Source of the DNA: an uncultured Acidobacteriota bacterium | Lineage (GTDB): Bacteria; Acidobacteriota; UBA6911 | Assembly (NCBI GenBank): GCA_964534795.1 | Contig: CAZHQK010000180.1 | Coordinates: 4,395-68,394 of the forward strand | Reading direction: 5' to 3' | DNA: 64,000 nucleotides | In this document: positions 1 through 64,000 of the stretch, in pieces | Position numbering within the stretch: the first letter of the stretch is position 1 | How the letters are laid out: every line of letters begins with the position of its first letter | Made by a program: the position numbers and the translations under genes | Notes under the pieces: model-generated | The model's database searches: none | Told to the model about the DNA's origin: nothing | Seen by the model: the letters and a program-made list of their open reading frames with translations, nothing else

Positions 1-223
1 CTGGGTGCCCGAGTGTGCTCAGCCGGGCCAGGCGCTGCAAGAGCACTCGCGAATCGTGTTCCTCCCCGCCGGGAACAAGCACCTCCTTCAACACCACTGC
101 GACACCCGCCTCCTTCAAATCGTGCGCCAGGTAGCTGTATCCCAACGGACCCCGCCCGAGGCATGACTCCACCCGGTAACGGTCCCCGACAACCGATCCG
201 ATCTCAAGAACATCGCCCGACAT
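1..223 (-). CDS. Ser/Thr protein kinase, N-terminal fragment. The gene runs off the window edge. An alternative upstream ATG lies at 350-352.
   Basis: Reverse translation gives MSGDVLEIGSVVGDRYRVESCLGRGPLGYSYLAHDLKEAGVAVVLKEV... This matches the Hanks kinase subdomain I-II pattern (Gly-loop LGRGxxGxxY, then VAVK-like Lys). The frame is open to position 1, and it is absent from the ORF track because no stop falls inside the window. Confidence 0.4.
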   Translation of the reverse strand, partial: MSGDVLEIGSVVGDRYRVESCLGRGPLGYSYLAHDLKEAGVAVVLKEVLVPGGEEHDSRVLLQRLARLSTLGHP

Positions 224-598
224 CAGATCATCCTCCCCGCAAAGCCTCAAACCATCTCTCGGAAGCCCCCGCCCATAAAAGCAGCTGTCAACGGCTGCCG
301 CAACACCGGCACGGATTCCTTTCCATCGCTGGCCAACCTCCTTCGAGCGCATGATGCGCAGATGAATCTTGGACCATTATAGATATGCGCCCGCCCTTCC
401 GGCAACCGAGCGCCGGTTATGCCGATGCCGATGGCGCTCCAGCTTGCACGATCGATTTCGCCCGATTGGGGCCGGTGCCGGGCATCCATCCGGCATAGTC
501 ACCGACTATCTAACGTCCCTGCCGGCCGAGTGAGCCACTTTTTCGCGCAGGGCCTTAGCCACTTGACAGCAGCGGGCAATTCCCCGAAACTGGCCCCG

Positions 599-2365
599 AT
601 GTACCATAAGTTGCTCGCTATGCGGCCCCGCCTCGCGGTAACGATCTGGCTCTTGTCTCATCTCTGCACCGGGCTGAATGCCCAGGAGGTTCGACCCGAA
701 TTCCTCGTCCGAAGCGGACTCTCGGGAACAAAAGGAGGCGTCCTCGTCGCCGCCATCAATGCCGATATCTCCACCTTCAACAGGATGCTCACCGCCGGCA
801 TGGCCAATGCCATGGTGGCCGACCGCCTCTCCGGAGACCTCGTACACATCAACCGCAGAACGCTCGAACTGGAACCGTCCCTCGCCTCGCGCTGGGAAAC
901 CGCAGCGGACGGCAGGACCTATACGATTCACCTGCGCCGGGGCCTGCGTTTCTCCGACGGCAGCCCATTCACGGCCGACGACGTTCTGTTTTCGTTCCAG
1001 GTGCTGCAGGATCCCGCGACAGCGGCCGATCAGGCCGGGCAGGTGCAGATCGACGGCGGCTTTCCATCCGTCACCAAGATCGACGACCACACCGTCAAGC
1101 TGGAATTCCCCCGGCCGGTCGGGATGGGGCTGCGCGCGCTGGACTCCATTCCCATGCTCCCCAGGCACCGGCTCATGGATGCCTTCCGGCAGGGGAACCT
1201 GCGCTCGGCTTGGGGCCCCGGCGTCGACCCCGAGCAGGTGGCCGGCATGGGGCCGTTTCGCCTGAAAGAATACCGGCGCGGGATCCACGTGATCCTGGAA
1301 CGGAATCCCTATTACTGGAAGAGGGATGAATCGGCACAGGCTTTGCCCTACCTCGACCGTATCGTTTTCCTCGTCATCCAGGACCGCAACGCGGAAGCCC
1401 TGCGATTCCAGGCCGGCGAGCTCGATGTGGCCTCTTCGCTCAGCCCGGAGAACTTCGCCTTGCTGCGCCGCTCGCAGCCCAGAGGAAACTACCAGCTCAA
1501 GGATCTGGGCCCCGGATTGGGAATGGAATTCCTGTGGCTCAATCTCAACCCCGGGAAAAAGCCATCCGGCGAGCCCTACCTGGATCCCGAAAAACTGCGA
1601 CTGTTCCAGAGAGTCGAATTTCGGCAGGCGGTCTCCTGCGCGCTCGACCGTGAGGCCATGAAGCGCTCTGTCTTCCTGGGTCTGGGCGAGCCGCAGAGCG
1701 GTCCGATCAGCACAGGCAACAAGGCGTGGCGGCATCCCGACCTGCGATCCGCAACTCACGACCCGGCGCGCGCACGCGAACTTTTGGCCCGCATCGGCCT
1801 CCGGGACCGCGACGGCGACGGCATCCTGGAGTACGGAAGCAGAATGGCACCGCTCGAGATCGACCTTCTCAGTTCCCGCGGCAACCTGGCCAGGGAGAAG
1901 ATGGCCCAGATTATCAAGGAGAACCTCGCTCGTGCCGGCATCCGTGCCAACGTGCAGCTCCTGCTCGCCAACGAAATCGCCGCGCGCTTTATGGAAACCT
2001 TCGATTACGAGGCCATCCTCTTCGGCATCATCCCCACGGACGTTGTACCCGACCTGCAGACTGATCTCTGGTACAGTAGCGGCCGGCTGCATTTCTGGTA
2101 CCCGGCGCAGCCAAAGCCTCTTTACCCGTGGGAGGCCACGCTCGATGAACTGACCTCACGCCTTGTCCGCACAGTGGACCCACAGGCCCGCAGGGAGCTC
2201 TGCAACCGTATGCAGGAACTGTGGGTGCAGGAAATGCCGGCCATCCCGGTCATAGCTCCCAACGTGATCGTGGGATGGAAAAGCACCGTCGGAAACGTCA
2301 GCCCTTCCATCCTCGTACCCCATCTTCTCTGGAACGCGGAAGAGCTGACCGTTGGCAGGAAGTAG
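599..2365 (+). CDS. ABC transporter periplasmic substrate-binding protein, family 5 (peptide/nickel, DppA/OppA-like)
   Basis: The 648-aa ORF (419..2365) has a signal-peptide-like segment after internal Met 61/68 (MYHKLLAMRPRLAVTIWLLSHLCTG). It shows SBP_bac_5-like content and is followed by two permease genes. The N-terminal extension before 599 is Arg/Pro-rich, typical of GC artefact. Confidence 0.7.
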   Translation: MYHKLLAMRPRLAVTIWLLSHLCTGLNAQEVRPEFLVRSGLSGTKGGVLVAAINADISTFNRMLTAGMANAMVADRLSGDLVHINRRTLELEPSLASRWETAADGRTYTIHLRRGLRFSDGSPFTADDVLFSFQVLQDPATAADQAGQVQIDGGFPSVTKIDDHTVKLEFPRPVGMGLRALDSIPMLPRHRLMDAFRQGNLRSAWGPGVDPEQVAGMGPFRLKEYRRGIHVILERNPYYWKRDESAQALPYLDRIVFLVIQDRNAEALRFQAGELDVASSLSPENFALLRRSQPRGNYQLKDLGPGLGMEFLWLNLNPGKKPSGEPYLDPEKLRLFQRVEFRQAVSCALDREAMKRSVFLGLGEPQSGPISTGNKAWRHPDLRSATHDPARARELLARIGLRDRDGDGILEYGSRMAPLEIDLLSSRGNLAREKMAQIIKENLARAGIRANVQLLLANEIAARFMETFDYEAILFGIIPTDVVPDLQTDLWYSSGRLHFWYPAQPKPLYPWEATLDELTSRLVRTVDPQARRELCNRMQELWVQEMPAIPVIAPNVIVGWKSTVGNVSPSILVPHLLWNAEELTVGRK

Positions 2366-2395
2366 CGCCGCAAGCGGCGCTCCGCGGATTCACCG

Positions 2396-3385
2396 ATGGG
2401 ATCGCACCTCGGGCTGATCGGCAGGAAGGCGGGGCAGTTGGCGGCTCTGGTGCTCGCAGTCACTTTCGCGACATTCCTGCTGTCGTCCCTGATCCCCGGC
2501 GATTTTTACGCCGGCCGCGAACTCGACCCGACAGTCAGGCGTGAGACGCTCGAACGGCTGCGCAGCATCCAGGGGCTCGACCTGCCCATGCACGTGCAGT
2601 ACCTGCGCTGGCTGCGACGCGCCGCCCGGCTCGACCTCGGGATCTCGCTCTATTACCAGGCACCCGTCGCCTCGGTGGCGGCGCAGGCGCTCGCGCGAAC
2701 TCTCTGGATCGGAGCCCCTGCCCTGCTGATCGGCGTTCTCCTGGGTTCGCTGCTGGGCTCCCTCCATGCCTTGTCTGCCGGCAGGATGCCCGGCGTTCTT
2801 TTCGACGTCCTCTCTGCGATCGCCCTATCGCTCCCCACGGTGCTGCTCGGCCTGCTTGCGCTCCTGTTCGCAGCCCACACCCGATGGTTCCCGCTGGGAG
2901 GAATGAGCGCCCCCGACCTGGCCGGAGGCCGCTTTGGGGAGTGGTTGCCGGACCGGCTGCACCACCTCGTCCTGCCGGTGCTTTGCCTCGCCGCCCCGAT
3001 CCTGGCCTATGTCGAACGCATCCAGCTGGCCTCCTGCAGGCAGACGCTGGAGCAGCAGATCGTGCGCGCGGCGCGCGCGCGCGGGCTGGGCGCCGGACGC
3101 GTGCTCGTCCACCATCTGCTGCGACCGTCGCTCAACCCGGTGCTCGCGGTTCTCGGTCCGCTGTTCGGCGCGGCTTTGAGCGGCAGTCTGGTGATCGAGG
3201 TGATTTTCGCCTGGCCCGGTCTCGGCCAGGTCACCTACGAGGCCCTCTTCAACCGCGACGTGTTCCTCCTCGCCGGATGCGTCCTTACGACCAGTCTGCT
3301 GCTCGCGCTCGGCAGCATCGGCGCCGATTTCGTCGCCGCGCTCGTCGACCCGCGCGTGCGTCCTTCGCGGGAGCGGCAAATATGA
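2396..3385 (+). CDS. ABC transporter permease (DppB/OppB-like)
   Basis: 329 aa, multi-TM, with an EAA-like loop region and synteny with the substrate-binding protein. Its stop overlaps the next permease start. Confidence 0.8.
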   Translation: MGSHLGLIGRKAGQLAALVLAVTFATFLLSSLIPGDFYAGRELDPTVRRETLERLRSIQGLDLPMHVQYLRWLRRAARLDLGISLYYQAPVASVAAQALARTLWIGAPALLIGVLLGSLLGSLHALSAGRMPGVLFDVLSAIALSLPTVLLGLLALLFAAHTRWFPLGGMSAPDLAGGRFGEWLPDRLHHLVLPVLCLAAPILAYVERIQLASCRQTLEQQIVRAARARGLGAGRVLVHHLLRPSLNPVLAVLGPLFGAALSGSLVIEVIFAWPGLGQVTYEALFNRDVFLLAGCVLTTSLLLALGSIGADFVAALVDPRVRPSRERQI

Positions 3386-4419
3386 AACGCGGCCGCCTCG
3401 CCTCCGCCCTCCTGGGCACCGCCACGGCGCTCTTCGTGCTCATCCCCCTGGGTGCGGACTTCTTCGCGAGCAATCCGCCCGAATCCCAGAATCTGGACCG
3501 ATTCTACGCTCCGCCGACGAGGGTGCGTTTCGTCGACCGGCAGGGCAGGTTTCACTGGAGGCCCTTCGTCTATGGTGCGCGCATTGCGGATCCGCTGGAA
3601 ACCGTGTATGAAGAAGATTCCGAGGCGATCCACCCGCTGTACTTCTTCACCACCGGCTACAGCTACCGCCTCCTGGGCGTAGTGCCCTGCCGGGTGCATC
3701 TGGTCGGAACGCAGGCGCCCGGAACCTTTTACCCGTGCGGCAACGACGAACTCGGCCGCGATGTGCTGGCCCGCGCGCTGGCCGGCACGCGCACCTCGCT
3801 GCTGGTCGTCCTCGCCGGCGTGGTGCTGTACGTCGTACTGGGCTCGGCGGTCGGAATCCCGGCGGGCGTTGCGGGAGGCTGGCTCGATTCCCTTCTCATG
3901 CGCTTCTCGGAATTCGTGCTCGCGCTCCCCGCCCTCTATATCATACTGGCGCTGCGCGCCCTGCTGCCGCCCAGACTTTCCTCCGCGCAGGCGTTCCTGC
4001 TGACGACGGGCACCATCGCCGCCGTCACCTGGCCGCCCATGGCTCGCGGTATCCGCGGACTGATCCGGCAGTTGCGCAGCGCCGGCTACGTGGAAGCCGC
4101 CCGCTCACTGGGTTGTTCCACGCCCTGGATCGTGCGCCGCCACATCCTCCCCGCGCTTCTCCCCTACATGCTTCAGCAGACCCTGGTGGCAGCCCCGGTT
4201 TTTCTCCTGGGAGAGGTCATCCTGTCGTTCCTCGACGTCGGTGCGGGATCATCGGGAGTCTCGCTGGGAAGCATGCTGCGCAATCTGAGGGACGCGCGCG
4301 TGCTGACGGATTTCTGGTGGAACCTCTTACCGCTGGCGCTCGTGTTCCTCGTGCTGCTCTACTTGAATCTCATGAGCACGAGGGTGATGCGCCAAGCCGG
4401 GACACGCACGGTGCTGTAG
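3383..4419 (+). CDS. ABC transporter permease (DppC/OppC-like)
   Basis: In-frame ATG at 3383 (MKRGRLASALLGTATALFVLIPLG...) inside the long ORF 2884..4419. It is a hydrophobic multi-TM protein, and the 2-nt stop/start overlap with the upstream permease is typical of these operons. Confidence 0.75.
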
Positions 4420-4573
4420 CCCACGCGGCGGGCCGATGCCGCATGCAAGCCTGTCCGACAGGAAAAATACTCCCTCCACCCTCCCCCAGTGTGAGCGGGG
4501 AACCGGAATAGGCAAAAGATGATTCTGCCGACTCGCCGGGATTCCTGCGCGATTGCCGGAATCCGCGCGCAGC

Positions 4574-4873
4574 TTACTTCTTGGCGGGCACGATGGCGTC
4601 TTTTGCCGCCTTGGCCACGCGGAACTTCACGACCGTCTTGGCGGGGATCTTTATCGTCTCGCCGGTCTGGGGATTTCTCCCGACGCGTGCCTTGCGATGC
4701 GCCTTGACCAGTTTCCCGATTCCGGGAAACACGAACTGTCCGCTCTTCTTGGTCTCGCTCACCGCAATCCTGGCGATGGCGTCGAGGACGTCCTTGGCGA
4801 TCGCCTTGGTCAGACCGGTTTCCTGCGCAAGGAACGAAACCAACTGGCTCTTGCTCATCACCTTACCTGCCAT
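4574..4873 (-). CDS. hup: HU family DNA-binding protein (histone-like)
   Basis: 99 aa, MAGKVMSKSQLVSFLAQETGLTKAIAKDVLDAIARIAVSETKKSGQFVFPGIGKLVKAHRKARVGRNPQTGETIKIPAKTVVKFRVAKAAK. This is a textbook HU/IHF fold signature (GFGxF...R.GRNPxTGE). Confidence 0.88.
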   Translation of the reverse strand: MAGKVMSKSQLVSFLAQETGLTKAIAKDVLDAIARIAVSETKKSGQFVFPGIGKLVKAHRKARVGRNPQTGETIKIPAKTVVKFRVAKAAKDAIVPAKK

Positions 4874-4998
4874 ATGACCTTGCTCCTTTCATCTCGATCA
4901 TCCCCAGCAGCAAAAAACCACAACGTTCGAATACTGCAAAGCGTCCCGCGACTTTCGCCGCAAGGCAAGCACGGATCGCAAGAATCAGGCCCGGATTG

Positions 4999-5628
4999 CT
5001 ACCTCCGCGATTGATAGTAGGGATTCCGGCCGGCCGCGTGGTCCGTAGTATCCAGGATCTCGCCTACCTCGGGAATCAACTCGCGGATCGATCTTTCGAT
5101 CCCCTGTCGCAGCGTCGCATCGGCTGCGCCGCACCCCTGGCAGCCGCCGCCCAGGCGAAGATAGACGGAGCTGTTCTTGACGTCGATCAACTCCACCCAG
5201 CCGCCGTGCATCCCGAGCGCGGGATTCACCTCCCTGTCGAGCAACTGCTGTACCTTGCGCCGGATCTCTTCGTCGGAAGGCAGGCTGCGTCGATATTCCT
5301 CGCTCACGGCGGGTTCGCCGGAGCGAATGTGCTCCCGTATCTTGGCCCCAATCTGCTTTCCGATCACAGGCCAGGGATCGTTGCCGGATTTGGTGACGGT
5401 CACCTGGTTTTCCGCAATCACCACGTTCATCACCTCGGGGATCTCGAAGATCCGCGCTGCCAGGGGAGAAAGTCTCGCGGCGTTGCGGTCGGCGAAATAG
5501 GCCGAGCCGCCGGCGTAGACGGGCCGATCCACGGTAAATTTGCATATGGCCGGATTGCTCGTCGGTTCGCCGATAATCCGGATGTCCTGGTCTGCAGGCA
5601 TTCGCCCTCCTTGTCCCATGGAATTCAC
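4999..5628 (-). CDS. NifU/Nfu-type Fe-S cluster assembly protein
   Basis: 209 aa with a C-terminal NifU domain carrying CxxC (GGGCQGCGAADATL). The N-terminal Nfu_N-like region runs ICKFTVDRPVYAG... Confidence 0.75.
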   Translation of the reverse strand: MNSMGQGGRMPADQDIRIIGEPTSNPAICKFTVDRPVYAGGSAYFADRNAARLSPLAARIFEIPEVMNVVIAENQVTVTKSGNDPWPVIGKQIGAKIREHIRSGEPAVSEEYRRSLPSDEEIRRKVQQLLDREVNPALGMHGGWVELIDVKNSSVYLRLGGGCQGCGAADATLRQGIERSIRELIPEVGEILDTTDHAAGRNPYYQSRR

Positions 5629-5802
5629 TGCTGAAATTACCCGAGCCGCGCAGGCTTGTCAATTCAATCCGCGCTCCGGATGCGCCTGCGCTTCCACATG
5701 CCGTTACCGGACCCGTTGCGTGCGGGCGCACGGGATGCTCCGGCAGGCCCGGCCTCAACGGCGATGCATGCGATGCTTCGGGCGGAGGGTGCCGGAAAGG
5801 GA

Positions 5803-6141
5803 CTATCCGGCCTTCTTGCCGACGGGGAATCCGATGAATCGGCGCTCGGCGCCGGCGAAGGCAGGCTTGTATGTGAGGGCGGGGGCTGCAGCCTCGAAGT
5901 CCATCCGCGCAATGCCGTCCCAGGCAATATCGAGGCTGCGGCCCGATGTTTCCACCTTGAGCACTTCAGGACTGGAAAAATCCAGTACGTCGGCCGGGCC
6001 GATCGCCAGGCTTTCGCCTGCTTCCGTGGTGACGACCATCCTGTCCTTGGGAGAATACCTGCCCGACCCGCCGGCCGCAGGAACCAGGTCCGCACCCTTT
6101 ATCATCTCGAGGATCCAGAACTGTTTCTTGCTCACGTACAT
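5803..6141 (-). CDS. hypothetical protein (112 aa)
   Basis: Internal ATG at 6139-6141 (MYVSKKQFWILEMIKGADLVPAAG...) of the ORF 5803..6327. The upstream part is Arg-rich, artefact-like. I recognise no domain. Confidence 0.35.
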   Translation of the reverse strand: MYVSKKQFWILEMIKGADLVPAAGGSGRYSPKDRMVVTTEAGESLAIGPADVLDFSSPEVLKVETSGRSLDIAWDGIARMDFEAAAPALTYKPAFAGAERRFIGFPVGKKAG

Positions 6142-6454
6142 CGCAACGCTCCATCCGGATGCGCGAATCCGGAAAGGTCGGCGCAACCGTCGGGCCAGTG
6201 CTCGCAGAACCGGGTGCCCGCCGACGCCTCGTCCCGTTCCCTGGTGGAACCTGTGGACACCAACCCTGCGCCTCCTTCGGCTTACTGCCCGCGCGGTATG
6301 CGAGGGGAAACATACCGCTCGCCTCAACGGGCCATATCGTTCGTTGGTGCTATTTTAAGCACAAAAAAAAAGGATGCAAGCGCCGAATCGCCCCGCTCGA
6401 CGGGGCGATCTCCGGTCTTTCCCCCGGAGGGGCCAACGCCCGCCCGGACGCTCT

Positions 6455-6838
6455 TCAGCGCACCGCATCGCGCATGATGTTCGTGATGACCTCCTCGACC
6501 TCCCTGGCCACCGGCTCGAGTTCGGGCGCGCCGAGCAGCGCGACCATGGCCGTCGGCTGCAGGGTCGCGACCTTGGTCTTCCCGCCCTCGCGATATACCG
6601 AGACCCTGCAGGGCAGCATCGTGGATACCTCGGGCCTCGCATCCAGCACTTTCTTTGCCTGATGCGGATTGCAGATCTCGAAGATGACGCATTCGCCGTC
6701 GAAGGGAACACCCTTTGCGGCCATCGTTTGCTTCAGATCGTGCGACGCCATGACGCCGAACTTGTGTTTCTGCACCACGGGTTCCACGGCAGCGCAGACC
6801 TCGCGCATCGGTTTATCGCTTTCGTAAACAATCAGCAT
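6455..6838 (-). CDS. DUF302 domain protein
   Basis: 127 aa with a composition and motif pattern (..FGVMASHDLKQTMAAKGVPFDGECVIFEICNP..) characteristic of the DUF302 family. Confidence 0.6.
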   Translation of the reverse strand: MLIVYESDKPMREVCAAVEPVVQKHKFGVMASHDLKQTMAAKGVPFDGECVIFEICNPHQAKKVLDARPEVSTMLPCRVSVYREGGKTKVATLQPTAMVALLGAPELEPVAREVEEVITNIMRDAVR

Positions 6839-6952
6839 GGCTCACTCCTCCTGCAATCGTTATCGATCCTGCCGCTTCCAACCGCAGGCACGGATTTCGC
6901 CGGCGCTTGCGCGCGACTCCGTGTCGCGGGCATCCGTCCGCACAACGCCATA

Positions 6953-7753
6953 TCAATCGCCCGCCGCCAGCATCTTTCCCGCCAGCTCCTTCAGGATCTT
7001 GGCGCACGCCGCCGCGGTAATGCCCGAAGCGTCGCGCCGCGGATTGAACTCGACGATATCCGCACCGACAATGCTGCCCCGGAGTGCCCGGATGGCTCGC
7101 AAGAGCATGCGCGTCGTGCAGCCGCCGGGTTCGTGATGCGATACGCCGGGAGCGCAAGCCGGATCGAGCACGTCCATATCGACGGAAACGTAGACCGGCC
7201 CATCGATCTCCAAAACCAAATCCTCGCGCCAGTCATCCATCTCGATCGTGCGGATGCCGAACCTGCGCGCCTGCGCCCTCAATTCCCCGGTATCGGCCCG
7301 CACGCCGACCTGGATCAAGCGATCGGCCAGCTTCGCCTCCATGATGCGCGCAAACGGGCACCCGTGCGACAACCGGTCGCCCTGGAACTCGTCATAGGTA
7401 TCGGGATGGGCATCGAAGTCGACGACGGCCAGGGTCGGGAAGAAACGGCGGAAGGATCTCACGATCGGATAGGTTACCGAGTGGTCGCCGCCCAGGCAGA
7501 CGGGGACGAAGCCCTGCTCAAGAAGGCCGGCGACCGCGCGGCTGATTTTTTCCGGAGCGTCGCCGGGCGAGCCTTCGATGTCGCCCGCGTCGTACAACAC
7601 TCCCGGGGCGCCGAGATCGATGCCGCTCTCCGACCAGAGATTCCCTGCGCCCGACCACAAGGCGCGCCGGATGAGGGGCGGCGCCTCGGCGGCGCCGCGC
7701 ATGAACGACGAGTGCTCGTCGAAGGGCAAGCCGATCAATGCAATTCGTTTCAT
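6953..7753 (-). CDS. speB: agmatinase / arginase-family ureohydrolase
   Basis: 266 aa. It carries the arginase-family Mn-binding motifs GGDHS, DAHPD and SVDMDVLDP, and is of agmatinase length. Confidence 0.8.
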   Translation of the reverse strand: MKRIALIGLPFDEHSSFMRGAAEAPPLIRRALWSGAGNLWSESGIDLGAPGVLYDAGDIEGSPGDAPEKISRAVAGLLEQGFVPVCLGGDHSVTYPIVRSFRRFFPTLAVVDFDAHPDTYDEFQGDRLSHGCPFARIMEAKLADRLIQVGVRADTGELRAQARRFGIRTIEMDDWREDLVLEIDGPVYVSVDMDVLDPACAPGVSHHEPGGCTTRMLLRAIRALRGSIVGADIVEFNPRRDASGITAAACAKILKELAGKMLAAGD

Positions 7754-7783
7754 CGGTTGAATCTCCTTGCGCCGCCGGGGGCC

Positions 7784-9058
7784 TCAGTTCTGGTAGAAGA
7801 CCAGCGTTCTCGCCGGGATCGCCTTGTCGTCGACCTCGTCGCCGCTCAGGATCCGCCCGTCGGGGAGCCGATAGAAGGTGGAAGGATAGTTCCACTTGCG
7901 ACCGGCGATGCGCACCGGGGGACGGCCGGTCTGGACGTAACCGCCGTAGGTATAGCCGACGAGAACGCGGGTTCCCCGGGGCGGGTTCTCGAGCAAGGCG
8001 CGTCCCGCGGCATTGCGCACGAGCTCCGAGCCGGTGCGTATCAGACCGTCGGGGAAAAAGTAGATCGTGGAACTTTCCGCCCATGCCTCGCCGGCAAGCT
8101 GACGCACGGTGTCGCCGTCCCTGCCGATTTCCATGAAGCCCTCGAAGGTTTCTTCACGCTCCTCGCCGGAGAACTGGACGCGCGTGCCCGCGGGTATCCT
8201 GTTCCAGTCGGCGATACGATCCCCGGGGACCCGGTCGCCGTTCGGGAAGATATACAGGGTATCCGGGCGGTTGTAACGCTCGCGCGCGATGCTCCAGGCA
8301 TTGACCCCCGGGGTGATCACGCCCGCTTCGCCGGAGGCCGCGCCCGCTTCGACACTGCCGCCTTCGGCGCCGCGCACCTCGGCGGCGGGTACCGGCATGT
8401 AGAGGTGGCGCTGCAGCTCGGCGTCCGCGACCTTCAGACGGCCGGCATCGACGTCCGGGTCGCGCTCCGGCCGGGCGCGCAGGCCCAGGCGCTCGCGCAC
8501 GTCGGGCCGCGCGAAAATCATGCCGCAGCGCTTGCGGCCGCGGTGGTTGTGCGGGTGAAACCGGTTCGGGCGCCCGTACGCCACCATGGAATGAGTCAGG
8601 ACGTTTTCGTCCGGGATCCGGTAGAGGGATTTCAGCTGGCGCAGCAGCTCCCGCAGCGCCTCGTACTGGGCGGCCGTGATGTCGCGGTCGTAACGGCCCA
8701 CGACCTCGATGCCGATGGAATAGTTGTCCAGGCCCGTGACCCCCGCCCACATGCTGCGGCCCGCGTGCGTGGCGATCCGGTGGCGCTCGATGATTCGATA
8801 GACGCGGCCCGCGGGCGTCACGAAGTAATGGGTCTCGCCGTAGCGCCGGACCTCGTTCAGGGCGCTGGTTTCGCCCCCTTCGGTGGTGTGCAGGATGATG
8901 TAACGCGTCGCGGGCCGCACCGGGCGCCGAGAATTCAGCGGGCTCAGGCGATTGCTGATCTTCAAACCTGCGGCTTCGTCCGCCGACGGGCCGCCCGCGA
9001 ATGCCAACGCCACGATCAGACACAACGAAGCCGGCAGTCTTCCCAGGATCATGATCAT
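7784..9058 (-). CDS. N-acetylmuramoyl-L-alanine amidase (amidase_2/PGRP domain) with a C-terminal repeat region
   Basis: A signal peptide (MIMILGRLPASLCLIVALAFAGG), then an amidase_2 core (YIILHTTEGG...HYFV). The C-terminus has repeated 'YxFPDG..G' modules (YIFPNGDRVPGD, IYFFPDGLIRTG, FYRLPDGRILSG). The start overlaps the upstream gene's stop (ATGATCATGA). Confidence 0.6.
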   Translation of the reverse strand: MIMILGRLPASLCLIVALAFAGGPSADEAAGLKISNRLSPLNSRRPVRPATRYIILHTTEGGETSALNEVRRYGETHYFVTPAGRVYRIIERHRIATHAGRSMWAGVTGLDNYSIGIEVVGRYDRDITAAQYEALRELLRQLKSLYRIPDENVLTHSMVAYGRPNRFHPHNHRGRKRCGMIFARPDVRERLGLRARPERDPDVDAGRLKVADAELQRHLYMPVPAAEVRGAEGGSVEAGAASGEAGVITPGVNAWSIARERYNRPDTLYIFPNGDRVPGDRIADWNRIPAGTRVQFSGEEREETFEGFMEIGRDGDTVRQLAGEAWAESSTIYFFPDGLIRTGSELVRNAAGRALLENPPRGTRVLVGYTYGGYVQTGRPPVRIAGRKWNYPSTFYRLPDGRILSGDEVDDKAIPARTLVFYQN

Positions 9059-10008
9059 TGCAGGACGCTCTTCAAGGTCTCCGGGGCGATGTTGGCGCCG
9101 CACAGAACGATCACATGGCGCTCGTCGTGCCCGCCGCAGGCGACCTTGTGGAAGGCGGCGAGCGCCACGGCGGCGGCGCCCTCGATGAGCATGCGATGCG
9201 ACCCGATGAACGAGCGCAGGGCGCCGGCGATCTCATCTTCCGAAACCAGAACGTATTCGTCGACGAGTTTTCGGCACAGATCGAAGGTGATCGAGCCCGG
9301 CTCGATGCCGCCGGCGGTGCCGTCCGAAAGCGTCGGCTTCGACTCCAGCGCGAGGATCCGTCCGGCGCGCACGGACTGCACCATGACGCACGAGTTTTCC
9401 GGGGAGCAACCGTAGATGCGCACGCCGCCGTCGAGCGCCTTGAGATAGCCGGCGATTCCCGAGATCAGCCCCCCGCCCCCGAGGGCGACGAACACGCGAT
9501 CGACACGATCCAGCTGGCGCGCAATCTCGACGCCGACCGTACCCTGCCCGCCGACGACCTGGGGATCGTTGTACGGGGAGACGTAAACCGCGCCGTTCTC
9601 CGCCGCATAGGCGCGCGCATGCATCTCGGCCTCCACGCAGTCACGGCCGTGCACGCGGACCGCCGCGCCCATGCGGCGCATGGCATCCACCTTGACCCGG
9701 GATGCGCCTTCCGGCACGAAGATCGTGCTCGGGATGCCCGCGCGTGCCGCGGCGCACGCGACCGCGGCTCCGTGGTTTCCCGTGGAAGCGGCCACAACGC
9801 CTGCCTGCCGCTGTGCCGGCGCGAGAGCAGCGATCTTGTTCACGGCCCCGCGGAACTTGAACGATCCGGTCTCCTGGAGGTTTTCGAGCTTCAGGTAGAC
9901 GGGGGCACCGCACGCCCGGCTCAAGTCCGCGGAGTACTCGAGGGGCGTTTCCCGGATCGCGCGGCGGATGCGCCTTTCCGCCAGGAGTATTTCGCGCAGC
10001 AGATCCAT
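9055..10008 (-). CDS. threonine dehydratase / serine-threonine ammonia-lyase (PLP-dependent, fold type II)
   Basis: Internal ATG at 10006-10008 (MDLLREILLAERRIRRAIRETPLEYSADL...). It has the PLP-lysine motif SFKFRGA, the Gly-rich GGGGL loop and a catalytic-domain-only length. Confidence 0.75.
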   Translation of the reverse strand: MDLLREILLAERRIRRAIRETPLEYSADLSRACGAPVYLKLENLQETGSFKFRGAVNKIAALAPAQRQAGVVAASTGNHGAAVACAAARAGIPSTIFVPEGASRVKVDAMRRMGAAVRVHGRDCVEAEMHARAYAAENGAVYVSPYNDPQVVGGQGTVGVEIARQLDRVDRVFVALGGGGLISGIAGYLKALDGGVRIYGCSPENSCVMVQSVRAGRILALESKPTLSDGTAGGIEPGSITFDLCRKLVDEYVLVSEDEIAGALRSFIGSHRMLIEGAAAVALAAFHKVACGGHDERHVIVLCGANIAPETLKSVLQ

Positions 10009-10381
10009 GCAGCTGCTCCTCACAGCGCGGTCCGGCGGAAGTTGCGCCGGACCCCCAACATGATACCCGGTGCATGCGTCAATGGGTAGGGAAACCGAGG
10101 GCCGCACGGCATCGCAAACCCGGAGCGAAAGCCGGCTCACCCTGCGCTCGCTGCCGCCCGCGCAGGGGTCGCAGGGAAGGGTGCCGATCCGATCCCCGTC
10201 GCGGCGGCACATTCTCGAAACGCCCTGAGCGTGCGGAAGCGAAGGCGGATTCTCCGCGGTCTTCCGGCCGGTTCTTTTTTGTCCATTGACGGGCTCGCAC
10301 TTTTCCGCTACTGTTTGCGCGCTGGTTTGATGTTAAGAGCGTTTCTTGCAGCAAGCCTAGCTACATAGGAGAGAGAAAGAA

Positions 10382-10498
10382 ATGGCACTGTTTGTCGCGC
10401 TAGGCGGGCTGGTCGGCGGCGCGGTCGTTCTTGCAGCGCTCCGTTCCAAGCGGAACGCCAAGAGACCGGACCACGTCACCACGGTTAAGTTGAGCTAA
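10382..10498 (+). CDS. candidate small membrane protein (38 aa)
   Basis: ATG preceded by AGGAGAGAGAAAGAA. The peptide is MALFVALGGLVGGAVVLAALRSKRNAKRPDHVTTVKLS, a single TM helix plus a basic tail. A strong intrinsic terminator follows. It is below the ORF-track size cutoff. Confidence 0.3.
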   Translation: MALFVALGGLVGGAVVLAALRSKRNAKRPDHVTTVKLS

Positions 10499-10519
10499 CA
10501 GCCTACCTCGAAAGAGCAC

Positions 10520-10562
10520 GCGGGCCCGCGCACCGGAAGATGCGCGGGCCCGTTGCGTTTCG
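10520..10562. terminator. bidirectional intrinsic terminator-like hairpin
   Basis: A perfect 12-bp stem (gcgggcccgcgc accggaagat gcgcgggcccg) is followed by ttgcgtttcgtt. It lies between the convergent small ORF and the dsrP 3' end. Confidence 0.5.
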
Positions 10563-10593
10563 TTCCCCTCGCCTACGCATCCGCCTGCCGGCG

Positions 10594-11754
10594 TCACGCG
10601 AGGCTCTCGCGCACCGAAAGCGTGATCTTGTAAAAGATCGTGATCATAAGGAAGCCGACCGCCCAGATGGCCAGCGAGATGGCGATTTCCGGCAGGGTGG
10701 GCGTGTACTCCGTCACCGCCCCGAGCGGCGAAGGCACGAAGCCCCCCACGATCAGGCCGAGGCCCTTGTCGATCCAGAGGGAAAGGAATACGGTCACGCA
10801 GGCCGCCGCCAGAAAGGCATCATGGCGGCGCAGCCGCGGCACGAGCAGAATCGCCAGCGACACCAGCGCCAACAGCACCGAGGCCCACATCCAGGGCACG
10901 AGCGAGGCGCGCCCGTGCAGTCCGACGAACAGGTACCGGAAGTGCTCCATGTGCTCCGGGATCCTGCTGTAAAAGACGGTGAAGACCTCCATCAGAATGA
11001 AGAACACGTTGACGATCATCGCGTAGGTCACGATCAGCGACAGCTTCCGTATCGGCTCGCTGCCGGGATCGAAGCGCGTCAGCCGGCGGATGATCATGCA
11101 CAGCAGGATCAGGAGCGCCGGCCCGGCGGAGAACGCCGAGGCCAGGAAGCGCGGTGCCAGGATCGCGGTCAGCCAGAACGAGCGGCCGGGAAGGCCGTTG
11201 TACAGGAAGGCCGTGACCGTGTGAATGCTGATCGCCCAGGGTATGGAGATGATGATGATCGGCTTGATCCATCCGGGAGGCGCGACTGCCTTGCGCTCGG
11301 CGCTCAGCGTCACGAGCGCGATCACCGCATTCAGCAGAAGGTATCCCGTCAGGGATACGAAATCCCAGAACATCATGGAACCGGGCGTGGGGTGGAGCAT
11401 GACATTCAGCACGCGCGTGGGCTGCCCCATGTCGACGAAGATGTAGAGCATGCACATGGTCACGGCCGCGATCGCGAGGAATTCCCCGAGGATCGTGATC
11501 TTGGAGAATACCTTCCAGTCGTGCAGATAGTATGGCAGAACCACCATGACGGCCGAGGCGGCCACGCCCACCAGGAAGGTGAATTGCGCGATGTAGAGCC
11601 CCCAGGTCACGTCACGGCTCAGCCCGGTTATGCCCAGCCCTTGGTCGAACTGGCGCAGATAGGCGATCACCCCCAAGCCGATCACGGCGAACAGGCAGAA
11701 AATCCATGCCCAGTAGCGCCGGCTTCCGACCACGGCCTTTTCGAACATGAACAT
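10594..11754 (-). CDS. dsrP: DsrP, NrfD/PsrC-family integral membrane subunit of the DsrMKJOP complex
   Basis: 386 aa with about 10 TM helices of NrfD-like hydrophobic architecture. It is the last gene of a dsrMKJOP-ordered operon. Confidence 0.85.
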   Translation of the reverse strand: MFMFEKAVVGSRRYWAWIFCLFAVIGLGVIAYLRQFDQGLGITGLSRDVTWGLYIAQFTFLVGVAASAVMVVLPYYLHDWKVFSKITILGEFLAIAAVTMCMLYIFVDMGQPTRVLNVMLHPTPGSMMFWDFVSLTGYLLLNAVIALVTLSAERKAVAPPGWIKPIIIISIPWAISIHTVTAFLYNGLPGRSFWLTAILAPRFLASAFSAGPALLILLCMIIRRLTRFDPGSEPIRKLSLIVTYAMIVNVFFILMEVFTVFYSRIPEHMEHFRYLFVGLHGRASLVPWMWASVLLALVSLAILLVPRLRRHDAFLAAACVTVFLSLWIDKGLGLIVGGFVPSPLGAVTEYTPTLPEIAISLAIWAVGFLMITIFYKITLSVRESLA

Positions 11755-11763
11755 GGGAGCACC

Positions 11764-12486
11764 TCACACGATGTAATAGATTTCGGGGGCGGTGCCGAGT
11801 TCCGCCTTGCGCCGGATGGCGAAGTTGGTGCGCAGCAGCTCGCGCACCGCCGAGCCGGGGTCTTCCAGGTCCCCGAACACCAGGGCCTTTTCCTCGCAGG
11901 CTTCCACGCAGGCGGGCGCCTGTCCGCGCGCGAGGCGCTCCTCGCAGAACGTGCATTTTTCCACCACGCCCTTCGTCCGGGTCGGATAATCCGGGTCGAT
12001 GCGCGCGATGTGCGGGCGCGGGTCAAGCCAGTTGAAGCTGCGCGAGCCGTACGGGCAGGCCGCCATGCAGTAGCGGCAGCCGATGCACCGGTGCCAGTCC
12101 ATCATGACGATCCCGTCCTCCCTCTTCCAGGTGGCCCGGGTCGGGCAGACGCGCACGCAGGGCGGGTTGTCGCAGTGATTGCAGAAGACCAGGAAGGGCT
12201 GGTCGCGAAAGACTTCGTTCACATAGGGCCCGCGCTCGGAAACGAATGCTTCCTGGAACGGCTCCTTCCAGATCCACTTGATTTCGTGCGCGCGGTTCGG
12301 GAAATCGGGTACGTTGTGCACCCGATGACAGGCCTGGATGCAGCGGTCGCACCCCTTTTCCTTCAGGCACTTCCGCGCATCGATGACCATGGCCCAGCGG
12401 CGCGCCGCCGCTTGCGCCGCGACCCGGCGGCCGGCGAGCGCCGCCATGGAAAAGCAACCCAGTCTGAGGAATTCCTTCCTATTCAT
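11764..12486 (-). CDS. dsrO: DsrO, periplasmic 4Fe-4S ferredoxin-like subunit with a Tat signal
   Basis: In-frame ATG at 12484-12486 (MNRKEFLRLGCFSMAALAG...) with a Tat-like motif. Multiple CxxCxxCxxxCP ferredoxin motifs place it in the NrfC/PsrB family. It overlaps dsrJ by 8 nt. Confidence 0.85.
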   Translation of the reverse strand: MNRKEFLRLGCFSMAALAGRRVAAQAAARRWAMVIDARKCLKEKGCDRCIQACHRVHNVPDFPNRAHEIKWIWKEPFQEAFVSERGPYVNEVFRDQPFLVFCNHCDNPPCVRVCPTRATWKREDGIVMMDWHRCIGCRYCMAACPYGSRSFNWLDPRPHIARIDPDYPTRTKGVVEKCTFCEERLARGQAPACVEACEEKALVFGDLEDPGSAVRELLRTNFAIRRKAELGTAPEIYYIV

Positions 12487-12919
12487 GAACCACCTCGCTG
12501 GAGTTCGCCCCTGCGGCGCGGGCCGCCCGGGTCTGCGCAACGGTTGCCGGGTCGACATGGCACTCCCAGCAGTAGGGAGTCCGGACGCCCGAGTAGTCAT
12601 GGCAGCGGTCGCAGAATTCAGCCTTGTTGGTATGGCACTGCTTCAGGCAGGTACCGGTGAGGCTGATCGTGTACTCCTTGCCGTCGAAGGCGGTGTAGCG
12701 GCGGTTGTTCTCGCGCACGGCCGCGTCGCGCCACTGCACGAGCAGGCTCATGTGCGAGGTCTTCATGTAATCCGTGGGTGCGACGCACGTGCCGCCGGGC
12801 GGCAGCTTGATCTCCGGCGCCGCGGCGCGCGCACCGGAGGCTGCGTTGTACCAGACGGGGAAGGTGACCAGTCCGAGGAAGAAAACCAAGCCGGCGAATA
12901 TCAGGGCTCGATCACGCAT
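12479..12919 (-). CDS. dsrJ: DsrJ, membrane-anchored triheme cytochrome c
   Basis: 146 aa with an N-terminal TM anchor and three CxxCH motifs (CLKQCH, CDRCH, CWECH). The conserved Cys in ...GGTCVAPTDYM is characteristic of DsrJ. Confidence 0.85.
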   Translation of the reverse strand: MRDRALIFAGLVFFLGLVTFPVWYNAASGARAAAPEIKLPPGGTCVAPTDYMKTSHMSLLVQWRDAAVRENNRRYTAFDGKEYTISLTGTCLKQCHTNKAEFCDRCHDYSGVRTPYCWECHVDPATVAQTRAARAAGANSSEVVHE

Positions 12920-14531
12920 GGGCCGCCGCCTCCTTGTTCTTGAGGCGCTCGCCGCGCAGATCCGTGGTGCGCTCGCGCTCGCCTTTCATGACCAGGGCAT
13001 TGCCGACAAACTCGTGAACACCGCCCACCTCGACCCCCGGCACCCAGTATTCCATGAGCGTCGGCAGGGTCGCCTTGTCGATGGCACAGACGCAGGCCAG
13101 CATGTTGACGCCGTGGCGCTCCCGCACGTAGCGGACCGCATTGGCCCGCGGGAACCCGCCGCGCATGCGCATTTCCGCATTCTCATCGGTTCCCAGACCG
13201 GCGCCGCTGCCGCAGCAAAATGTCTGCTCGCGGATCGTGTTTTCGGGCATCTCGTGGAAATTGCGGCACACGCTGCGCAGGATGTAGCGCGGCTCCTCGA
13301 GCAAACCCATGGCCCGCGCCGGATTGCACGAATCGTGGAAGGTCACGTTCCAGTGATCGTTGCGGCTGGGATCGAGATTGAGCTTGCCGTGGCGGATGAG
13401 GTCGGCGGTGAACTCGCAGATGTGCACCATGCGCGTGGAGCGGGCATGGTCGAAGCGCGTACCCGTGACGGGAGAAACCGGCACTTCCAGGAAGTCGGCC
13501 GGCCCGTTCATCGTGTCCATGTACTGGTGCATCACGCGCCACATGTGCCCGCATTCGCCGCCCAGGATCCACTTGACCTTGAGGCGCCGCGCTTCCGCAT
13601 ACACCTTGGCGTTCAGCCGCTTGATCATCTCGTGCGAGGTGAACAGCCCGAAGTTGCCGCCCTCGGAGGCGTAGGCGCTGAAGGTGTAGTCCAGCCCGAT
13701 CTCATGGAGAACCATCAGATACCCGAGCAGGGTGTAATAATGGGGCGACGCGAAGTAGTCCGCCGAGGGCACGATGAAGAGAACCTCGGCCCCCTTCTTC
13801 ATGATCGGAGCCTCGACCCGCACCCCGGTGATCTCTTCCAGCTCGTCGACGGCGAACTCGATGCTGTCCTTGAAACCGTGCGGCTGGACACCGAGGTGAT
13901 TGCCGGTACGGTGGCAGTTGGCCACCGGCTCGAGTACCCAGTTGATATTGCAGCCGATCAGGTTCAGCAGCTCCCGCCCGATCATGGTCACTTCGGCAGT
14001 GTCGATGCCGTACGGGCAGAAGACCGAGCAACGCCGGCACTCGGTGCACTGGTAGAAGTAGTAGAACCATTCCTTGATCACATCCTCGGTGAGCTCGCGG
14101 CCCCCGGCCAGCGGTCCGAAGAGGCGCCCGGCGGGCGTGAAGTAGCGGCGGTAGACCGAGCGGATCAGCTCGGCGCGCAGCACGGGCATGTTCTTGGGAT
14201 CGCCCGACCCTAGGTAATAGTGGCATTTGTCGGCGCAGGCGCCGCAGCGCACGCAGATGTCCATGAAGAGGCGGAACGAGCGGTATTTCTCCAGCCTCTC
14301 CTTCATTCCCTCGAGGATGATGCGTTTCCAGTCGGCCGGCAGCTTCCAGTCCTTGTCGAAGGGCTGCCACTCCCTGGGATTCGGCAGGCCCAGGTACTCA
14401 AGGTTCTTCGGCAGCGCACTGTAGCAGAAGGTGCCCTTGCGGAATTCGACGCTCGGGTCCATCCAGCTCTTCTTGGGGGGCCGGTAATCGATCCGGACGA
14501 GTTGTTCGGGTCTGGGCGTCGTTTCGGTCAT
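12912..14531 (-). CDS. dsrK: DsrK, HdrD-like catalytic Fe-S subunit with CCG domains
   Basis: 539 aa with two ferredoxin-type Cys clusters (CVRCGACADKC, CTECRRCSVFCP) and CCG motifs (FHDSCNPAR..., FCCGSGAG). It sits between dsrM and dsrJ. Confidence 0.9.
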   Translation of the reverse strand: MTETTPRPEQLVRIDYRPPKKSWMDPSVEFRKGTFCYSALPKNLEYLGLPNPREWQPFDKDWKLPADWKRIILEGMKERLEKYRSFRLFMDICVRCGACADKCHYYLGSGDPKNMPVLRAELIRSVYRRYFTPAGRLFGPLAGGRELTEDVIKEWFYYFYQCTECRRCSVFCPYGIDTAEVTMIGRELLNLIGCNINWVLEPVANCHRTGNHLGVQPHGFKDSIEFAVDELEEITGVRVEAPIMKKGAEVLFIVPSADYFASPHYYTLLGYLMVLHEIGLDYTFSAYASEGGNFGLFTSHEMIKRLNAKVYAEARRLKVKWILGGECGHMWRVMHQYMDTMNGPADFLEVPVSPVTGTRFDHARSTRMVHICEFTADLIRHGKLNLDPSRNDHWNVTFHDSCNPARAMGLLEEPRYILRSVCRNFHEMPENTIREQTFCCGSGAGLGTDENAEMRMRGGFPRANAVRYVRERHGVNMLACVCAIDKATLPTLMEYWVPGVEVGGVHEFVGNALVMKGERERTTDLRGERLKNKEAAAHA

Positions 14532-14533
14532 CG

Positions 14534-15526
14534 CTACTCCCTCTCGAGCGGCAACCCGGCGGCCTTGATCTTGTCATGGAACTCGTGTTCCCACTCTTCG
14601 TAAGTGTGGACGTTGACCGGGTAATTCCAGGGATTGACGTGCCGCACCATGCGGTTGTTGTTGGCCAGATTCCTGGTGGGGCTGAGGAAGACCCCCGCCA
14701 TGTGCATCAGCTTGCTGAAAGGAAAATAGGCGATCAGGGTGCAGAGAAACAGGAGATGGGCATAGAACAGCCACCCCACGGCGGGGGGCGTCGCCGGCGC
14801 AAAGGTCACCAGCCCCATGGCGAACTGTTTGACGGCCAGCAGGTCGATCTTGGCGAAGTAGCGCATGAGGATGCCGGTCGCCGCCAGCCCCAGGAGCAGC
14901 AGGAGCGCGAAGTAATCCGTAAAGAGCGAGATGTAGCGCACCTGGGGGCTGCCGAGCCTGCGGTAGAGCAGGTAGGCCAGCGCCGCGCCCAAAAACACGT
15001 CGGTCAGCAGCAGCTCCGGCGTGCCCACCTGGAAGAAGCCGTCCAGCGTCGCCAGGGCGAGCACCCAGTTCGGGACGGGCTCCATGAAAAAGCGCAGGTG
15101 CCGGAGGAGAACGACGAGGAAGGACCAGTGGAACGCAAGGGCGCCCAGCCACAACCATTTCTCCTCGCCGTAGACCAGCCTGGGCCCGGGACGCAGCTCG
15201 GCCCGCGTATTGCGGAAGAGCGAGCGGAAAAGCAGAATCTCCAGAGCCATGCGCGCCGCCGTGCCCAGCTTCGTGTAGGGGCTTTCCAGCCAGCTCGCCC
15301 GGATCCAAGGCAGCGACTTCTGCTGGCCGCAGGTGGTGGTGATGCGAAAGGGAACGGGCGACGAGGCCCAGCGCGCAACCCGCAGGATCATGCCCAGAAT
15401 GAAGGTGGTGATCGCGGCATAGGGAACGATCACGCCGATCAGGCTGCGCATCCCGCTTGCCTGTGCGCCCAGCGCTCCGATCGCGGCGATCACCACGACT
15501 GCGCCCAGCGCGGCCATGACATTCAT
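14534..15526 (-). CDS. dsrM: DsrM, NarI/HdrE-like dihaem cytochrome b membrane subunit
   Basis: 330 aa with 5-6 TM helices and conserved His pairs, and a cyt b-like C-terminal tail. It is the first gene of the MKJOP set. Confidence 0.85.
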   Translation of the reverse strand: MNVMAALGAVVVIAAIGALGAQASGMRSLIGVIVPYAAITTFILGMILRVARWASSPVPFRITTTCGQQKSLPWIRASWLESPYTKLGTAARMALEILLFRSLFRNTRAELRPGPRLVYGEEKWLWLGALAFHWSFLVVLLRHLRFFMEPVPNWVLALATLDGFFQVGTPELLLTDVFLGAALAYLLYRRLGSPQVRYISLFTDYFALLLLLGLAATGILMRYFAKIDLLAVKQFAMGLVTFAPATPPAVGWLFYAHLLFLCTLIAYFPFSKLMHMAGVFLSPTRNLANNNRMVRHVNPWNYPVNVHTYEEWEHEFHDKIKAAGLPLERE

Positions 15527-16179
15527 CAGCGCCTCCCTTCAGGACGGTCCCGCCGGCGCTCGTCGCCGCTTTCCGCGGCCTGCGCGGAGGATTCCGCCAG
15601 CGCGGGACTCATCCGTTCGAGAAGAAACATCCTCCTTTGCATCTCATGGACCCTGATCTCGAGAAGACGCTCGCGGCATTCGAGGTAGAGGTCGAAGGCC
15701 GCCAGCGCCATTTCGTCGATGCGGCCGTCGAGAGGCTCCAGGTCGATCGCGGGCATGCCCGCGGCATCGTCCTCGCGCAGCGCCGCGCGCACCACCTCCT
15801 TGAGATCGAAGACGAAGGCAACGGCCTGGCTGGCCGTGAAGTCCTGGACCGCCCGGATGCGGACGAGATCGTCGAGCGCGGCCTTCAATGCGGCGGGGTC
15901 CATTTCGCCGACGAGCTGGTCGAAAAGCGCGGGCAGGCCGCGCTTGAAGGCCAGCCCGACAGGATTGCGGAAGGGGTCTTTCTCTTCGAGGAAGAATCGG
16001 GCCGTGCTCCCGGAATAGCCGCGCAGTATCCGCGCCAGCCACGCGTCGATGACGGCACCTCTCCTGCGCGCCAGAGCTTCCGACAGGAGCCTGGAAAGCC
16101 CGGGGGCGCCCGAGCGTCGGCCCGGCGCGACCCGGCCCCCCCTTTGAGCATCCCCGGACCCGCAGCCCGTGACTTTCAC
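15526..16179 (-). CDS. dsrT: DsrT-like protein (RsbRD_N-type domain), putative regulator preceding dsrMKJOP
   Basis: The globular part (..AVIDAWLARILRGYSGSTARFFLEEKDPFRNPVGLAFKRGLPALFDQL..) resembles the RsbRD N-terminal family that defines DsrT in dsrTMKJOP operons. A GTG at 16177-16179 has GGGAGA 6 nt upstream. The track ORF extends to ATG 16278 with a Gly/Arg-rich N-terminus, so the start is uncertain. Confidence 0.45.
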   Translation of the reverse strand: MKVTGCGSGDAQRGGRVAPGRRSGAPGLSRLLSEALARRRGAVIDAWLARILRGYSGSTARFFLEEKDPFRNPVGLAFKRGLPALFDQLVGEMDPAALKAALDDLVRIRAVQDFTASQAVAFVFDLKEVVRAALREDDAAGMPAIDLEPLDGRIDEMALAAFDLYLECRERLLEIRVHEMQRRMFLLERMSPALAESSAQAAESGDERRRDRPEGRR

Positions 16180-16267
16180 CGCCGTCTCCCGACCCGGACG
16201 AACCGCAACCAAAGCAGAACCGGCTCGATCCCGTGGTCTTGATCCAATGCGTGCGTGCCGCCGGCTG

Positions 16268-16414
16268 TCAGCAATCATCTCTCAGGCATCGCGCTCCCTT
16301 CCCTTCAGGAAGCCCGATTGCCGAAAGCTGAGCGTGAAGGCTGCAGCGACGACGATCATGCTCCACCCTTGTCGACTTCTTGCCCGAAACAGGCAAGAGT
16401 TCACCGCCAAGGGA
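16268..16414. repeat. intergenic repeat element, copy 1 (dsrC 3' end to dsrT start)
   Basis: About 65-70% identical, with small indels, to 48346..48499. Shared blocks are cagcaatca, gaaagctgag, atcatgctcca(c/t)ccttg(t/c)cgac, ccgaaacag(g/a)caa and gttcaccgcca(a/t)gg. It contains the hairpin CTTGCC-cgaaaca-GGCAAG. Confidence 0.6.
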
Positions 16415-16732
16415 CTAGACGCAACCGGTAGGTTTGGGCAGTCCGGCAAGCTTGCACGCGCCCTTGGCGGGCCCGGAAGGAAAGAGTTCGTAGATCTTGT
16501 TGAGCTTGAAGCCGGTCTCCTTGCACAGTTTGCGGATCATGGGAGCGATGCCGAACTCGAGGTAGTAATTGCGCAGGTAGTGGATCACCTTCCAGTGCTC
16601 CTCGGTCAGCTCCGTGACTCCCTCGGTGGTGGCGAAATCCTTCGCGACCTCCTCGTTCCACAGCGACGGATCCTGCAGGAAACCGTCTTCATCCACTTCG
16701 TAGCTTCGTCCATGAACTGTAAATGTAGGCAT
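16415..16732 (-). CDS. dsrC: DsrC (TusE/DsrC/DsvC family) with both conserved C-terminal cysteines
   Basis: 105 aa ending ...CKLAGLPKPTGCV, the diagnostic DsrC C-terminal arm with two Cys spaced by 10 residues. Confidence 0.95.
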   Translation of the reverse strand: MPTFTVHGRSYEVDEDGFLQDPSLWNEEVAKDFATTEGVTELTEEHWKVIHYLRNYYLEFGIAPMIRKLCKETGFKLNKIYELFPSGPAKGACKLAGLPKPTGCV

Positions 16733-16793
16733 GATAGCTGTTCTCCTCTTTCAGTTGGAATGCCCTCGCGTCGCTGCAGGAGCCGCCCGGCCT

Positions 16794-16828
16794 GCCGGCA
16801 CGGCCCCGACGGCCGGCGCCGTGCCGGC
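16794..16828 (-). other. GC-rich stem-loop between dsrD and dsrC, with no U-tract
   Basis: gccggcacggc ... gccgtgccggc forms an 11-bp stem. It is followed by the dsrC RBS AAAGAGGAGAA. It looks like an mRNA processing or stability element rather than a terminator. Confidence 0.4.
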
Positions 16829-16864
16829 ACCCGCTATGCTGCAGCCCCGTATTCCCCGACCCCT

Positions 16865-17113
16865 CTATTCGGGTGCCGCTCCTTCCTTATGCGGCAGGGT
16901 GATGTAGCTGCCGCCGAAGTAGCTGTAAACGCAGCGACCGGAATCGATGAGGCTGCGGATGGCAAGCTTGCAGTCGTCCTTGGTGCAATTCTCCTCTCCG
17001 AACTTGGCGATCATGGCCTTGGTCAGATCGCCTGCTTTGAGGTTCTTCTTGCCGAGGCATTCGACCACCATCTTGTACATCTCCTCGGCAAGATCTTCGA
17101 TGCTCACGCCCAT
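16865..17113 (-). CDS. dsrD: DsrD (small winged-helix protein of reductive dsr operons)
   Basis: 82 aa, immediately downstream of dsrB. The C-terminal ..GRCVYSYFGGSYITLP resembles the DsrD YWSSGSTTMYGL wing. Confidence 0.8.
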   Translation of the reverse strand: MGVSIEDLAEEMYKMVVECLGKKNLKAGDLTKAMIAKFGEENCTKDDCKLAIRSLIDSGRCVYSYFGGSYITLPHKEGAAPE

Positions 17114-17122
17114 GGTCGCCTC

Positions 17123-18205
17123 CTAGTACTTGATATGCATGGAGCGGGCATAGGTCAATCCCGCGTGCTTGAAATCGTCGATATGATAGCGGGTGAACGG
17201 AATGCCCGTCAGCTGGAAAAAGCGCGGCCAGCCGATGCGCTCGATCCACTCGCCCATGCGCTCGTGCTTGCGGGCGTGCGCGGCGTAAACCTTGACGAGG
17301 TTGACGACCGCCTCGACCACCTCCGGCCAATGGGGCGGATTGTTGGGTATGAAGGGGATCGCCAGTTTCGAGAACTTGGGGGCGCTGCGCGCGTTGCTGA
17401 CCTTGCCCCCGACCCAGATCGACAGCCCGTCGTTGTCGGGATCGTTCAAAGGCATGGCGGGGCATACGGTGTAGCAGTTGGCGCAGAACATGCACTGCGC
17501 CTCCACCACTTCGACGGTCTGCTTGCCGTCGACGGTCTTGGGGCGGATGGCCCCCGTCGGGCATGAGGCGATCAAAGTCGGGATCTCGCAGACCTTGGGC
17601 AGCAGTTCGTGCTGCACCTTGGGCAGCCTGCGGTGCACCCCGAGGATCGCGATGTCGGAGCAGTGGACGGCACCGCACATGTTCAGGCAGCAGGCGAGGG
17701 CGATGCGCAGCTTGGCCGGCAGCTTTTCCTCGGTGAACTGGTCGCACAGGGCATCCATGACGCTCTTGACGATTCCCGAGGCGTCGGTGGCCGAGGAGTG
17801 GCAGTGGATCCAGCCCTGGGTATGCACGATATTGCTGATGGCATTGTTCGTGCCCCCCACCGGGAAGCCCGCGGCCTGGAGTTCCTTCTTCAAGGGCTCG
17901 ATATTCTCTTTCTTGTCCAGCAGGAACTCGACGTTGTTCCGGCTGGTGAAGCGGAGATATCCGCCGCAGTATTTGTCGGCCAGGTCGGCAAAGAACCGCA
18001 TGGTATGGACGCTGAGCAGACGGGGCGATCCCGCGCGGACGCTGTAGATGCGGTCTCCCGACTCGGCGACATGGCACAGGACCCCGGGGGCCACCGACTC
18101 GTGATACTTCCACTGGCCGTAATTCTTCTTGATGATGGGATGAAGGAACTTCTCGTAATGCGGAGGCCCGATATCGGTGATTCTCTTAGCAGGTTGCGTC
18201 GACAT
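17123..18205 (-). CDS. dsrB: dissimilatory sulfite reductase beta subunit
   Basis: 360 aa with the sirohaem/Fe-S Cys motifs ([23 protein letters not shown]) and a ferredoxin insert (CPTGAIRP...[12 protein letters not shown]). Confidence 0.95.
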
Positions 18206-18261
18206 GATATGAACTCCTGATCTTCAGGTTGATGGCGTTGCCGAACGATGATTGTCCGGCC

Positions 18262-19449
18262 CTAGTCTTCATCCTGCTGGAAGAAGATGTAAGGATTGTC
18301 TCTCGGGGCGCTGATCATTTCCGGCTGCGGGTCGAGACCGATGGCGTCGAGGAAATTCGCCATCCCCACCCGCTGGATCAGCTCTCCGATCCTCTCGCGA
18401 TTCATGCCGTGCTCGTCCCAGAACTCCCACACGCGGGAGATGAGCTCCTTCAGGGTCTCCAGCAGTTCCTCCTCCGGCACGAAGGGAATGATGACGGAGG
18501 AAAGCAATGCGCCCTGAACGATCGGCGCCTTGGCCCCGATCAAGACCACGGCGCCTCTTTCCGTGCCCGGGCGCAGGGCCTTGGGCATGAGGTTGATGCA
18601 GTGCATGCAGTGCACGCATTCCCGATTGTCGATCGTGAGCTTTTTGCCGTCCCATTCCATGCACTTGGAGGGGCACAGGTCGCACACCTCCTTCTGGATG
18701 CTCATGGCGGCGGCATACTCGCGCACGGCGTCGTCGTCCTGCCGGATGTCGTCCTTCCATGTGCCGATGACGGAGAGGTCGGCACGCGCGATCGATGCCA
18801 CGCAATCGTTCGGGCACCCGGAGAACTTGAACTTGAACTTGTACGGGAAGGGCGGGCGGTGGAGTTCGTCCTGGTAGGTCTGGGTGATGTCGTAGCAGAC
18901 CTTCAGGGTGTCGTAGCACGCCCACTCGCAACGCGCGGGGCCGACGCAGGCGGACGGCGTGCGCATGCAGGATCCCGAACCGCCCAGATCGAAACCGGCT
19001 TCGGTCAGTTCCTTGAAGCAGGGCTCGAGCTCTTCGGTCTTGGTGCCGAGAAAGATGATATCGCCCGTGGATCCGTGCATGTTGGTCAGGCCGGAGCCGT
19101 GACGCTCCCAGATGCCGGCCAAGGTGCGCAGCGCCTCGCTGGTATAGAACCATCCCGCCGGATGGTTGATGCGCATGGTATGGAAATGGGCCACGTTCGG
19201 GAATTTCTCCGGCACGTCGCTGTAGCGCCCGATGACGCCGCCGCCGTAACCGAGAACGCCCACGATACCGCCGTGTTTCCAGTGCCCGATCTTCTCCTCG
19301 TATGAAAGCTCCAGCTGCCCGAGGAGATCCTGGGTGACGGGATTGGTCGCGGCCGCCTTCTTCATCTCGCGGACGAAGCTCGGCCACGGTCCCGTCTCGA
19401 GCTTGTCGAGAAGCTCGGTCTTGGACTTCTTTTCATCAGCCATTATCAT
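18262..19449 (-). CDS. dsrA: dissimilatory sulfite reductase alpha subunit
   Basis: 395 aa with [31 protein letters not shown] and [14 protein letters not shown], plus the ferredoxin domain CPSKCM...CVHCMHCIN. It is of reductive type, given the linked dsrD. Confidence 0.95.
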
Positions 19450-19556
19450 CTCCTATATGATTTCGGCTTTACGCCTTGGTTGGATGCAACATCGAACATG
19501 CCGCACTCCGGCCGGCCGGCGGCTGCTGTTTCCCCCGCCTGCGCGCGGGCCAGGGT

Positions 19557-20387
19557 TCACACCGAGTCCCTTCTTTCCTGCCGCGCGGCCGCCGCGCGCC
19601 TTCTTTCCTCCATCACGGCCTTCTTGATCTTCATGGTCTTCTCGCCCAGAAGGCTGAAGCGCAGCCACTGCATGGCCAGCTCCAGCAGATCCTGGTCGTC
19701 CTGGCGCGCCGCCTCGATCCTGGTCTCATCGATCTCGAAGAGCTCGAGGAATCGGGTCTCGAAGACGAACCGGCGAAAGCGGTCCAGGTCGTAGCAAGCC
19801 ATGAAGTACATGTCCATCTGCTGCGGGCCGAGCGGTTCCTCCTTGTCCCAATGCTCATGGAGCATCAGTTCCTTGAACGATGCACCCATCATCTCGTATT
19901 GCTCGATTCCCTGCCGCTGCAGCCACTCGCGGATCGTCGATCCTCCGCCGCGCCCGTGGCCGTGGCACAAATCCTCCCGCAGCATGAAGAAGAAGCGCCT
20001 TTCGTCCGCGTTCGGGTTCTGCGGCTCGGCCATGCCGAGCGGATACATGCGGCACGACCACGGGCGGTGCGCGTAGACGGAACATCCCTCTGCGGTCACG
20101 AACGGGCAGCGTTTGGTCTCCGGGTCCATGCGGATGAGCACCGCAGGGATCTTCTGCTCCGGAGAAAAGGGCGACAGCGTGTATTTCTGCAGGAACTCCG
20201 TCGAATCGATGCCCAGGCAGCGTTTCAGGCGGAGCACGTCGTACGGCGTGAGCACGATGGACACGTCGCGGCAGCATTCATTGAAGCACTCGAGGCCCTT
20301 CTCGCAGGAGAACACGATGCGGTCCTCGAGCCCCAGCCGCGGGTATTCCCGCAGTATCTTTTCCTGGATTGCGCCGCGCTCAGTCAT
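19557..20387 (-). CDS. YkgJ/UPF0153-family putative Zn/Fe-chelating protein (CxxCxxCC)
   Basis: 276 aa with an N-terminal CFNECCRD motif and further Cys ([19 protein letters not shown]). It is co-oriented between aprA and dsrA. Confidence 0.6.
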
Positions 20388-20664
20388 CTCCCTCGCCTTC
20401 GTCGGCCATGATGCCGCTCTTGAGGGCGTCCTTGGACCAGACCGGCAGGGGCCCCATTTCCCCGGTGGTGGGGTCGAGCCTGAGCCTGTAGGAAGCCGTC
20501 ACCTGGAAATGCTCCAGCATCCAGCGCCAGCCGCGCACGAAATAGCCGCACTGGTCGTTGAAGCAGACGTACTGATACTCCCCGCTCCAGCTGCTCAGCT
20601 GGGGGTTGGCCCACCGCACCATGGGCCGCCCGCAGTGGGGGCAAATCGGCGGCGCAGCGGCCAT
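20380..20664 (-). CDS. small zinc-ribbon protein (94 aa)
   Basis: Two CxxC/CxxxxC pairs ([15 protein letters not shown]), an acidic tail and a GGAGG RBS. It overlaps the ykgJ-like start by 8 nt. Confidence 0.45.
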
Positions 20665-20681
20665 GGATCAACCTCCGGAAT

Positions 20682-20707
20682 GCGGCCCCCGCCGAAGCGG
20701 GGGCCGC
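20682..20707 (-). other. perfect 11-bp GC stem-loop immediately 3' of aprA
   Basis: gcggcccccgc cgaa gcgggggccgc, a tetraloop hairpin with no U-run. It is followed by GGAGG plus the ATG of the zinc-ribbon gene. Confidence 0.45.
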
Positions 20708-20727
20708 CGCTCCAGTGGAACCGGACA

Positions 20728-22662
20728 CTAGCCTCCCAGGAGCTCGTGCTCCTTGGGCTGCGCGAACACATAGCGTACCGGCCGCGCAAAGACCTCCCAC
20801 TGGTCGGTCTTGGGATCGTACTTGCAGTTGGCGAACACGCGCCACTTTTCCTCGTCGAGCTTCGGGCGATCGGCGCGGAAGTAATAGCCCGGCCAGCGCG
20901 TCTCCTCGCGGAAGAGCATGGTCCGGACATGGGCTTCCGCCTGCCACATGCGATGCACGTTCTCCCAGCAACGCATGAGCTCGTGCAGGTTGGCGGCCGC
21001 CAGCTTGGTCGAATCCTCCTTGAGGAGGGCGATCAATTCGAGAGCCCTCTTCAGGAGCGCCTCGTTGGTGGTGAACTGCGCGCTGATGCCGCCCGCGTAC
21101 TCATCCATGATCTTCTGCAGGCGGAACATGAACATGCGCGGCTTGATGTAGTTGGGATTGATCTCGGGATCGGTGGTCTCGCCCATGTGCTTCTGGTAGG
21201 TCTCCAGAGGCTGCAGGATCTCGACCATCTTGCGATTGATGGTCTCGTCGTCCACCTTGGGCATCGTGTTGTTCTCCACGATGAATTTGATGGCCGACTT
21301 GGCCGCGATCCGGCCCTCGGTGCACGAGCCCGAGGAGAACTTGTGGCTCGAGGCCCCCGAGGCGTCGCCCGCGCAGAAGAGCCCCTTGACCGTGGCCATG
21401 TTGGCATAGCCCCAGAAGTACTCGCCGCGGGTCTCGTCGCTCTGCAAATCCTCGGGACCGCTCACCCAGGCGCCGCTGGCTCCCGAGTGCGATCCGATGA
21501 AGTACGGCTCGGCCGCAGCGATCTCGGAACTCTTCACCTCGGGCTCCACGTTGGTGGCCGCCCACAGGATGGCCTGGGAGATGGTCATGTCAAGAAAGTC
21601 TTCCCAAGCCTCGGACTCGAGTTCCTTCATCTTTTTCTTGTAGGCCTTGGGGTCGTCCTTGTAGGCATCGGCGATGGCCTGGATGGCTTCCTCGGTTCTC
21701 ATGTAGATGGGCCCCTTGCCCTCCATGATATCGAGCATGCCCAGGTAATTGCGCAGGTTGGCGGGGATCGGCTTCACCCGGCCGTAAGGCCCCCACTTCT
21801 CGAGCTCGGCCTTGCGCTCCACCATGTAATCGCCGCCCTGCGAGTTGGTGGCCCGGGACTTGAAGAGCAGGAACCACGCACCCACCGGCCCGTAGGCATC
21901 CTTGAAGCGCACGGGAATGAAACGCACTTCCTGGCAGGTCATCTCGGCACCCGCCTGGATGGTGAAATAGGCCGAAGAACCGGAATTCCAGGGTGGATAC
22001 CACGCGCGGCCCACGCCCTCGCCCGAGCTCCTCGGCTTGAAGACGTGCACGGCACCGCCCATGGCCACCAGGGTGGCCTTCGCCTTGAAGACGTAAAACT
22101 TGTTTTCGCGCACCGAAAAGCCCACGGCCCCGGCGCAGCGATCGCCGTCCATGAGCGGACCGACGATGAAGACGCGCTCGAAGATCTGCCCGACGCCGGA
22201 CTGGAGCAGGGCGTTCTTGGCCGCCTCGGCCACGACGACCTTGTACGACTCGCCGTTGATCATCAGCTGCCAGCGGCCCTCGTGGACGTAAGCGCCGTTC
22301 TCGTCTTTCCAGATGGGGAGTCCCCATTTTTCGAATAGATGAACGGTCGAATCGACGTGACGGGCGATGTTGGCCACCAGGTCCTCGCGCGTGATGCCCA
22401 TCAGGTCGTTGCGCACGTAGTCGACATAGTCCTTTACCGTGTTCGTGCCGTCGCACAGGCCGACGTACTGGTTGATGGCCGAGAGGCCCATCGCCACGGC
22501 TCCGGAACGGTCGACCGCCGCCTTGTCGACCAGGGTCACCTTCAGGCCGTTCTGCTTGGCCCAATACGCCGCCTCGACCGCGGCGCCGCAGGCGGCCATG
22601 CCGCCGCCCAGAATCAACAGATCAGTTTCCACCACGACTTTTTCGAAATCGGCCATGTTCAT
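20728..22662 (-). CDS. aprA: adenylylsulfate (APS) reductase alpha subunit
   Basis: 644 aa with an FAD-binding N-terminus (LILGGGMAACGAAVEAAYW) and AprA-specific blocks (YFTIQAGAEMT, WGYANMATVKGLFCAGDASGAS). Confidence 0.95.
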   Translation of the reverse strand: MNMADFEKVVVETDLLILGGGMAACGAAVEAAYWAKQNGLKVTLVDKAAVDRSGAVAMGLSAINQYVGLCDGTNTVKDYVDYVRNDLMGITREDLVANIARHVDSTVHLFEKWGLPIWKDENGAYVHEGRWQLMINGESYKVVVAEAAKNALLQSGVGQIFERVFIVGPLMDGDRCAGAVGFSVRENKFYVFKAKATLVAMGGAVHVFKPRSSGEGVGRAWYPPWNSGSSAYFTIQAGAEMTCQEVRFIPVRFKDAYGPVGAWFLLFKSRATNSQGGDYMVERKAELEKWGPYGRVKPIPANLRNYLGMLDIMEGKGPIYMRTEEAIQAIADAYKDDPKAYKKKMKELESEAWEDFLDMTISQAILWAATNVEPEVKSSEIAAAEPYFIGSHSGASGAWVSGPEDLQSDETRGEYFWGYANMATVKGLFCAGDASGASSHKFSSGSCTEGRIAAKSAIKFIVENNTMPKVDDETINRKMVEILQPLETYQKHMGETTDPEINPNYIKPRMFMFRLQKIMDEYAGGISAQFTTNEALLKRALELIALLKEDSTKLAAANLHELMRCWENVHRMWQAEAHVRTMLFREETRWPGYYFRADRPKLDEEKWRVFANCKYDPKTDQWEVFARPVRYVFAQPKEHELLGG

Positions 22663-22669
22663 CCCTCCT

Positions 22670-23116
22670 CTACTCGCACGACTTCAATGTGAACAATTTG
22701 TTCAAGCGGTTGGACGCCGGCTCGGTGAAGAGGTTGGGGCTGTTCAGATCGCCGACCGTCGGGAACCCGCCATCCGGCACCGCCTGTCCCTCGGGGGTCG
22801 TGCGGATGGGGAACTTGAAGCGCTTCAGTGTACCGTTGCGGAATTTCACGGTCCACATGATCGAATCGGTTGAACGCAGGGGCGTAACGGATGCCCCCAT
22901 CGGGACGAAGTCGGCGTAGCCGCGGATCTCGATGGCCTGGGTAGGGCAGATCTTCACGCAGTTGAAGCACTCCCAGCACATCATGACGTCGCGGTTGTAC
23001 GCCTTCATCTTCTCCCGGTCCAGGACCATGAGGTCGTTGGGGCAAATGTACTGGCAAGCGGTCTTGTCCAGCGCCTTGCACCCATCGCATTTTTCGATAT
23101 TGACGTAACTCGGCAT
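22670..23116 (-). CDS. aprB: APS reductase beta subunit (2x[4Fe-4S])
   Basis: 148 aa, MPSYVNIEKCDGCKALDKTACQYICPNDLM...CWECFNCVKICPTQAI. This is the classic AprB. Confidence 0.95.
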   Translation of the reverse strand: MPSYVNIEKCDGCKALDKTACQYICPNDLMVLDREKMKAYNRDVMMCWECFNCVKICPTQAIEIRGYADFVPMGASVTPLRSTDSIMWTVKFRNGTLKRFKFPIRTTPEGQAVPDGGFPTVGDLNSPNLFTEPASNRLNKLFTLKSCE

Positions 23117-23133
23117 GACGCTACCTTTCTGGT

Positions 23134-23739
23134 TCAGAACCGCCCGCCGGGGGAAACGAGCGGTTCCAGCTTGTCGGACTTATGACGACGGTAGAAACAC
23201 TCCCGCCGGCTGAGTTCCCCGAACCTGCAATTTTCGCGATAAGAAATCCCGCATTGCAGGCATACCTCATCCGGCCGGGAGCCGTGTTGGACGATCGATG
23301 CAGCCAGACGGTCCAGAAGCTCGGCCGCCCTCTGCAGCTCACCCGGATCGAACCGGCCCAACACCTCGGCCGCCTTGCGGTGCCTGGCCTCCTCGAAGGA
23401 CCGAAGCAGCGCGCGGCTTTCGTCGGTGAGACGGAAGCAGCTGCTGCGCCGATCCTCGGCCCTCTCGGCACGTGTCAGCAGCCGGCGCCGTACCAGCTTC
23501 TCGACCGTCTTGCTGGCGGCGGCGTCGCTGACCCCGAGGAAATCCGCTGCATCGCCGACCGTGTGTTCGCCGGTCGCTGAACCGAAAAACAGCAGCTTGA
23601 GATGAGAAAAACTCAGCGATTCGTCCGCGCTCTCCCGCAGGATCTCCTGCTCGAAAGCGCGGCGGATCGCTGCGGCGAAGACGTGCGCACTGCCCAGAAA
23701 ATCCGTCCGAACCTCGGCACTCCTCGCCTCGCAAGCCAT
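23134..23739 (-). CDS. MarR-family transcriptional regulator with a Cys-rich C-terminal extension, lead gene before aprBA
   Basis: ATG at 23737-23739 with GGAGGAAG upstream. The wHTH region runs LSFSHLKLLFFGSATGEHTVGDAADFLGVSDAAASKTVEKLVRRRLLTR. The C-terminus is ..CLQCGISYRENCRFGELSRRECFYRRH. It lies 17 bp upstream of aprB on the same strand. Confidence 0.6.
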   Translation of the reverse strand: MACEARSAEVRTDFLGSAHVFAAAIRRAFEQEILRESADESLSFSHLKLLFFGSATGEHTVGDAADFLGVSDAAASKTVEKLVRRRLLTRAERAEDRRSSCFRLTDESRALLRSFEEARHRKAAEVLGRFDPGELQRAAELLDRLAASIVQHGSRPDEVCLQCGISYRENCRFGELSRRECFYRRHKSDKLEPLVSPGGRF

Positions 23740-24081
23740 TGAACTTCCTCCATCCCTAAAGCGGGATGAAATCCGGACCCAGACCAACGGCTGGCGTCCG
23801 TCGTTTAACCCTGTCGAATTTAAACTCGATTTAGTCCTCATGCAAGAGTTTTTTTCGAAAATATGGCCAGATCTGGCAGGAAATTATTGTCAAAAGATAT
23901 TAAATCAGCACAAGCACCCGGCCATTTCGGCGATTTGAAAAAGATCGGCGACGCCGAACAGCCGACGGCAGGAAAGACTTCCCATGGCTGGGCCGCGACC
24001 CTCGATCCGGGATCGGAAGTCTCATTTGGCTCACTCTGAGACCGATTTGCCCTGCATTGCTCGGCGATAGGCCGCGTTTGC

Positions 24082-24150
24082 TGCAAAAAAAAATTTAAAT
24101 ATGATGACAAGCCGGTCAATTGCGTTTATTATTAACCGCCGAAAGGATCC
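24082..24150 (+). promoter_or_regulatory. conserved 69-nt upstream element, copy 1 (qmoABC leader)
   Basis: Ungapped 48/69 identity to 36638..36706. The core GCGTTTATTATTAACCG(C/G)CGAAA(G/A)GATCC matches at 27/29. GATGACAA is shared 14 nt upstream. A GC hairpin (cccgcc-tgaaggtcc-ggcggg) follows directly. Confidence 0.55.
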
Positions 24151-24608
24151 CGCCTGAAGGTCCGGCGGGAACCTGTGAGCAGGACTGGTTCCTGAAGTGC
24201 TCCGGCCCGGGTCGAGTCGGAGAGCGGAGGCAGCGAGGTCATCATCATCGATTCGGCAAGCTATGAAAACGGCCCGTGATCGCCATCATCGCATTACCCG
24301 TCATGGCGGACCCCGCGACACATCCCCTCGACTCCTCCCCCGTCGGCCCGGGGCAGCGCTGCGGCCTGTTCCTGCGATAGAGAAAGGCAGGTGTACGACG
24401 CTCGCCCCGAGCTCGGAGCCGCGGCGCTCCGGGCTCGTCGCGCGATGACAGGCGCAGGCACCGGCTGAGCCGGCCGACGTGCCCGGCAACCCGGTCTCGA
24501 GGCTACCGACGCCTTCGCATCGGGCCGGCGGCCGGACGCTCCCGCCGGGCGCGAGACAAGCCGGGGCCGAAGCCATCGACCAGAAGTCATATTCGCGAGA
24601 GACACAAT

Positions 24609-25868
24609 ATGAATGCCAAAGCAAAACCCATTCTAGTAATCGGCGGGGGCATAGCCGGGATGACGGCGGCGGTCGAAGCCGCCGAGGTAGGGTATCCCGT
24701 CGTCCTCGTGGAAAAGGAAGCGTATCTGGGAGGACGCGTAATGCGCACCTACCGCTACTTCCCGAAGATGTGTCCCCCGACCTGCGGCTTCGAAATCAAC
24801 GTGCGCCGGATCCGGCAGAATCCCAGAATCACGGTCCACACGCTTGCGACCGTGGAGGAGATCACCGGCCGCGCGGGTGCTTTCCGCGCCAGAATCAGGA
24901 AGCGCCCCCGATACGTGACCGGCCGGGAACCGCTGAGCGATTCCCTGGCGCAACAGCTGACCTCCGAGCGTCCCGACGACTTCAACCTGGGCATGGGCCG
25001 GACCAAGGCACTCTATCTGCCGCACGCAATGGCCTACCCGCCGCAGTATGTGCTGGACCGGGACGCCCTCTCCGCAGCCGACGCCGAAATCCTCAGGAAA
25101 AACGCCGCCGGGGCCGTCGATCTCGACATGGCCGAAGAGGAGCTGCTGGTCGAGGCGGGCACCGTCATCATCGCCACCGGATGGCGCCCGTATGACGCCG
25201 CCAAGCTCGACCATCTGGGCTTCGGAAAATGCCGCAACGTCATCACCAATGTCATGATGGAACGGCTGGCGGCGCCCGGCGGGCCGACGGGCGGAGAGAT
25301 CCTGCGGCCCTCCGACGGCAGGAAAGCGGAGAACGTGGCCTTCGTCCAATGCGCCGGTTCGCGCGACGAGAACCATCTTCCCTACTGCTCGGCCGTCTGC
25401 TGCATGGCTTCGCTCAAGCAGGCCAGGTACCTGAGGGAAAAGAACGCGAACGCCAAGGCGACCATCTTCTACATCGATATCCGCGCCGTGGGCCGCCTCG
25501 AGAAGTTTTATTACGACATGCTCGAGGATGCCAACGTCACCTATGTCAAGGGAAAGGTGGCCGGAATCAGCGAAGAACCCGGAAGCGGCAACCTGATCCT
25601 GGACGTGGAGGACACGCTGGCCGGCAGAAAGCAGCATCGCGGATTCGATCTTGCGGTCCTGGCGACCGGCATGGTGCCCAATACCGCCGATGCCGGCCTG
25701 CCCCTGCAGCTCCAATGCGACGACTACGGTTTCATCGACGGCACCACGGACATCGAGGGCGTGTATGCGGCCGGCTGTGTCAAGCGCCCGTGCGACGTTG
25801 CGCGTACGACCAAGGACGCCACCGCGGCTGCGTTGAAGGCCATCCAGTGCCTTCAGAGGGGAGAATGA
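24609..25868 (+). CDS. qmoA: QmoA (HdrA-like FAD flavoprotein)
   Basis: 419 aa with an FAD Rossmann start (ILVIGGGIAGMTAAVEAAE) and the HdrA-like Cys cluster (CAGSRDENHLPYCSAVCC). Confidence 0.9.
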   Translation: MNAKAKPILVIGGGIAGMTAAVEAAEVGYPVVLVEKEAYLGGRVMRTYRYFPKMCPPTCGFEINVRRIRQNPRITVHTLATVEEITGRAGAFRARIRKRPRYVTGREPLSDSLAQQLTSERPDDFNLGMGRTKALYLPHAMAYPPQYVLDRDALSAADAEILRKNAAGAVDLDMAEEELLVEAGTVIIATGWRPYDAAKLDHLGFGKCRNVITNVMMERLAAPGGPTGGEILRPSDGRKAENVAFVQCAGSRDENHLPYCSAVCCMASLKQARYLREKNANAKATIFYIDIRAVGRLEKFYYDMLEDANVTYVKGKVAGISEEPGSGNLILDVEDTLAGRKQHRGFDLAVLATGMVPNTADAGLPLQLQCDDYGFIDGTTDIEGVYAAGCVKRPCDVARTTKDATAAALKAIQCLQRGE

Positions 25869-25872
25869 ACCG

Positions 25873-28146
25873 ATGAAAGACAAGATCGGCGTCTTTATCT
25901 GCACGGGATACGGGATCGCGGAAGCGCTCGATATCGAAGCGCTGCGCAAGGTGGTCACCTCGGAATGCAAGGTGCCCTTCTGCAAGACGGTGGATTCCTG
26001 TGAGGGGCCCGCCCTGCAAGGGATCATCGAGGATATTGCCAGGGAAGGCCTGGCCAAGGTCGTCATTGCCGGGATTTCGCCGCGCCGCTACCCGGACGTC
26101 GCTTTCCCCGAGGGCGTCGTCGTCGAAAGGTTTGCGCTCCTCGAACACGTGGTATGGACGCAACCGGCGCGCGACGAGGATACGCAGATGATGGCGGAGG
26201 ACTACCTGCGCATGTACGTCACCAAGGTGCGCGAGATGGAACCTCCCCAGCCCTTCAAGCCGGAAGAAACCCTCGACAAGAGCATCCTGGTGGTCGGAGG
26301 CGGGATCACCGGGATGACCGCGGCGCTCGAAGGCGCCCGGGCCGGGTACCGCGTGCGCCTGGTCGAGAAGAGCGACCGCCTGGGAGGCTGGCTCGCCCGG
26401 CAGCACAAGTCGGTGCCCACCAAGCCGCCTTACAGAGAACTGGAGCCGACGGGGGTCGAGGATCTCATCAAGAAGGTCGAGAGCGACCCGCACATCACCG
26501 TCTACAAGTCGGCCGCCACCGGCCGCATCGCGGGCGCCCCCGGACTTTTCGACGTGACCCTGCATTCGACCGGCAACGGCCGCCCCGCCGGGGAAGTCGT
26601 CGATACCTTCCGCGTGGGGGCGATCATCCAGGCGACCGGCTGGAGACCGGCGGAACTCCGAGATACCCTGCCCTACGGCCGGCTGCCCGACGTCATCCGC
26701 AACGTCGAGCTGGAAGAAATGGTGCGCAGCCAAGGGCGCATCATCCGCCCTTCGGACGGCAGGGAGGTCAAGAGCATCGCCTTCATCCAGTGCGGCGGAT
26801 CGCGGCGCAAGGAACACCATTCCTACTGTTCTTCGATCTGCTGTCTGACCTCGCTCAAGCAGGCCCTCTACCTGCGCGAGCGGCAGAGCGACGGCAAGGC
26901 TTACATCTTCTACGAATTCATCCGGACGCCGGGGCACTACGAAGATTTCTACCGCCGGGTGCAGCAGGATCCCGGCGTGTTCCTCACCAAGGGTGAGGTG
27001 ACCGACGTGACCCGCGAGTCGGACGGCTCGTTGCTGGTCACGGCCCAGGACACCATGCTGGGCGAGCGGATCCAGGTCCGGGTCGACCTGGTCGTGCTCG
27101 CGGCCGGGATGGTGCCGAATTCGGCCGACGGCGAGGCTATCCGGGCGCTGCACGACGCCCAGGCTACGGCGACGCGCGGCGAATCGGAGGTGCAGCGCAA
27201 GGAGGCCGCCGAAAAGGCCGAACGGCTCAAGCACCACGAGGGCACGGAGATACTCAACCTGGTCTACCGCCAGGGACCCGACCTGCCGATCCTGCAGTAC
27301 GGCTTTCCCGACTCCCATTTCATCTGCTTCCCCTATGAGAGCCGGCGCACGGGAATCTATCCCGCGGGCAGCGTACGCCAGCCCATGGACGGAGTCGGCG
27401 CCCGCGAGGACGCGGCCGGTGCCGCCTTGAAGGCAATCCAGTGCGTGGAGATGACCGCCAGGGGCGAAGCGGTCCACCCGCGCGCGGGCGACAAATCCTA
27501 CCCTGAATTCTTCCTCCAGCGCTGCACCCAGTGCAAGCGCTGCACCGAGGAATGCCCCTTCGGCGTGCTCAACGAGGACGTCAAGGGCACCCCCCTGCTC
27601 CAGGCCACCCGCTGCCGGCGCTGCGGCGTCTGCATGGGGGCCTGCCCCGAGCGCATCGTGTCCTTCAAGGACTATTCGGTGCATATCATCGCCGAGATGA
27701 TCAAGGCGGTGGAGGTTCCGGACGAAGCCGAGGAAAAGCCGAGAGTCCTGGCCCTGCTGTGCGAAAACGACGCCATCCCCGCCCTGGACCTCGTGGGTCT
27801 GCACCGCCTCCATTACAACCCGTTCGTGCGCGTCGTCCCGGTGCGCTGCCTGGGCTCGGTCAACGCCGTCTGGGTCTCCGAGGCGATTTCGGCCGGCTAC
27901 GACGGCGTGCTGCTGGTGGGCTGCAAATACGGCGACGATTACCAGTGCCACTTCATCAAGGGGAGCGAGCTGGCGTTCACCCGCGGCGGGAACATCCGGG
28001 AAAAGCTCAAGCAGATGTCCATGGAGAACGAGAGGGTCGAACTCCACCAGCTACAGATCAACGAGTATGACAAGCTGCCGATGATTTTCGACAACTTCAT
28101 GAAAGTCATCGAAAAGTTCGGCATGAATCCATTCAAGGGCATGTGA
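25873..28146 (+). CDS. qmoB: QmoB (HdrA-like flavoprotein with ferredoxin and MvhD-like C-terminal domains)
   Basis: 757 aa with FAD motifs, the HdrA Cys cluster, 2x CxxCxxCxxxCP and an MvhD-like tail. Confidence 0.9.
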   Translation: MKDKIGVFICTGYGIAEALDIEALRKVVTSECKVPFCKTVDSCEGPALQGIIEDIAREGLAKVVIAGISPRRYPDVAFPEGVVVERFALLEHVVWTQPARDEDTQMMAEDYLRMYVTKVREMEPPQPFKPEETLDKSILVVGGGITGMTAALEGARAGYRVRLVEKSDRLGGWLARQHKSVPTKPPYRELEPTGVEDLIKKVESDPHITVYKSAATGRIAGAPGLFDVTLHSTGNGRPAGEVVDTFRVGAIIQATGWRPAELRDTLPYGRLPDVIRNVELEEMVRSQGRIIRPSDGREVKSIAFIQCGGSRRKEHHSYCSSICCLTSLKQALYLRERQSDGKAYIFYEFIRTPGHYEDFYRRVQQDPGVFLTKGEVTDVTRESDGSLLVTAQDTMLGERIQVRVDLVVLAAGMVPNSADGEAIRALHDAQATATRGESEVQRKEAAEKAERLKHHEGTEILNLVYRQGPDLPILQYGFPDSHFICFPYESRRTGIYPAGSVRQPMDGVGAREDAAGAALKAIQCVEMTARGEAVHPRAGDKSYPEFFLQRCTQCKRCTEECPFGVLNEDVKGTPLLQATRCRRCGVCMGACPERIVSFKDYSVHIIAEMIKAVEVPDEAEEKPRVLALLCENDAIPALDLVGLHRLHYNPFVRVVPVRCLGSVNAVWVSEAISAGYDGVLLVGCKYGDDYQCHFIKGSELAFTRGGNIREKLKQMSMENERVELHQLQINEYDKLPMIFDNFMKVIEKFGMNPFKGM

Positions 28147-28197
28147 GCGCGGCGCGACCGCCCGCGGCTCGAGAACCATGCAGGGTGCGGAGGAAAC

Positions 28198-29469
28198 ATG
28201 ACAGTGGAAAGTGCCGTCAAGCGGGAAAGCGGCGCAGGAATGCCGGTGCCTGCGGCGCCGGGGCCCGGGCTTTCCGGCGACACGCGACCGGTGCGCATCG
28301 AACCGGACCTGGAGTTCATCCGTGCGCTTATCAGCGGGGGGGCGGACACGGTCAAGAAGTGTTTCCAGTGCGGAACGTGCTCGGCGACCTGCACCCTTTC
28401 GCCCGATCCCGAGCCGTTTCCGCGCAAGGAAATGGCCTGGGCGCTGTGGGGCTGGAAGGACCGGCTGGTGCGCGATCCCGATGTCTGGCTGTGCCACCAG
28501 TGCCAGGACTGCTCCGTTCGCTGCCCGCGGGGCGCGCGGCCGGGTGACGTGCTGGCGGCGGTGCGCCAGGAATGCGTCGCGCACTATGCCTTCCCCCGTT
28601 TCCTGGCGCGCTGGATGAGCCGGCCGCAGTACGTCCCCCTGCTCCTGGCCATCCCCATAGCACTTCTGACCTTGGCCCTGCTGCTGCGGGATACGCTCGC
28701 GGCCGCCCTGGGTTTCTCACCTCAACCGGGGGCGCGCATCATCTATGCCTACTCGAGCGTCTTCCCGCACTGGCTGCTGAACGGCTTCTTCGGTCTCTTC
28801 AGCCTGCTGGCATTGCTCGCCATGCTGGTGAGCGCCCGGCGCTTCTGGCGGGCTCTCGAAGAAGCGGATCGCATGCCGCGCATCCGGGGGCTTGCCGCCA
28901 GCACCTGGGCGGCGCTGCGCAGCATCGCCACGCACAGGAATTTCGACCTGTGCACGGCGGCGCGGCCGCGCTACCTTTCCCATCTCTGCGTGCTCGCCGG
29001 TTTCGTAGCCCTGACGCTGGTCACGCTATGGGTGATCACCGCCGAATACAACCCCCTGATCCGCTCCGACTTCGTCTATCCTTTCGGCTTCTGGAATCCG
29101 TGGAAGATGCTGGCCAACGTGGGCGGAATCGCCGTGCTGGCCGGCTGCCTGCTCATGGCCTGGGAGCGCCTGCGCGAGGGCGGCTCGATGGGCATCGGGG
29201 CCTATTTCGACTGGGTGCTGCTCGCCGACCTGTTTCTGGTCGTCGCCACGGGATTCGCCACCGAGGTGCTGCACTACCTGCGCCTGGAACCCCACCGACA
29301 TATCGCCTACTTCACGCACCTGGTCTTCGTCTTCACGCTGCTGATCTACCTGCCCTATTCGAAACTGGCCCACCTGGTCTACCGCGCCCTGGCCATGATC
29401 CATGCCGACCGCATCGGGCGCATCCTGGGAAGCGCCCCGACTCCGGGCGCTGAAAGGACGGGGCGGTGA
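28198..29469 (+). CDS. qmoC: QmoC (HdrC-like Fe-S domain fused to an HdrE/NarI-like cytochrome b membrane domain)
   Basis: 423 aa with an N-terminal CFQCGTCSATC...CHQCQDCSVRCPRG, then 5-6 TM helices. Confidence 0.85.
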   Translation: MTVESAVKRESGAGMPVPAAPGPGLSGDTRPVRIEPDLEFIRALISGGADTVKKCFQCGTCSATCTLSPDPEPFPRKEMAWALWGWKDRLVRDPDVWLCHQCQDCSVRCPRGARPGDVLAAVRQECVAHYAFPRFLARWMSRPQYVPLLLAIPIALLTLALLLRDTLAAALGFSPQPGARIIYAYSSVFPHWLLNGFFGLFSLLALLAMLVSARRFWRALEEADRMPRIRGLAASTWAALRSIATHRNFDLCTAARPRYLSHLCVLAGFVALTLVTLWVITAEYNPLIRSDFVYPFGFWNPWKMLANVGGIAVLAGCLLMAWERLREGGSMGIGAYFDWVLLADLFLVVATGFATEVLHYLRLEPHRHIAYFTHLVFVFTLLIYLPYSKLAHLVYRALAMIHADRIGRILGSAPTPGAERTGR

Positions 29470-29486
29470 CCCCGAAGGAGAAAACC

Positions 29487-29855
29487 ATGAACGAAACGCC
29501 GCAAAGTTCGCGCAGTGTTCTTTTCCTGGCCGTCCCGGCGCTGATCCTGCTGCTGCCTTTCGCCTACAGCCTGGTCGCCTACGTGGCCGGCGCGGACACC
29601 GCCGCCGCCCGGCCCTTCCTCGAAAAGCCCGATCCCAAGTATCGGAACTGCGTGCGCGAAACCGCCTACATGCGTTTCCATCACTGGGAGCTGCTCAGAA
29701 CGGTGCGCGAGGAGGTGGTGCGCCAGGGGAAGCCGAGCGAGACGGGCCTGAAGCAATGCAAGAATTGTCACACGAGCAGGGAGCGCTTCTGCAATCAGTG
29801 CCACAACGCGGTCACTCTGAACCCCGACTGTTTCGGATGCCATTACTATCCGTGA
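29487..29855 (+). CDS. DsrJ-like membrane-anchored triheme cytochrome c (paralog)
   Basis: ATG at 29487 with AAGGAGA upstream, and an N-terminal TM anchor. It has three CxxCH (CKNCH, CNQCH, CFGCH) and aligns with DsrJ, including the extra Cys (RNCVRETAYM vs GTCVAPTDYM). Its start is 18 nt after the qmoC stop. Confidence 0.75.
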   Translation: MNETPQSSRSVLFLAVPALILLLPFAYSLVAYVAGADTAAARPFLEKPDPKYRNCVRETAYMRFHHWELLRTVREEVVRQGKPSETGLKQCKNCHTSRERFCNQCHNAVTLNPDCFGCHYYP

Positions 29856-29907
29856 GCACGCAGCCGGCGGTCGGCAAATGCAAGCAGCCTTGGAGGGTCG
29901 AGCGAAA

Positions 29908-30633
29908 ATGGACAGAAGAGAATTTCTGACGGCCGGCGGGGGCCTCCTGTTGGCGGGCGCCGCCGGCACCTATGCGGTACGGTTGCTCACGCAGGCCGGG
30001 GCCGTCGAAGCGGTCACGGCAGGGCGGCACAGGTGGGGCATGGTAGTCGACCTGCGCAAGTGCCGACCGGACTGCACGGCGTGCCTGGAGGCCTGCAGGC
30101 TGGAAAACAACACGGCTTCCGTCGGCGACGCGCGCTGGGACGTGCATTGGATCCGCAAGGTCCATGTCAAGCCGAAGAACGGCGGGGCCGAGCGCTCCGT
30201 GGTGCTCCTGTGCAACCATTGCGACCATCCGCCGTGCGCCCAGGTGTGCCCCGTGCAGGCCACTTACAAGCGTGCGGACGGCATCGTCATCGTGGACCAT
30301 CACCGCTGCATCGGGTGCCGCTACTGCATGATCGCCTGCCCCTACAACGCCCGCTACTTCAATTTCAAGGAAAGCGAGGAGTGGCCCAACAAGGAGTTCC
30401 CCAAACGCTCGCACGGCGTCGCGGAAAGCTGCACGCTGTGCGCCCATCTCCTCGACGTCGGCAAGAAACCGGCGTGCGTCCAGGCCTGCGAGCGCGCACA
30501 GGCCGGAGCGCTCGTCGTGGGCGACCTGAACGATCCGCAGAGCGAGATTTCCAGGTTGGTTTCCGAGAATTCCGTCAAACGGCTCAGGGAGGATCTGGGC
30601 ACGGAGCCCAAGGTTTACTACATCGGATTATGA
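29908..30633 (+). CDS. DsrO-like Tat-exported 4Fe-4S ferredoxin subunit (NrfC/PsrB family)
   Basis: Tat signal MDRREFLTAGGGLLLAGAAG, a GGAGGG RBS and four ferredoxin-type Cys clusters. Confidence 0.8.
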   Translation: MDRREFLTAGGGLLLAGAAGTYAVRLLTQAGAVEAVTAGRHRWGMVVDLRKCRPDCTACLEACRLENNTASVGDARWDVHWIRKVHVKPKNGGAERSVVLLCNHCDHPPCAQVCPVQATYKRADGIVIVDHHRCIGCRYCMIACPYNARYFNFKESEEWPNKEFPKRSHGVAESCTLCAHLLDVGKKPACVQACERAQAGALVVGDLNDPQSEISRLVSENSVKRLREDLGTEPKVYYIGL

Positions 30634-30655
30634 CGGTTCACCTGTGAGGGACGGC

Positions 30656-31852
30656 ATGGAAGTCAAATACGAGCGCATCGCAGGAAACTCCAGGCACTAT
30701 TACCTGGCGCTGGCGGCCTTCGCCGCCGTCGGCCTGGCGGGGGTGCTGTGCACCTTCTGGGTTCTCGGTCAGGGGCTGTGGGTGACCGGCATGTACAACC
30801 GCGTGCCCTGGGGCCTGCAAATCGTCATGGCAATCTATTACATCGGGCTCTCGGCGGGCTCCCTGGTGATCTCCGGCCTCTACGGCGTCTTCGGCAAGCT
30901 GGAGTACAAGCCTTTCGCCAGAACCGCCGTCTATCTCGGCATGCTCTTCATGATCGCCGGCCTGCTTTCCATTCTCACCGACCAGGGCCGGATGGACCGG
31001 GTCTTCGTCCAGCCCTTCGTCCATTTCAACCTCCTCTCCCTGTTCTCGATCAACCCGATGCTGTATATCAGCTACATCCTCATCTGCATCGTCTACCTCT
31101 ACGCGCTCTTCCGGGACAAAAAGAAGCTCACCCGGGTCGTCGCCACCCTGGCCTTCGCCTGGGCTTTCGGCGTCCACAGCGGCACGGGGGCGATCTTCGG
31201 CTTCGGTCCCAGAACGCTCTACGATTCGCCGCTGCTGCCGGCCAGCTTCGTCGTGGCCGCCATGGCCTCGGGCACCGGCCTGATGATCGCCTTGCTCGTC
31301 GCCCTCTTCCGCCTCACCCGCAGGCACCTGGATGACGAGCTGGTCTTCGGGCTGGGACGCCTGCTGGCGCTGTTCGTTCTGGTGGTCCTCTATTTCCTGG
31401 CGGTGGAAAACCTGTATTTGGTTTACCAGGTGGAGTGGCGCGAGGCGGCCCTATACTACCTCTTCGGCGGATTCCACAGCGTGATCTTCTGGGTCGGCCT
31501 CATCGGGCTCGGCTGCGCCGTGCCGCTCTTCCTGCTGTTTTACCCGCGGACCTCGAAGTCGATCCCCTGGGTGGTGACGGCGGGCTGCCTGGTGGTTTTG
31601 GGAGTGCTGTGCGAGCGGTACGTGATCGTGATCCCCGGCCTGACGCGCCCGCCGGAGATTTTCCCCGGGATGGAAGTCAGCGGGCCGGGCCTGATCGAAG
31701 GGGTGGCGAGCTACGCGCCGACGCTCGTCGAATTCTGCCAGGCGCTGGGGGTGCTGGGAATCATCGGATTCCTGTTCCTCGCGGGCCTGAAGGTGTTCAA
31801 GTTGTTGCCGGCCGAGGCGCGCATCGCGAAACAGGCTGGCCCGGCCAGTTGA
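30656..31852 (+). CDS. DsrP-like NrfD/PsrC-family integral membrane subunit
   Basis: About 398 aa with 10 predicted TM segments. A GAGGGA RBS precedes the ATG at 30656. The gene is 11 nt from the preceding Fe-S subunit gene. Confidence 0.8.
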   Translation: MEVKYERIAGNSRHYYLALAAFAAVGLAGVLCTFWVLGQGLWVTGMYNRVPWGLQIVMAIYYIGLSAGSLVISGLYGVFGKLEYKPFARTAVYLGMLFMIAGLLSILTDQGRMDRVFVQPFVHFNLLSLFSINPMLYISYILICIVYLYALFRDKKKLTRVVATLAFAWAFGVHSGTGAIFGFGPRTLYDSPLLPASFVVAAMASGTGLMIALLVALFRLTRRHLDDELVFGLGRLLALFVLVVLYFLAVENLYLVYQVEWREAALYYLFGGFHSVIFWVGLIGLGCAVPLFLLFYPRTSKSIPWVVTAGCLVVLGVLCERYVIVIPGLTRPPEIFPGMEVSGPGLIEGVASYAPTLVEFCQALGVLGIIGFLFLAGLKVFKLLPAEARIAKQAGPAS

Positions 31853-31894
31853 AGGAGCCCGGACACCCCAAGAAGATGGTGCCGCGCCGCGATC

Positions 31895-31920
31895 GCATGC
31901 CGGCCCTCGCGCCGGCATGC
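31895..31920. other. perfect 10-bp palindromic hairpin between convergent genes
   Basis: gcatgccggc cctcgc gccggcatgc. It lies between the NrfD-like gene 3' end and the CoADR-rhodanese 3' end, with no U-tract on either side. Confidence 0.4.
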
Positions 31921-31921
31921 C

Positions 31922-33574
31922 TCAGGGATTGAATCCGCAATAGGTCACATACCCGCCCGACAGAGTGCCTGCCCGGAAGCCGTGCTGCACCAGAATGCGC
32001 ACGGCCGTATAGGAGCGCTCGCCGATGGCGCAATAGACCAAAAGCTCGCGGTCGCGCGGCAGCTCGGCGAGCCGGTCGCGCAGATCGCCGAGCGGAATGT
32101 TGACCGCCCCGTCGAGATGGTCCGCGGCGAACTCGAAGGGCTCGCGCACGTCGATCAGCAGCGCGTCCGTGCTCGCCAAACCACTCCAGCCGGCTGCGGG
32201 CATATCTCCGCGCAGCACGTTGGCCGCGACCATTCCCGCGAGATTCACCGGGTCCTTGGCACTGCCGAACTGGGGAGCGTAGCATAGCTCGCACTCCTCC
32301 AGATCGAAGACCGTCCCATTCTTCTGCAAAGCCATCGCGATCACGTCGATGCGCTTGTCCACGCCCCCTTCCCCCGTCGCCTGGGCCCCCAGAATCCTCC
32401 CCTCCGGTCGGGAGAAGATGAGCTTGATGTGCATCCGCTTGGCGCCCGGGTAGTAGGAAGCATGCTGGTATGGGTGCAGGTAGACGACTTCGTAGTCGCG
32501 CACGCCGTGCTGCTTCAGGACCTTTTCGCTCGCGCCCGTCATGGCGACGGTCATGCCGAAGATGCCGCAGACGGCCGTGCCCTGGACGCCGCGAAAGCGC
32601 GCGTTGCGGCCGCATATGGCATCGGCCGCGACACGCCCCTGGCGGTTTGCCGGCCCGGCGAGCGGCATCAGGCACCATCTGCCGGTGACCGCGTGGCGCA
32701 CTTCCACGGCATCGCCGACGGCCCAGATCGCCGGATCGCTCGTGCGCATGGACTCGTCGACGCGGATGCCGCCGAGCTCCCCGATCTCCAGTCCCGCAGC
32801 ACGCGCGAGCGCGACCTCGGGCTTGACCCCGATCGCCAGGATTACGATATCGGCGGTCAGCGACGCGCCGCCTGCGGTGCGCACGACCAGCCCGCCGCGC
32901 GCGTCCGCTTCGAAGCCCGTCACCCCGTCCCCCAGATGGAGGTCCACCCGGTTCTCTTCCAGACAGCGCATCACCGGCTCTGCCATTTCGCCATCCAGAG
33001 GAGCCATCACCTGCGGCAGGACGTCGACGACGGTCACCGCCAGGCCGCGACGCACCAGATTCTCCGTCATCTCGAGACCGATATAACTGCCGCCGACCAC
33101 GACCGCCTTGCGCGCCCGGCGCGCCGCGATCCATTCCCGGATCTCGCGACTGTCGGGGATGGTGCGCAGCGAGAAAATCCCGGGAAGGTCGATTCCGGGG
33201 AGGGGCGGGCGCAAGGGAGCGGCGCCGGGAGCGAGAACCAGTGCGTCGTATCCTTCGCGGTATTCCCCGCCGGTCGCACCGTCCCGGACGACGAGCTCGC
33301 GCCGCCGCCGATCGATGGCGGTCGCTTCGTGCAGGACGCGCACGTCGATGTTGAATCGCCGGCGGAAAAGATCGGGCGACACCATCAGCAAATCGTCCTC
33401 GTCCGGAATGACACCGCCGACGTAATAGGGAAGCCCGCAGTTCGCAAAGGAAACATACGGGCCGCGCTCGAGCAGAACGATGGCCGCGCCCTCGTCGAGC
33501 CGACGCAGACGCGCAGCGCACGAGGCACCGCCGGCCACTCCACCGACAATGATGACCTTTCTGTTTGTTTCCAT
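31922..33574 (-). CDS. CoA-disulfide reductase-family flavoprotein fused to a C-terminal rhodanese domain (NADH persulfide/polysulfide reductase-like)
   Basis: 550 aa. It has an FAD/NAD(P) Rossmann fold, the redox Cys in SFANCGLPYY, and a C-terminal rhodanese with a catalytic Cys (LLVYCAIGERS). Confidence 0.8.
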   Translation of the reverse strand: METNRKVIIVGGVAGGASCAARLRRLDEGAAIVLLERGPYVSFANCGLPYYVGGVIPDEDDLLMVSPDLFRRRFNIDVRVLHEATAIDRRRRELVVRDGATGGEYREGYDALVLAPGAAPLRPPLPGIDLPGIFSLRTIPDSREIREWIAARRARKAVVVGGSYIGLEMTENLVRRGLAVTVVDVLPQVMAPLDGEMAEPVMRCLEENRVDLHLGDGVTGFEADARGGLVVRTAGGASLTADIVILAIGVKPEVALARAAGLEIGELGGIRVDESMRTSDPAIWAVGDAVEVRHAVTGRWCLMPLAGPANRQGRVAADAICGRNARFRGVQGTAVCGIFGMTVAMTGASEKVLKQHGVRDYEVVYLHPYQHASYYPGAKRMHIKLIFSRPEGRILGAQATGEGGVDKRIDVIAMALQKNGTVFDLEECELCYAPQFGSAKDPVNLAGMVAANVLRGDMPAAGWSGLASTDALLIDVREPFEFAADHLDGAVNIPLGDLRDRLAELPRDRELLVYCAIGERSYTAVRILVQHGFRAGTLSGGYVTYCGFNP

Positions 33575-33607
33575 GGATCTCCCTCAGGCAGGCCGCACGC
33601 ACCCCGG

Positions 33608-34384
33608 TCAGCGGGAAGCGTCGTCCGGCCGGCGATCGAGCGCGCGCCGGGCCGCATCCAGCTTTTCGCGCAGGCGCACCACTTCGCCGATCACCAGCGT
33701 GGCCGGCGGCTTCAAGCCCGCGCGTTCGACCTCGTCCGCAATAGTGGCCAGCGTCGCCGTCACCACCCGCTCGTCGCGCCAGAAAGCCGTCTGGATCATG
33801 GCGGCCGGCGTCTGCGGGCTGCGCCCGCTTTCCATCAGGCGCGCGGCGATGCGCCGGACGTTCTGCACCCCCATGACGAAGACTAGGGTCTCGATCGCGC
33901 TCAGGGCGCGCCAGTCCAGGCGGCCCGGTTCGCCGCGGGCCTCGTGCCCGGTGACGATGGCCACGCACGACGCCGCATCACGGTGGGTCACCGCGATGCC
34001 CGCGCGCAGCGGGGCCGCCAGCGCCGACGAGATGCCCGGGACGACCTCGAAGGGGATGCCGTGCTCCGCGAGAAACTCCGCCTCCTCGCCGCCCCTTCCG
34101 AAAAGGAAAGGATCGCCTCCCTTGAGGCGAACCACCATCTTGCCCTCCTGCGCCTTGCGCACGAGCAGCCGGTGGATCTCCTCCTGGCGCACATCCTGCC
34201 CGCCGACGGCCTTGCCCATGTAAATGCGTTCGGCGCCGGGTCCGACCAGCGCCAGCGTGTCCTCCTGGATCAGCCGGTCGTAAACCACCACGTCGCAAGC
34301 CCGCAAAAGCTCCGCCGCCTTCAAGGTGAGGAGCTCCGGAGGGCCGGGGCCCGCCCCCACCAGGTATACCTTGCCGCTTGTCAT
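33608..34384 (-). CDS. cobA: uroporphyrinogen-III C-methyltransferase (SUMT)
   Basis: VYLVGAGPGPPELLTLKA...GGDPFLFGRGGEE...VVPGISS are SUMT signatures. ATG at 34382-34384 has a GAAGAGG RBS. The track's upstream GTG at 34408 is an alternative. Confidence 0.85.
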   Translation of the reverse strand: MTSGKVYLVGAGPGPPELLTLKAAELLRACDVVVYDRLIQEDTLALVGPGAERIYMGKAVGGQDVRQEEIHRLLVRKAQEGKMVVRLKGGDPFLFGRGGEEAEFLAEHGIPFEVVPGISSALAAPLRAGIAVTHRDAASCVAIVTGHEARGEPGRLDWRALSAIETLVFVMGVQNVRRIAARLMESGRSPQTPAAMIQTAFWRDERVVTATLATIADEVERAGLKPPATLVIGEVVRLREKLDAARRALDRRPDDASR

Positions 34385-34551
34385 CGCCGGCCTCTTCGCC
34401 GAGGGCACTCTTCTTTATCACGCCGCCTCGGGCAGTGCAACACGCGATTGGCCCCCACGGCGACTCTGACACCGGCATTGCGATTCAGATACCGGCAGCC
34501 GAGGGTGAGCCGAAGGCGAAGGCAAGCAGATCCCGCGCGCCGCGCGCGATC

Positions 34552-34598
34552 GCCGGCTTGAAGCAATAAGCCCCCGGTCCGCCACGGCGCGGCGGACC
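34552..34598 (+). repeat. 47-nt hairpin-containing element, copy A, in the leader of the cbiA/dsrN-like gene
   Basis: GCCGGCTTGAAGCAATAAGCCCCCGGTCCGCCACGGCGCGGCGGACC. It is 39/47 identical (ungapped) to copy B. It contains the stems GCTT/AAGC and GTCCGCC/GGCGGAC. Confidence 0.55.
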
Positions 34599-34835
34599 TA
34601 CCAGCCCCGGCAGGGGCCCTGAGCCGGTAGCCGGGGGTGAGCCGGAGGCGAACCCCCGGAAAGGAGCGTTAGATCAGTCGAGCCCCGGAGGGCCGACAGA
34701 CCAGGTTTCTGATTCATCCTTCTGCCGGCCCTTCGGGGCTTGTCGCATGCCGTCACCTTTTCTCCAGGTTCGCTTCCGCTCACCTGGAGCTACCAGCTTC
34801 CGTCCCTCCGGGACGGATATGCGCCGCGCGGAAAC

Positions 34836-34882
34836 GCCAGCTTGAATCAATAAGTTCACCGTCCGCCGCGGTGCGGCGGACC
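34836..34882 (+). repeat. 47-nt hairpin-containing element, copy B
   Basis: GCCAGCTTGAATCAATAAGTTCACCGTCCGCCGCGGTGCGGCGGACC. Both stems are preserved. Confidence 0.55.
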
Positions 34883-34970
34883 GGGGCAGGAGGGCATCGC
34901 GCGCAAGGGGGCCTGTGCAAGCGCCGGCGATTCATGTATCCTGAAACGCAAGTGGTCGGCTGGGTCGGTA

Positions 34971-36374
34971 ATGAGCGGTGATCGGGATGAAGCGCGGGCG
35001 CTGCCGCGCGTCGTGATCGCAGGCCTGTCCGGGGACTCCGGCAAGACGCTTGCCGCCCTCGGCCTGCTGCTTGCGGCGCGCGCGCGCGGTCTCGAGGTCG
35101 CCGCCTTCAAGAAAGGTCCGGATTACATCGACGCCGCTTGGCTGAGCTGGGCGTCGGGCCGGCAGGCCAGGAATCTCGATTCCTTCCTCGCGGGCTTCCC
35201 GGGATGCGCGGCTTCCTTCGGCCGGCACGCACTGCCTGGGGGGTTGAACGTCATCGAGGGCAACCGCGGCCTCTACGACGGCGTGGATGCCTGCGGCACC
35301 CACAGTACGGCCGAGCTCGCCAAGGCGCTGCAGGCCCCCGTGATCCTGGTCATCAACGCCGCCAAGGTCACGCGCACCATCGCCGCTCCGATCCTGGGAT
35401 GCCTCGATCTCGATCCCGACGTGCACATCGCCGGCGTCATCCTCAACCGCGTCGCCGGGCAGCGCCATGAGACCATGCTGCGCGCGGCGGTGACGGCGTG
35501 CGGCCTTCCGGTGCTCGGTGTCATTCCCCGGATCGCCGCCCCGGCGCTGTTGCCCGAACGCCACCTCGGCCTGGTGACTCCGGCGGAACATCCGGGGATC
35601 GAGGACCTCGAGCGCAACCTGCGCACCCTGGCAGAGAGGCTCGATCTGGACGGGATTGGATCGATCGCACGCGACGCACCGCCCCTCGCCGTCCCGGCAC
35701 CCGCCGCCATGCAGGGAGCGCCGGCCCGCACCGTCAGGATCGGCTTCCTGCGCGACAGCGCCTTCAATTTCTACTATCCGGAAAACCTCGAAGCATTGCA
35801 GCAGCACGGCGCCGAGCTGGTTCCGCTGTCGAGCCTGGAATCGCCCGAGCTGCCGGCGGATCTCGCCGCACTGTACATCGGCGGCGGCTTCCCGGAAACG
35901 CACGGCGCGGCGATCGCGCGCAACAGTTCCTTTCTCGGCAGCCTGCACCATGCAGCAGCCGCGGGGCTGCCCATCTATGCCGAGTGCGGCGGCCTGATGC
36001 TCCTCTCCGAAGCCGTCGTCTGGCGCGGAGTTTCATACCCCATGGCCGGCTGGCTGCCCTTCCCGGTCCACATGTGCGAGACGCCGCAGGGCCATGGCTA
36101 CGCCGAGCTTCTGGTCGACCGGCCCAATCCGTTCTACCCGCCGGGCCTCTCCCTGAAAGGCCACGAGTTCCATTACTCGAAAATCGCCCTGCAGTCCGAA
36201 GAGCCGCGGACGGCCTGCGCCGTGCGCCGCGGCACGGGCTGCTTCCACGGCCGCGAGGGCATCGTGCGCGCCAACACCTGGGCGGGCTATACGCACATCC
36301 ATGCCTCCGCGACGCCGGAATGGGCGCCGGCGTTCGTGCAATGCGCGCGGCGCTTCGCCGACAGCGCAAGATAA
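34971..36374 (+). CDS. cobyrinate a,c-diamide synthase family amidotransferase (CbiA/CobB homolog; plausibly DsrN-type sirohaem amidase given context)
   Basis: 467 aa with an N-terminal CbiA ATPase domain (VIAGLSGDSGKTLAALGLLLAA) and a C-terminal GATase-1 domain (YAECGGLMLL...). It sits next to SUMT inside the sulfate-reduction island. Confidence 0.8.
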   Translation: MSGDRDEARALPRVVIAGLSGDSGKTLAALGLLLAARARGLEVAAFKKGPDYIDAAWLSWASGRQARNLDSFLAGFPGCAASFGRHALPGGLNVIEGNRGLYDGVDACGTHSTAELAKALQAPVILVINAAKVTRTIAAPILGCLDLDPDVHIAGVILNRVAGQRHETMLRAAVTACGLPVLGVIPRIAAPALLPERHLGLVTPAEHPGIEDLERNLRTLAERLDLDGIGSIARDAPPLAVPAPAAMQGAPARTVRIGFLRDSAFNFYYPENLEALQQHGAELVPLSSLESPELPADLAALYIGGGFPETHGAAIARNSSFLGSLHHAAAAGLPIYAECGGLMLLSEAVVWRGVSYPMAGWLPFPVHMCETPQGHGYAELLVDRPNPFYPPGLSLKGHEFHYSKIALQSEEPRTACAVRRGTGCFHGREGIVRANTWAGYTHIHASATPEWAPAFVQCARRFADSAR

Positions 36375-36637
36375 CAGAGAGATCGGCTCGCTCCGCTCGC
36401 CGACCTCCGGGACCGGGAGGCATAGGCCCAAAGGGGAAAAGGCATCGGGCGACTCACAGGCGAACCCGCGCCAGTGCTTCCCGGCTCCTCGGCCCCTTTG
36501 TTTGCCGGTCTACTGCAAGCCGATTGCGAAGGCCCGGCCGGATCGGGAGCTTAACCGACCAATGGTGCGAATTGCGATGATGACGTCAGCGGTAAACGAT
36601 TCTTGGACGACAGGTCCGCTCCCGGGCATGGCTTTGT

Positions 36638-36706
36638 TGCAGAATTTTAATTAAAGGCGATGACAACGGCAGCTCCAGCGTTTATTATTAACCGGCGAAA
36701 AGATCC
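36638..36706 (+). promoter_or_regulatory. conserved 69-nt upstream element, copy 2 (sat leader, about 118 nt before the ATG)
   Basis: The core GCGTTTATTATTAACCGGCGAAAAGATCC lies at 36678..36706. It is followed by the hairpin gatccag-ggggat-ctggatc. Confidence 0.55.
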
Positions 36707-36823
36707 AGGGGGATCTGGATCGCGCTCAGGTTGAGAACGGTCATGATTTGGGACTTCAGATTGATCATTTCGGCGAGGCGATTCACGTGCCGCTTTCGCC
36801 CTTGATACGCAAGGAGGACCTCG

Positions 36824-38092
36824 ATGAGCAAATTGGTACCCCCGCATGGCAGCCCGACGCTGAAACCCTTGCTTCTCGGACAGGAGGAGGCCAAGGAAGA
36901 GCTCAAGAAGGCGCAGACGCTCAAGAAAGTGCCCATGTCGACGCGCGAGACGAGCGACCTCATCATGATGGGGATCGGCGCGTTCACGCCGCTCGACGGT
37001 TTCATGGGGCGAGCCGACTGGCAGGGATGCTGCGACACCTATACCATGCCGAGCAAGAACAATCTTTTCTGGCCTATTCCCATAACCCTATCGGCGGCCC
37101 AGGATCTGGCGGATTCCATCAAGATCGGCGAGGAAGTCGCCCTTTGGGATCTCGAAACCGAGGCCGTCATGGGAACCATGAAGGTCGTCGAAAAGTACAC
37201 CATCGACAAGGAGCATGAGTGCCGGCAGATCTTCAGGACGACCGACCCGGCGCATCCCGGCGTCGAGAAGGTGATGCAGCAGGGGCCGGTAAACCTGGCC
37301 GGACCGGTCAAGGTCATCTCCGAGTCCTACTACCCGGAAATGTTCCGCGGCATCTACCAGCGCCCGGCCGAGGCGCGCAAGGTTTTCGAGGAGCGCGGGT
37401 GGAGCACCGTGGCCGCGCTGCAGCTGCGCAATCCCATGCACTCGTCCCATGCCTACCTGGCCTGGATCGCCATCGAAGTGTGCGACGGCGTTTATATCCA
37501 CCAGCTGGTGGGCAAGCTCAAGCCCGGCGACATCCCGGCCGACGTGCGCGTGAAGGCGATCGACGTGCTGGTCAACAAGTACTTCCGCAAGGACCGCGTC
37601 GTTCAGGGCGGCTATCCCATGGAGATGCGCTATGCCGGCCCGCGCGAGGCCCTGCTGCATGCGGTCTTCCGCCAGAACTACGGCTGCTCCCATCTCATCG
37701 TCGGCCGGGATCACGCGGGGGTCGGCGACTACTACGGCCCGTTCGACGCCCAGAAGATATTCAACGAGATCCCGCAGAACGCGCTGGTCTTGCGCCCGCT
37801 CTGCATGGACTGGACATTCTACTGCTACGAATGCAAGAGCATGGCCTCGATGAAGACCTGCCCGCACGAAAGCAAGGCGGTGATCGACGAAAACGGCGTC
37901 TACAAGGGCGGCGCCAGGCTCCTGCTTTCCGGAACCCTGCTGCGCAAGCTCATGAGCGAGGGGAAACCCGTGCCGCCCGAGTTTTCCAAGCCCGAGGTGA
38001 TCGCCGTGCTCAAGGAGTACTACGACAAGCTCGAGCAGAAGGTGGATATCAAGCTGCACGGATTCGCCACGGGTGAGAAAAAGAGTTCCTAG
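36824..38092 (+). CDS. sat: sulfate adenylyltransferase (ATP sulfurylase)
   Basis: 422 aa with [18 protein letters not shown] and a PUA-like N-terminus. A GGAGGA RBS is present. Confidence 0.95.
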
Positions 38093-38257
38093 CCTGCCGC
38101 CCGATCTGCATGGCCGTGCCCGGGCTCTCTTCGAGCCCCAGGCTGCCGACGAGGTCGCAGAGGCGCTGCGCGCCCGCCGTTCCGGCGGCGGGCGCACCGC
38201 CGCCTGCCGGCGGAACCATTCCGTCGGAGCGGCCGTGCCCCGGAGAAAGGAAGCCCG

Positions 38258-39193
38258 ATGACCGCTGCTCTCTATCTGTTTCTCTACGCGATGATCCTGG
38301 TGTTCGCCGCCGGATGCGCCGTCAGAATCTACCGCTACGCGACCGCCCCGATGCACCTGCGCTGGGAGCTCTATCCCGTCCCCCACGAAGAGCCTCACCG
38401 GGTGCGACACGGCGGGTCCTACTTCGAAGCGCCGGATTGGTGGACGCGTCCCGTCCATTTCAACCTCGCAGGCGAACTCAAGTTCATGATCCCCGAGATG
38501 ATCTTTCTCAAGGGACTCTGGGAGTTCAACCGGCCGATGTGGCGGCGCTCCTTCCCCTTCCACTTCGGACTGTACCTGCTCATCGGTACCGCAGCCCTGG
38601 CGGCGGTGGCGGCGGTGCTCGACCTGATCGCCGCGGGGACTTCGAGCACGGGCCTGGGCTGGGCGATCGCCCGGCTCTATACGGTCACCGGACTCGCCGG
38701 AGCGATCCTGTGCGTCGTCGGAGCTCTGGGCCTGTTGCACCGGCGCCTGACCGACCCGAAACTGCGGCTCTATACAACCCCGGGAGACATATTCAATCTG
38801 GTCTTCTTCGTGGTCGCCGTCGCGCTGCTCTTCGCCGGCTTCGCCTTCGGCGGGCCGGACACTCCCGGGCCGGCTGCGATCGTGCGCGGGCTCGTCCGTT
38901 TCGACACCGGTCTCGAGATCCCGGCCACGCTCGCCGTCGGGCTGGCCCTCGCCGGGCTGCTGATCGCCTACATCCCGATGACGCACATGTCCCACTTTAT
39001 CGCGAAGTGGTTCACCTACCACGAAATCCGCTGGGACGACCAGCCGATCGCGCGCAGCCGCAGGCTGGCGCGCAAGCTCGCCGAGCAGCTCGCCTACCGG
39101 CCCACCTGGGCCGCCGCGCACGTAGGGGCCGACGGCAGCAAGACGTGGGCGGACGTCGCGACCACCAATCCGGCTCAAGGAGCGAAGCGATGA
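38258..39193 (+). CDS. DsrM/HdrE-like (NarI-type) membrane cytochrome b, paralog
   Basis: 311 aa with 5 TM helices and His residues positioned as in DsrM/HmeC. Its stop overlaps the next gene's start (ATGA). Confidence 0.75.
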   Translation: MTAALYLFLYAMILVFAAGCAVRIYRYATAPMHLRWELYPVPHEEPHRVRHGGSYFEAPDWWTRPVHFNLAGELKFMIPEMIFLKGLWEFNRPMWRRSFPFHFGLYLLIGTAALAAVAAVLDLIAAGTSSTGLGWAIARLYTVTGLAGAILCVVGALGLLHRRLTDPKLRLYTTPGDIFNLVFFVVAVALLFAGFAFGGPDTPGPAAIVRGLVRFDTGLEIPATLAVGLALAGLLIAYIPMTHMSHFIAKWFTYHEIRWDDQPIARSRRLARKLAEQLAYRPTWAAAHVGADGSKTWADVATTNPAQGAKR

Positions 39194-40800
39194 AGGACAA
39201 GAAGATCGATCTCAAAGACATGTCCCGGACGGAGCGCGAGCCGCTCGTCCATCTGGAGGACGGCGACCTGATGCCCTTGCCGGTTCCCTCAGCCGATGTG
39301 GTGACGGAACGCCGGTGGACGCCTCTTTCCGAGCAGATCCGGGAAAAGTACGAATGCATCCTCGACGACACCTGCGCGGTGAACGTCCCCCGGCCGCAGT
39401 CCAAGGAAGAGGAAGAGGAGCTGGTGCGCAAGTTTCTGTCCGGACTCGACAAGCTCTTCTCCAAGGAAAACAACTGGACCTTCCTGCTGCCGCTCGTGCT
39501 CACCATGGAGCATTGCGCCAAGTGCCAGACCTGCTCGGAAGCCTGCCATATCTACGAAGCCAGCGGCCGCAACGAGCTTTACCGGCCCACCTTCCGCTCC
39601 GAGATCATGCGCCGGCTTTACTACAAGTACGTCAAGCACGGGGGCCTGCTTTCGGCATGGCAGCACGGCGACATCGAGGTCAACTGGCCCCTGGTCGCCA
39701 GGCTGATCGAACTCTCCTACCGCTGCAATCTCTGCCGGCGCTGCGCGCAGACATGCCCCATCGGGGCCGACAACGGCCTCGTGGCCCATGAGCTCAGGAA
39801 GCTCTTCAGCCAGGAGATGGGGATCGCCGCCAAGGAGATTCACGATTCCGGCTCCATGCTTCAACTCAAGGTGGGCTCCTCCACCGGGATGAATGCCCTG
39901 GTGGTCAAGGACAATATCGAGTTCATCGACGAGGACATGTCGGAAAAGACCGGGATCAAGGTCGAGACCCCGTGGGATGTCGAAGGGGCCGACGTCCTGC
40001 TGATTCACAACGCCGGCGAGATCCTGGCGTGGCCGGAGAACCCCGGTGCCTTCGCCGTCATCCTGAACGCCGCGGGCATCAAATGGACCCTGTCGTCCGA
40101 GCTGGCGGGCTACGATTCGATCAACTACGGCGTGTGGTACGACGACGCCCAGTTCGCGCGCGTGGCGCTCAAGCACGCCGAGGCCGCCAGGAAGCTGAAG
40201 GTCAAGAAGATAGTCCTGGGCGAGTGCGGCCACGCGCACAAGTCGCTCTCGGTCATCGCCGACCGCGTCCTCGACGGCGAGTACAACATACCGCGCGAAA
40301 GCTCCATGACCCTGCTGCACGACATCGTGATGAACGGCCGCATCAAGCTGGATCCCTCGAGGAACGATTTCCCCGTCACGCTCCACGACCCCTGCAATCT
40401 CGTGCGTCTCATGGGCGTCGTCGAGCCGCAGCGCGAGATCCTGCGCAAGATCTGCCCGAAGTTCCGCGAAATGGAACCCCACGGCGTGGACAATTACTGC
40501 TGCGGCGGCGGCAGCGGCTTCGCCATCATGAGCCCCAACAATTTCTCCGACTGGCGCTTCCGCGTCGCGGGTCGGAAGAAAATGGAGCAGATCCTGAACG
40601 CGTTCGCGGACTGCCTCGACCCCTCGATCCCCAAGTACCTGTGCGCTCCCTGCAGCAACTGCAAGGGGCAGTTCCGCGACATGTTGGCCTACTATGACAT
40701 GTGGGAAAAGTATCGCATACTGTACGGCGGCCTGGTGGAGCTGATCGTCAACGCCATGGTCGACGTCAAGCCCGGATTCATCGAATGGGAGTGGCATTGA
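39190..40800 (+). CDS. DsrK/HdrD-like Fe-S protein with two CCG domains, paralog
   Basis: ATG at 39190 (MKDKKIDLKDMS...). It has CAKCQTCSEACH, CNLCRRCAQTCP, LHDPCNLVRLMG and YCCGGGSGF. The track ORF 38110..40800 is an upstream artefact extension. Confidence 0.85.
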   Translation: MKDKKIDLKDMSRTEREPLVHLEDGDLMPLPVPSADVVTERRWTPLSEQIREKYECILDDTCAVNVPRPQSKEEEEELVRKFLSGLDKLFSKENNWTFLLPLVLTMEHCAKCQTCSEACHIYEASGRNELYRPTFRSEIMRRLYYKYVKHGGLLSAWQHGDIEVNWPLVARLIELSYRCNLCRRCAQTCPIGADNGLVAHELRKLFSQEMGIAAKEIHDSGSMLQLKVGSSTGMNALVVKDNIEFIDEDMSEKTGIKVETPWDVEGADVLLIHNAGEILAWPENPGAFAVILNAAGIKWTLSSELAGYDSINYGVWYDDAQFARVALKHAEAARKLKVKKIVLGECGHAHKSLSVIADRVLDGEYNIPRESSMTLLHDIVMNGRIKLDPSRNDFPVTLHDPCNLVRLMGVVEPQREILRKICPKFREMEPHGVDNYCCGGGSGFAIMSPNNFSDWRFRVAGRKKMEQILNAFADCLDPSIPKYLCAPCSNCKGQFRDMLAYYDMWEKYRILYGGLVELIVNAMVDVKPGFIEWEWH

Positions 40801-40886
40801 GCGGCGGGCTTTTTTGCCGTGACCTCGCGGCGCCCGTCGTGGACAATAGACCGGGTTTCGGAGCCCGAACGCGAAGGAGGGGATCC

Positions 40887-41606
40887 ATGAAAGACGAACG
40901 AACAGTGATCTGGGGCCGCCGGAGGTTCCTCGCGGAAAGCGCCGGCGCGGCCGCGGCATTGACCTTTGCCCGGGCGGGAGGCGGAGGCCTGTTCGCGCGC
41001 TCGACGGCCGCTGCAGGCGTCAGCCTGCCCCCGCTGCCCTACGCCCAGGGAGCACTTGCGCCCGTCATTTCGGAGAACACCATATCCTTCCATTACGGCA
41101 AGCACCACCTGGCGTACGTCAACAACACCAACAAGCTGATCGCGGGCACCGATCTGGAAAACGCCCCCCTGGAGGAAATCGTCCGGAAAAGTGCCGGGCG
41201 GCCCGAGCGCAGCGCCTTGTTCAACAACGCCGCTCAGGTTTACAACCACAACTTTTACTGGGACAGCATGTCTCCCGCAGGGGGCGGCGAGCCCAAGGGC
41301 AGGATCGCCGAAATGCTGAGGGAGTCGTTCGGCTCCTACGCGAAGTTCGTCGAGGCCTTTTCCGATGCCGCGGCCACGCAGTTCGGCAGCGGATGGGCCT
41401 GGCTCGTGCAGGAGGGAAGCCGGTTGCGCGTGATCAAGACGGCCAATGCCGACACGCCGATCACCATGGGGCTCCGGCCGCTCGTCACCATCGATGTCTG
41501 GGAGCACGCCTACTATCTCGACTACCAGAATCGGCGGGCGGACTACATACGGGCGTTTGTCGACAAGCTGCTCAACTGGAGCTTCGCCGAGAAAAACCTG
41601 GCGTAG
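40887..41606 (+). CDS. sodB: Fe/Mn superoxide dismutase with a Tat signal peptide (periplasmic)
   Basis: RRRFLAESAGAAAAL Tat motif, then HHxxH..., DVWEHAYY and QFGSGWAWL SOD signatures. A GAAGGAGG RBS is present. Confidence 0.85.
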   Translation: MKDERTVIWGRRRFLAESAGAAAALTFARAGGGGLFARSTAAAGVSLPPLPYAQGALAPVISENTISFHYGKHHLAYVNNTNKLIAGTDLENAPLEEIVRKSAGRPERSALFNNAAQVYNHNFYWDSMSPAGGGEPKGRIAEMLRESFGSYAKFVEAFSDAAATQFGSGWAWLVQEGSRLRVIKTANADTPITMGLRPLVTIDVWEHAYYLDYQNRRADYIRAFVDKLLNWSFAEKNLA

Positions 41607-41756
41607 GCGTTCGGGCCGGGCCGATTCCTCGTGCCGATGCCCGCGCCGCCTTGCAGCCCGCTGCCGGCTGTCGTATAAGATCGGACGCACCCCATGATCG
41701 CCTGCCCGGGCCGCAGGCAACAGCGCGCACGCGGCGCGGGAAGAACAGGAGGAATC

Positions 41757-43112
41757 ATGGACGCGATCACGCTGGCGCGCGTGCAGTTCGCGCTCACGGT
41801 AGGCTTTCATTACATTTTCCCGCCTCTTTCCATCGGACTCGGCCTGATTCTGGTCGTCACCGAAGCCTTCTACCTCAAGACCGGCAGGCCGATGTACCGC
41901 GACCTGACCCGCTTCTGGGCGCGGATCTTCGGCCTCATCTTCGCCATGGGCGTGGCCACCGGCATCGTCATGGAGTTCCAGTTCGGTACCAACTGGGCCG
42001 CTTACTCCCGCTTCGTGGGGGACGTCTTCGGGAGCGCGCTGGCTGCGGAGGGCGTGTTTGCGTTCTTCCTGGAATCGGGCTTCCTTGCCATCATGCTGTT
42101 CGGCTGGGATCGGGTGAGCCCGAAGGTCCATTTTCTCTCCACGGTCATGGTATTCCTGGGCTCCGTGTTCAGCGCCGTCTGGATCGTGGTGGCCAATAGC
42201 TGGCAGCAGACGCCCGCCGGGTACCGCCTCGTCGAAAGCGCCGGCTCTCTGCGGGCGGAAATCACCTCGTTTTGGGACGTGGTGTTCAATCCCTCATCCC
42301 TGGATCGCCTGAGCCACGTGTTGGTCGGTGCTTTCCAGGCCGGAGCCTTCCTGGCGATGAGCGTGGCGGCATACTATCTCCTCAAGAAACGCCATGAAGA
42401 ACCGGCAAAGTTCGCCCTCAAGGTCGGTCTGATCGTGGCCGCAGCGGCCTCGCTGCTGCAGCTCGTCTCCGGACATGCCAGCGCTGTGGGCGTCGCCCGG
42501 AACCAGCCCGCCAAACTTGCCGCTTTCGAGGGCCACTTCGAGGCATCCGCGCCGGCGCCTCAGTACCTGTTCGGCTGGGTGGACGAGCGCGAGCAACGCG
42601 TGCGCGCGTCGATCGCGATCCCCGGCCTGTTGAGCCTGCTCGTCACCGGGGATTCCCGGAAGCCGGTGACGGGCCTGAATGCTTTTGCGCCGGAGGACCG
42701 GCCGCCGGTCAACCCCGTCTTTCAGTCCTACCATCTGATGGTGGGGATCGGTTTCGCGCTCATTGCTCTCAGCCTGGTCGGCCTGCTATTGTGGGCGCGG
42801 GGCACCCTCTTCGAAAGCCGCCGGCTGCTGTGGCTCTATGTTTTTGCGGTCGCGCTGCCCCAGGCGGCCAACCAGCTCGGGTGGTTTTCGGCCGAGGTGG
42901 GACGCCAGCCCTGGATCGTCTACGGGCTGCTGCGGACAAAAGACGGGGTCTCCCGGGTGGTAAGCGCAGGCCAGGCGTTGAGCTCGCTGATCCTTTTCGT
43001 CCTCGTTTATGCGCTGCTATTCGCCCTCTTCATCTACCTCCTGGATCGGAAGATTCGGCAGGGGCCGGCCGAAGAGGGCATGGAGCTGTCGTTCAAAGGA
43101 CCACGCGCATGA
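41757..43112 (+). CDS. cydA: cytochrome bd ubiquinol oxidase subunit I
   Basis: [29 protein letters not shown]..., with a Q-loop and a GRQPW motif. An ACAGGAGGAA RBS is present. Confidence 0.9.
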
Positions 43113-44131
43113 TCGCCGATCTGAATGTCGTCTGGTTCGTCCTGATAGGCGTGCTTTTTATCGGTTATGCCGTCCTCGACGGTTTCGATCTCGGGGTGGG
43201 AGCGCTCCACCTGCTGGCCAGGACCGACGAGCAAAGGCGCCTGATGCTCAACTCCATCGGCCCGGTCTGGGACGGCAACGAGGTCTGGCTGGTGACGGGC
43301 GGAGGAGCTCTTTTCGCCGCCTTCCCTCATGTGTACGCGACGGTATTCTCCGGCTTCTACACGGCATTCATGCTGCTGCTGCTCATGCTGATTTTCCGGG
43401 CCGTGGCGATCGAGTTCCGCAGCCGGCAGCCGATGCTCTGGTGGCGCCGCACGTGGGATGTCAGTTTCAGTATGGCCAGCATCGGATCGAGTCTTCTGCT
43501 GGGGGTGGCTCTCGGAAACATCGCCTGGGGCGTACCCCTCGGCCCCGACCACGAATTCGCTGGCAGATTCATGGATCTCCTGAACCCGTATGCGCTGCTG
43601 GTCGGCATCACCACGCTCGCCCTCTTCACCATGCACGGCGCCATCTACCTGGCCCTGAAGACAGAAGGCGAGATGCACGAACGGGCGCACGCGTGGGCGC
43701 GCAACGCGATCATCGGCTTCACCATGCTCTATGTCACGACCACGATGGCGACGCTGCTTTACGTTCCGCACATGACCGACACGGTCCGCGAGCACCCGCT
43801 GCTGTTCGGCCTGGCGCTTTTGAACATGCTCGCGATCGCCAACATCCCCAGGGAGATCCATCACGGCCGGGATTGGCGCGCCTTCCTTTCCTCGGCGGCC
43901 GCCATCGCGGCCCTCATCACCCTTTTCGGCGTGGGCATGTTCCCCGAGCTGGTCAGCGCCTCGAACGATCCGGCCAACAGCCTGACGATATACAACGCCG
44001 CCTCCTCTCCCAAGACGCTCGGGATCATGCTGATCATCGCCCTCATCGGCATGCCGCTCGTGCTCGCCTACACGGCCGGTATCCATTGGGTATTCCGCGG
44101 GAAAGTGCGCCTCGACCGCTTCAGCTATTGA
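43109..44131 (+). CDS. cydB: cytochrome bd oxidase subunit II
   Basis: ATGA overlap with cydA. The protein begins [31 protein letters not shown]... and is a hydrophobic 340-aa protein. Confidence 0.85.
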
Positions 44132-44170
44132 ACGGCGCGCGCGGCGCACGGAGGGCGGCGCCCGCAACGC

Positions 44171-45355
44171 TCACCGCATGCCGCGGCCCGGCACGGACGC
44201 GCTTGCCGGGGCGTGCGCGGTGGAGACCTCGACGATAGGCACCTGCTCGACTACCGTGATCCCGTAACCTTGCAGGCCGACGATTTTCTTGGGCTGGCTG
44301 GTGAGCAGGCGGATTCTGCGCACTCCGAGCGCGCGCAGGATCTGCGCCCCGATGCCGTAGATCCTGAGGTCCGAGCCGGCGCCTTGGGCGCTCTTCTTTT
44401 CCGCGCACGGCGCATCCGCAGTCTCCCGGCCGCAGGAACGTATCTCGTTGGCAATCCCGATTCCGCGGCCCTCCTGGCGCAGGTAAACCAGGATGCCCGT
44501 GCCGGCCTCGTCGATGGCTTTCAGGGCCGCCTCCAGGCGGCGCCAGCTGGGGCTGTGGTGCGCGCGGAACACGTCGCCGAGCGTCGATTGCGTCTGGACC
44601 CGCACGAGCACGGTTTCCTCCGGGTCGATCTCGCCCCGGATCAGGGCCAGGTGATGCTCGTGATCCAGGGAGTTCTCGAACACCGCAGCGCGGAAATGGC
44701 CGTACCCGGTCCGCAGCTCCGCTTCGGCGACCTTGTGGACGAAGGTTTCGGTGCGCAGCCGGAAAGCGATGATGTCGGCCACGGTCACCATTTTGAGGTC
44801 GTGGGCGCGCGCCAGCTCCTCCAGCTCCGGGCGGCGGGCCATCGTGCCGTCGTCCTTCATGACCTCGCAGATCACGCCCGCCGGATGGAGGCCGGCAAGC
44901 CGGGCCAGGTCCACGGCGGCCTCGGTCTGGCCGGTGCGCTCCAGCACGCCGCCCGGCCGCGCGCGCAGCGGGAAGACATGGCCGGGGCGGACCAGATCCG
45001 AGGGTTGCGCCTGCGGATTGACCGCGGCGAGAATCGTGGTCGCCCGGTCGGCGGCGGAAATGCCCGTGGTCACCCCGTAGCGCGCGTCGATCGAGACGGT
45101 GAAGGCCGTGCCGAATTTGCTCGTGTTCTCCTCGACCATCATGGGAAGCCGGAGCTGCTCGACGCGCTCCGGAGTCAATGCCAGGCAGATCAATCCGCGC
45201 CCGTACTTCGCCATGAAGTTGATGATCTCGGGCGTGACCTTTTCGGCGGCCACCGTGAGGTCGCCTTCGTTCTCCCGATCCTCGTCGTCGAGGACGATGA
45301 CCACCCTGCCCTCGCGGATCTCCGCGACGGCCTCTTCGACACTGCAAAAACTCAC
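44171..45355 (-). CDS. ribBA: bifunctional 3,4-dihydroxy-2-butanone-4-phosphate synthase / GTP cyclohydrolase II
   Basis: GTG at 45353-45355 with AGGAGAGAGG 6 nt upstream. The DHBP domain runs [15 protein letters not shown], and GCH2 has the Cys triad and RGYGITV-like blocks. Confidence 0.9.
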
Positions 45356-45518
45356 GACCTCTCTCCTCTCTGTCGATCGTCGGCGCGAGCAGAATAGATT
45401 ACCCATGCAATCGTGTCAATGGGCGCCGCCCGCAGCCGAACCTGCCGCAAGCGCCTCCGGCCGGCCTCCCGGCGGCGCTTCTTGCCCGCGCCGCAACCGC
45501 TGGTATATTTATCGCGCT

Positions 45519-46250
45519 ATGATACGAGCGACCGCCGTGTACCTGTTCGTCGCCATCTATGTGCTCCTGCTCGGACCCGTGGGCCTGATCTGGACCGCGC
45601 TCTCGCGCGACCCCGGGTTCAGCTACCGCCTGGCGCGTTGCTGCATCCGTGCCGCCGGCTGGATGGGCGGCATTCGCGTGCGCGTGCGCGGCCGCGAGAA
45701 GGTTCCGGCGGACCGCAACTGTCTCTTCCTCTCGAACCACCAGGGAAACCTGGACGGCCCCATACTCTTTTATGCCACGGGCCGCGACGTCCGGGCACTG
45801 GTCAAGCAGGAGATGATGCGCATCCCGCTGTTGTCGGCGGTTTTGCGGCAGGTGCACTTCGTGCCGATCGACCGGCGCGACCCGGTGCGGGCGCGCGCCG
45901 CCATCGACCGTGCGGCCGAACGGCTGCGCGGCGGCCTTCCCTTCATCGCCTTTCCCGAGGGTACGCGCAGCCGCGACGGCAGGCTCGGGCCCTTCAAGAA
46001 GGGCGTGTTCGTCATGGCCATCCGGGCGCAGGTTCCCGTGGTTCCGGTGACCATCAACCACAGCCGCGCCGTCCAGCCTCCGGGCTCCTACGCGATCAGG
46101 CCCGGGGTCGTAGACCTCCTGTTCCACGACCCCATTCCGACGGAGGGTATGACGGAGGCGGATCGGGACGAGCTGGCGCAGCGGACGCGCGCCGCCATAG
46201 CCTCGGCGCTCAGCGAGCCTGCGGCGGATTCTCGAGCTTGCGCCCCTTGA
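45519..46250 (+). CDS. plsC: 1-acyl-sn-glycerol-3-phosphate acyltransferase
   Basis: NHQGNLD (HxxxxD) and FPEGTRS motifs, with an N-terminal TM segment. Confidence 0.75.
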
Positions 46251-46857
46251 TCCAGCGCAGGGTGTTCGCCTTGTCCGTGGTGATGCTCACCAGCGATTGC
46301 ACGAAGCCGCGCACGGCCAGCTTCACCAAGAGGGGATTGTCCGGGGCGTCCAGAAACCAGCGCTCGCAGCCCCGATCGTCGACCGTCCTGACCACCGGCA
46401 GGTCCACCGGCGAGCGGTTGACCTGCACGCTGATGCGCTCGGCGCCCGTAACCGTCACCCAGCCGGGAATCGAATCCAGGGATACCTTCACTTTGCCGCG
46501 GCTTTTCAGCTCCCGGAAAAGCCGCTCGCTGAGCCACAGGATGGTTGCATTCTTCCCCGTCGTGTCCGATCCGCCCTGGAAGAGGCTGCCGTGCACGAAG
46601 ACCTTCGCCTCGCGCACGGCCTTCGCAGGCATGTAGACCGTGCCCTGCGTCGTGCGGTTCTCCCACTCGATGTAGCGGTCGGGCAGAAACCTGGCGATGC
46701 GCACGACGAGCTCGCTGTTCTCTTCCTGATGCCGGCTTTCCCATACCAGGACCGTATCCCGGCCGAACCTGGGGAGTGCATCCTCGGAAAAGCCGTGCGC
46801 CATGGCCACTCGAAGGGCCAGGAAAGCAGCGAAACCGATATGAGCCAGGGCGGTCAT
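46210..46857 (-). CDS. hypothetical secreted protein
   Basis: ATG at 46855-46857 with a GGAGGAGGG RBS and a signal peptide ([22 protein letters not shown]). I recognise no domain. Confidence 0.4.
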
Positions 46858-46861
46858 CGTA

Positions 46862-47509
46862 TCAGGAACCCTCCTCCCACAGCGATTCCATGAGCGGCCG
46901 CACCGGCCTGCCGCCCGCAAGCCCGAGCTGGAAAAAGCGCTCGAAGTACTTTGCCAGCAGGTCCGCTTCCAGGTTCACCGGATCGCCGACCCTCATATGC
47001 TGCAGGTTCGTCCCTTTCCAGGTGTAGGGTATCACCGCCACCCGGAAAGACCGCCGCCCGAGTGCGGCGACCGTAAGGCTGATGCCATCCACTGCGATCG
47101 ACCCCTTGGGAACCAGATATCGCTCGAGCTCGTGCGGGAAGGAGAATTCCATGACACCTCCCCCTCCGCTCGGCGCCGATGACACCAGGGCCCCCATGCC
47201 GTCGACGTGACCCTGGACGATGTGCCCGCCGAAGCGTGCTCCCGCGAGAAGCGCCCTTTCCAAATTCACGTACGTCCCCTCCCGGGCCAGCCCCAGGCTG
47301 CTGCGCGCCAGAGTCTCGCCCGAAAGATCGCACGAAAAGAGCTCTCCCCGTCGCCCGGTCACCGTCAGGCATACGCCGTTGACCGCCACCGAATCCCCCG
47401 GGTTCAGGGCGGGCGCAAGCTGCGGGGCGCTGATCTCGAGAACCGCCCCCTGCCGCTCCCTGCGCAGAGAACGGACGCGGCCGATTTCTTCTATGATCCC
47501 CGTAAACAA
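46862..47509 (-). CDS. ribE: riboflavin synthase (alpha subunit)
   Basis: TTG start with a GGGAGG RBS gives MFTGIIEEIG..., the canonical riboflavin synthase N-terminus. Both lumazine-binding repeats are present. Confidence 0.8.
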   Translation of the reverse strand: MFTGIIEEIGRVRSLRRERQGAVLEISAPQLAPALNPGDSVAVNGVCLTVTGRRGELFSCDLSGETLARSSLGLAREGTYVNLERALLAGARFGGHIVQGHVDGMGALVSSAPSGGGGVMEFSFPHELERYLVPKGSIAVDGISLTVAALGRRSFRVAVIPYTWKGTNLQHMRVGDPVNLEADLLAKYFERFFQLGLAGGRPVRPLMESLWEEGS

Positions 47510-47510
47510 C

Positions 47511-48332
47511 TCAGCCTCCCTGCGGATCCGGCGCGTCGCCGGCTGCAGGCTCACGGTGCCGCTCGCCCCGGTCGGCGCGCCCGCGGCGCTCTCCGCCCTG
47601 TGGAGCCTTCCGCCTCGACAGCCGGTAGATCTCGGCGACTTCTTCCGGGCTCAGCGGCCGATAGCTGCCCGGCGCCAGCCCCCGGTCGGTCAAGAACCCG
47701 ATCCGCTTCCGGCGCAGCTTGACCACCGGATGGCCGACGGCCTCGAACATCCTGCGAATCTCCCGGTTCTTGCCCTCGGTCAACGTCACTTCGAGCCAGG
47801 TGTTGGCCCCGCCGCGCAGTAGCTTCAGGCGGGCCGCCGCCGCCTGCGTGCCGTCGGCCAGGCGCACACCCGCGCGCACGCGCTCCAGGTCATGTCCGTC
47901 CGGCACACCCCGCACCTTGACATGATAGACGCGCGGGAAGCGTTCGCCCCCGTCACCCACGATCCTGGCGAGTTCGCCGTCGTTGGTGAGCAGAATCAGA
48001 CCCTCGCTCTGGCAATCCAGGCGCCCGACGTGAAAGATTCTGCCCCCGGCCCTGACCAGGTCCCGGACCGTCGTGCGGCCGCGCGGGTCGCTCACGGCGG
48101 AAATCACCCCCCTGGGCTTGTTCAGCAGCAGGTATACCTTGGGCCCCGGCGGCCGGATGCGGCGGCCGTCGACCTTGATGTGATCCCGCTCGGGATCGGC
48201 CTTCACGCCCAGTTCCGTCACCACCCGGCCGTTGAGCGAGACGCGTCCCTGCCGGATATACGACTCGCACTTGCGCCTCGATGCGATGCCGGCGGCAGCC
48301 AGTATTTTCTGCAGACGTTCGGTTGGCGCCAT
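47511..48332 (-). CDS. rluB: rRNA pseudouridine synthase (RluB/RsuA family) with an S4 domain
   Basis: An N-terminal S4 domain (RLQKILAAAGIASRRKCESYIRQGRVSLNG), the catalytic GRLDxxSEGLLLLTNDG, and a basic C-terminal tail. Confidence 0.8.
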   Translation of the reverse strand: MAPTERLQKILAAAGIASRRKCESYIRQGRVSLNGRVVTELGVKADPERDHIKVDGRRIRPPGPKVYLLLNKPRGVISAVSDPRGRTTVRDLVRAGGRIFHVGRLDCQSEGLILLTNDGELARIVGDGGERFPRVYHVKVRGVPDGHDLERVRAGVRLADGTQAAAARLKLLRGGANTWLEVTLTEGKNREIRRMFEAVGHPVVKLRRKRIGFLTDRGLAPGSYRPLSPEEVAEIYRLSRRKAPQGGERRGRADRGERHREPAAGDAPDPQGG

Positions 48333-48345
48333 AACAGCTTTCAGC

Positions 48346-48499
48346 GGTCAGCGTTCAGCAATCAGCTTTCGCCGACATGAGGGCGGAGGCCGGCAGCCGA
48401 TGACGGAAAGCTGAGAGCCGAGAGCTCCAAGCAGCAGCCATCATGCTCCATCCTTGCCGACGTCCCGGCCGAAACAGACAAATGTTCACCGCCATGGAT
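48346..48499. repeat. intergenic repeat element, copy 2 (scpB 3' end to rluB start)
   Basis: See 16268..16414. In both copies the six-frame track even produces an ORF starting MLHPCR..RNRQ.FTA from this element. Confidence 0.6.
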
Positions 48500-49039
48500 C
48501 TACAGCTGCTCTCCCGCCATCTGGGCGAATTCCTCCAGCGTGGGGAGATCGGACAGATCCTTCAGGCCGAAATGGACGAGGAATTCCTTCGACGTCCCGT
48601 ACAGGATCGGACGGCCCACGACCGGCTTGCGCCCCAGAATGGTCACCAGCTTCTTTTCGAGCAATGTGTGCAGGGCGGTCGTCGACTTCTTGCCGCGGAT
48701 CGCCAGAATCTCCGCGAGCGTGACCGGCTGGCGGTAGGCGATCACCGCCAGGGTCTCCAGGGCCGCCAGCGAGAGCTTGGCGCCGGGCTTCGATTTCAGA
48801 TAACTCCGGATATATTCGTGGTACTCGGGGCGCGTGCTCATCCGGTAGCCGCCGGCGACCTCGCGGATGCACATGCCGCCGCGGCGCGCATTGAACTCCT
48901 CGACCAGCCTGTGGAGCGCGACCTCCAGCTTGTCATAGCTCTCGTCCGGGAAAAGCTCCTTGAGTTGCTCGACGCGCACGGGGTCGTCGGCCACGTAAAT
49001 GACGGCTTCCAGGATGGGCTGGATGTCTTCGATTTCCAT
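48500..49039 (-). CDS. scpB: segregation and condensation protein B
   Basis: 179 aa with the tandem winged-helix ScpB signature (LEAVIYVADDPV...LETLAVIAYRQPVT). Confidence 0.85.
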   Translation of the reverse strand: MEIEDIQPILEAVIYVADDPVRVEQLKELFPDESYDKLEVALHRLVEEFNARRGGMCIREVAGGYRMSTRPEYHEYIRSYLKSKPGAKLSLAALETLAVIAYRQPVTLAEILAIRGKKSTTALHTLLEKKLVTILGRKPVVGRPILYGTSKEFLVHFGLKDLSDLPTLEEFAQMAGEQL

Positions 49040-49044
49040 GGGTC

Positions 49045-49818
49045 TCAGGCCGTACCTCCGGAAGTGTTGTTCCTGCCGATGCGGATTTCTCCGAACGTCT
49101 TCTGCTGGCGTATCCAGATCTCCCTGAGGCGCACGAGCTCCAGGAGCGCCAGGAAGGTCGCGATCAGGTGCCGCCGGGACGAAGCACTCTCGAAAAAGGT
49201 CGAGAACGACAGGCTCTCATGGACGAGCAGCAGCAGCCGGATCTCTTCCATCGCCTGTTCGATCGACACCTCCTCGGCGGCAACCTGCATCCTGTTGCGG
49301 TCCTCGAAGCGGCGCACCACTTCGTGAAACGCTTTCAGCAGGTCGAAAAGCGTCACGGCCACCGCCTCCTTGCCCTCCTCGAGGACTTCCGGCGGAGGGG
49401 AGGACCAGACCGAGCTCTCGATCTCCTCGCGCGTATGCAGCATCTGGGCGGCGGCTTTGAATTTCTGGTGCTCGAGCAGCTGGCAGACCAGTTCGGTACG
49501 CGGGTCCTCGCGCTCCTCCTCGGCGGTTTCCGCCGCAGGATCGGGCGGAAGCAGCATGCGCGACTTGATGTAGATCAGAGTGGCCGCCATCACCAGCCAT
49601 TCCCCGGCGACGTTGATGTTGAGATCGCGCATCCATTCCAGGTACTCGAGATACTGCTCGGTAATGCGCGCGATGGGAATGTTCCAGATATCGATCTCCT
49701 CGCGCCTGATCAGATGCAGCAGGAGATCCAGCGGCCCCTCGAAGCAATCCAGGCGGATCGTGATTCCCGGCCCGCCGGCGTCGATCGCTTCCCGCTGCTG
49801 GTTGCCCTCGCTCTCCAT
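49045..49818 (-). CDS. scpA: segregation and condensation protein A
   Basis: 257 aa with the kleisin ScpA pattern (FEGPLDLLLHLIRREEIDIWNIPIARITEQYLEY...). Confidence 0.85.
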   Translation of the reverse strand: MESEGNQQREAIDAGGPGITIRLDCFEGPLDLLLHLIRREEIDIWNIPIARITEQYLEYLEWMRDLNINVAGEWLVMAATLIYIKSRMLLPPDPAAETAEEEREDPRTELVCQLLEHQKFKAAAQMLHTREEIESSVWSSPPPEVLEEGKEAVAVTLFDLLKAFHEVVRRFEDRNRMQVAAEEVSIEQAMEEIRLLLLVHESLSFSTFFESASSRRHLIATFLALLELVRLREIWIRQQKTFGEIRIGRNNTSGGTA

Positions 49819-49836
49819 ACGCGTCCGCAGGCTCCG

Positions 49837-50532
49837 CTAGAAACGAAACAGAAGGCCGATCACCCACCACAGGGGCGCAAAGAGAAAACGGAAAATCCCG
49901 AGGAACATCATGCCGTACAGCACCATAATGCCGAAGCCGCTGACGCGCTCGAGCGCCCGCGCGGCATTATAGGGCAGCACTCCATACAGGATCCAGTGCC
50001 CGTCCAGCGGCGGGATCGGGATCAGGTTGAAAAGGGCCAGGGCCAGGTTGATGACCAGCGCAAAAAACAGCAGCCCCGCCAGCGGAGCCAGAAGCGAACG
50101 TTCCGGCGGCACGCTCATGGTCACCATCATGTTGAGCAGCAGCCCGTTCGCCTGGGGCGACACCGCTTTGAGCACCGCCAGCGCCGCGAAGGCCGCCACG
50201 GCCGCCGCCAGATTCGAACCGGGGCCGGCGAGCGATATGAAGATCTGGTCGCGCTGCGGGCGTCGCAGGTGCGCTGCGTTGACCGGGACCGGCTTCGCCC
50301 AGCCGATCAGGGGAAGGCCGGTGAAAAACTGCAGCAGCGGAAACAGCAGCGTGCCGATCGGATCGATGTGCGCGATCGGATTCAGGGTGACCCTGCCCAG
50401 ATAGCGGGCCGTATAATCGCCGAAACGGTCGGCCGTCCAGGCATGGGAAGCCTCGTGCAGGCTCAGGGAAAAGAGAAGTACCGCCAGCTGGATCAGCGCA
50501 CTGCCGAAATTGAAGTTGTGAAGGAAATCCAC
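49837..50532 (-). CDS. M50 family (site-2 protease-like) zinc metallopeptidase
   Basis: HEASH (HExxH) within a TM helix, and the LDG motif (PLDGHWIL). The GTG at 50530-50532 has a GGAAGAGAGA RBS. The track ORF extends to 50577. Confidence 0.7.
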   Translation of the reverse strand: MDFLHNFNFGSALIQLAVLLFSLSLHEASHAWTADRFGDYTARYLGRVTLNPIAHIDPIGTLLFPLLQFFTGLPLIGWAKPVPVNAAHLRRPQRDQIFISLAGPGSNLAAAVAAFAALAVLKAVSPQANGLLLNMMVTMSVPPERSLLAPLAGLLFFALVINLALALFNLIPIPPLDGHWILYGVLPYNAARALERVSGFGIMVLYGMMFLGIFRFLFAPLWWVIGLLFRF

Positions 50533-50813
50533 GGTCTCTCTTCCCGAATCCGATCGACGGGTCGCCTCGGCGCGCACCGGACCCGAATCCGCCCGGCACG
50601 CATGATCGAAGACGGCAAACCGGCGATCCCCCGGGATTCGCGCGGGCTCGGGTCCTGGCGAGCAATCCCGGAGCTTCCGACCTCACCCGAGATCCGGCCC
50701 GGATTTCAATATATCACAAGACAACCGGCCCGTGGCGCCGCAACCGCAGGTCTCCGGACATATCGCTGGCATGACCGGGCTTCGGAGTCTAAAATTGCGT
50801 TTTTCCGGTCTGG

Positions 50814-51755
50814 GTGGCGATGCCCCTGCAGGTCCTGAGAATCGGAAGCCGCGGCAGTACCCTGGCCCTTGCGCAGGCGAATTGGGTCCGCGATCGCATC
50901 CTTGCGTGCCGGCCGCACATGCAGGCCGTCATCTGCGTGATCCGGACCGCCGCCGACACCCGGCCCGACCTGCCGATCCGCGACGCCGGATCCACCGGCG
51001 TCTGGGTCAGGGAGATCGAACAGGCGCTGCTCGCCCGCGACGTGGATCTGGCCGTGCACAGCATGAAAGACCTGCCCACCAGGATTCCGCAAGGCCTCGC
51101 CATCGGCGCGATTCCCGAACGCGAAGACGCGCACGACGTCCTGGTAACCAGGCAGCCCGTCCGGGCACTGTCGGACCTGCGCCCCGGATCGGTCGTGGGC
51201 ACGGGAAGCCTCCGGCGGCGCGCCCAGATACTCGCGGCCCGTCCCGACCTGCAGGTGCGCGATATCCGCGGGAACGTCGACACGCGCCTGCACAAGCTCG
51301 AGCGCGGGGACTGCGACGCGCTCGTGCTGGCCGCGGCCGGCCTCAGGCGCCTGGGGCTGGAAGACCGCGCCGCACTGCGGCTGGAGTTCGAGGAAATGCT
51401 TCCCGCACCGGGCCAGGGGGCCCTGGCCTTGGAAACGCGCAGCGGCGACCTGGCGACCGCTTCCCTGCTCGCCGCCTTGCACCACGAGTCCACGGCGGCG
51501 GCCGTGCTTGCCGAAAGAACTTTCCTGCAGCACGCGGGCGGCGGGTGCAACAGCCCGGTTGCCGTGCACGCGCAGCCTCGAGGCGACCGGTTCTCGATCA
51601 CCGGGCTGATCGCCGCACCCGACGGCACCCGGGTCGTGCGCGAGACGCTCGCCGCGGGCGCGGGCGAAGTCCAGGAGATCGCCCGGGAGCTCGCCGCAAC
51701 GCTCCTGGCGCGCGGCGGGCGCGAGATTCTCCGCTCCATAGGTCGCATGCCATGA
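50814..51755 (+). CDS. hemC: porphobilinogen deaminase (hydroxymethylbilane synthase)
   Basis: LRIGSRGSTLALAQA..., and a dipyrromethane cofactor Cys region (GGCNSPVA). Confidence 0.9.
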   Translation: MAMPLQVLRIGSRGSTLALAQANWVRDRILACRPHMQAVICVIRTAADTRPDLPIRDAGSTGVWVREIEQALLARDVDLAVHSMKDLPTRIPQGLAIGAIPEREDAHDVLVTRQPVRALSDLRPGSVVGTGSLRRRAQILAARPDLQVRDIRGNVDTRLHKLERGDCDALVLAAAGLRRLGLEDRAALRLEFEEMLPAPGQGALALETRSGDLATASLLAALHHESTAAAVLAERTFLQHAGGGCNSPVAVHAQPRGDRFSITGLIAAPDGTRVVRETLAAGAGEVQEIARELAATLLARGGREILRSIGRMP

Positions 51756-52591
51756 GCGTTCATCCATCCGGCCCGGCAGGGAAACCGCTCGCAGGCATGC
51801 GCGCTTTTGTCGCATGCAGCGAAAAGACGGCCGTGCGCCTGGAAGAAGGCCTGAGGCTGCAGGGAGCGCATGCGCGTGCCGTTCCCGTCATCGAAATCCG
51901 CGCGAGCGCGTCGCCCGGGTTGCTCGATGCCGCTCTCGACTCCCTCGGCTCCTATGAGTGGGTCGTGTTCACCAGCTCCTACGGCGTGCTCCACTGCCTC
52001 GAGCGCATGAAGCAGCGCCGCCTGCCGCCGGACCGCCTCGCCGACGTCAAGATCTGCGCCATCGGCCCCGAAACGGCCTCTCGGCTCCGGGCGGCGCACC
52101 TGGAGCCGGCGCTGCTGCCCGAAGAATATACCGCCGAGGGGATCGTGGCCGCCCTCACCGCATGGTATGGCGGTACGGCCCGCCTCGCAGGCCGCCGCAT
52201 CCTGCTTTTGAGAGCGCGCGAGGCCAGAGACCTGCTCCCGGGGGAGCTTTCGGCTGCAGGAGCCGTCGTGGATGTGGTCGCGTGCTACGAAAACGTGCCG
52301 GCGGCCGTGGATCCGGCCGTGGTCGAAGACCTGCGCCGGAATCCGCCGCACCTGCTGGTCTTCACCAGCTCGCTCACAGTCCGCAACTTCATCGCGCTGC
52401 TGGGAGATCGGGACGGGCGCAGGCTTCTGGCATCGGCCACCGTCGCCGCCCTGGGCCCGATCACGGCAGGAACGGTGCAATCCTACGGCAGGAAGCCCGA
52501 AATCGTTCCGCCGCAAAACACGGTCGCCTCGCTCCTGGAAGCCATCCGCAGCCACTTCGAACGGGCGCGCGCTCCGCGCGGGGAATCATGA
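51752..52591 (+). CDS. hemD: uroporphyrinogen-III synthase
   Basis: ATGA overlap with hemC. It is about 279 aa with HemD-like fold periodicity (..VVFTSSYGV..., ..LLVFTSS..). Confidence 0.7.
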   Translation: MSVHPSGPAGKPLAGMRAFVACSEKTAVRLEEGLRLQGAHARAVPVIEIRASASPGLLDAALDSLGSYEWVVFTSSYGVLHCLERMKQRRLPPDRLADVKICAIGPETASRLRAAHLEPALLPEEYTAEGIVAALTAWYGGTARLAGRRILLLRAREARDLLPGELSAAGAVVDVVACYENVPAAVDPAVVEDLRRNPPHLLVFTSSLTVRNFIALLGDRDGRRLLASATVAALGPITAGTVQSYGRKPEIVPPQNTVASLLEAIRSHFERARAPRGES

Positions 52592-52607
52592 AGCGCGCCC
52601 GCCGGCT

Positions 52608-53510
52608 TCAGGGCTTCCTGGCGGCTTCGGGAGGAGGAAAATCGACGTAGAACTCGATCCGCCCTTCGAGCACTTCGCCATTCTTGGTTGCGGGCAAAAA
52701 CACCCAGCTGTTCCTGACGGCCTCCACGGCGCGCTCATCCAGGCCTCGCCCCAGGCCCTTCTCGACCCGAATGTCCTGGAGACCCCCGTTGCGGTTGATG
52801 AGTGCCGAAAGCTTCACGCGGCCGTAGGTCTTCGTGCGTATCGCCTCCTCCGTCGGAGCCACGGGCGGTCGCTCGATGATCTTGGGGACGTTCACCCCGT
52901 CTTCCCTGATGAGGCTCTGCCAGTCGCGGTCCCATTCCGACGTGCCGTCGGTCGTGCGCACGCTCCCCATCGGCCGCAGGTTGGCCTGCTCGAGGGCGTC
53001 CTGCGGATCCTCGCTTTCGAGATCGAGCTCGCCGATCTTGGCCGCCAGGATTTCGAATTCGGCCCGCCCCAGAGGTTGCATATAGTAGCGCCGTGCGCCG
53101 ATGCGGATGCTCGCTTCGGCGATGCCGTCCAGCTCCCGGAAAGCGCCCAGGACGGTCAGGCCTGTGAAGGATTTGCTCTTGATCAGCGTGGAAGCGGAGT
53201 ACTTGTAGGTCTGGCCGCGGCTGTCGGTGGTCGGCTTTTCGAAAACCTGGCCTATGTAGAAAGCGCCCGACGCGCCCTTGTAGATGAACTCATTGGGCTG
53301 GATCACCAGCACGAACTCGGAAAGGTTGATCAGGTTGAGAATGAAACTGTGAGGCCCGGCCACCTCCGCCGTTATGATGAGCTGGGGTGAAACGAACGCA
53401 AAACAGCGGAACGGCTCCTGGGATCGGACCTCCGTCGCGCCCAGCAGCCAGGCCAGCAGTCCTATCTTCCACCAGCGGCGCATCCATGCCGGCCGGTCCA
53501 TGATACGCAT
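52608..53510 (-). CDS. TonB C-terminal domain protein (periplasmic, signal peptide)
   Basis: The C-terminal 80 aa match the TonB_C pattern (GRVKLSALINRNGGLQDIRVEKGLGRGLDERAVEAVRNSWVFLPATKNGEVLEGRIEFYVDF). An N-terminal signal (MRRWWKIGLLAWLLGA) is present. The start is uncertain. Confidence 0.5.
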   Translation of the reverse strand: MRIMDRPAWMRRWWKIGLLAWLLGATEVRSQEPFRCFAFVSPQLIITAEVAGPHSFILNLINLSEFVLVIQPNEFIYKGASGAFYIGQVFEKPTTDSRGQTYKYSASTLIKSKSFTGLTVLGAFRELDGIAEASIRIGARRYYMQPLGRAEFEILAAKIGELDLESEDPQDALEQANLRPMGSVRTTDGTSEWDRDWQSLIREDGVNVPKIIERPPVAPTEEAIRTKTYGRVKLSALINRNGGLQDIRVEKGLGRGLDERAVEAVRNSWVFLPATKNGEVLEGRIEFYVDFPPPEAARKP

Positions 53511-53519
53511 CCCTCGAGG

Positions 53520-54668
53520 CTATCGCATCGACCGCAGCAGCCCGCACAGGAATGCGGCCCGCCGCGGTATATCGGGTATGACAATATGTTCGTCTTCCGC
53601 ATGCGCACCGCCGCCGTCCACGCCCAGCCCGTCCAGGGTCGGTTTGCCCATGGCAGCGGTGAAGGAGCCGTCGCTGCCGCCTCCGGACGACCCTTCGCCG
53701 AAGGGCATGCCGACGGCCGCCGCAATCGAGCGTGCCTTCTCGTAGAGAGCGGCCACTTCCCGGGTCCTCTCGAGCGGCGGCCGCTCGATGCCTCCCGTCA
53801 CCGCCAGCCGGCAGCGCGCATCGGAGGGCCGCAAGCCGCGCACCCGCTCCTCCAGGAAGCGCCCCTGCTCCCGAGTGACGAATCGGAAATCGACCGCCGC
53901 TTCGGCGTACGCAGGGACGACGCTCACGGCGATCCCGCCGCGCACCGTGCCGACGCTGAAGGTGACGCCGCTCCCATAATCGGTCATCTCCTGCATTTGT
54001 ATCACAATCCGGCTCAGCTCGACTATGGCATTTGCGCCCCGCTCGTGATCGAGTCCGGCATGGGCTGCGATCCCCTCGACGGCCACGTGGAACTGCCCTA
54101 CCCCCTTGCGCGATGTTTTGGCCTTGCCCCCGGGCAAAGGGGGCTCGAGGCACAGAACAGTGTCGCACGGGCGGGCGGCGGCCTCGAGAAGCGGCAAGCC
54201 GTGCGCCGTGCCCGTCTCCTCGTCCGGCGTGAAGAAAAAAACGACGTCCCGGCCCGGGTGTGCCACCCCCTCGTGAAAGGCCCGGCACGCGAGCAGGCAG
54301 AGCAGGATGCCGGCTTTCATGTCGAAAATCCCGGGGCCGAAGGCCTTGTCGTTTTCGATGCGGAACGGGCGGCGAGCGACCGTTCCCGCAGGCCAGACCG
54401 TATCGAGATGGCCCAGCACCATGACGGCGGGCCCGGGGCATTCGCCCGGCCACCGGGCTTCGAGCGCATTTCCGCCGGACTCGATTTCCAGGATCGCCGC
54501 GGCCGCGCCGCGCCTGCGAAATTCGAGAGCGAGAAACGCCGCCAGGGCGTCGACGCCGCACTTGTCGTCGGAGCAGGACTCCAGATTCACCAGCGCCTGC
54601 AGCAGAGCGAGGTCGGCGCTCAGGCTTCTCTCGAAGTAACCGCGGAGTTCCTGCAGGACGAGGCTCAT
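53520..54668 (-). CDS. M20 family metallopeptidase (ArgE/DapE/CPG2-like deacylase)
   Basis: Internal ATG at 54666-54668 (MSLVLQELRGYFERS...). Metal-binding blocks are HLDTVW, DMKAG and TPDEETG. Its start overlaps the dapF stop (ATGA). The track's 504-aa version carries an Arg-rich artefact N-terminus. Confidence 0.75.
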   Translation of the reverse strand: MSLVLQELRGYFERSLSADLALLQALVNLESCSDDKCGVDALAAFLALEFRRRGAAAAILEIESGGNALEARWPGECPGPAVMVLGHLDTVWPAGTVARRPFRIENDKAFGPGIFDMKAGILLCLLACRAFHEGVAHPGRDVVFFFTPDEETGTAHGLPLLEAAARPCDTVLCLEPPLPGGKAKTSRKGVGQFHVAVEGIAAHAGLDHERGANAIVELSRIVIQMQEMTDYGSGVTFSVGTVRGGIAVSVVPAYAEAAVDFRFVTREQGRFLEERVRGLRPSDARCRLAVTGGIERPPLERTREVAALYEKARSIAAAVGMPFGEGSSGGGSDGSFTAAMGKPTLDGLGVDGGGAHAEDEHIVIPDIPRRAAFLCGLLRSMR

Positions 54669-55540
54669 CGACAATCGTTTTCCGGCACGACGGCGTGCAG
54701 CTTTCCTTCGCAGATCAGCTCGGCGCTGCCCGTCAGCACGACATCCGACGGCGGATCCCACGATACCTGCAATTCGCCGCCGTCGGTGTGCACGCGCACG
54801 GGGCTCGCGGCGAGACCGCAGAGAATGGCGGCGACGGCGGCCGCGCAGCTCCCCGTCCCGGAAGCCTCGGTCCTGCCGACCCCCCTTTCCCAGAAGCGAA
54901 CCCGCAAGTTGTGCCGGTCCAGCACCTGGATGAACTCCACGTTCGTCCGCCTCGGGAAGGCGCCGTGCCTTTCCAGCAGCGGGCCCAGCCTGTCGACGGG
55001 CACGGCGAGCACATCCGGCCAGAAGAGCGCGCAATGCGGATTGCCCATCGACAGTACGGTCACCGGGTACACCTCATCGCCCACCTCGAGAGGATACTGG
55101 ATCAGCGGGCCTGCTCCGGATCCCAGAAGCACGGGAACAAGCGCCGGTTCCGTCACCGGCCCGCCCATCGAGCTTTCGTAAGTGTAGCTGCAGCCCCGGC
55201 GATCTTTCAGCGTACAGCAGCGGATGCCCGCCACGGTCCGTATCCTGGCCGTCGGCGGCAGCAGCCCGCCGGAATGGTGGAGGTAGGCCGCCAGGCAGCG
55301 AATGCCGTTTCCGGATACTTCGGCCTTGCTGCCGTCGGCGTTATAGATCAAGGCCGAGCAGTCGGCATCGGGGTCGCCGCTCGTGGGCCGGTAAAACACC
55401 ACCCCGTCGGCGCCCACGCCGCGATGACGATCGCAGGCCCGCCTGGCCAGATCGGACAGCGGCACGGCGGAATCGCCGGCCGTGTCGATGCGTATCACCA
55501 GGAAGTCGTTCCCGAGCCCATGCAGTTTTGCGAAGTTCAT
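54665..55540 (-). CDS. dapF: diaminopimelate epimerase
   Basis: ATG at 55538-55540 (MNFAKLHGLGNDFLVI...) with both catalytic Cys regions (SGNGIRC, GSC). It is 291 aa. Confidence 0.85.
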   Translation of the reverse strand: MNFAKLHGLGNDFLVIRIDTAGDSAVPLSDLARRACDRHRGVGADGVVFYRPTSGDPDADCSALIYNADGSKAEVSGNGIRCLAAYLHHSGGLLPPTARIRTVAGIRCCTLKDRRGCSYTYESSMGGPVTEPALVPVLLGSGAGPLIQYPLEVGDEVYPVTVLSMGNPHCALFWPDVLAVPVDRLGPLLERHGAFPRRTNVEFIQVLDRHNLRVRFWERGVGRTEASGTGSCAAAVAAILCGLAASPVRVHTDGGELQVSWDPPSDVVLTGSAELICEGKLHAVVPENDCR

Positions 55541-55676
55541 GGCCGTAGCCGCTGCCGGCCGGAGGCTCATGCCGGCATCCGGAAGCGCAGGCCTTCGAGA
55601 GCCCGCGCCGGGGCGCATTGTCGCCGATCGCCGGCAAGTCTGTCAAACGCAGCGCCGCGCGCCGCCGGTCGCGGGC

Positions 55677-56750
55677 TCAGCGGCTCAGTTCCCGCTTCAG
55701 GTATTCGATCACCTCGACCGGGGTCGGATCGACGCCGTTGAGGTAGGCAAGATACAGGCTGACGAAATCGCCCAGGTAGACAGCGGAAAATATGCGCGCA
55801 AGGCGCGAAGTCCCTTCCGTCCACACCTGATGCAGGGCGCCGCAGCGGCCGGTCAAGAGCCCGCACGTCAGGTCGAATCTCCGCCGCACCTGCGGATGGT
55901 CTTCGCGATCGCGCAGCATCACGACCCCGATACGTTCCAGAACGGGCGATTTCATCTCCCAGCCGACCAGCTCGTTGTGGTTCATCTCCGGCAGCGCGTG
56001 GTGCAAGGCGAGGTTCTTGGCGTTCTCCTCGATCTGGCAGCGCCAGCGATAGGCGGCAGGTTCGAGCAACCCGGCCGATCCGTATATCGCGGCGATCCTT
56101 CCGTGCAGCGAGCGTGCCAGCTGCTTGGCGGGGTTGGCGCTCTCCGGAATCTCCGGCTGCCAGCGGCGCCCCAGGGCATCGAGCAACGATTCCGTCTCCG
56201 CCAGGGATTCGTCGATGCCCCCGATCACGCCGGCGGCGCGCAGAAGGCCGAGGATCGCCACGGTCGAGTAGCCCAATGCCGCGCGCGGCGGGAGGCCGGG
56301 CGGTATAAGGACCAGGGGCATGCGATCGGCGGCCGCCAGGCGCGCCAGCTCCCCGCCTGAAGTCACGCATGCGACCGCCGCCCCGGCACGGCGGGCCTCG
56401 CCCACCGCCTGCAACGTCTCTTCGGTATTGCCCGAATAGCTGCTGGCGATCACCAGCGTGCGCGCGTCGGCAAAGGCGGGCAGGGCATAGTCGCGCTGGA
56501 CGGCGAGCGGAACCTGCAGGCGATCCGATGCGGCCGCGCGCGCGATCTCGCCGCCGATGGCGGAACCGCCCATGCCGGCTACGATCACATTGTCGATCCG
56601 GTCGCGGGGCAGCAGGCGGAGATTTCCGACCAGGCCGCGGGCAGCCCGCATCTGCGCCGGAAAAGAGGCCACCAGGTCCTTCATCGCACGCGGATCCGCT
56701 TCCTGCCACAGCTCCGGCCGATCGAGATCCTGCATCGTCCCTCCCTTCAA
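55677..56750 (-). CDS. bifunctional phosphoglucose/phosphomannose isomerase (SIS domain)
   Basis: 357 aa with SIS motifs (VIVAGMGGSAIGG, IASSYSGNTEET) and a PGI/PMI C-terminal region. Confidence 0.7.
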   Translation of the reverse strand: MKGGTMQDLDRPELWQEADPRAMKDLVASFPAQMRAARGLVGNLRLLPRDRIDNVIVAGMGGSAIGGEIARAAASDRLQVPLAVQRDYALPAFADARTLVIASSYSGNTEETLQAVGEARRAGAAVACVTSGGELARLAAADRMPLVLIPPGLPPRAALGYSTVAILGLLRAAGVIGGIDESLAETESLLDALGRRWQPEIPESANPAKQLARSLHGRIAAIYGSAGLLEPAAYRWRCQIEENAKNLALHHALPEMNHNELVGWEMKSPVLERIGVVMLRDREDHPQVRRRFDLTCGLLTGRCGALHQVWTEGTSRLARIFSAVYLGDFVSLYLAYLNGVDPTPVEVIEYLKRELSR

Positions 56751-56820
56751 TCCCCCCAGCAGCCTGCGGCGCCCCGGCGCGCATGGGGCTTTGCGGCGCC
56801 CAGCCGGCCAAGCCCGGCCG

Positions 56821-58956
56821 TCAGCGGACCTTGCCGATGATGAGCGTCATGTCGTCGTCGCGCTCCTCCTCGAAGGTCCATTTCAAGACTTCCTCGACCA
56901 CAACCTTTTGGATCTCGGAGGCCGGCAGCTGCCGGTGGTCCTGCACCAGGCGGATCAGGCGCGCCTCGCCGAACTCCTCGCCGTACTCATTGACGCATTC
57001 CAGGATGCCGTCCGTGTAAGCCAGCAGCAGATCTCCCGGAGCGAGCCGGATGGTCTCCTGCTCGTAGTCGGCCTCGGCGAAGATGCCGACGACGGTACCG
57101 CCGGTTTCCAGGCGCCGCCACCCGTCCCTGCCGAGGAACAGCGGCGGGTTATGGCCGGCATTGCAGTACGTCAGGCAAAGCCCGCCCTCCTCGAAAACCC
57201 CATAGAAAAGCGAGGCGAACTTGTTGGTGGAGGTGTAGTGCACGATATGACGGTTCAGCGCCGTCACCACCCGCGACACCTGGCTGCCGGCGCGCGCGCC
57301 GCCGCCATCGCCCGCACCGTGGACGAAGTTGGCCGCATTGCTGCGCAGTGCGGCCTGCAGGTTCGCCATCAGCAGGGCCGCCGATATTCCCTTGCCGCAT
57401 ATGTCTCCGAGCGCCACCCCAACGGCGTTCGCGTCGAAAGGGAGGAAGTCGTAATAGTCGCCGCTCACCACCCGGGCGGGCAGACACAGCCCCGTCAGTT
57501 CCAGACGTTCCAGACGCGGCGCCTGGTGCGGGAAAAGGCGCTCCTGCACCTCCTTGGCGATCTCCAGCTCGCGCTCCAGCCTTTCCTTCTGCACCCGCTC
57601 CTTGACCAGCGTCTGGATGTACTCGGTCATCTGATTGAAGGAACGCGCCAGCGCCCCCAGCTGGTCGTCCGATTTGACCACGATGCGATGGCTGAAATCC
57701 CCGCGCCGGATGAATTCCGTCCCGCGGTAGAGGTTGTGCACCGCGGTGGTGATCGACTTGGTCAGGAGAATCCCGACGAGCAGCGAGAAAATCTCCACCA
57801 CGATGAAAAACCCGATGACGATGCGCAGCACGTCCAGTATCGTCCGGCCCACGGGATTGTCGGAGCGGAAGAGATTCTGCAACAGCTTCGAGGTCGAAAG
57901 CTCCACGAACAGCACCTGCGAGTCCGCGCTTTCGGTCTCCACGCCCGTGGCCCACGACACCGGGTACAGCAGGATCGACCACATCGGCCGGCCGGCGCCG
58001 CCCTCGGCGCCCTCCGTCTCGAAGGTCGAGCCGACGATGTTCTGCCGCAGAATGCTGCTGTCCTGCAGCATGATGTTGAGCCCGCCGGTCGGCACGCGAT
58101 CCGCCAGAAGCATCTCCTGGCCGGTGGCGGCCTTGAGCCGATCGAGCATGTAGCCGTCGAAAGGCACGGAGCTCTCCAGGAAGAACTGCAGCCCGGGGCG
58201 CAATTCGCCGGCGACGCAACTGCGAAGGTACAGGCGCGCGCGCTTTTCCCCGTCCGCCGCCGGCAAGTCCGGCTGGTAAAGACCCGGCTGCAGATCCTCG
58301 GCCACCAGGCCGCTGTATTCCCGGCCCTCGATCCAGCGGGGCGGCTCCTGGTATTCGCGCAGCCGCTCCGGGCGCACTTTGCCGGCGCCGAACGTCTGGC
58401 GCCGGCCCGCGGCCGAGTCCGTCACCTGCAGAATCACGGCAGCCGACGGATACGCCCCCAGCAGATACCGGGAAACCTGGCCGAGCAGCGCATCGGGATC
58501 GCCGCGGCCCGCGGGCCATCCCGCCGCCGCCTGCTGCAGTCCCGAAGCGAGCGAGAGGTTGAAGGCATGCAGCTGCCCCAGATGGATGCCGATCTGGTTC
58601 ACGATCAGGTAATAGGTATACTGATAGTAGAAAAGCAGGGCGGAGATCCACAGGATCACGATTACCAGGAGCACCGGGATCAGGCCGATGAAGGTATGGG
58701 CCAGGATCAGCCGGCGGCGGATCCGCCAAAGGAGTCTGCGCCGGAGCGCAGCCGAAAGCACCCAGGCATAGTAAAGCGCCGGAAGCGCCAGCAGCAAAGT
58801 CAGGGAGTCGAGAAAAAACAGAAGGCCGGCGGGCAGCGCCTGCCGCCCGGCCAGCGCCACGAACAGCGACTTGAGGAGCCAGAGGAGAATCAGGCAGACG
58901 GTGAAGATCCCCATCCGCGTCCGCGGGATCGCTCGCCTCACATTTCCTCCGCACAA
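56821..58956 (-). CDS. membrane sensor PP2C-family protein-Ser/Thr phosphatase (SpoIIE/RsbU-like) with a HAMP domain
   Basis: TM helices, an extracytoplasmic domain, HAMP, and a C-terminal PP2C (SGDYYDF...GDICGKGISAALLMA...TDGILE). The start is uncertain (TTG 58956, or ATG 58914). Confidence 0.7.
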   Translation of the reverse strand: MCGGNVRRAIPRTRMGIFTVCLILLWLLKSLFVALAGRQALPAGLLFFLDSLTLLLALPALYYAWVLSAALRRRLLWRIRRRLILAHTFIGLIPVLLVIVILWISALLFYYQYTYYLIVNQIGIHLGQLHAFNLSLASGLQQAAAGWPAGRGDPDALLGQVSRYLLGAYPSAAVILQVTDSAAGRRQTFGAGKVRPERLREYQEPPRWIEGREYSGLVAEDLQPGLYQPDLPAADGEKRARLYLRSCVAGELRPGLQFFLESSVPFDGYMLDRLKAATGQEMLLADRVPTGGLNIMLQDSSILRQNIVGSTFETEGAEGGAGRPMWSILLYPVSWATGVETESADSQVLFVELSTSKLLQNLFRSDNPVGRTILDVLRIVIGFFIVVEIFSLLVGILLTKSITTAVHNLYRGTEFIRRGDFSHRIVVKSDDQLGALARSFNQMTEYIQTLVKERVQKERLERELEIAKEVQERLFPHQAPRLERLELTGLCLPARVVSGDYYDFLPFDANAVGVALGDICGKGISAALLMANLQAALRSNAANFVHGAGDGGGARAGSQVSRVVTALNRHIVHYTSTNKFASLFYGVFEEGGLCLTYCNAGHNPPLFLGRDGWRRLETGGTVVGIFAEADYEQETIRLAPGDLLLAYTDGILECVNEYGEEFGEARLIRLVQDHRQLPASEIQKVVVEEVLKWTFEEERDDDMTLIIGKVR

Positions 58957-58986
58957 GGCAGTCTTGCCGTTGCGGGCAAGGCCGGC

Positions 58987-61752
58987 CTAGCTCTCATCCC
59001 TCCCGCGCAGAATCACGGTCACCGCCCTTTCCCGGTCGAAGACGCGCTTCGCGACCTCCGGCAGATCCTCCTGCATGACCTCCTGCAGCCGGTCGAGCCA
59101 GCCGGTGAAATCCTCGAGTCCCCGGCCGGCCAGCACCGTCCGCACCAGGTGCCGGAACTGCTGCACCCGCAGCTGGCGCGCGATTTCGAAGCGGCCTGCC
59201 GCTGCCTGGCGCGCCGCGCGGAAATCCCTGTACGACATCTCCCCGCTCGCCCGGCGGGCGATCACCTCGGCGAGCGCCTGCACCAGCTTTTCGGTGTCGG
59301 CCGCCGGGCCCGTGCTGCAGACCGTTATGGCCCCGCCGCGCAAGCCCGCATCGCTCGACACCGAGAACGAATAGGCGCGGCCCTGCTTTGCGCCGACCGC
59401 GGCGAAGTACTCGCGCGCCGCTCCCGCCAGGTGCTCCGCGAGCACAGCCAGCGGATACCAGCCCTCGTCGCCGAAGGGAGGCGCCTGGAATGCCGCCGCC
59501 ACGAGGGTGCGCGGGCCGCCCCAGATCCGGTCGCTCGTGATCGTCTTCTCCGGCGCCTGCGGGAAAGCCTCCGGCAGCCGGGCATCCTGGTAGCGCGAAC
59601 CGGAAAAGTTCTCGACGAAGTACTCGGCCAGGCTCGTCCCGCGCGTGTCCCCCATGATGACAACGACCGGCTTGCGGTAGCGGACCGTCCGGTCATACCA
59701 GGAGCGCACCGCTTCCGGCGTCAGGGAAGATACGCCGGCTTCCGTCCCCGGCCCCGGCAGCCCGTACGCATGCTCGCCGAACAACAGACGGTCGGTCTCG
59801 TTCTGCATCAAGGTTGCGACGTCGCTCTCCCGCTGCCGGATGGCGGCCAGCAGAATCTCTTTCCGCCTTGCGATCTCCTCGGCATCGAACCTGGGCGATT
59901 TGATGAGCCCGATCAGTTCGTCGAGCGCCGGCTCGACATTCGCGGATGAAACCGCGAGCTCGATCCCGAAGTAGTCCCGGTCCACGACCGGGGTCAAGCG
60001 GCCGCCGTAGATTTCGAGCTGGCGGTGCACGTCGCCGGCGCTCCGCTCGGTGGTGTCCCTCAGCATGGCGTGCAGCATCAAGGCGGTGATGCCGGAATCG
60101 GCCGCGCTTTCGAGCAGCTTGCCGCCGGCATAGTAGAACCCCAGATAGACGACCGGCTGCGTGTGGTCCTCGCGCACATAGAGATCGGGGCCGCGCAGAA
60201 TCGAGGCTTTGCGCCAGTCGTAGATCAGCTCGCTCGGTTTGAAACCCGCAGTCGGTTCCGGAATCTCGAAGGCCGGCCTGGTCTCCTTCTCCCTCTCGGC
60301 CAGTTCCTGCGCCGTCGAGGATTCCAGCAGGCCGCGCAACAGCTCCTGAATGCCCTCGGAGGTCAGGTTTCTCTCCTCGTGGCCGAGCGGCAGACACTCC
60401 ACGAGCACGGCGTCCTCGAGGCCGAGATATCGCCGCGCCGCACGCTGGACGTCCTCGGCCTTCACCTTTCTCCAGCGGGCGGGGTAGGATCCCGGGCTGC
60501 TCTTCCACTCGCCGCGCAATTCCAGCGCCGCCAGCGCTCGGGCCTTCTGCGAAACGGTCTGCTGCCCTTCCCAGTAAGCCGTCTCGAGTCGCGCGACGGC
60601 GCGCGCCATCTCCTCAGGATCGGGTTTGGCCCGCCGGAGCAGTTCCAGCTCCGTGAAGGCGGCGATTTCGCAGCGATCCACATCCTTCGCATCCACCAGC
60701 ATCGCCAGGCTCAGGAGCCCGCGGTCGGCATAACCGAGCAGCCTCCCCCTGGCTTCGTAGATCACTTTCTTGCGATCCCGCAGCCGCCGATGCAACAGGG
60801 ATGCCTCGCCGTCGGCCAGCATGGCGCCGAGGATTTCCAGCGCCGCGTAGTCCGGCGACGACGTGCCCGGCGTACGGAAGCCGATCCATACCATCGGGAG
60901 CGCGATGTTCATCCGGGCCTGCTCATAGCGGAAACCGCCCGCGCCTGCCCCGCGGGACATGATGCGGCCCGCTGCGGGCGATTTTGCGCCCTTGCCGTAC
61001 AGTTGCACGACCTGGGCAAGCACCTCGGAGGTCGCGGCATCGCCCGCAATCACGAGCAGCGTGCGGCCCGGAGCGTAGTTCGTCCGGCGATACTCGCGCA
61101 GCCGTTCGTGAGTGATATCGTCCACGCCGGAAAAGGGAAACCCGGCCAGGCGCGCCAACGCGCCGTCCGGATAAGCCAGGGAAAGCACCCTCTCGTATGC
61201 GGCATCTTCCTTGGCGAGGATGCGCCGGCGCGCCTCTTCCGCAAAGCGCCCGCGCTCGCGCAGGAACTCGTCCGGGCTCCATTCCGGCCCGGCAAGCAGG
61301 GCGGCCTGGATCTCCATGGCCCTCTTCCACTGCGGGGCGGGCACAGTGATCTCGTAGCAGGTGCGGTCATAGTCCACCTCGGCCCGCAGTTCCCCGCCGA
61401 CCGCCTGGAGATCCTTAACCAGATCGCCCGTCAGCGATGCCGAAGAACGCTCCAGAATCATGTGCTGGAGCAGCCGGGAGATGCCTTCGAGACCTTCGGG
61501 CTCGTGGGCGAATCCCGATTGGAATACGGCGAGCAAAGAGACGACCGGCTGCGAGCGGGTTTCGAGCACGAGCACTCTGGTGCCGTCTTTCAGGACGGCG
61601 CGCACCACGGAACCGCTCTGCTCATAGGAAGCCAGCTGGGTCATGTAAGCGGCACGGGGCGTCGCCGGCCGCTGGGGACGCGCCTGCGGGAATGGGAATG
61701 CGGCGGGGGCTCCAAGCTGCGCCAGCATGACCAGCCAGATTCGGAAGTTCAT
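58987..61752 (-). CDS. secreted tandem M16 (pitrilysin/insulinase-like) peptidase-family protein
   Basis: About 920 aa with a signal peptide (MNFRIWLVMLAQLGAPAAF) and two Peptidase_M16 plus M16_C units. The HxxEH zinc motif appears degenerate (GFAHEPEG), so it is possibly non-catalytic. Confidence 0.65.
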   Translation of the reverse strand: MNFRIWLVMLAQLGAPAAFPFPQARPQRPATPRAAYMTQLASYEQSGSVVRAVLKDGTRVLVLETRSQPVVSLLAVFQSGFAHEPEGLEGISRLLQHMILERSSASLTGDLVKDLQAVGGELRAEVDYDRTCYEITVPAPQWKRAMEIQAALLAGPEWSPDEFLRERGRFAEEARRRILAKEDAAYERVLSLAYPDGALARLAGFPFSGVDDITHERLREYRRTNYAPGRTLLVIAGDAATSEVLAQVVQLYGKGAKSPAAGRIMSRGAGAGGFRYEQARMNIALPMVWIGFRTPGTSSPDYAALEILGAMLADGEASLLHRRLRDRKKVIYEARGRLLGYADRGLLSLAMLVDAKDVDRCEIAAFTELELLRRAKPDPEEMARAVARLETAYWEGQQTVSQKARALAALELRGEWKSSPGSYPARWRKVKAEDVQRAARRYLGLEDAVLVECLPLGHEERNLTSEGIQELLRGLLESSTAQELAEREKETRPAFEIPEPTAGFKPSELIYDWRKASILRGPDLYVREDHTQPVVYLGFYYAGGKLLESAADSGITALMLHAMLRDTTERSAGDVHRQLEIYGGRLTPVVDRDYFGIELAVSSANVEPALDELIGLIKSPRFDAEEIARRKEILLAAIRQRESDVATLMQNETDRLLFGEHAYGLPGPGTEAGVSSLTPEAVRSWYDRTVRYRKPVVVIMGDTRGTSLAEYFVENFSGSRYQDARLPEAFPQAPEKTITSDRIWGGPRTLVAAAFQAPPFGDEGWYPLAVLAEHLAGAAREYFAAVGAKQGRAYSFSVSSDAGLRGGAITVCSTGPAADTEKLVQALAEVIARRASGEMSYRDFRAARQAAAGRFEIARQLRVQQFRHLVRTVLAGRGLEDFTGWLDRLQEVMQEDLPEVAKRVFDRERAVTVILRGRDES

Positions 61753-61825
61753 CTCGGATCGTTCCGCCGCCAATTATAGCCTAATCGAGGAAATACCCGC
61801 CAAAAGGCCGCAGGCCGGACGCAAC

Positions 61826-63835
61826 TCAGCGCCGGGGGCTGCCGGCGCGATCGGCGTGCAGGCGCCCGCGGCCGGCGCCCGCATCTCCCCAATCCAGGCG
61901 GTAGATCCCTTCCGACTCCGTCCCGAGGAAAAACGAGTAAGGCCTTGTGGGGTCCGGTGTCAGGCACTGCACCGGAGATCGCAGTTCGGGCACGTCCAGC
62001 CTGAACCATTGGCGGCCGCCGTCCTCGGAAACCCAGATTCCGGCCAGGGTGCGATTGGCCGCCATCACCAGCGACCTTTGGGGCAGAGGGAAAACGACCG
62101 CGGGAACATGTCCGCCCGCACTCCCCAGGGGTACCTCGTGCCATCGATCGCCGCCGTCCTTCGATTCGTAGAGGCCCGCCGCCGTGCCGGCAAAAATGTG
62201 CCGCGCGTCCGTCGGGTCGACGGCAAGGCATTCGACCGGCGTGTCCGCGGGCAGCCCGGAATAAAGGATGTCCCACGTCGCTCCCGAGTCGGAGGAGCGG
62301 AGAAGGCCCATATGCGTGGCTGCAAAAACCACGTCGGGAGAGGCGGGCGAGAGAATGAGCGAGTAGACTCGCGGCAGCAGGCGGTATCCTGCAGGCCTCC
62401 GGAAATCGAGAGTCTCGGGCCGCGCGCGATAGATCCCCTGGCTCGTGCCTGCAAAGATCCAGCCGCTCCGCTCGTCCGCAACGAGATCGTAGACGGCGAG
62501 CCGCCCGATCGTTCCCGCAAGCTTCTGCCATTCCCGTGCGCCGGCCTTTTCCCGATACACTCCCTGCGGCGTGCCGAACAGCCTCCCCAGCCCGCCGGGC
62601 AGTGCCACGGCCGACAGGATGGCTGTTGCGGGATTGTCGCGGGAGGGGAGCGGAATCCACTCGTTGCGTTGCGCGTCGAACGAGAAAAAGCCGCCCTTGT
62701 CCCCGTCCGACAGCAATCCCGTCAGGGTGCGGCGATCGGGGCCGGGGACGGCAACGATGCGCGCGACGCGGCGCGCCGAGAAGCCGGTGTTCGAGGGAAT
62801 CCATGTCCTGCCGCCGTCGCCGCTGCGCAGCACCCCTTCTTCCTCGGTCCCGGCCAGGATCTTCCGGTTATCGCGTCGGTCGATATCGAGCGCATTGACC
62901 GTGAGCCGCCCGGAAGTCAGCCTGCGCCAGTTGAGCCCGTCATTGTCGCTGACGTACAGCCCTTCGGTGGTCCCGGCATAGACGCGCCGCGGGTTCACGG
63001 GATCGATACGCACGACCTGGGTGCGGATCACATAGGTGTCGCGCAGTACCCGCAGCCTCGTCCAGGAAGCGCCGCCGTCGACGGAACGATAGACCCCCGT
63101 GCATGCGCCCGCATAGGCGATCTTCTGGTTCGTTTCGTCGAAGACCAGGGAGAACAGGTCGGAATCGAACATCATGCCGCGGCTGTTTGCCGCCCATGTG
63201 CGCCCGAAGTCCCGCGAGCGGGATCCGAGCCGCCACGTCCCGACCAGCAGGACGTTGGAATCCTGGGGACCGATGGCAACCGACTCCACGTTGCGGAAGC
63301 CGCCCTCCGCCGGCTTCACCTCGCGCCATTCCGCGCCGCCGTCCTCGGTGACATAGACACCCGCGAGCGTACCCACCACCATGCGGTGCGGCGCCGATTT
63401 GCTGATCGCCAGGCTTCGGACGGCGACGTCCCCCCCGGGAAGGCGCGCGGCCGACCAATGCGCTCCCCCGTCCCGGGATTCGAAAAGTCCGCCCCCGTGC
63501 GAGCGCAGATCCCATGCCCCGGCATACAGGCGCCCGGGCTCTTCCGGATGCTCGACCAACGTGTCGACCGCCAGGTGCCGGCGCCCGATGCCCGGGTGGA
63601 GTGTCTTCCATGTGGCTCCGCCGTCGGCGGATTTGAGAATGCGCCCGTCGGCCGTGCCGAGGTACGCCGCGGCCGGCTCGTGCCGGCTGATGAGAATCGA
63701 GCGCACGCTGCCGCCGAACGGGCCGACGGCCTCGACCTTGACGGAGAATCCGGCGGCAGGGGAGGCGCTGCAGGGCCCGCGCGCCGCGCACAGCAGGAAC
63801 AGCAGCACCATGCTCGACGGGTATCTTGCATTCAT
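61826..63835 (-). CDS. secreted BNR/Asp-box repeat beta-propeller protein
   Basis: There are at least eight S/DxDGGxxW Asp-box repeats (DGGATW, DGGAHW, DGGAEW, DGGASW, DGGRTW, DSGATW, DGGDRW, DGGRQW) after a signal peptide. The start is roughly 63835, or GTG 63889. Confidence 0.7.
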   Translation of the reverse strand: MNARYPSSMVLLFLLCAARGPCSASPAAGFSVKVEAVGPFGGSVRSILISRHEPAAAYLGTADGRILKSADGGATWKTLHPGIGRRHLAVDTLVEHPEEPGRLYAGAWDLRSHGGGLFESRDGGAHWSAARLPGGDVAVRSLAISKSAPHRMVVGTLAGVYVTEDGGAEWREVKPAEGGFRNVESVAIGPQDSNVLLVGTWRLGSRSRDFGRTWAANSRGMMFDSDLFSLVFDETNQKIAYAGACTGVYRSVDGGASWTRLRVLRDTYVIRTQVVRIDPVNPRRVYAGTTEGLYVSDNDGLNWRRLTSGRLTVNALDIDRRDNRKILAGTEEEGVLRSGDGGRTWIPSNTGFSARRVARIVAVPGPDRRTLTGLLSDGDKGGFFSFDAQRNEWIPLPSRDNPATAILSAVALPGGLGRLFGTPQGVYREKAGAREWQKLAGTIGRLAVYDLVADERSGWIFAGTSQGIYRARPETLDFRRPAGYRLLPRVYSLILSPASPDVVFAATHMGLLRSSDSGATWDILYSGLPADTPVECLAVDPTDARHIFAGTAAGLYESKDGGDRWHEVPLGSAGGHVPAVVFPLPQRSLVMAANRTLAGIWVSEDGGRQWFRLDVPELRSPVQCLTPDPTRPYSFFLGTESEGIYRLDWGDAGAGRGRLHADRAGSPRR

Positions 63836-64000
63836 CCGAAATTCCCTGCGTGACGAAACAGGTGGTGGGCGGACCGTGGCGATGTGCACTGAACGGAAAG
63901 GGGGCGAAAGTCGCCTTTCGCCCCCCGGCCGGAAGCCTGTAGCCTGCGCCCGCGGCCTGCGCTAGCGGACGGAAAGTTCGACCTCGATCCGGCGGTTCTG

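Follow-up and report, generated by a model that had tools for sequence, protein, structure and literature searches.

A gene on the minus strand of the acidobacterial window (the whole 64-kb stretch of DNA analyzed here) encodes a fusion of a CoADR-type flavoprotein and a rhodanese, and in the window's close relatives this gene has stayed next to cobA/dsrWa, aprBA or dsrMKJOP although the gene order has changed several times. It is this context that is new. The protein itself is, judged by its sequence, a member of the Npsr/CoADR-RHD/CoA-persulfide reductase family and, as an ordinary member of a well-characterized enzyme class, is not surprising. We consider with moderate confidence that an enzyme of the Npsr/CoA-persulfide-reductase type was recruited into the acidobacterial sulfate-reduction island, where its task would be to dispose of, or recycle, the sulfane sulfur that forms around sulfite reduction.

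The open reading frame runs from an ATG at 33574-33572 to a TGA at 31924-31922 on the minus strand. Its GC3 of 0.82 corresponds to the codon bias typical of real genes in this window of 65% GC. Long overlapping ORFs on the opposite strand and in other frames were unsupported and were dismissed as high-GC artifacts. The gene and the features within it are as follows.

31922..33574, minus strand: CoADR-rhodanese fusion gene (Npsr/CoA-persulfide-reductase type), 550 aa, stop codon included; identified by ORF, GC3, Pfam and a full-length match to 3NTA
32690..33559, minus strand: FAD/NAD(P)H-binding pyridine nucleotide-disulfide oxidoreductase domain, residues 6-295 (Pfam PF07992 Pyr_redox_2, E 1.4e-57)
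33437..33439, minus strand: codon of Cys46, the flavin-site redox cysteine of SFANCGLPYY, aligned with Npsr Cys43
32267..32563, minus strand: dimerization domain Pyr_redox_dim, residues 338-436 (PF02852, E 6.7e-12)
31943..32179, minus strand: C-terminal rhodanese (sulfurtransferase) domain, residues 466-544 (PF00581, E 4.7e-15)
32030..32032, minus strand: codon of Cys515, the persulfide-carrying rhodanese cysteine in the loop C-A-I-G-E-R (LVYCAIGERSY), aligned with Npsr Cys531

A further Pfam match, Pyr_redox (PF00070), covers residues 156-230, and since PF07992, PF00070 and PF02852 all scored above their cut-offs, the protein has the fold of a class I pyridine nucleotide-disulfide oxidoreductase. 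Its second Rossmann strand ends in an aspartate (VTVVD), and two segments of the dimerization domain, HASYYPGA and CYAPQFGSAKD, are common to this protein and Npsr. No second cysteine occurs within 5 residues of Cys46, which is therefore a single redox cysteine and not part of a CxxxxC disulfide. A rhodanese is defined here as a domain of ~100 aa with a catalytic cysteine and a downstream arginine, which in this protein are C515 and R520. Full-length alignments were obtained to four solved members of the family (3NTA, 3ICR, 8A56 and 6PFZ), which are the closest solved relatives. The first-pass annotation had described a single-Cys flavoprotein of the CoADR type joined to a rhodanese that retains its catalytic cysteine, and the ORF, the Pfam matches and the 3NTA alignment bear this out. 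The conservation of the active-site cysteines, which it had named as a check, holds as well: Cys46, Cys515, Gly518 and Arg520 are invariant across an alignment of 28 relatives, and the catalytic motifs are the same inside and outside the window's clade, with no clade-specific change.

All characterized members of the family use NAD(P)H to reduce persulfides or polysulfide (PMC7969121, PMC9405070), in agreement with the activity that the earlier annotation had assigned to this architecture. For SlNpsr and AfNpsr, persulfide and polysulfide reduction was measured, while CoA disulfide and glutathione disulfide were not reduced (PMC7969121). Assignment as a canonical CoA-disulfide reductase (Cdr), defined by the curated equivalog cut-off and an architecture of ~440 aa without a rhodanese, was rejected. 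For TIGR03385, the protein reached 445.9 bits where 578.8 are required, and the other NCBIfam equivalogs failed likewise (NF007123/NF010037; 342 versus 458 and 328.2 versus 394). Because of these scores and the extra rhodanese domain, the protein is not filed as Cdr.

Within the window, the gene is flanked on one side by qmoAB, followed by an HdrC-like gene and another set of J/O/P-like genes, and on the other by a cobA-type methyltransferase, a dsrN-like amidase and sat. The first-pass annotation was thus right in placing it between qmo-JOP' and the sirohaem genes. Its immediate surroundings contain the following features.

33608..34408, minus strand: cobA/dsrWa-type uroporphyrinogen-III C-methyltransferase (sirohaem synthesis), directly upstream (TP_methylase, E 2.9e-54)
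33579..33585, minus strand: Shine-Dalgarno sequence GAGGGAG, 4 nt before the ATG of the fusion gene, from sequence
30644..31852, plus strand: NrfD-family (DsrP-like) membrane subunit, convergent neighbor (Pfam NrfD, E 2.3e-52)
31895..31920, no strand assigned: perfect 10-bp GC-rich hairpin (GCATGCCGGC-GCGAGG-GCCGGCATGC) between the convergent genes, from sequence

The spacer between the cobA stop codon and the ATG of the fusion gene measures 33 nt and contains the Shine-Dalgarno sequence, and the two genes are probably cotranscribed. The convergent NrfD-family gene is the last of a qmoA-qmoB-HdrC-like-J'-O'-P' operon, the order of which is kept in L001 and L002. Between the two, the hairpin begins 1 nt past the stop codon and has no T-tract. 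Its fold of -40.5 kcal/mol is not more stable than that of shuffled sequences (z = -1.5), and the terminator scan did not pick it up; it is possibly a bidirectional terminator. Scans for promoters and canonical terminators around the gene returned nothing relevant, and the Rfam search for regulatory RNAs around it gave only matches below threshold (V_AS7, 38 versus 90 bits; F6, 32.5 versus 46). The window also holds complete DsrMKJOP and DsrM2K2 sets, and genes for superoxide dismutase (SOD) and cytochrome bd lie 7 to 10 kb from the fusion gene. Genes for ArsR, CstR, SQR, persulfide dioxygenase, TauE, 698, dsrL and dsrV were not found in the 64-kb window. Membership in a sulfide-stress operon of the CstR/BigR/SqrR type was rejected, as no persulfide-sensing repressor, dioxygenase, SQR or rhodanese gene flanks the fusion gene.

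The family is very large, with more than 8,000 matches at E<1e-30, and is represented in almost every bacterial phylum. The window's clade comprises 54 tips with 64 to 96% protein identity, from which 15 distinct contexts were sampled, long contigs being favored. In 11 of these 15, dsr, apr or sat genes lie within 10 kb of the homologue, whereas this holds for none of the 109 loci from outside the clade that offer 8 kb or more of sequence (Fisher p = 8e-13, for contexts that are phylogenetically nonindependent). Linkage to sulfate-reduction genes across the whole family was likewise rejected, since a tblastn search of 160 loci, taken from reference genomes and metagenomes, with 15 to 31 proteins of the island as queries detected none outside the clade. 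The Desulfobacterales/Desulfosarcinaceae homologues (L031 and L057) do not colocalize with dsr or apr. Outside the clade, the usual neighbors are sulfide-stress genes (YgaP-like rhodaneses, SulP, and ArsR-type and sigma-54 regulators), and the ArsR-type regulators and YgaP-like rhodaneses flank distant homologues only. The linkage to sulfate genes that the earlier annotation had looked for in relatives therefore exists in near relatives, despite rearrangements, and fails in the rest of the family. In a neighbor-joining (NJ) tree rooted with S. loihica Npsr (the sole characterized enzyme included, its sequence rebuilt from the alignment), the clade as a whole received 62% bootstrap support and the window's subclade, in which every sampled member is island linked, received 98%. 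From DsrA relatives and the named members L007 and P0071, the clade most likely represents sulfate reducers of the Acidobacteriota/Bryobacterales type.

At least three different arrangements in the clade retain linkage to dsr, apr or sat. In the window, cobA is followed by the fusion gene, which is convergent with qmoAB-HdrC-like-J'O'P'. In a second arrangement, cobA (dsrWa) and the fusion gene precede marR-aprBA, and in a third, the order is dsrMKJOP-698-TauE followed by the fusion gene. In this last case, it shares 4 bp with the TauE gene before it and another 4 bp with the gene after it, which places it inside a dsrMKJOP-led operon. The cobA-fusion gene pair recurs in L001, L003, L004, L007, L169, L171, L172, L174 and L176, whereas the gene upstream of, and translationally coupled to, the homologue belongs to the TauE/SafE family in L005, L167, L173, L087 and L088/L089. 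L005 and L167 have the gene in one operon with dsrC-dsrT-dsrMKJOP, near a dsrL-like gene that is NAD(P)H linked. One clade member (L175) has it unlinked, and L007 and L088/L089 show TauE or sirohaem neighbors only. The tightest conserved partner is thus cobA/dsrWa, or the TauE permease in other relatives, and not qmo-JOP'. None of the papers found on acidobacterial sulfate reducers or on Dsr synteny mentions the gene, and its conserved synteny with sulfate-respiration and sirohaem genes appears to be undescribed so far.

For the bound CoA, the substrate, the electron donor and the physiological role, we infer from characterized relatives and from this gene order. The protein would be a homodimer that contains FAD and reduces persulfides or polysulfide with NAD(P)H. 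Indirect support for the bound CoA comes from conserved segments that it has in common with Npsr in both the dimerization and the rhodanese domain. By analogy with its relatives, the surface cysteine Cys515 would take up sulfane sulfur as Cys-SSH, and a tightly bound CoA would swing its pantetheine arm and accept the Cys515 sulfur as CoA-SSH. Cys46 on the flavin side would then attack CoA-SSH, releasing H2S and leaving a Cys46-S-S-CoA mixed disulfide, to be reduced by FADH2, itself reduced by NAD(P)H. The terminal Asp of the second Rossmann strand (Glu in Npsr) suggests that NADH is preferred over NADPH. The substrates could be polysulfide, persulfides of CoA and other low-molecular-weight thiols and possibly sulfane derived from thiosulfate. 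In this way, the enzyme would remove or recycle zero-valent sulfur arising around DsrAB-catalyzed sulfite reduction and sulfide reoxidation, so that cofactors and thiols would be kept free of persulfidation and sulfur would be given back as H2S.

The fixed place beside sulfate-respiration and sirohaem genes hints at a helper role in that pathway. The handling of by-products of sulfite reduction, as the first-pass annotation proposed, is consistent with the island linkage; nothing specific was found for DsrC-trisulfide, which it had listed among the substrates. It is also conceivable, although we regard it as doubtful, that the enzymes of this clade are dedicated to the acidobacterial Dsr/Apr pathway as an accessory that has not been named so far: a soluble reductase, linked to NAD(P)H, that would convert side products or intermediates to H2S (plus sulfite). 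Its substrates might then include thiosulfate, trithionate-derived sulfane, S0 and even protein-bound persulfide or trisulfide. If so, a leak in sulfite reduction would be closed and tied to the pyridine-nucleotide pool, parallel to DsrL, and the presence of Npsr in sulfate reducers like Archaeoglobus would be explained.

The gene could instead encode a generic enzyme for detoxification of sulfide or reactive sulfur species, its place in the island being inherited synteny without functional meaning. The family is ubiquitous. Outside the clade it occurs with sulfide-stress genes and never with dsr or apr, so that a single lineage could have come to inherit the island position by accident. The unlinked copy in L175 points the same way, as does MAG CO124, a sulfate-reducing acidobacterium whose sole copy among the entries listed lies off the dsr contig (Dyksma & Pester). 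On the other side, this homologue is, in the portion of that source available here, transcribed only under anoxic, sulfate-reducing conditions, though at a very low level, and the linkage has outlasted at least three gene orders at 64 to 71% protein identity, including the 4-bp overlaps in the dsrMKJOP operon and the recurring pair with cobA. Without selection for colocalization, such persistence through rearrangements would be difficult to account for, and we consider generic detoxification unlikely, though to be taken seriously. More specific is the proposal of a cytoplasmic NAD(P)H-dependent thiosulfate reductase, in which Cys515 would take the sulfane of thiosulfate, sulfite would pass to DsrAB, the flavoprotein would make H2S, and the TauE of the relatives would move thiosulfate or sulfite. 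Thiosulfate is the classical sulfane donor of rhodanese domains, and a related NAD(P)H polysulfide reductase reportedly has thiosulfate reductase activity (PMC9431562). The TauE/SafE-family gene coupled upstream in the five loci or locus pairs named above would fit this proposal, and a sulfite product would fit the position beside dsr and sirohaem genes. Yet the window contains no TauE, 698 or related permease gene, the rhodanese loop is identical to that of the enzymes of non-sulfate reducers, and thiosulfate turnover is not reported for Npsr-type enzymes in PMC7969121 and PMC9405070, which together render this role improbable.

Reduction of protein-bound sulfane (DsrC trisulfide or a DsrC/DsrAB persulfide), by which NAD(P)H would drive a soluble route around DsrMK(JOP), might be read from the operon shared with dsrC-dsrT-dsrMKJOP and the nearby dsrL-like gene in L005 and L167, and the exposed rhodanese cysteine could in principle take sulfur from a protein. 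However, such a reaction is without precedent, the active site of characterized members admits small substrates only (PMC7969121), the window already has complete DsrMKJOP and DsrM2K2, and the catalytic motifs carry no clade-specific change; we regard it as very improbable. Equally remote is a function in oxidative-stress defense, as a CoA-disulfide reductase or NADH oxidase acting with the SOD and the cytochrome bd oxidase encoded nearby. AfNpsr does act as an NADH oxidase, and mutation of CoADR in Thermococcus causes O2 sensitivity when sulfur is present (PMC7969121); SOD also lies near the homologue in L004 and L174. Against this stand the scores below cut-off for all NCBIfam CoA-disulfide reductase equivalogs and the failure of characterized rhodanese-fused members to reduce CoA disulfide (PMC7969121). 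Moreover, neither SOD nor bd adjoins the fusion gene, and most of the relatives' loci lack them.

The reading that we prefer, clearance or recycling of sulfane sulfur around sulfite reduction by a recruited persulfide reductase, bears on a question raised by the authors working on the Archaeoglobus enzyme, who stated the role of Npsr in a sulfate reducer as unknown (PMC7969121). The synteny in abundant peat and soil Acidobacteriota offers a concrete, testable handle on this question. It may also point to a route of zero-valent-sulfur disposal in O2-tolerant sulfate reducers when sulfide meets oxidants.

Among known systems, Npsr of Shewanella loihica PV-4 (PDB 3NTA, 3NT6, 3NTD and 4OCG) has the same three-domain architecture and length and matches the protein end to end (E 6e-169; 49.7% identity over 541 residues). 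The likeness extends to both cysteines (Cys43/Cys46 and Cys531/Cys515), the C-x-x-G-x-R loop, the HASYYPGA and YAP..GSAKD segments and the acidic residue with which the NAD-binding beta-strand ends. The FAD domain of S. loihica Npsr has an insertion of 19 residues that is missing here, and Cys19, invariant in the window's clade, is Ala in that enzyme. The settings also differ, as Npsr was proposed for sulfur respiration (PMC7969121), whereas the present gene resides in an acidobacterial sulfate-reduction/sirohaem island.

The Enterococcus faecalis CoAPR (8A56; E 1.9e-142) and the Bacillus anthracis CoADR-RHD (3ICR/3ICS; E 3.5e-160) also align over the full length and have the same catalytic cysteine pair. 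The arginine five residues past the rhodanese cysteine is shared as well (C508/R513 in EfCoAPR, C515/R520 here). The role of R513 and a "swinging pantothenate arm" mechanism have been described for EfCoAPR (PMC9405070), and by analogy the acidobacterial protein is expected to share this mechanism. In contrast to the Firmicute enzymes, which belong to CstR-regulated sulfide-stress operons, it has no adjacent regulator of the CstR, BigR or SqrR type; its neighbors are instead cobA/dsrWa and, in relatives, marR-aprBA.

The only characterized member from a dissimilatory sulfate reducer, Archaeoglobus fulgidus Npsr (NoxA-3; PDB 6PFZ), is much more distant (E 3e-104; 352 bits, versus 566 for S. loihica Npsr). 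It features a gating loop, uses NADH strictly and acts specifically on persulfides and polysulfide; what it does in the cell has been called a puzzle (PMC7969121). Among the dsr-associated genes listed by Hausmann et al. (2018), there is no rhodanese or CoADR gene. In the Holkenbrink/Hausmann nomenclature of DsrN, DsrV and DsrWa, the fusion gene is paired with a DsrWa-type methyltransferase and lies near a dsrN-like amidase, and a DsrV-type precorrin-2 dehydrogenase adjoins it in relatives. These three are enzymes of tetrapyrrole biosynthesis with another fold and chemistry, of which the fusion protein is a neighbor and not a member.

The first-pass annotation had read a CoADR-rhodanese fusion in the window, and the reading frame, the domains and both cysteines were found exactly as described:

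31922-33574, minus strand: target gene, 550 aa plus stop codon
33437-33439, minus strand: codon of Cys46, the flavin-site cysteine, in SFANCGLPYY
32030-32032, minus strand: codon of Cys515, the rhodanese cysteine, in LVYCAIGERSY

The product carries the Pfam domains Pyr_redox_2 (residues 6-295), Pyr_redox, Pyr_redox_dim (338-436) and Rhodanese (466-544), all above cut-offs. Third-position GC (0.82) is that of genuine genes here (window GC, 62-69%), and the many open reading frames (ORFs) that overlap the target in other frames are artefacts of high GC. Cys46 and Cys515 align with Cys43 and Cys531 of the NADH-dependent persulfide reductase (Npsr) of Shewanella loihica and, together with Gly518 and Arg520, are invariant across an alignment of 28 relatives. 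The second Rossmann strand closes with Asp (VTVVD), where Npsr has Glu. As an acidic residue at this position favours NADH, a preference for NADH is predicted for the target. Antisense to the 5' coding part (GGVAGG...SFANCGLPYY), a sub-threshold match to the Vibrio antisense RNA V_AS7 (33375-33543, plus strand; 38.1 bits where the gathering score is 90; E 8.6e-5; spanning the full model) most likely reflects coding-sequence conservation with a homologous Vibrio gene and not an RNA gene.

Pfam searches with the adjacent reading frames revealed a complete dissimilatory sulfate-reduction island around the target:

10594-15538, minus strand: dsrM, dsrK, dsrJ, dsrO and dsrP (dsrP, 10594-11763), preceded by dsrC and dsrT (RsbRD_N)
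16868-17122, minus strand: 84-aa ORF between dsrB and dsrC
18262-19452, minus strand: dsrA, with dsrB next
23137-23883, minus strand: marR, followed by aprB, aprA and a CxxCxxCC protein gene
24381-31852, plus strand: qmoA (from 24381), qmoB, HdrC-like Fer4_8 gene (28147-29469), 133-aa protein gene, DsrO-like gene, NrfD/DsrP-like gene (end 31852)
33608-34408, minus strand: cobA, uroporphyrinogen-III methyltransferase, 266 aa

The target is convergent with the second NrfD/DsrP-like gene on one side and has cobA directly upstream on the other, which agrees with its annotated placement between the qmoAB-J'O'P' genes (J'O'P', a second DsrJ/O/P-like set) and the sirohaem genes. A homologue of this cobA was named DsrWa in acidobacterial dsr clusters (Hausmann et al., PMC6018796). 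Divergent from cobA lie genes for a dsrN-like amidase, sat, dsrM2, dsrK2, superoxide dismutase (SOD) and cytochrome bd oxidase. Between cobA and the target lie 33 nt, with GAGGGAG 4 nt ahead of the target ATG, and these sequence features suggest that the two genes are co-transcribed. Beyond the target stop codon is a perfect 10-bp GC hairpin whose stability is no better than that of shuffles of the same GC-rich stretch.

Several further features of the island were observed. The HdrC-like gene and the J'O'P' set (within 24381-31852), which are additional to dsrMKJOP, stand where a canonical QmoC would be expected; the homologue loci L001 and L002 share this order, while L169 and L171 have just one 378- to 396-aa Fer4_8 "qmoC-like" gene with dsrA directly after. 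The 84-aa ORF is coding-like (GC3, 0.79) and had no Pfam match at E<=0.001; by location and length it is a possible DsrD. The 445-bp divergent cobA/dsrN-like intergenic region (34409-34853) contains several GC-rich inverted repeats, a sub-threshold F6 sRNA match (32.5 versus 46 bits) and no promoter-like site by sigma-70 scan. The dsrM2K2 genes are directly followed by those for Fe/Mn SOD and cytochrome bd subunit I (38093-43112, plus strand); L004 likewise has SOD after dsrK2, and so does L174, there with an asparaginase-family gene between the two. Such a gene order is consistent with reports that sulfate-reducing Acidobacteriota tolerate and respire oxygen. Directly downstream of dsrP is a PALP-family enzyme gene of the cysteine synthase/cystathionine beta-synthase type (9055-10332, minus strand), with NifU/Nfu-type and DUF302 genes a few kilobases beyond (4999-6841, minus strand), a possible link of the island to sulfide assimilation and Fe-S cluster assembly.

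In a neighbor-joining tree of 271 sequences, the target fell within a 54-tip clade (62% bootstrap; own subclade, 98%) whose named members include Solibacteraceae (L007) and Bryobacteraceae (P0071). The window DsrA has a 100%-identical database entry, and its named relatives at 81-82% are Acidobacteria and Bryobacterales metagenome-assembled genomes (MAGs). The sulfate-reducing acidobacterial MAG CO124 has an island of similar gene order, as far as its available record extends. Judged by these DsrA relatives, clade members and gene order, the host is most likely a Bryobacterales-like acidobacterium respiring sulfate or sulfite. Gene orders around the homologues sampled in this clade were as follows (P, homologue contexts; percentages, protein identity to the target):

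P0001 (96%), window order: sat-dsrN-cobA→target, convergent with P'O'J'-HdrC-like-qmoBA, then marR-aprBA
P0003 (90%), window order: SOD-dsrK2-dsrM2-sat-dsrN, then cobA→target
P0018 (70%), P0042 (68%), P0016 (68%), arrangement A: cobA→target→marR→aprB→aprA→CxxCxxCC→qmoA→qmoB→qmoC-like→dsrA (fully visible in P0018 and P0042; the P0016 contig stops inside aprA)
P0118 (64%), arrangement A: dsrK2-dsrM2-Rrf2-sat-dsrN, then cobA→target→marR→aprBA
P0006 (71%), arrangement A: target→marR→aprBA
P0007, P0013 (70%), arrangement B: dsrL-like, dsrC, dsrT, dsrMKJOP, PF03601 protein, 50-aa ORF, TauE→target→Alginate_exp
P0075 (67%), arrangement B: same order, cut at contig end
P0026 (67%), mixed: cobA→target, with dsrP-PF03601-TauE 7-10 kb off
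L007, exception: TauE-Cytidylate_kin2-cobA→target only
L088/L089, exceptions: TauE→target→dsrV only
L175, exception: target homologue unlinked

In arrangement B (P0007, P0013), the target overlaps both flanking genes by 4 bp, and dsrV and cobA lie on the opposite strand. Upstream, P0018, P0042 and P0016 have a TauE/DVU0150/TauE/DUF4881 cluster and a Cytidylate_kin2 gene.

Three further elements of these islands were also noted:

marR: L169:11799-12413, L170:2601-3206, L171:11753-12397, L172:11796-12401, L174:12131-12673
TauE cluster: L167:15568-21653, L169:3880-9043, L171:3009-8175, L172:855-8157, L007:882-4900
Longer cobA/dsrWa: L171:8268-9965, L172:8262-9962, L174:8281-9999, L176:8369-9970, L167:13620-15236

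All related islands sampled have the MarR-family gene just upstream of aprBA, and in arrangement A it lies between the target and aprB; its product may regulate the apr transcription unit and perhaps that of cobA and the target as well. In many relatives cobA is flanked by a conserved cluster of TauE, DVU0150-family small protein, TauE, DUF4881 and Alph_Pro_TM genes plus a Cytidylate_kin2(+BON) gene. The 64-kb window lacks this cluster altogether, whose genes may form a module that transports sulfur oxyanions. The cobA/dsrWa product is short and TP_methylase only in the window and closest relatives (258-266 aa), while in most other clade members it has 533-572 aa with an extra region matching PF08100 "Dimerisation".

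The family as a whole is large (>8000 matches at E<1e-30) and spans Acidobacteriota, Verrucomicrobiota, Chloroflexota, Myxococcota, Nitrospirota, Actinomycetota, Planctomycetota, Proteobacteria and Firmicutes. We searched 160 homologue loci (80 from species-representative genomes and 80 from metagenomes; 50-70% identity) with the window's island proteins by tblastn. Linkage to sulfate genes, a check set by the first-pass annotation, held within the window's own clade, where dsr, apr or sat genes lay within 10 kb in 11 of 15 distinct contexts, but not family-wide: beyond this clade no dsrAB, aprAB or sat was detected at that distance, with a count of 0 among 109 loci of >=8 kb. The Fisher test value (p = 8e-13) is descriptive only, as the contexts are phylogenetically related and sampling favoured long contigs. 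Two Terriglobia MAGs outside the island-linked clade (L013:3651-9000, L022:4041-9200) carry qmoA-, qmoB- and HdrC-like genes within ~5 kb of the homologue, at 27-36% identity to those of the window, and no apr or dsr genes; they may encode a different HdrA-type flavoprotein complex. Clustering of the three genes on either side of the homologue at the 80 reference-genome loci identified a YgaP-like membrane rhodanese at 13, mostly directly upstream on the same strand, followed by SulP permeases (8), ArsR-type regulators (6), sigma-54 activators (4), P-type ATPases (4) and cysteine desulfurase (3). The usual neighbourhood of the family is thus the familiar sulfide/persulfide-stress setting.

Previous research has shown that in enzymes of this type the rhodanese cysteine accepts sulfur, the same residue being persulfidated in cells, and that tightly bound coenzyme A (CoA) ferries the sulfane sulfur to the flavin-site cysteine, ~25 Å away (the "swinging pantothenate arm" model); H2S leaves, and FAD and NAD(P)H reduce the Cys-S-S-CoA mixed disulfide (PMC9405070, PMC7969121). 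Characterised members accept CoA, Cys and GSH persulfides and polysulfide, not CoA disulfide or GSSG (PMC7969121). With high confidence, the target is predicted to share this chemistry, and would reduce sulfane sulfur to H2S with NAD(P)H via Cys515-SSH, CoA-SSH and Cys46-S-S-CoA. Encoded with the sirohaem and Dsr/Apr machinery and probably expressed with it, we infer that the enzyme could remove or recycle zero-valent sulfur arising in sulfite reduction or when produced sulfide meets oxidants, with low-molecular-weight persulfides and polysulfide as candidate substrates. The hosts also encode SOD and cytochrome bd, and related acidobacteria alternate between O2 respiration and sulfate reduction (PMC10564751). 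According to the available part of the Supplementary Data of that study, a CoADR-rhodanese homologue of CO124 (gene 150, NODE_2), whose contig is not that of the dsr/apr island, had zero oxic reads and was transcribed at a low, though significant, level during anoxic sulfate reduction (log2FC -4.4, adjusted p 0.025), which lends slight support to this role.

The family-wide neighbourhood supports a rival reading, a generic sulfide-stress enzyme whose residence in the island is a historical accident. However, the linkage has been kept through at least three gene orders at 64-71% protein identity, and the gene sits inside operons; this persistence across rearrangements speaks most strongly for a selected, and not merely inherited, association. 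An attractive alternative is a thiosulfate reductase-like activity, in which the rhodanese would take the sulfane sulfur and free sulfite for DsrAB. The TauE-family permease translationally coupled to the target in arrangement B favours it, but TauE is absent from the window and no thiosulfate activity is reported for this enzyme type in the literature examined. Nothing specific supports reduction of DsrC trisulfide, suggested by the first-pass annotation, or of protein persulfides; characterised enzymes exclude even CoA disulfide (PMC7969121), and complete DsrMKJOP and DsrM2K2 sets are encoded in the window. A CoA-disulfide reductase or NADH oxidase serving oxygen defence is likewise disfavoured, both by the published substrate range and by scores below the curated cut-off for all NCBIfam equivalog models of canonical CoA-disulfide reductase (Cdr; e.g., 445.9 versus 578.8 bits). 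Clearance or recycling of zero-valent sulfur is the reading we prefer.

No mention of a rhodanese or CoADR gene was seen in acidobacterial sulfate-reducer studies (PMC6018796; PMC10564751 main text) or in a large Dsr synteny study (PMC10504309), which names rhodaneses just in passing. Within the open-access literature searched, the conserved island placement thus appears undescribed. The enzyme itself is unsurprising; its lineage-specific genomic recruitment is the interesting part. In a structure-database search, the target matched four proteins end to end: S. loihica Npsr (3NTA; E 6e-169, 566 bits, 49.7% identity over 541 residues), Bacillus anthracis CoADR-RHD (3ICR; E 3.5e-160), Enterococcus faecalis CoA-persulfide reductase (CoAPR) (8A56; E 1.9e-142) and Archaeoglobus fulgidus Npsr/NoxA-3 (6PFZ; E 3e-104). 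Rhodanese-less CoA-disulfide reductases and NADH peroxidases/oxidases were far weaker matches. Given these matches, the cysteines and the sub-cut-off Cdr scores, we file the target with the rhodanese-fused persulfide reductases rather than with Cdr; it is a member of the Npsr/CoADR-RHD/CoAPR family by all sequence-testable criteria, with bound CoA and specificity as predictions. For the A. fulgidus enzyme, a protective role like the one preferred here has been proposed, and the occurrence of Npsr in a sulfate reducer was described as a puzzle still to be solved (PMC7969121). The synteny of the target, which sits outside any CstR/BigR-type operon, offers a concrete handle on what Npsr-type enzymes do in such organisms.

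Follow-up and report, generated by a model that had tools for sequence, protein, structure and literature searches.

A putative second DsrM/DsrK-type module, dsrM2K2, downstream of sat in a sulfate-reduction island of an uncultured Acidobacteriota bacterium

The DsrMKJOP complex, a menaquinol:DsrC-trisulfide oxidoreductase, is the membrane complex by which DsrC, the carrier of sulfite reduction, is recycled. In sulfate reducers, both the route by which electrons reach DsrC and the question of energy conservation at that step are still under debate. A membrane cytochrome b paired with a CCG-type Fe-S subunit, as in the module described below, is also seen in HdrDE of methanogens and in HmcEF and TmcCB of Desulfovibrio; HdrD has two CCG domains, and rrf1 and rrf2 are among the genes of the Desulfovibrio hmc operon. 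In NarI, the quinol site adjoins the outer heme. Sulfate reducers having both DsrMK-only and DsrMKJOP copies have been described (PMC10504309, PMC3949148). For the peatland Acidobacteria MAGs SbA2-SbA7, dsrM2 and dsrK2 were annotated as 'DsrM-like paralog' and 'DsrK-like paralog', respectively (Hausmann et al. 2018, PMC6018796). Table S2a of that paper has dsrN (380058), sat (380057), dsrM2 (380056) and dsrK2 (380055) as consecutive genes of SbA2, and sat (610006-7), dsrM2 (610008) and dsrK2 (610009) in SbA3; in the parts of the paper that present these genes, dsrM2K2 is given neither a function nor a heme analysis nor a survey across the family.

The stretch of DNA analyzed here (64,000 nucleotides, referred to as the window) is a sulfate-reduction island of Acidobacteriota, encoding a complete set of dsrABC-TMKJOP, aprBA, qmoABC and sat. 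The canonical dsrMKJOP genes (10594-15538, - strand, as found by NCBIfam matches), including the triheme dsrJ (12479-12919), are complete, and a second J/O/P-like trio (29454-31852, Pfam and NCBIfam matches) is located directly after qmoABC; its O-like protein scores 296 bits against the NCBIfam DsrO cut-off of 200 bits, and its J-like protein has three CxxCH motifs. The sat gene (36824-38092, + strand) encodes a dissimilatory-type ATP sulfurylase of 422 residues (Pfam ATP-sulfurylase, 266 bits, and PUA_2; NCBIfam sulfate adenylyltransferase model NF003166, 478 bits, cut-off 387) and has directly upstream of it dsrN, a siroheme amidase homologue (34971-36374, + strand; Pfam GATase_3 and CbiA). 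The two genes after sat are, as judged from their profile matches, a second DsrM/DsrK-type module: dsrM2 (38258-39193, + strand) codes for a five-helix DsrM/NarI-type membrane subunit of 311 residues and dsrK2 (39190-40800, + strand) for a cytoplasmic Fe-S subunit of 536 residues. It is in agreement with the preliminary description that the island has two MK-type and two JOP-type modules, both pairs and both trios having been located, and that the pair beside sat is without a JOP partner; in the window, dsrK2 is followed by a gene for a Fe/Mn superoxide dismutase and then by cydAB, whereas in DsrMKJOP the JOP genes are attached.

The window has an adjacent M-/K-like pair besides dsrMKJOP, together with dsrAB and a dsr/sat/apr cluster, and these are the features by which dsrM2K2 is recognized. 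The phylum and the annotation concept are the same as for the SbA2-SbA7 genes, and the gene order is identical to that of SbA2 in Table S2a (PMC6018796), the two pairs being equated by gene order and annotation and not by sequence alignment. The position next to ATP sulfurylase had been regarded as unexpected, but the same order is published for SbA2 and SbA3 in that table, and because it is already known from related peat Acidobacteria, the finding is largely ordinary. The window adds little in this respect, the link with sat being a local arrangement; for annotation, its value is that the pair should be named dsrM2K2, not HdrDE or DsrMK.

The start codon of dsrK2 overlaps the stop codon of dsrM2 by ATGA ('gcgATGAagg' in the sequence), as had been noted before, and M2 is directly upstream of K2, adjacent and in the same order, in almost every one of 160 related loci, which shows that dsrM2 and dsrK2 are a fixed, translationally coupled pair. 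Chance ORFs, considered as an account of the pair, are ruled out by this recurrence. K2 (Pfam Fer4_8 and CCG) has two ferredoxin-type [4Fe-4S] motifs, in which C112, C115, C119, C179, C182, C185 and C189 are invariant in the family and C109 is conserved in 90% or more of its members; K2 has the canonical CxxC where the DsrK of the window genome has an aspartate. The catalytic cysteines of the CCG domain (C402, C437, C438, C488 and C491), the loss of which had been considered, are all present and invariant, and the domain is complete. Pfam recognizes one CCG stretch (residues 396-496), as compared with two CCG domains in HdrD, and one further cysteine, in an ECGH motif, is conserved upstream of this stretch. 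At the level of sequence, the eight ferredoxin cysteines and the CCG cysteines show that K2 carries the full cofactor set of a DsrK/HdrD-type thiol-disulfide reductase.

The best NCBIfam match of K2 is DsrK (NF045796), with 327.8 bits, below the cut-off of 400 bits, whereas the true DsrK of the window scores 730 bits. The next matches are TmcB (201 bits, cut-off 735) and HmcF (176 bits, cut-off 750), both far under their cut-offs, and the ranking DsrK > TmcB > HmcF is also found for five distant family members, which score 197-353 bits against the DsrK model. K2 and the DsrK of the window have 30% sequence identity (E 2e-50). Among 95 sequences compared by neighbour joining, those of the K2 family make up a clade (100/100 bootstraps) outside the DsrK clade (96/100); this phylogeny, which had been suggested as a check, separates K2 from DsrK among sequences that do not include HdrD, HmeD, TmcB or HmcF references.

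M2 matches Pfam Nitrate_red_gam barely over the cut-off (24.9 versus 22.9 bits), and its only NCBIfam matches are narI (28 bits) and HmcE (19 bits); the DsrM model NF038037 (cut-off 300 bits), on which the DsrM of the window scores 508 bits, does not match M2 at E <= 0.001. When families are compared with hhalign, the M2 and DsrM families align with 100% probability (E 1e-47, 269 columns), and the M2 profile matches the NarI structures over helices II-V (E 3e-10 for Escherichia coli NarI, PDB entry 1Q16, chain C). Hydropathy indicates five hydrophobic segments. Both subunits are similar to DsrMK of DsrMKJOP, being homologous to it over their full length, with the same combination of a five-helix NarI-type membrane protein and a cytoplasmic protein having two [4Fe-4S] motifs and a CCG domain, and with dsrC and dsrAB often near. 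This, together with DsrK being the best match of K2, bears out the earlier assignment as a second DsrM/DsrK-like pair.

The five-helix fold is shared with E. coli NarI, and H102 and H246 of M2, both invariant in the M2 family, align to H56 and H205 of NarI, the ligands of the proximal heme. The distal-heme ligands of NarI, H66 and H187, have no counterpart in M2; the alignments have residues other than histidine at these positions across the family, whereas the DsrM family, used as a control, retains all four heme-ligand histidines. The sequence comparisons thus show M2 to be a true DsrM/NarI homologue in which just the two histidines for the heme near the cytoplasm are retained, and the earlier view of a NarI-type cytochrome b with five transmembrane helices stands for the helices and the homology but, as regards the heme ligands, for one pair out of two. 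The alignments predict that each M2 subunit binds, instead of two hemes, only a proximal heme b, with H102 and H246 as its ligands, and this prediction is the sole fresh point of the dsrM2K2 finding; the apparent absence of the outer heme would set M2K2 mechanistically apart from DsrMKJOP. Four further invariant histidines, H33, H43, H255 and H288, are on the cytoplasmic side. M2 also shares with DsrM, but not with NarI, a conserved long loop on the cytoplasmic side following helix I and a tail at the C-terminus.

When viewed as a family, dsrM2K2 appears as a distinct, phylogenetically widespread group of DsrMK paralogues. The closest database relatives of the pair of the window are named Acidobacteriota, Terriglobia or Bryobacteraceae, and the pair is found in dsr clusters of Acidobacteriota through Desulfobacterota, Chloroflexota and Zixibacteria. 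The commonest identified upstream neighbour is dsrC (19 of 99 loci), with Rrf2, dsrN and sat in six loci each. A gene of the dsr, apr, sat or qmo type is found within 6.5 kb of the pair in 32 of 69 well-flanked loci (dsrC in 18 of these 32), and about half of the 69 are without a nearby sulfur gene, many having regulators instead; also in close relatives the pair is distant from any sulfur gene. Operon-like dsrAB-N-C-M2K2-dsrMK arrays are present in Syntrophaceae and Smithellaceae MAGs. The six scored loci with sat immediately upstream on the same strand are L083, L089, L107, L108, L111 and L118, and including L106 and L116 (short contigs) this arrangement is found in eight of the 160 loci; sat is upstream with intervening genes in two of the 160 and immediately downstream in three (L100, L103 and L105), and the order dsrN-sat-M2-K2 recurs in L089, L107, L108 and L118. 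The link between sat and the pair, noted as notable before, does recur in both orders, but only a minority of loci have it, most of them from Acidobacteriota-like relatives, and with dsrC as the more frequent neighbour it is not sat-specific.

The intergenic region between sat and dsrM2 (38093-38257, + strand; 77% G+C) is exactly 165 nt long, as given in the preliminary description, and has the Shine-Dalgarno-like GGAGAAAGGAAG immediately 5' of the dsrM2 start. The consensus scans, the reliability of which is not established for Acidobacteriota, found neither a promoter nor a terminator in this gap, and there is no Rfam match. The gap has three inverted repeats (I1-I3), overlapping and mutually exclusive, at 38165-38216, without a U tract, and its fold has an energy of -95 kcal/mol with a z of only -2.1; this stem-loop is a candidate transcript end or attenuator after sat. 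Co-transcription of sat and dsrM2K2 is plausible from the sequence, because consensus signals are missing from the gap and because the sat-M2 gap, which ranges from 1 to 197 nt in relatives, is only 13 nt in L089 and 1 nt in L118. The strong GC hairpin after sat leaves the operon status unproven; the common strand and the short gaps in relatives favour an operon, the hairpin does not.

It is possible, though somewhat doubtful, that sat and dsrM2K2 are separate units, the stem-loop ending an abundant sat transcript and the pair having its own unrecognized promoter, and that their adjacency is only island-level clustering. In agreement with this, six relatives (L083, L106, L107, L108, L111 and L116) also have stable hairpins right 3' of sat, analogous to that of the window yet with unrelated, non-homologous sequences. 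Moreover, sat is split from the pair by a TauE gene on the other strand together with an Rrf2 regulator in L001, an interposition recorded for one 86%-identical relative, and by Rrf2 alone in L091, and in most relatives the pair is apart from sat. Separate units are less easily reconciled with the absence of a U tract after the hairpin and of a promoter-like site in the gap, with the modest z of the fold, and with the gaps of L089 and L118, which are too short for a terminator plus a promoter. In the window, transcription that starts at the sat promoter and in part reads through the stable stem-loop probably provides for the expression of dsrM2K2, which would then be tied to sulfate activation at a level below that of sat. 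The sole sigma-70-like match upstream of sat (36660-36688, + strand; ATGACA-17-TATTAT, 10/12) is a weak lead only, because the consensus scan found two sites versus 0.9 expected by chance.

The best explanation of the whole, with a probability of about 0.6, is that dsrM2K2 is a DsrMK paralogue for electron transfer between menaquinone and a disulfide, present in a shuffled position and expressed by read-through. M2K2 would connect the menaquinone pool with a disulfide or trisulfide in the cytoplasm, most probably the DsrC-trisulfide, electrons passing along one heme b, two [4Fe-4S] clusters and the CCG cluster; DsrC is inferred as the substrate from homology and gene neighbourhood. Because the outer heme is missing, the quinone site would have to lie nearer the cytoplasmic face, and with such a site the reaction would be electroneutral, making M2K2 a non-energy-conserving bypass or a reversible route beside the canonical DsrMKJOP. 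Its place after sat would result from gene shuffling within the acidobacterial sulfate-reduction island and not from an electron need of Sat, which catalyzes no redox reaction. Points against this explanation are the surroundings of the pair, which in about half of the well-flanked loci include no sulfur gene, and the four further invariant histidines of M2. Being widespread in dsr clusters, dsrM2K2 is an obvious but unstudied player in the electron supply of DsrC.

A more far-reaching proposal, which is rather speculative, is that of an electroneutral DsrMK variant with one heme ('low-gear' or reversible), the expression of dsrM2K2 being tied to sulfate activation in this lineage, or the family doubling as a redox sensor. 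The heme on the periplasmic side may have been lost together with the quinol site of the NarI type, with quinone exchange from the cytoplasmic side, and if so, these Acidobacteriota and other facultatively aerobic sulfate reducers could recycle DsrC without opposing the membrane potential, or run this step backwards. In the other version, the family may have a second function in redox sensing, with signals passed to the receiver-domain proteins that are so often encoded next to it.

It is unlikely that M2K2 is mainly a redox-sensing module, which would read the redox state of the quinone pool or of thiols and feed signalling instead of being a bulk DsrC reductase. In relatives, the gene most often found beside the pair encodes a receiver-only response regulator of ~140 residues (36 loci with 52 such ORFs, at a median distance of ~80 nt), PAS histidine kinases and Rrf2 and MerR regulators are common too, and the DsrK-like relative P0183 carries a fused receiver domain of this kind. 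However, such a regulator is absent from the flanks of the pair in the window, the fully conserved catalytic cysteines fit an enzyme, and operon-adjacent regulators usually control the operon rather than receive its signals, as in hmc with rrf1 and rrf2, of which these neighbours are reminiscent.

Still less probable is a split second DsrMKJOP-type complex of M2K2 and the second J/O/P-like trio. The preliminary description had raised this pairing, and the numbers in the window would fit it, exactly one MK pair and one JOP trio being left over, with an O-like protein over the DsrO cut-off and a J-like protein having three CxxCH motifs. The trio, however, is ~6.4 kb from dsrM2, with opposite-strand genes between, and its start (29454) overlaps or abuts the end of qmoC (29469), by which it is coupled to qmoABC. 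A JOP-like trio without dsrMK was never seen adjoining M2K2 in the 160 loci; dsrO and dsrP adjoining the pair, on long enough contigs, come after canonical dsrMK. The family is also present in arrays that have M2K2 next to dsrMK, and M2 has no outer heme with which to face a partner in the periplasm.

Finally, a role of M2K2 in supplying or removing electrons at the sulfate-activation/APS step, AprBA for example having M2K2 as an alternative partner in the membrane, would explain the place beside sat and has some resonance in L011, L016, L026, L038, L074 and L109, where the pair is divergent and adjoins aprBA or aprBA-sat, but it is most improbable, as the Sat reaction is not redox, the window has a complete qmoABC, and the most frequent sulfur-gene neighbour of the family is dsrC, not apr or sat.

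Scanning the window with the Pfam and NCBIfam models, with the real genes separated from many spurious ORFs by codon-position G+C (the G+C content of the window is 61-69%), places a sulfate-reduction island at roughly 10.6-44 kb, outside which the window holds housekeeping genes. The reverse strand carries dsrP, dsrO, dsrJ, dsrK and dsrM (10594-15538, with the triheme dsrJ at 12479-12919), dsrT, dsrC, dsrB and dsrA (15526-19452) and aprA and aprB (20728-23179), with a gene for a CxxCxxCC protein (YkgJ-type, PF03692; 19557-20498) between aprA and dsrA. The forward strand carries qmoABC (24381-29469), a DsrJ/O/P-like trio (29454-31852), dsrN (34971-36374), sat (36824-38092), a NarI-like gene (dsrM2, encoding M2; 38258-39193) and a CCG Fe-S protein gene (dsrK2, encoding K2; 39190-40800), followed by Fe/Mn superoxide dismutase (40893-41606) and the cytochrome bd oxidase genes cydAB (41754-44131). 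Two more reverse-strand genes lie inside the island: one, in the interval from the JOP-like trio to the siroheme genes, encodes a flavoprotein of the CoA-disulfide-reductase type with a fused rhodanese domain (31922-33574), and the other a uroporphyrin methyltransferase (33608-34408). The M2K2 pair belongs to a known, named and functionally uncharacterised paralogue family, and the gene order around it here is already published; the only thing fresh is the prediction, which can be tested, that the entire M2 family has lost the distal heme.

Pfam places Fer4 and CCG domains in K2. The best NCBIfam match of K2 is DsrK, with a score of 327.8 bits, below the 400-bit equivalog cut-off, and the next-best models are TmcB (201 bits) and HmcF (176 bits). 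The true DsrK of the window, which scores 730 bits on the DsrK model, is 30% identical to K2 (E 2e-50). The same pattern, with DsrK ahead of TmcB and HmcF and below the cut-off, is common to the full-length relatives of K2 down to 45% identity. A TmcCB or HmcEF identity of the pair was rejected, the NCBIfam scores being far under the cut-offs. The nearest homologues (82-95% identity) carry the names Acidobacteriota, Terriglobia or Bryobacteraceae, and among 1.84 billion cluster representatives, searched exhaustively, only 178 reach E <= 1e-30. By neighbour joining on 95 K2, DsrK and DsrK-like sequences, the K2 family forms a clade of its own in 100/100 bootstraps, with the DsrK clade (96/100) and a third DsrK-like group outside it. 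A single-sequence search of the PDB with K2 gives only a weak match, 9ojn_A ('iron-sulfur-binding reductase', E 3e-5), and no DsrK or HdrD structure. The third DsrK-like paralogue is 27-33% identical to K2 and recurs a few kb from M2K2, upstream in most such loci (L005 14055-15329, L025 5398-6621, L037 5483-6739; further L043, L046, L052, L059, L065, L067, L090, L092, L127, L129 and L137); its clade includes P0183, a DsrK-like protein with a fused C-terminal receiver domain.

All of the putative cluster ligands are shown to be present in K2, and one putative heme-ligand pair in M2. The ferredoxin-motif cysteines of K2 are invariant across the family, except for C109 (conserved in at least 90%), and so are C402, C437, C438, C488 and C491 of the CCG domain, so that the catalytic cysteines on which a DsrK-like or HdrD-like assignment had been made to depend are in place. 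K2 keeps the canonical CxxCxxC, and it has a CxxC at the motif end where the DsrK of the window (12912-14573, reverse strand) has an aspartate. This aspartate replaces the last CxxC cysteine of the CCG domain in most of the bacterial DsrK sequences sampled, and DsrK with this substitution carries an extra cysteine two residues earlier.

M2 has five hydrophobic segments, in line with the preliminary description, and a marginal match to Nitrate_red_gam. It does not match the NCBIfam DsrM model, and BLASTP aligns it with the DsrM of the window at E 0.04 only. Nevertheless, M2 is a genuine but distant DsrM homologue, because the profile–profile comparison of 59 M2 with 13 DsrM sequences gives a match of 100% probability (E 1e-47) over 269 columns. 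An AprM identity was rejected in view of the full-length homology to DsrM and NarI. A single-sequence search of the PDB aligns only helices III-IV of NarI, and a profile of 41 M2 sequences was required for aligning the heme ligands (E 3e-10 against the Escherichia coli NarI chain, 1Q16_C and others). In this alignment, H102 falls on H56 of NarI and H246 on H205, and H66 and H187 of NarI are opposite non-histidine residues. In NarI, H56 and H205 are the ligands of the proximal (cytoplasm-side) heme, and H66 and H187 those of the distal heme, beside the periplasm-side quinol site. M2 is predicted to hold the proximal heme only, because the counterparts of H56 and H205 are kept and the positions of H66 and H187 are not histidines. 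Within the helices, no histidine other than H102 in helix II and H246, where helix V ends, is conserved across the M2 family. In the alignment with DsrM, H102 pairs with the first histidine of helix II and H246 with the last of helix V; M2 has a gap at the second histidine of DsrM helix II and a non-histidine residue at the first of helix V. As a control, all four histidines are kept in the DsrM family (H137, H147, H261 and H279 in the DsrM of the window). The single pair of M2 is a real departure from DsrM, since the DsrM histidines are described as highly conserved in a passage of Neukirchen et al. 2023 (PMC10504309). The M2 family has its own invariant cytoplasmic motif, P31-x-H33-x-R35-W36 followed by Y39-P40, as well as invariant cytoplasmic G52-G53 and E57 and C-terminal W284, A286, H288 and W297.

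These features suggest an electron path in M2K2 that would run through a single heme b, a pair of [4Fe-4S] clusters and the CCG cluster and link menaquinone with a disulfide or trisulfide in the cytoplasm, the likeliest being the DsrC-trisulfide. With the outer heme predicted to be absent, the quinone site is expected close to the cytoplasmic face, and the reaction would then be electroneutral. Such a reaction would be suited to a route that bypasses DsrMKJOP or runs reversibly beside it, in organisms alternating between sulfate reduction and oxygen respiration (PMC10564751).

Loci of M2K2 relatives were collected from GTDB species genomes (80) and metagenomes (80), and in almost all of these 160 loci M2 is directly upstream of K2, overlapping or with a few bases between, which shows that M2K2 is a fixed, translationally coupled pair. 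The family is found in Acidobacteriota, Gemmatimonadota, Zixibacteria, Syntrophaceae/Smithellaceae, Desulfomonile, Ignavibacteria/Kapabacteria, Chloroflexota/Dehalococcoidia, Syntrophorhabdus and Anaeromyxobacter MAGs, and its Desulfovibrio and Mailhella carriers are gut and rumen MAGs. It is shown to be enriched in dsr neighbourhoods: a dsr, apr, sat or qmo gene is within 6.5 kb of M2K2 in 32 of the 69 loci with good flanks (dsrC in 18 of these 32, sat in five). In the 99 loci whose upstream flank is 1.5 kb or longer, the gene just before M2 is dsrC in 19, Rrf2, dsrN and same-strand sat in six each, dsrP in three and divergent sat in two, with another gene, or none within 700 nt, in 52. Downstream of the pair are dsrM (eight loci) and sat (three loci), and Syntrophaceae-type MAGs have the order dsrAB-dsrN-dsrC-M2-K2-dsrM-dsrK.

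The same-strand order sat-M2-K2 is observed in L083, L089, L106, L107, L108, L111, L116 and L118, which are Acidobacteriota-like wherever taxon labels exist, and the reverse order M2-K2-sat in L100, L103 and L105. Rrf2 lies between sat and M2 in L091, and in L001, from an 86%-identical genome, an opposite-strand TauE gene and Rrf2 separate sat from the pair. Close relatives also have dsrN-M2-K2 or dsrP-M2-K2, with no sat. The association with sat is thus a recurrent but minority arrangement of variable order, not a property of the whole M2K2 family. Sat needs no electrons, and the adjacency would for this reason reflect co-regulation or island shuffling. The same genes are listed in Table S2a of Hausmann et al. 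2018 (PMC6018796) for the peat Acidobacteria MAGs SbA2 (dsrN SBA2_380058, sat SBA2_380057, dsrM2 SBA2_380056, dsrK2 SBA2_380055) and SbA3 (sat SBA3_610006-7, dsrM2 610008, dsrK2 610009), and that paper describes dsrM2 and dsrK2 as paralogues of dsrMK that are 'not uncommon in SRM'. Beyond the Hausmann/Pester papers, literature searches on dsrM2K2-type terms turned up nothing except a study of multiple dsrMK copies in Archaeoglobus. A different set of genes comes after sat in MAG CO124, a sulfate-reducing acidobacterium (PMC10564751 supplement), namely an HTH gene, dsrN and dsrD instead of M2K2. A TauE/SafE-family anion permease, possibly a sat-linked transporter of sulfate or sulfite, adjoins sat in L001 (7626-8540, reverse strand) and L100 (4680-5543, forward strand) and is absent from the sat region of this window.

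The 165-nt gap between sat and M2 and the ATGA overlap of the pair are both seen in the sequence. A simple consensus scan finds one promoter-like site, at 36660-36688, 135 nt upstream of sat, and no promoter-like or terminator-like site on the forward strand of the gap; as the consensus may not apply to Acidobacteriota, this negative is not taken to prove an operon. The gap has a G+C content of 77%, folds at -95 kcal/mol (z -2.1) and holds overlapping alternative inverted repeats at 38165-38216 with no U tract; its structure is no known RNA family, with no match in an Rfam scan of 36300-41000 at E <= 1. All relatives with a gap of at least 83 nt (83-197 nt; L083, L106, L107, L108, L111 and L116) have a long GC hairpin straight after the sat stop codon, of unrelated sequence and in no case with a U tract, and in L106, L107 and L108 tandem short repeats form near-perfect long stems. 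The gap is 13 nt in L089 and 1 nt in L118. It is possible, if somewhat doubtful, that sat and dsrM2K2 are separate transcription units. As we see it, the hairpin may mark the 3' end of an abundant sat message, or act as its stabiliser, and part of transcription would run past it into dsrM2K2. Of the preliminary description, the structural statements are all borne out, and the interpretation as a DsrMK/HdrDE-like module co-operonic with sat holds in part.

The commonest cluster of unidentified neighbours of M2K2 is a receiver-only response regulator of about 140 residues (52 ORFs in 36 loci). Together with PAS histidine kinases and regulators of the Rrf2 and MerR types, it makes up the commonest non-sulfur neighbours (examples among these four kinds are L163 10695-11069, L129 4630-5058, L157 2570-4045, L071 8502-9020 and L146 4536-5042). 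An acidobacterial relative, 84% identical, has a free-standing M2-K2-receiver unit amid signalling genes. These neighbours recall rrf1/rrf2 of the Desulfovibrio hmc operon. Together with the receiver-fused P0183 they speak for a role of M2K2 in redox sensing, which we consider unlikely; domain scans show no such regulator adjoining the pair in this window.

The island has, as described previously, two MK-type and two JOP-type modules, and domain scans of the window find no JOP genes after the pair. The suggestion that M2K2 works with the orphan JOP module, as a split second DsrMKJOP, fares worse and is quite improbable, since the trio abuts qmoC, no JOP-like trio without dsrMK is seen beside M2K2 in the 160 loci and M2 is predicted to lack the periplasm-side heme. 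The first gene of the trio, directly 3' of qmoABC, overlaps the end of qmoC (29469); the J-like protein of the trio has three CxxCH motifs, the O-like protein passes the DsrO cut-off (296 against 200 bits) and the NrfD-like protein, with 72 bits, is far under the DsrP cut-off of 350. From these features, the trio looks more like a periplasmic/quinone module tied to Qmo than like a partner of dsrM2K2. A role of M2K2 in APS reduction deserves hardly any credence.

Directly 3' of dsrK2, on the same strand, are the superoxide dismutase and cydAB genes (40893-44131), and therefore oxygen-defence genes adjoin the sulfate-reduction island. In two other loci, L028 and L096, cydA is found 2.5-5.5 kb downstream of K2.
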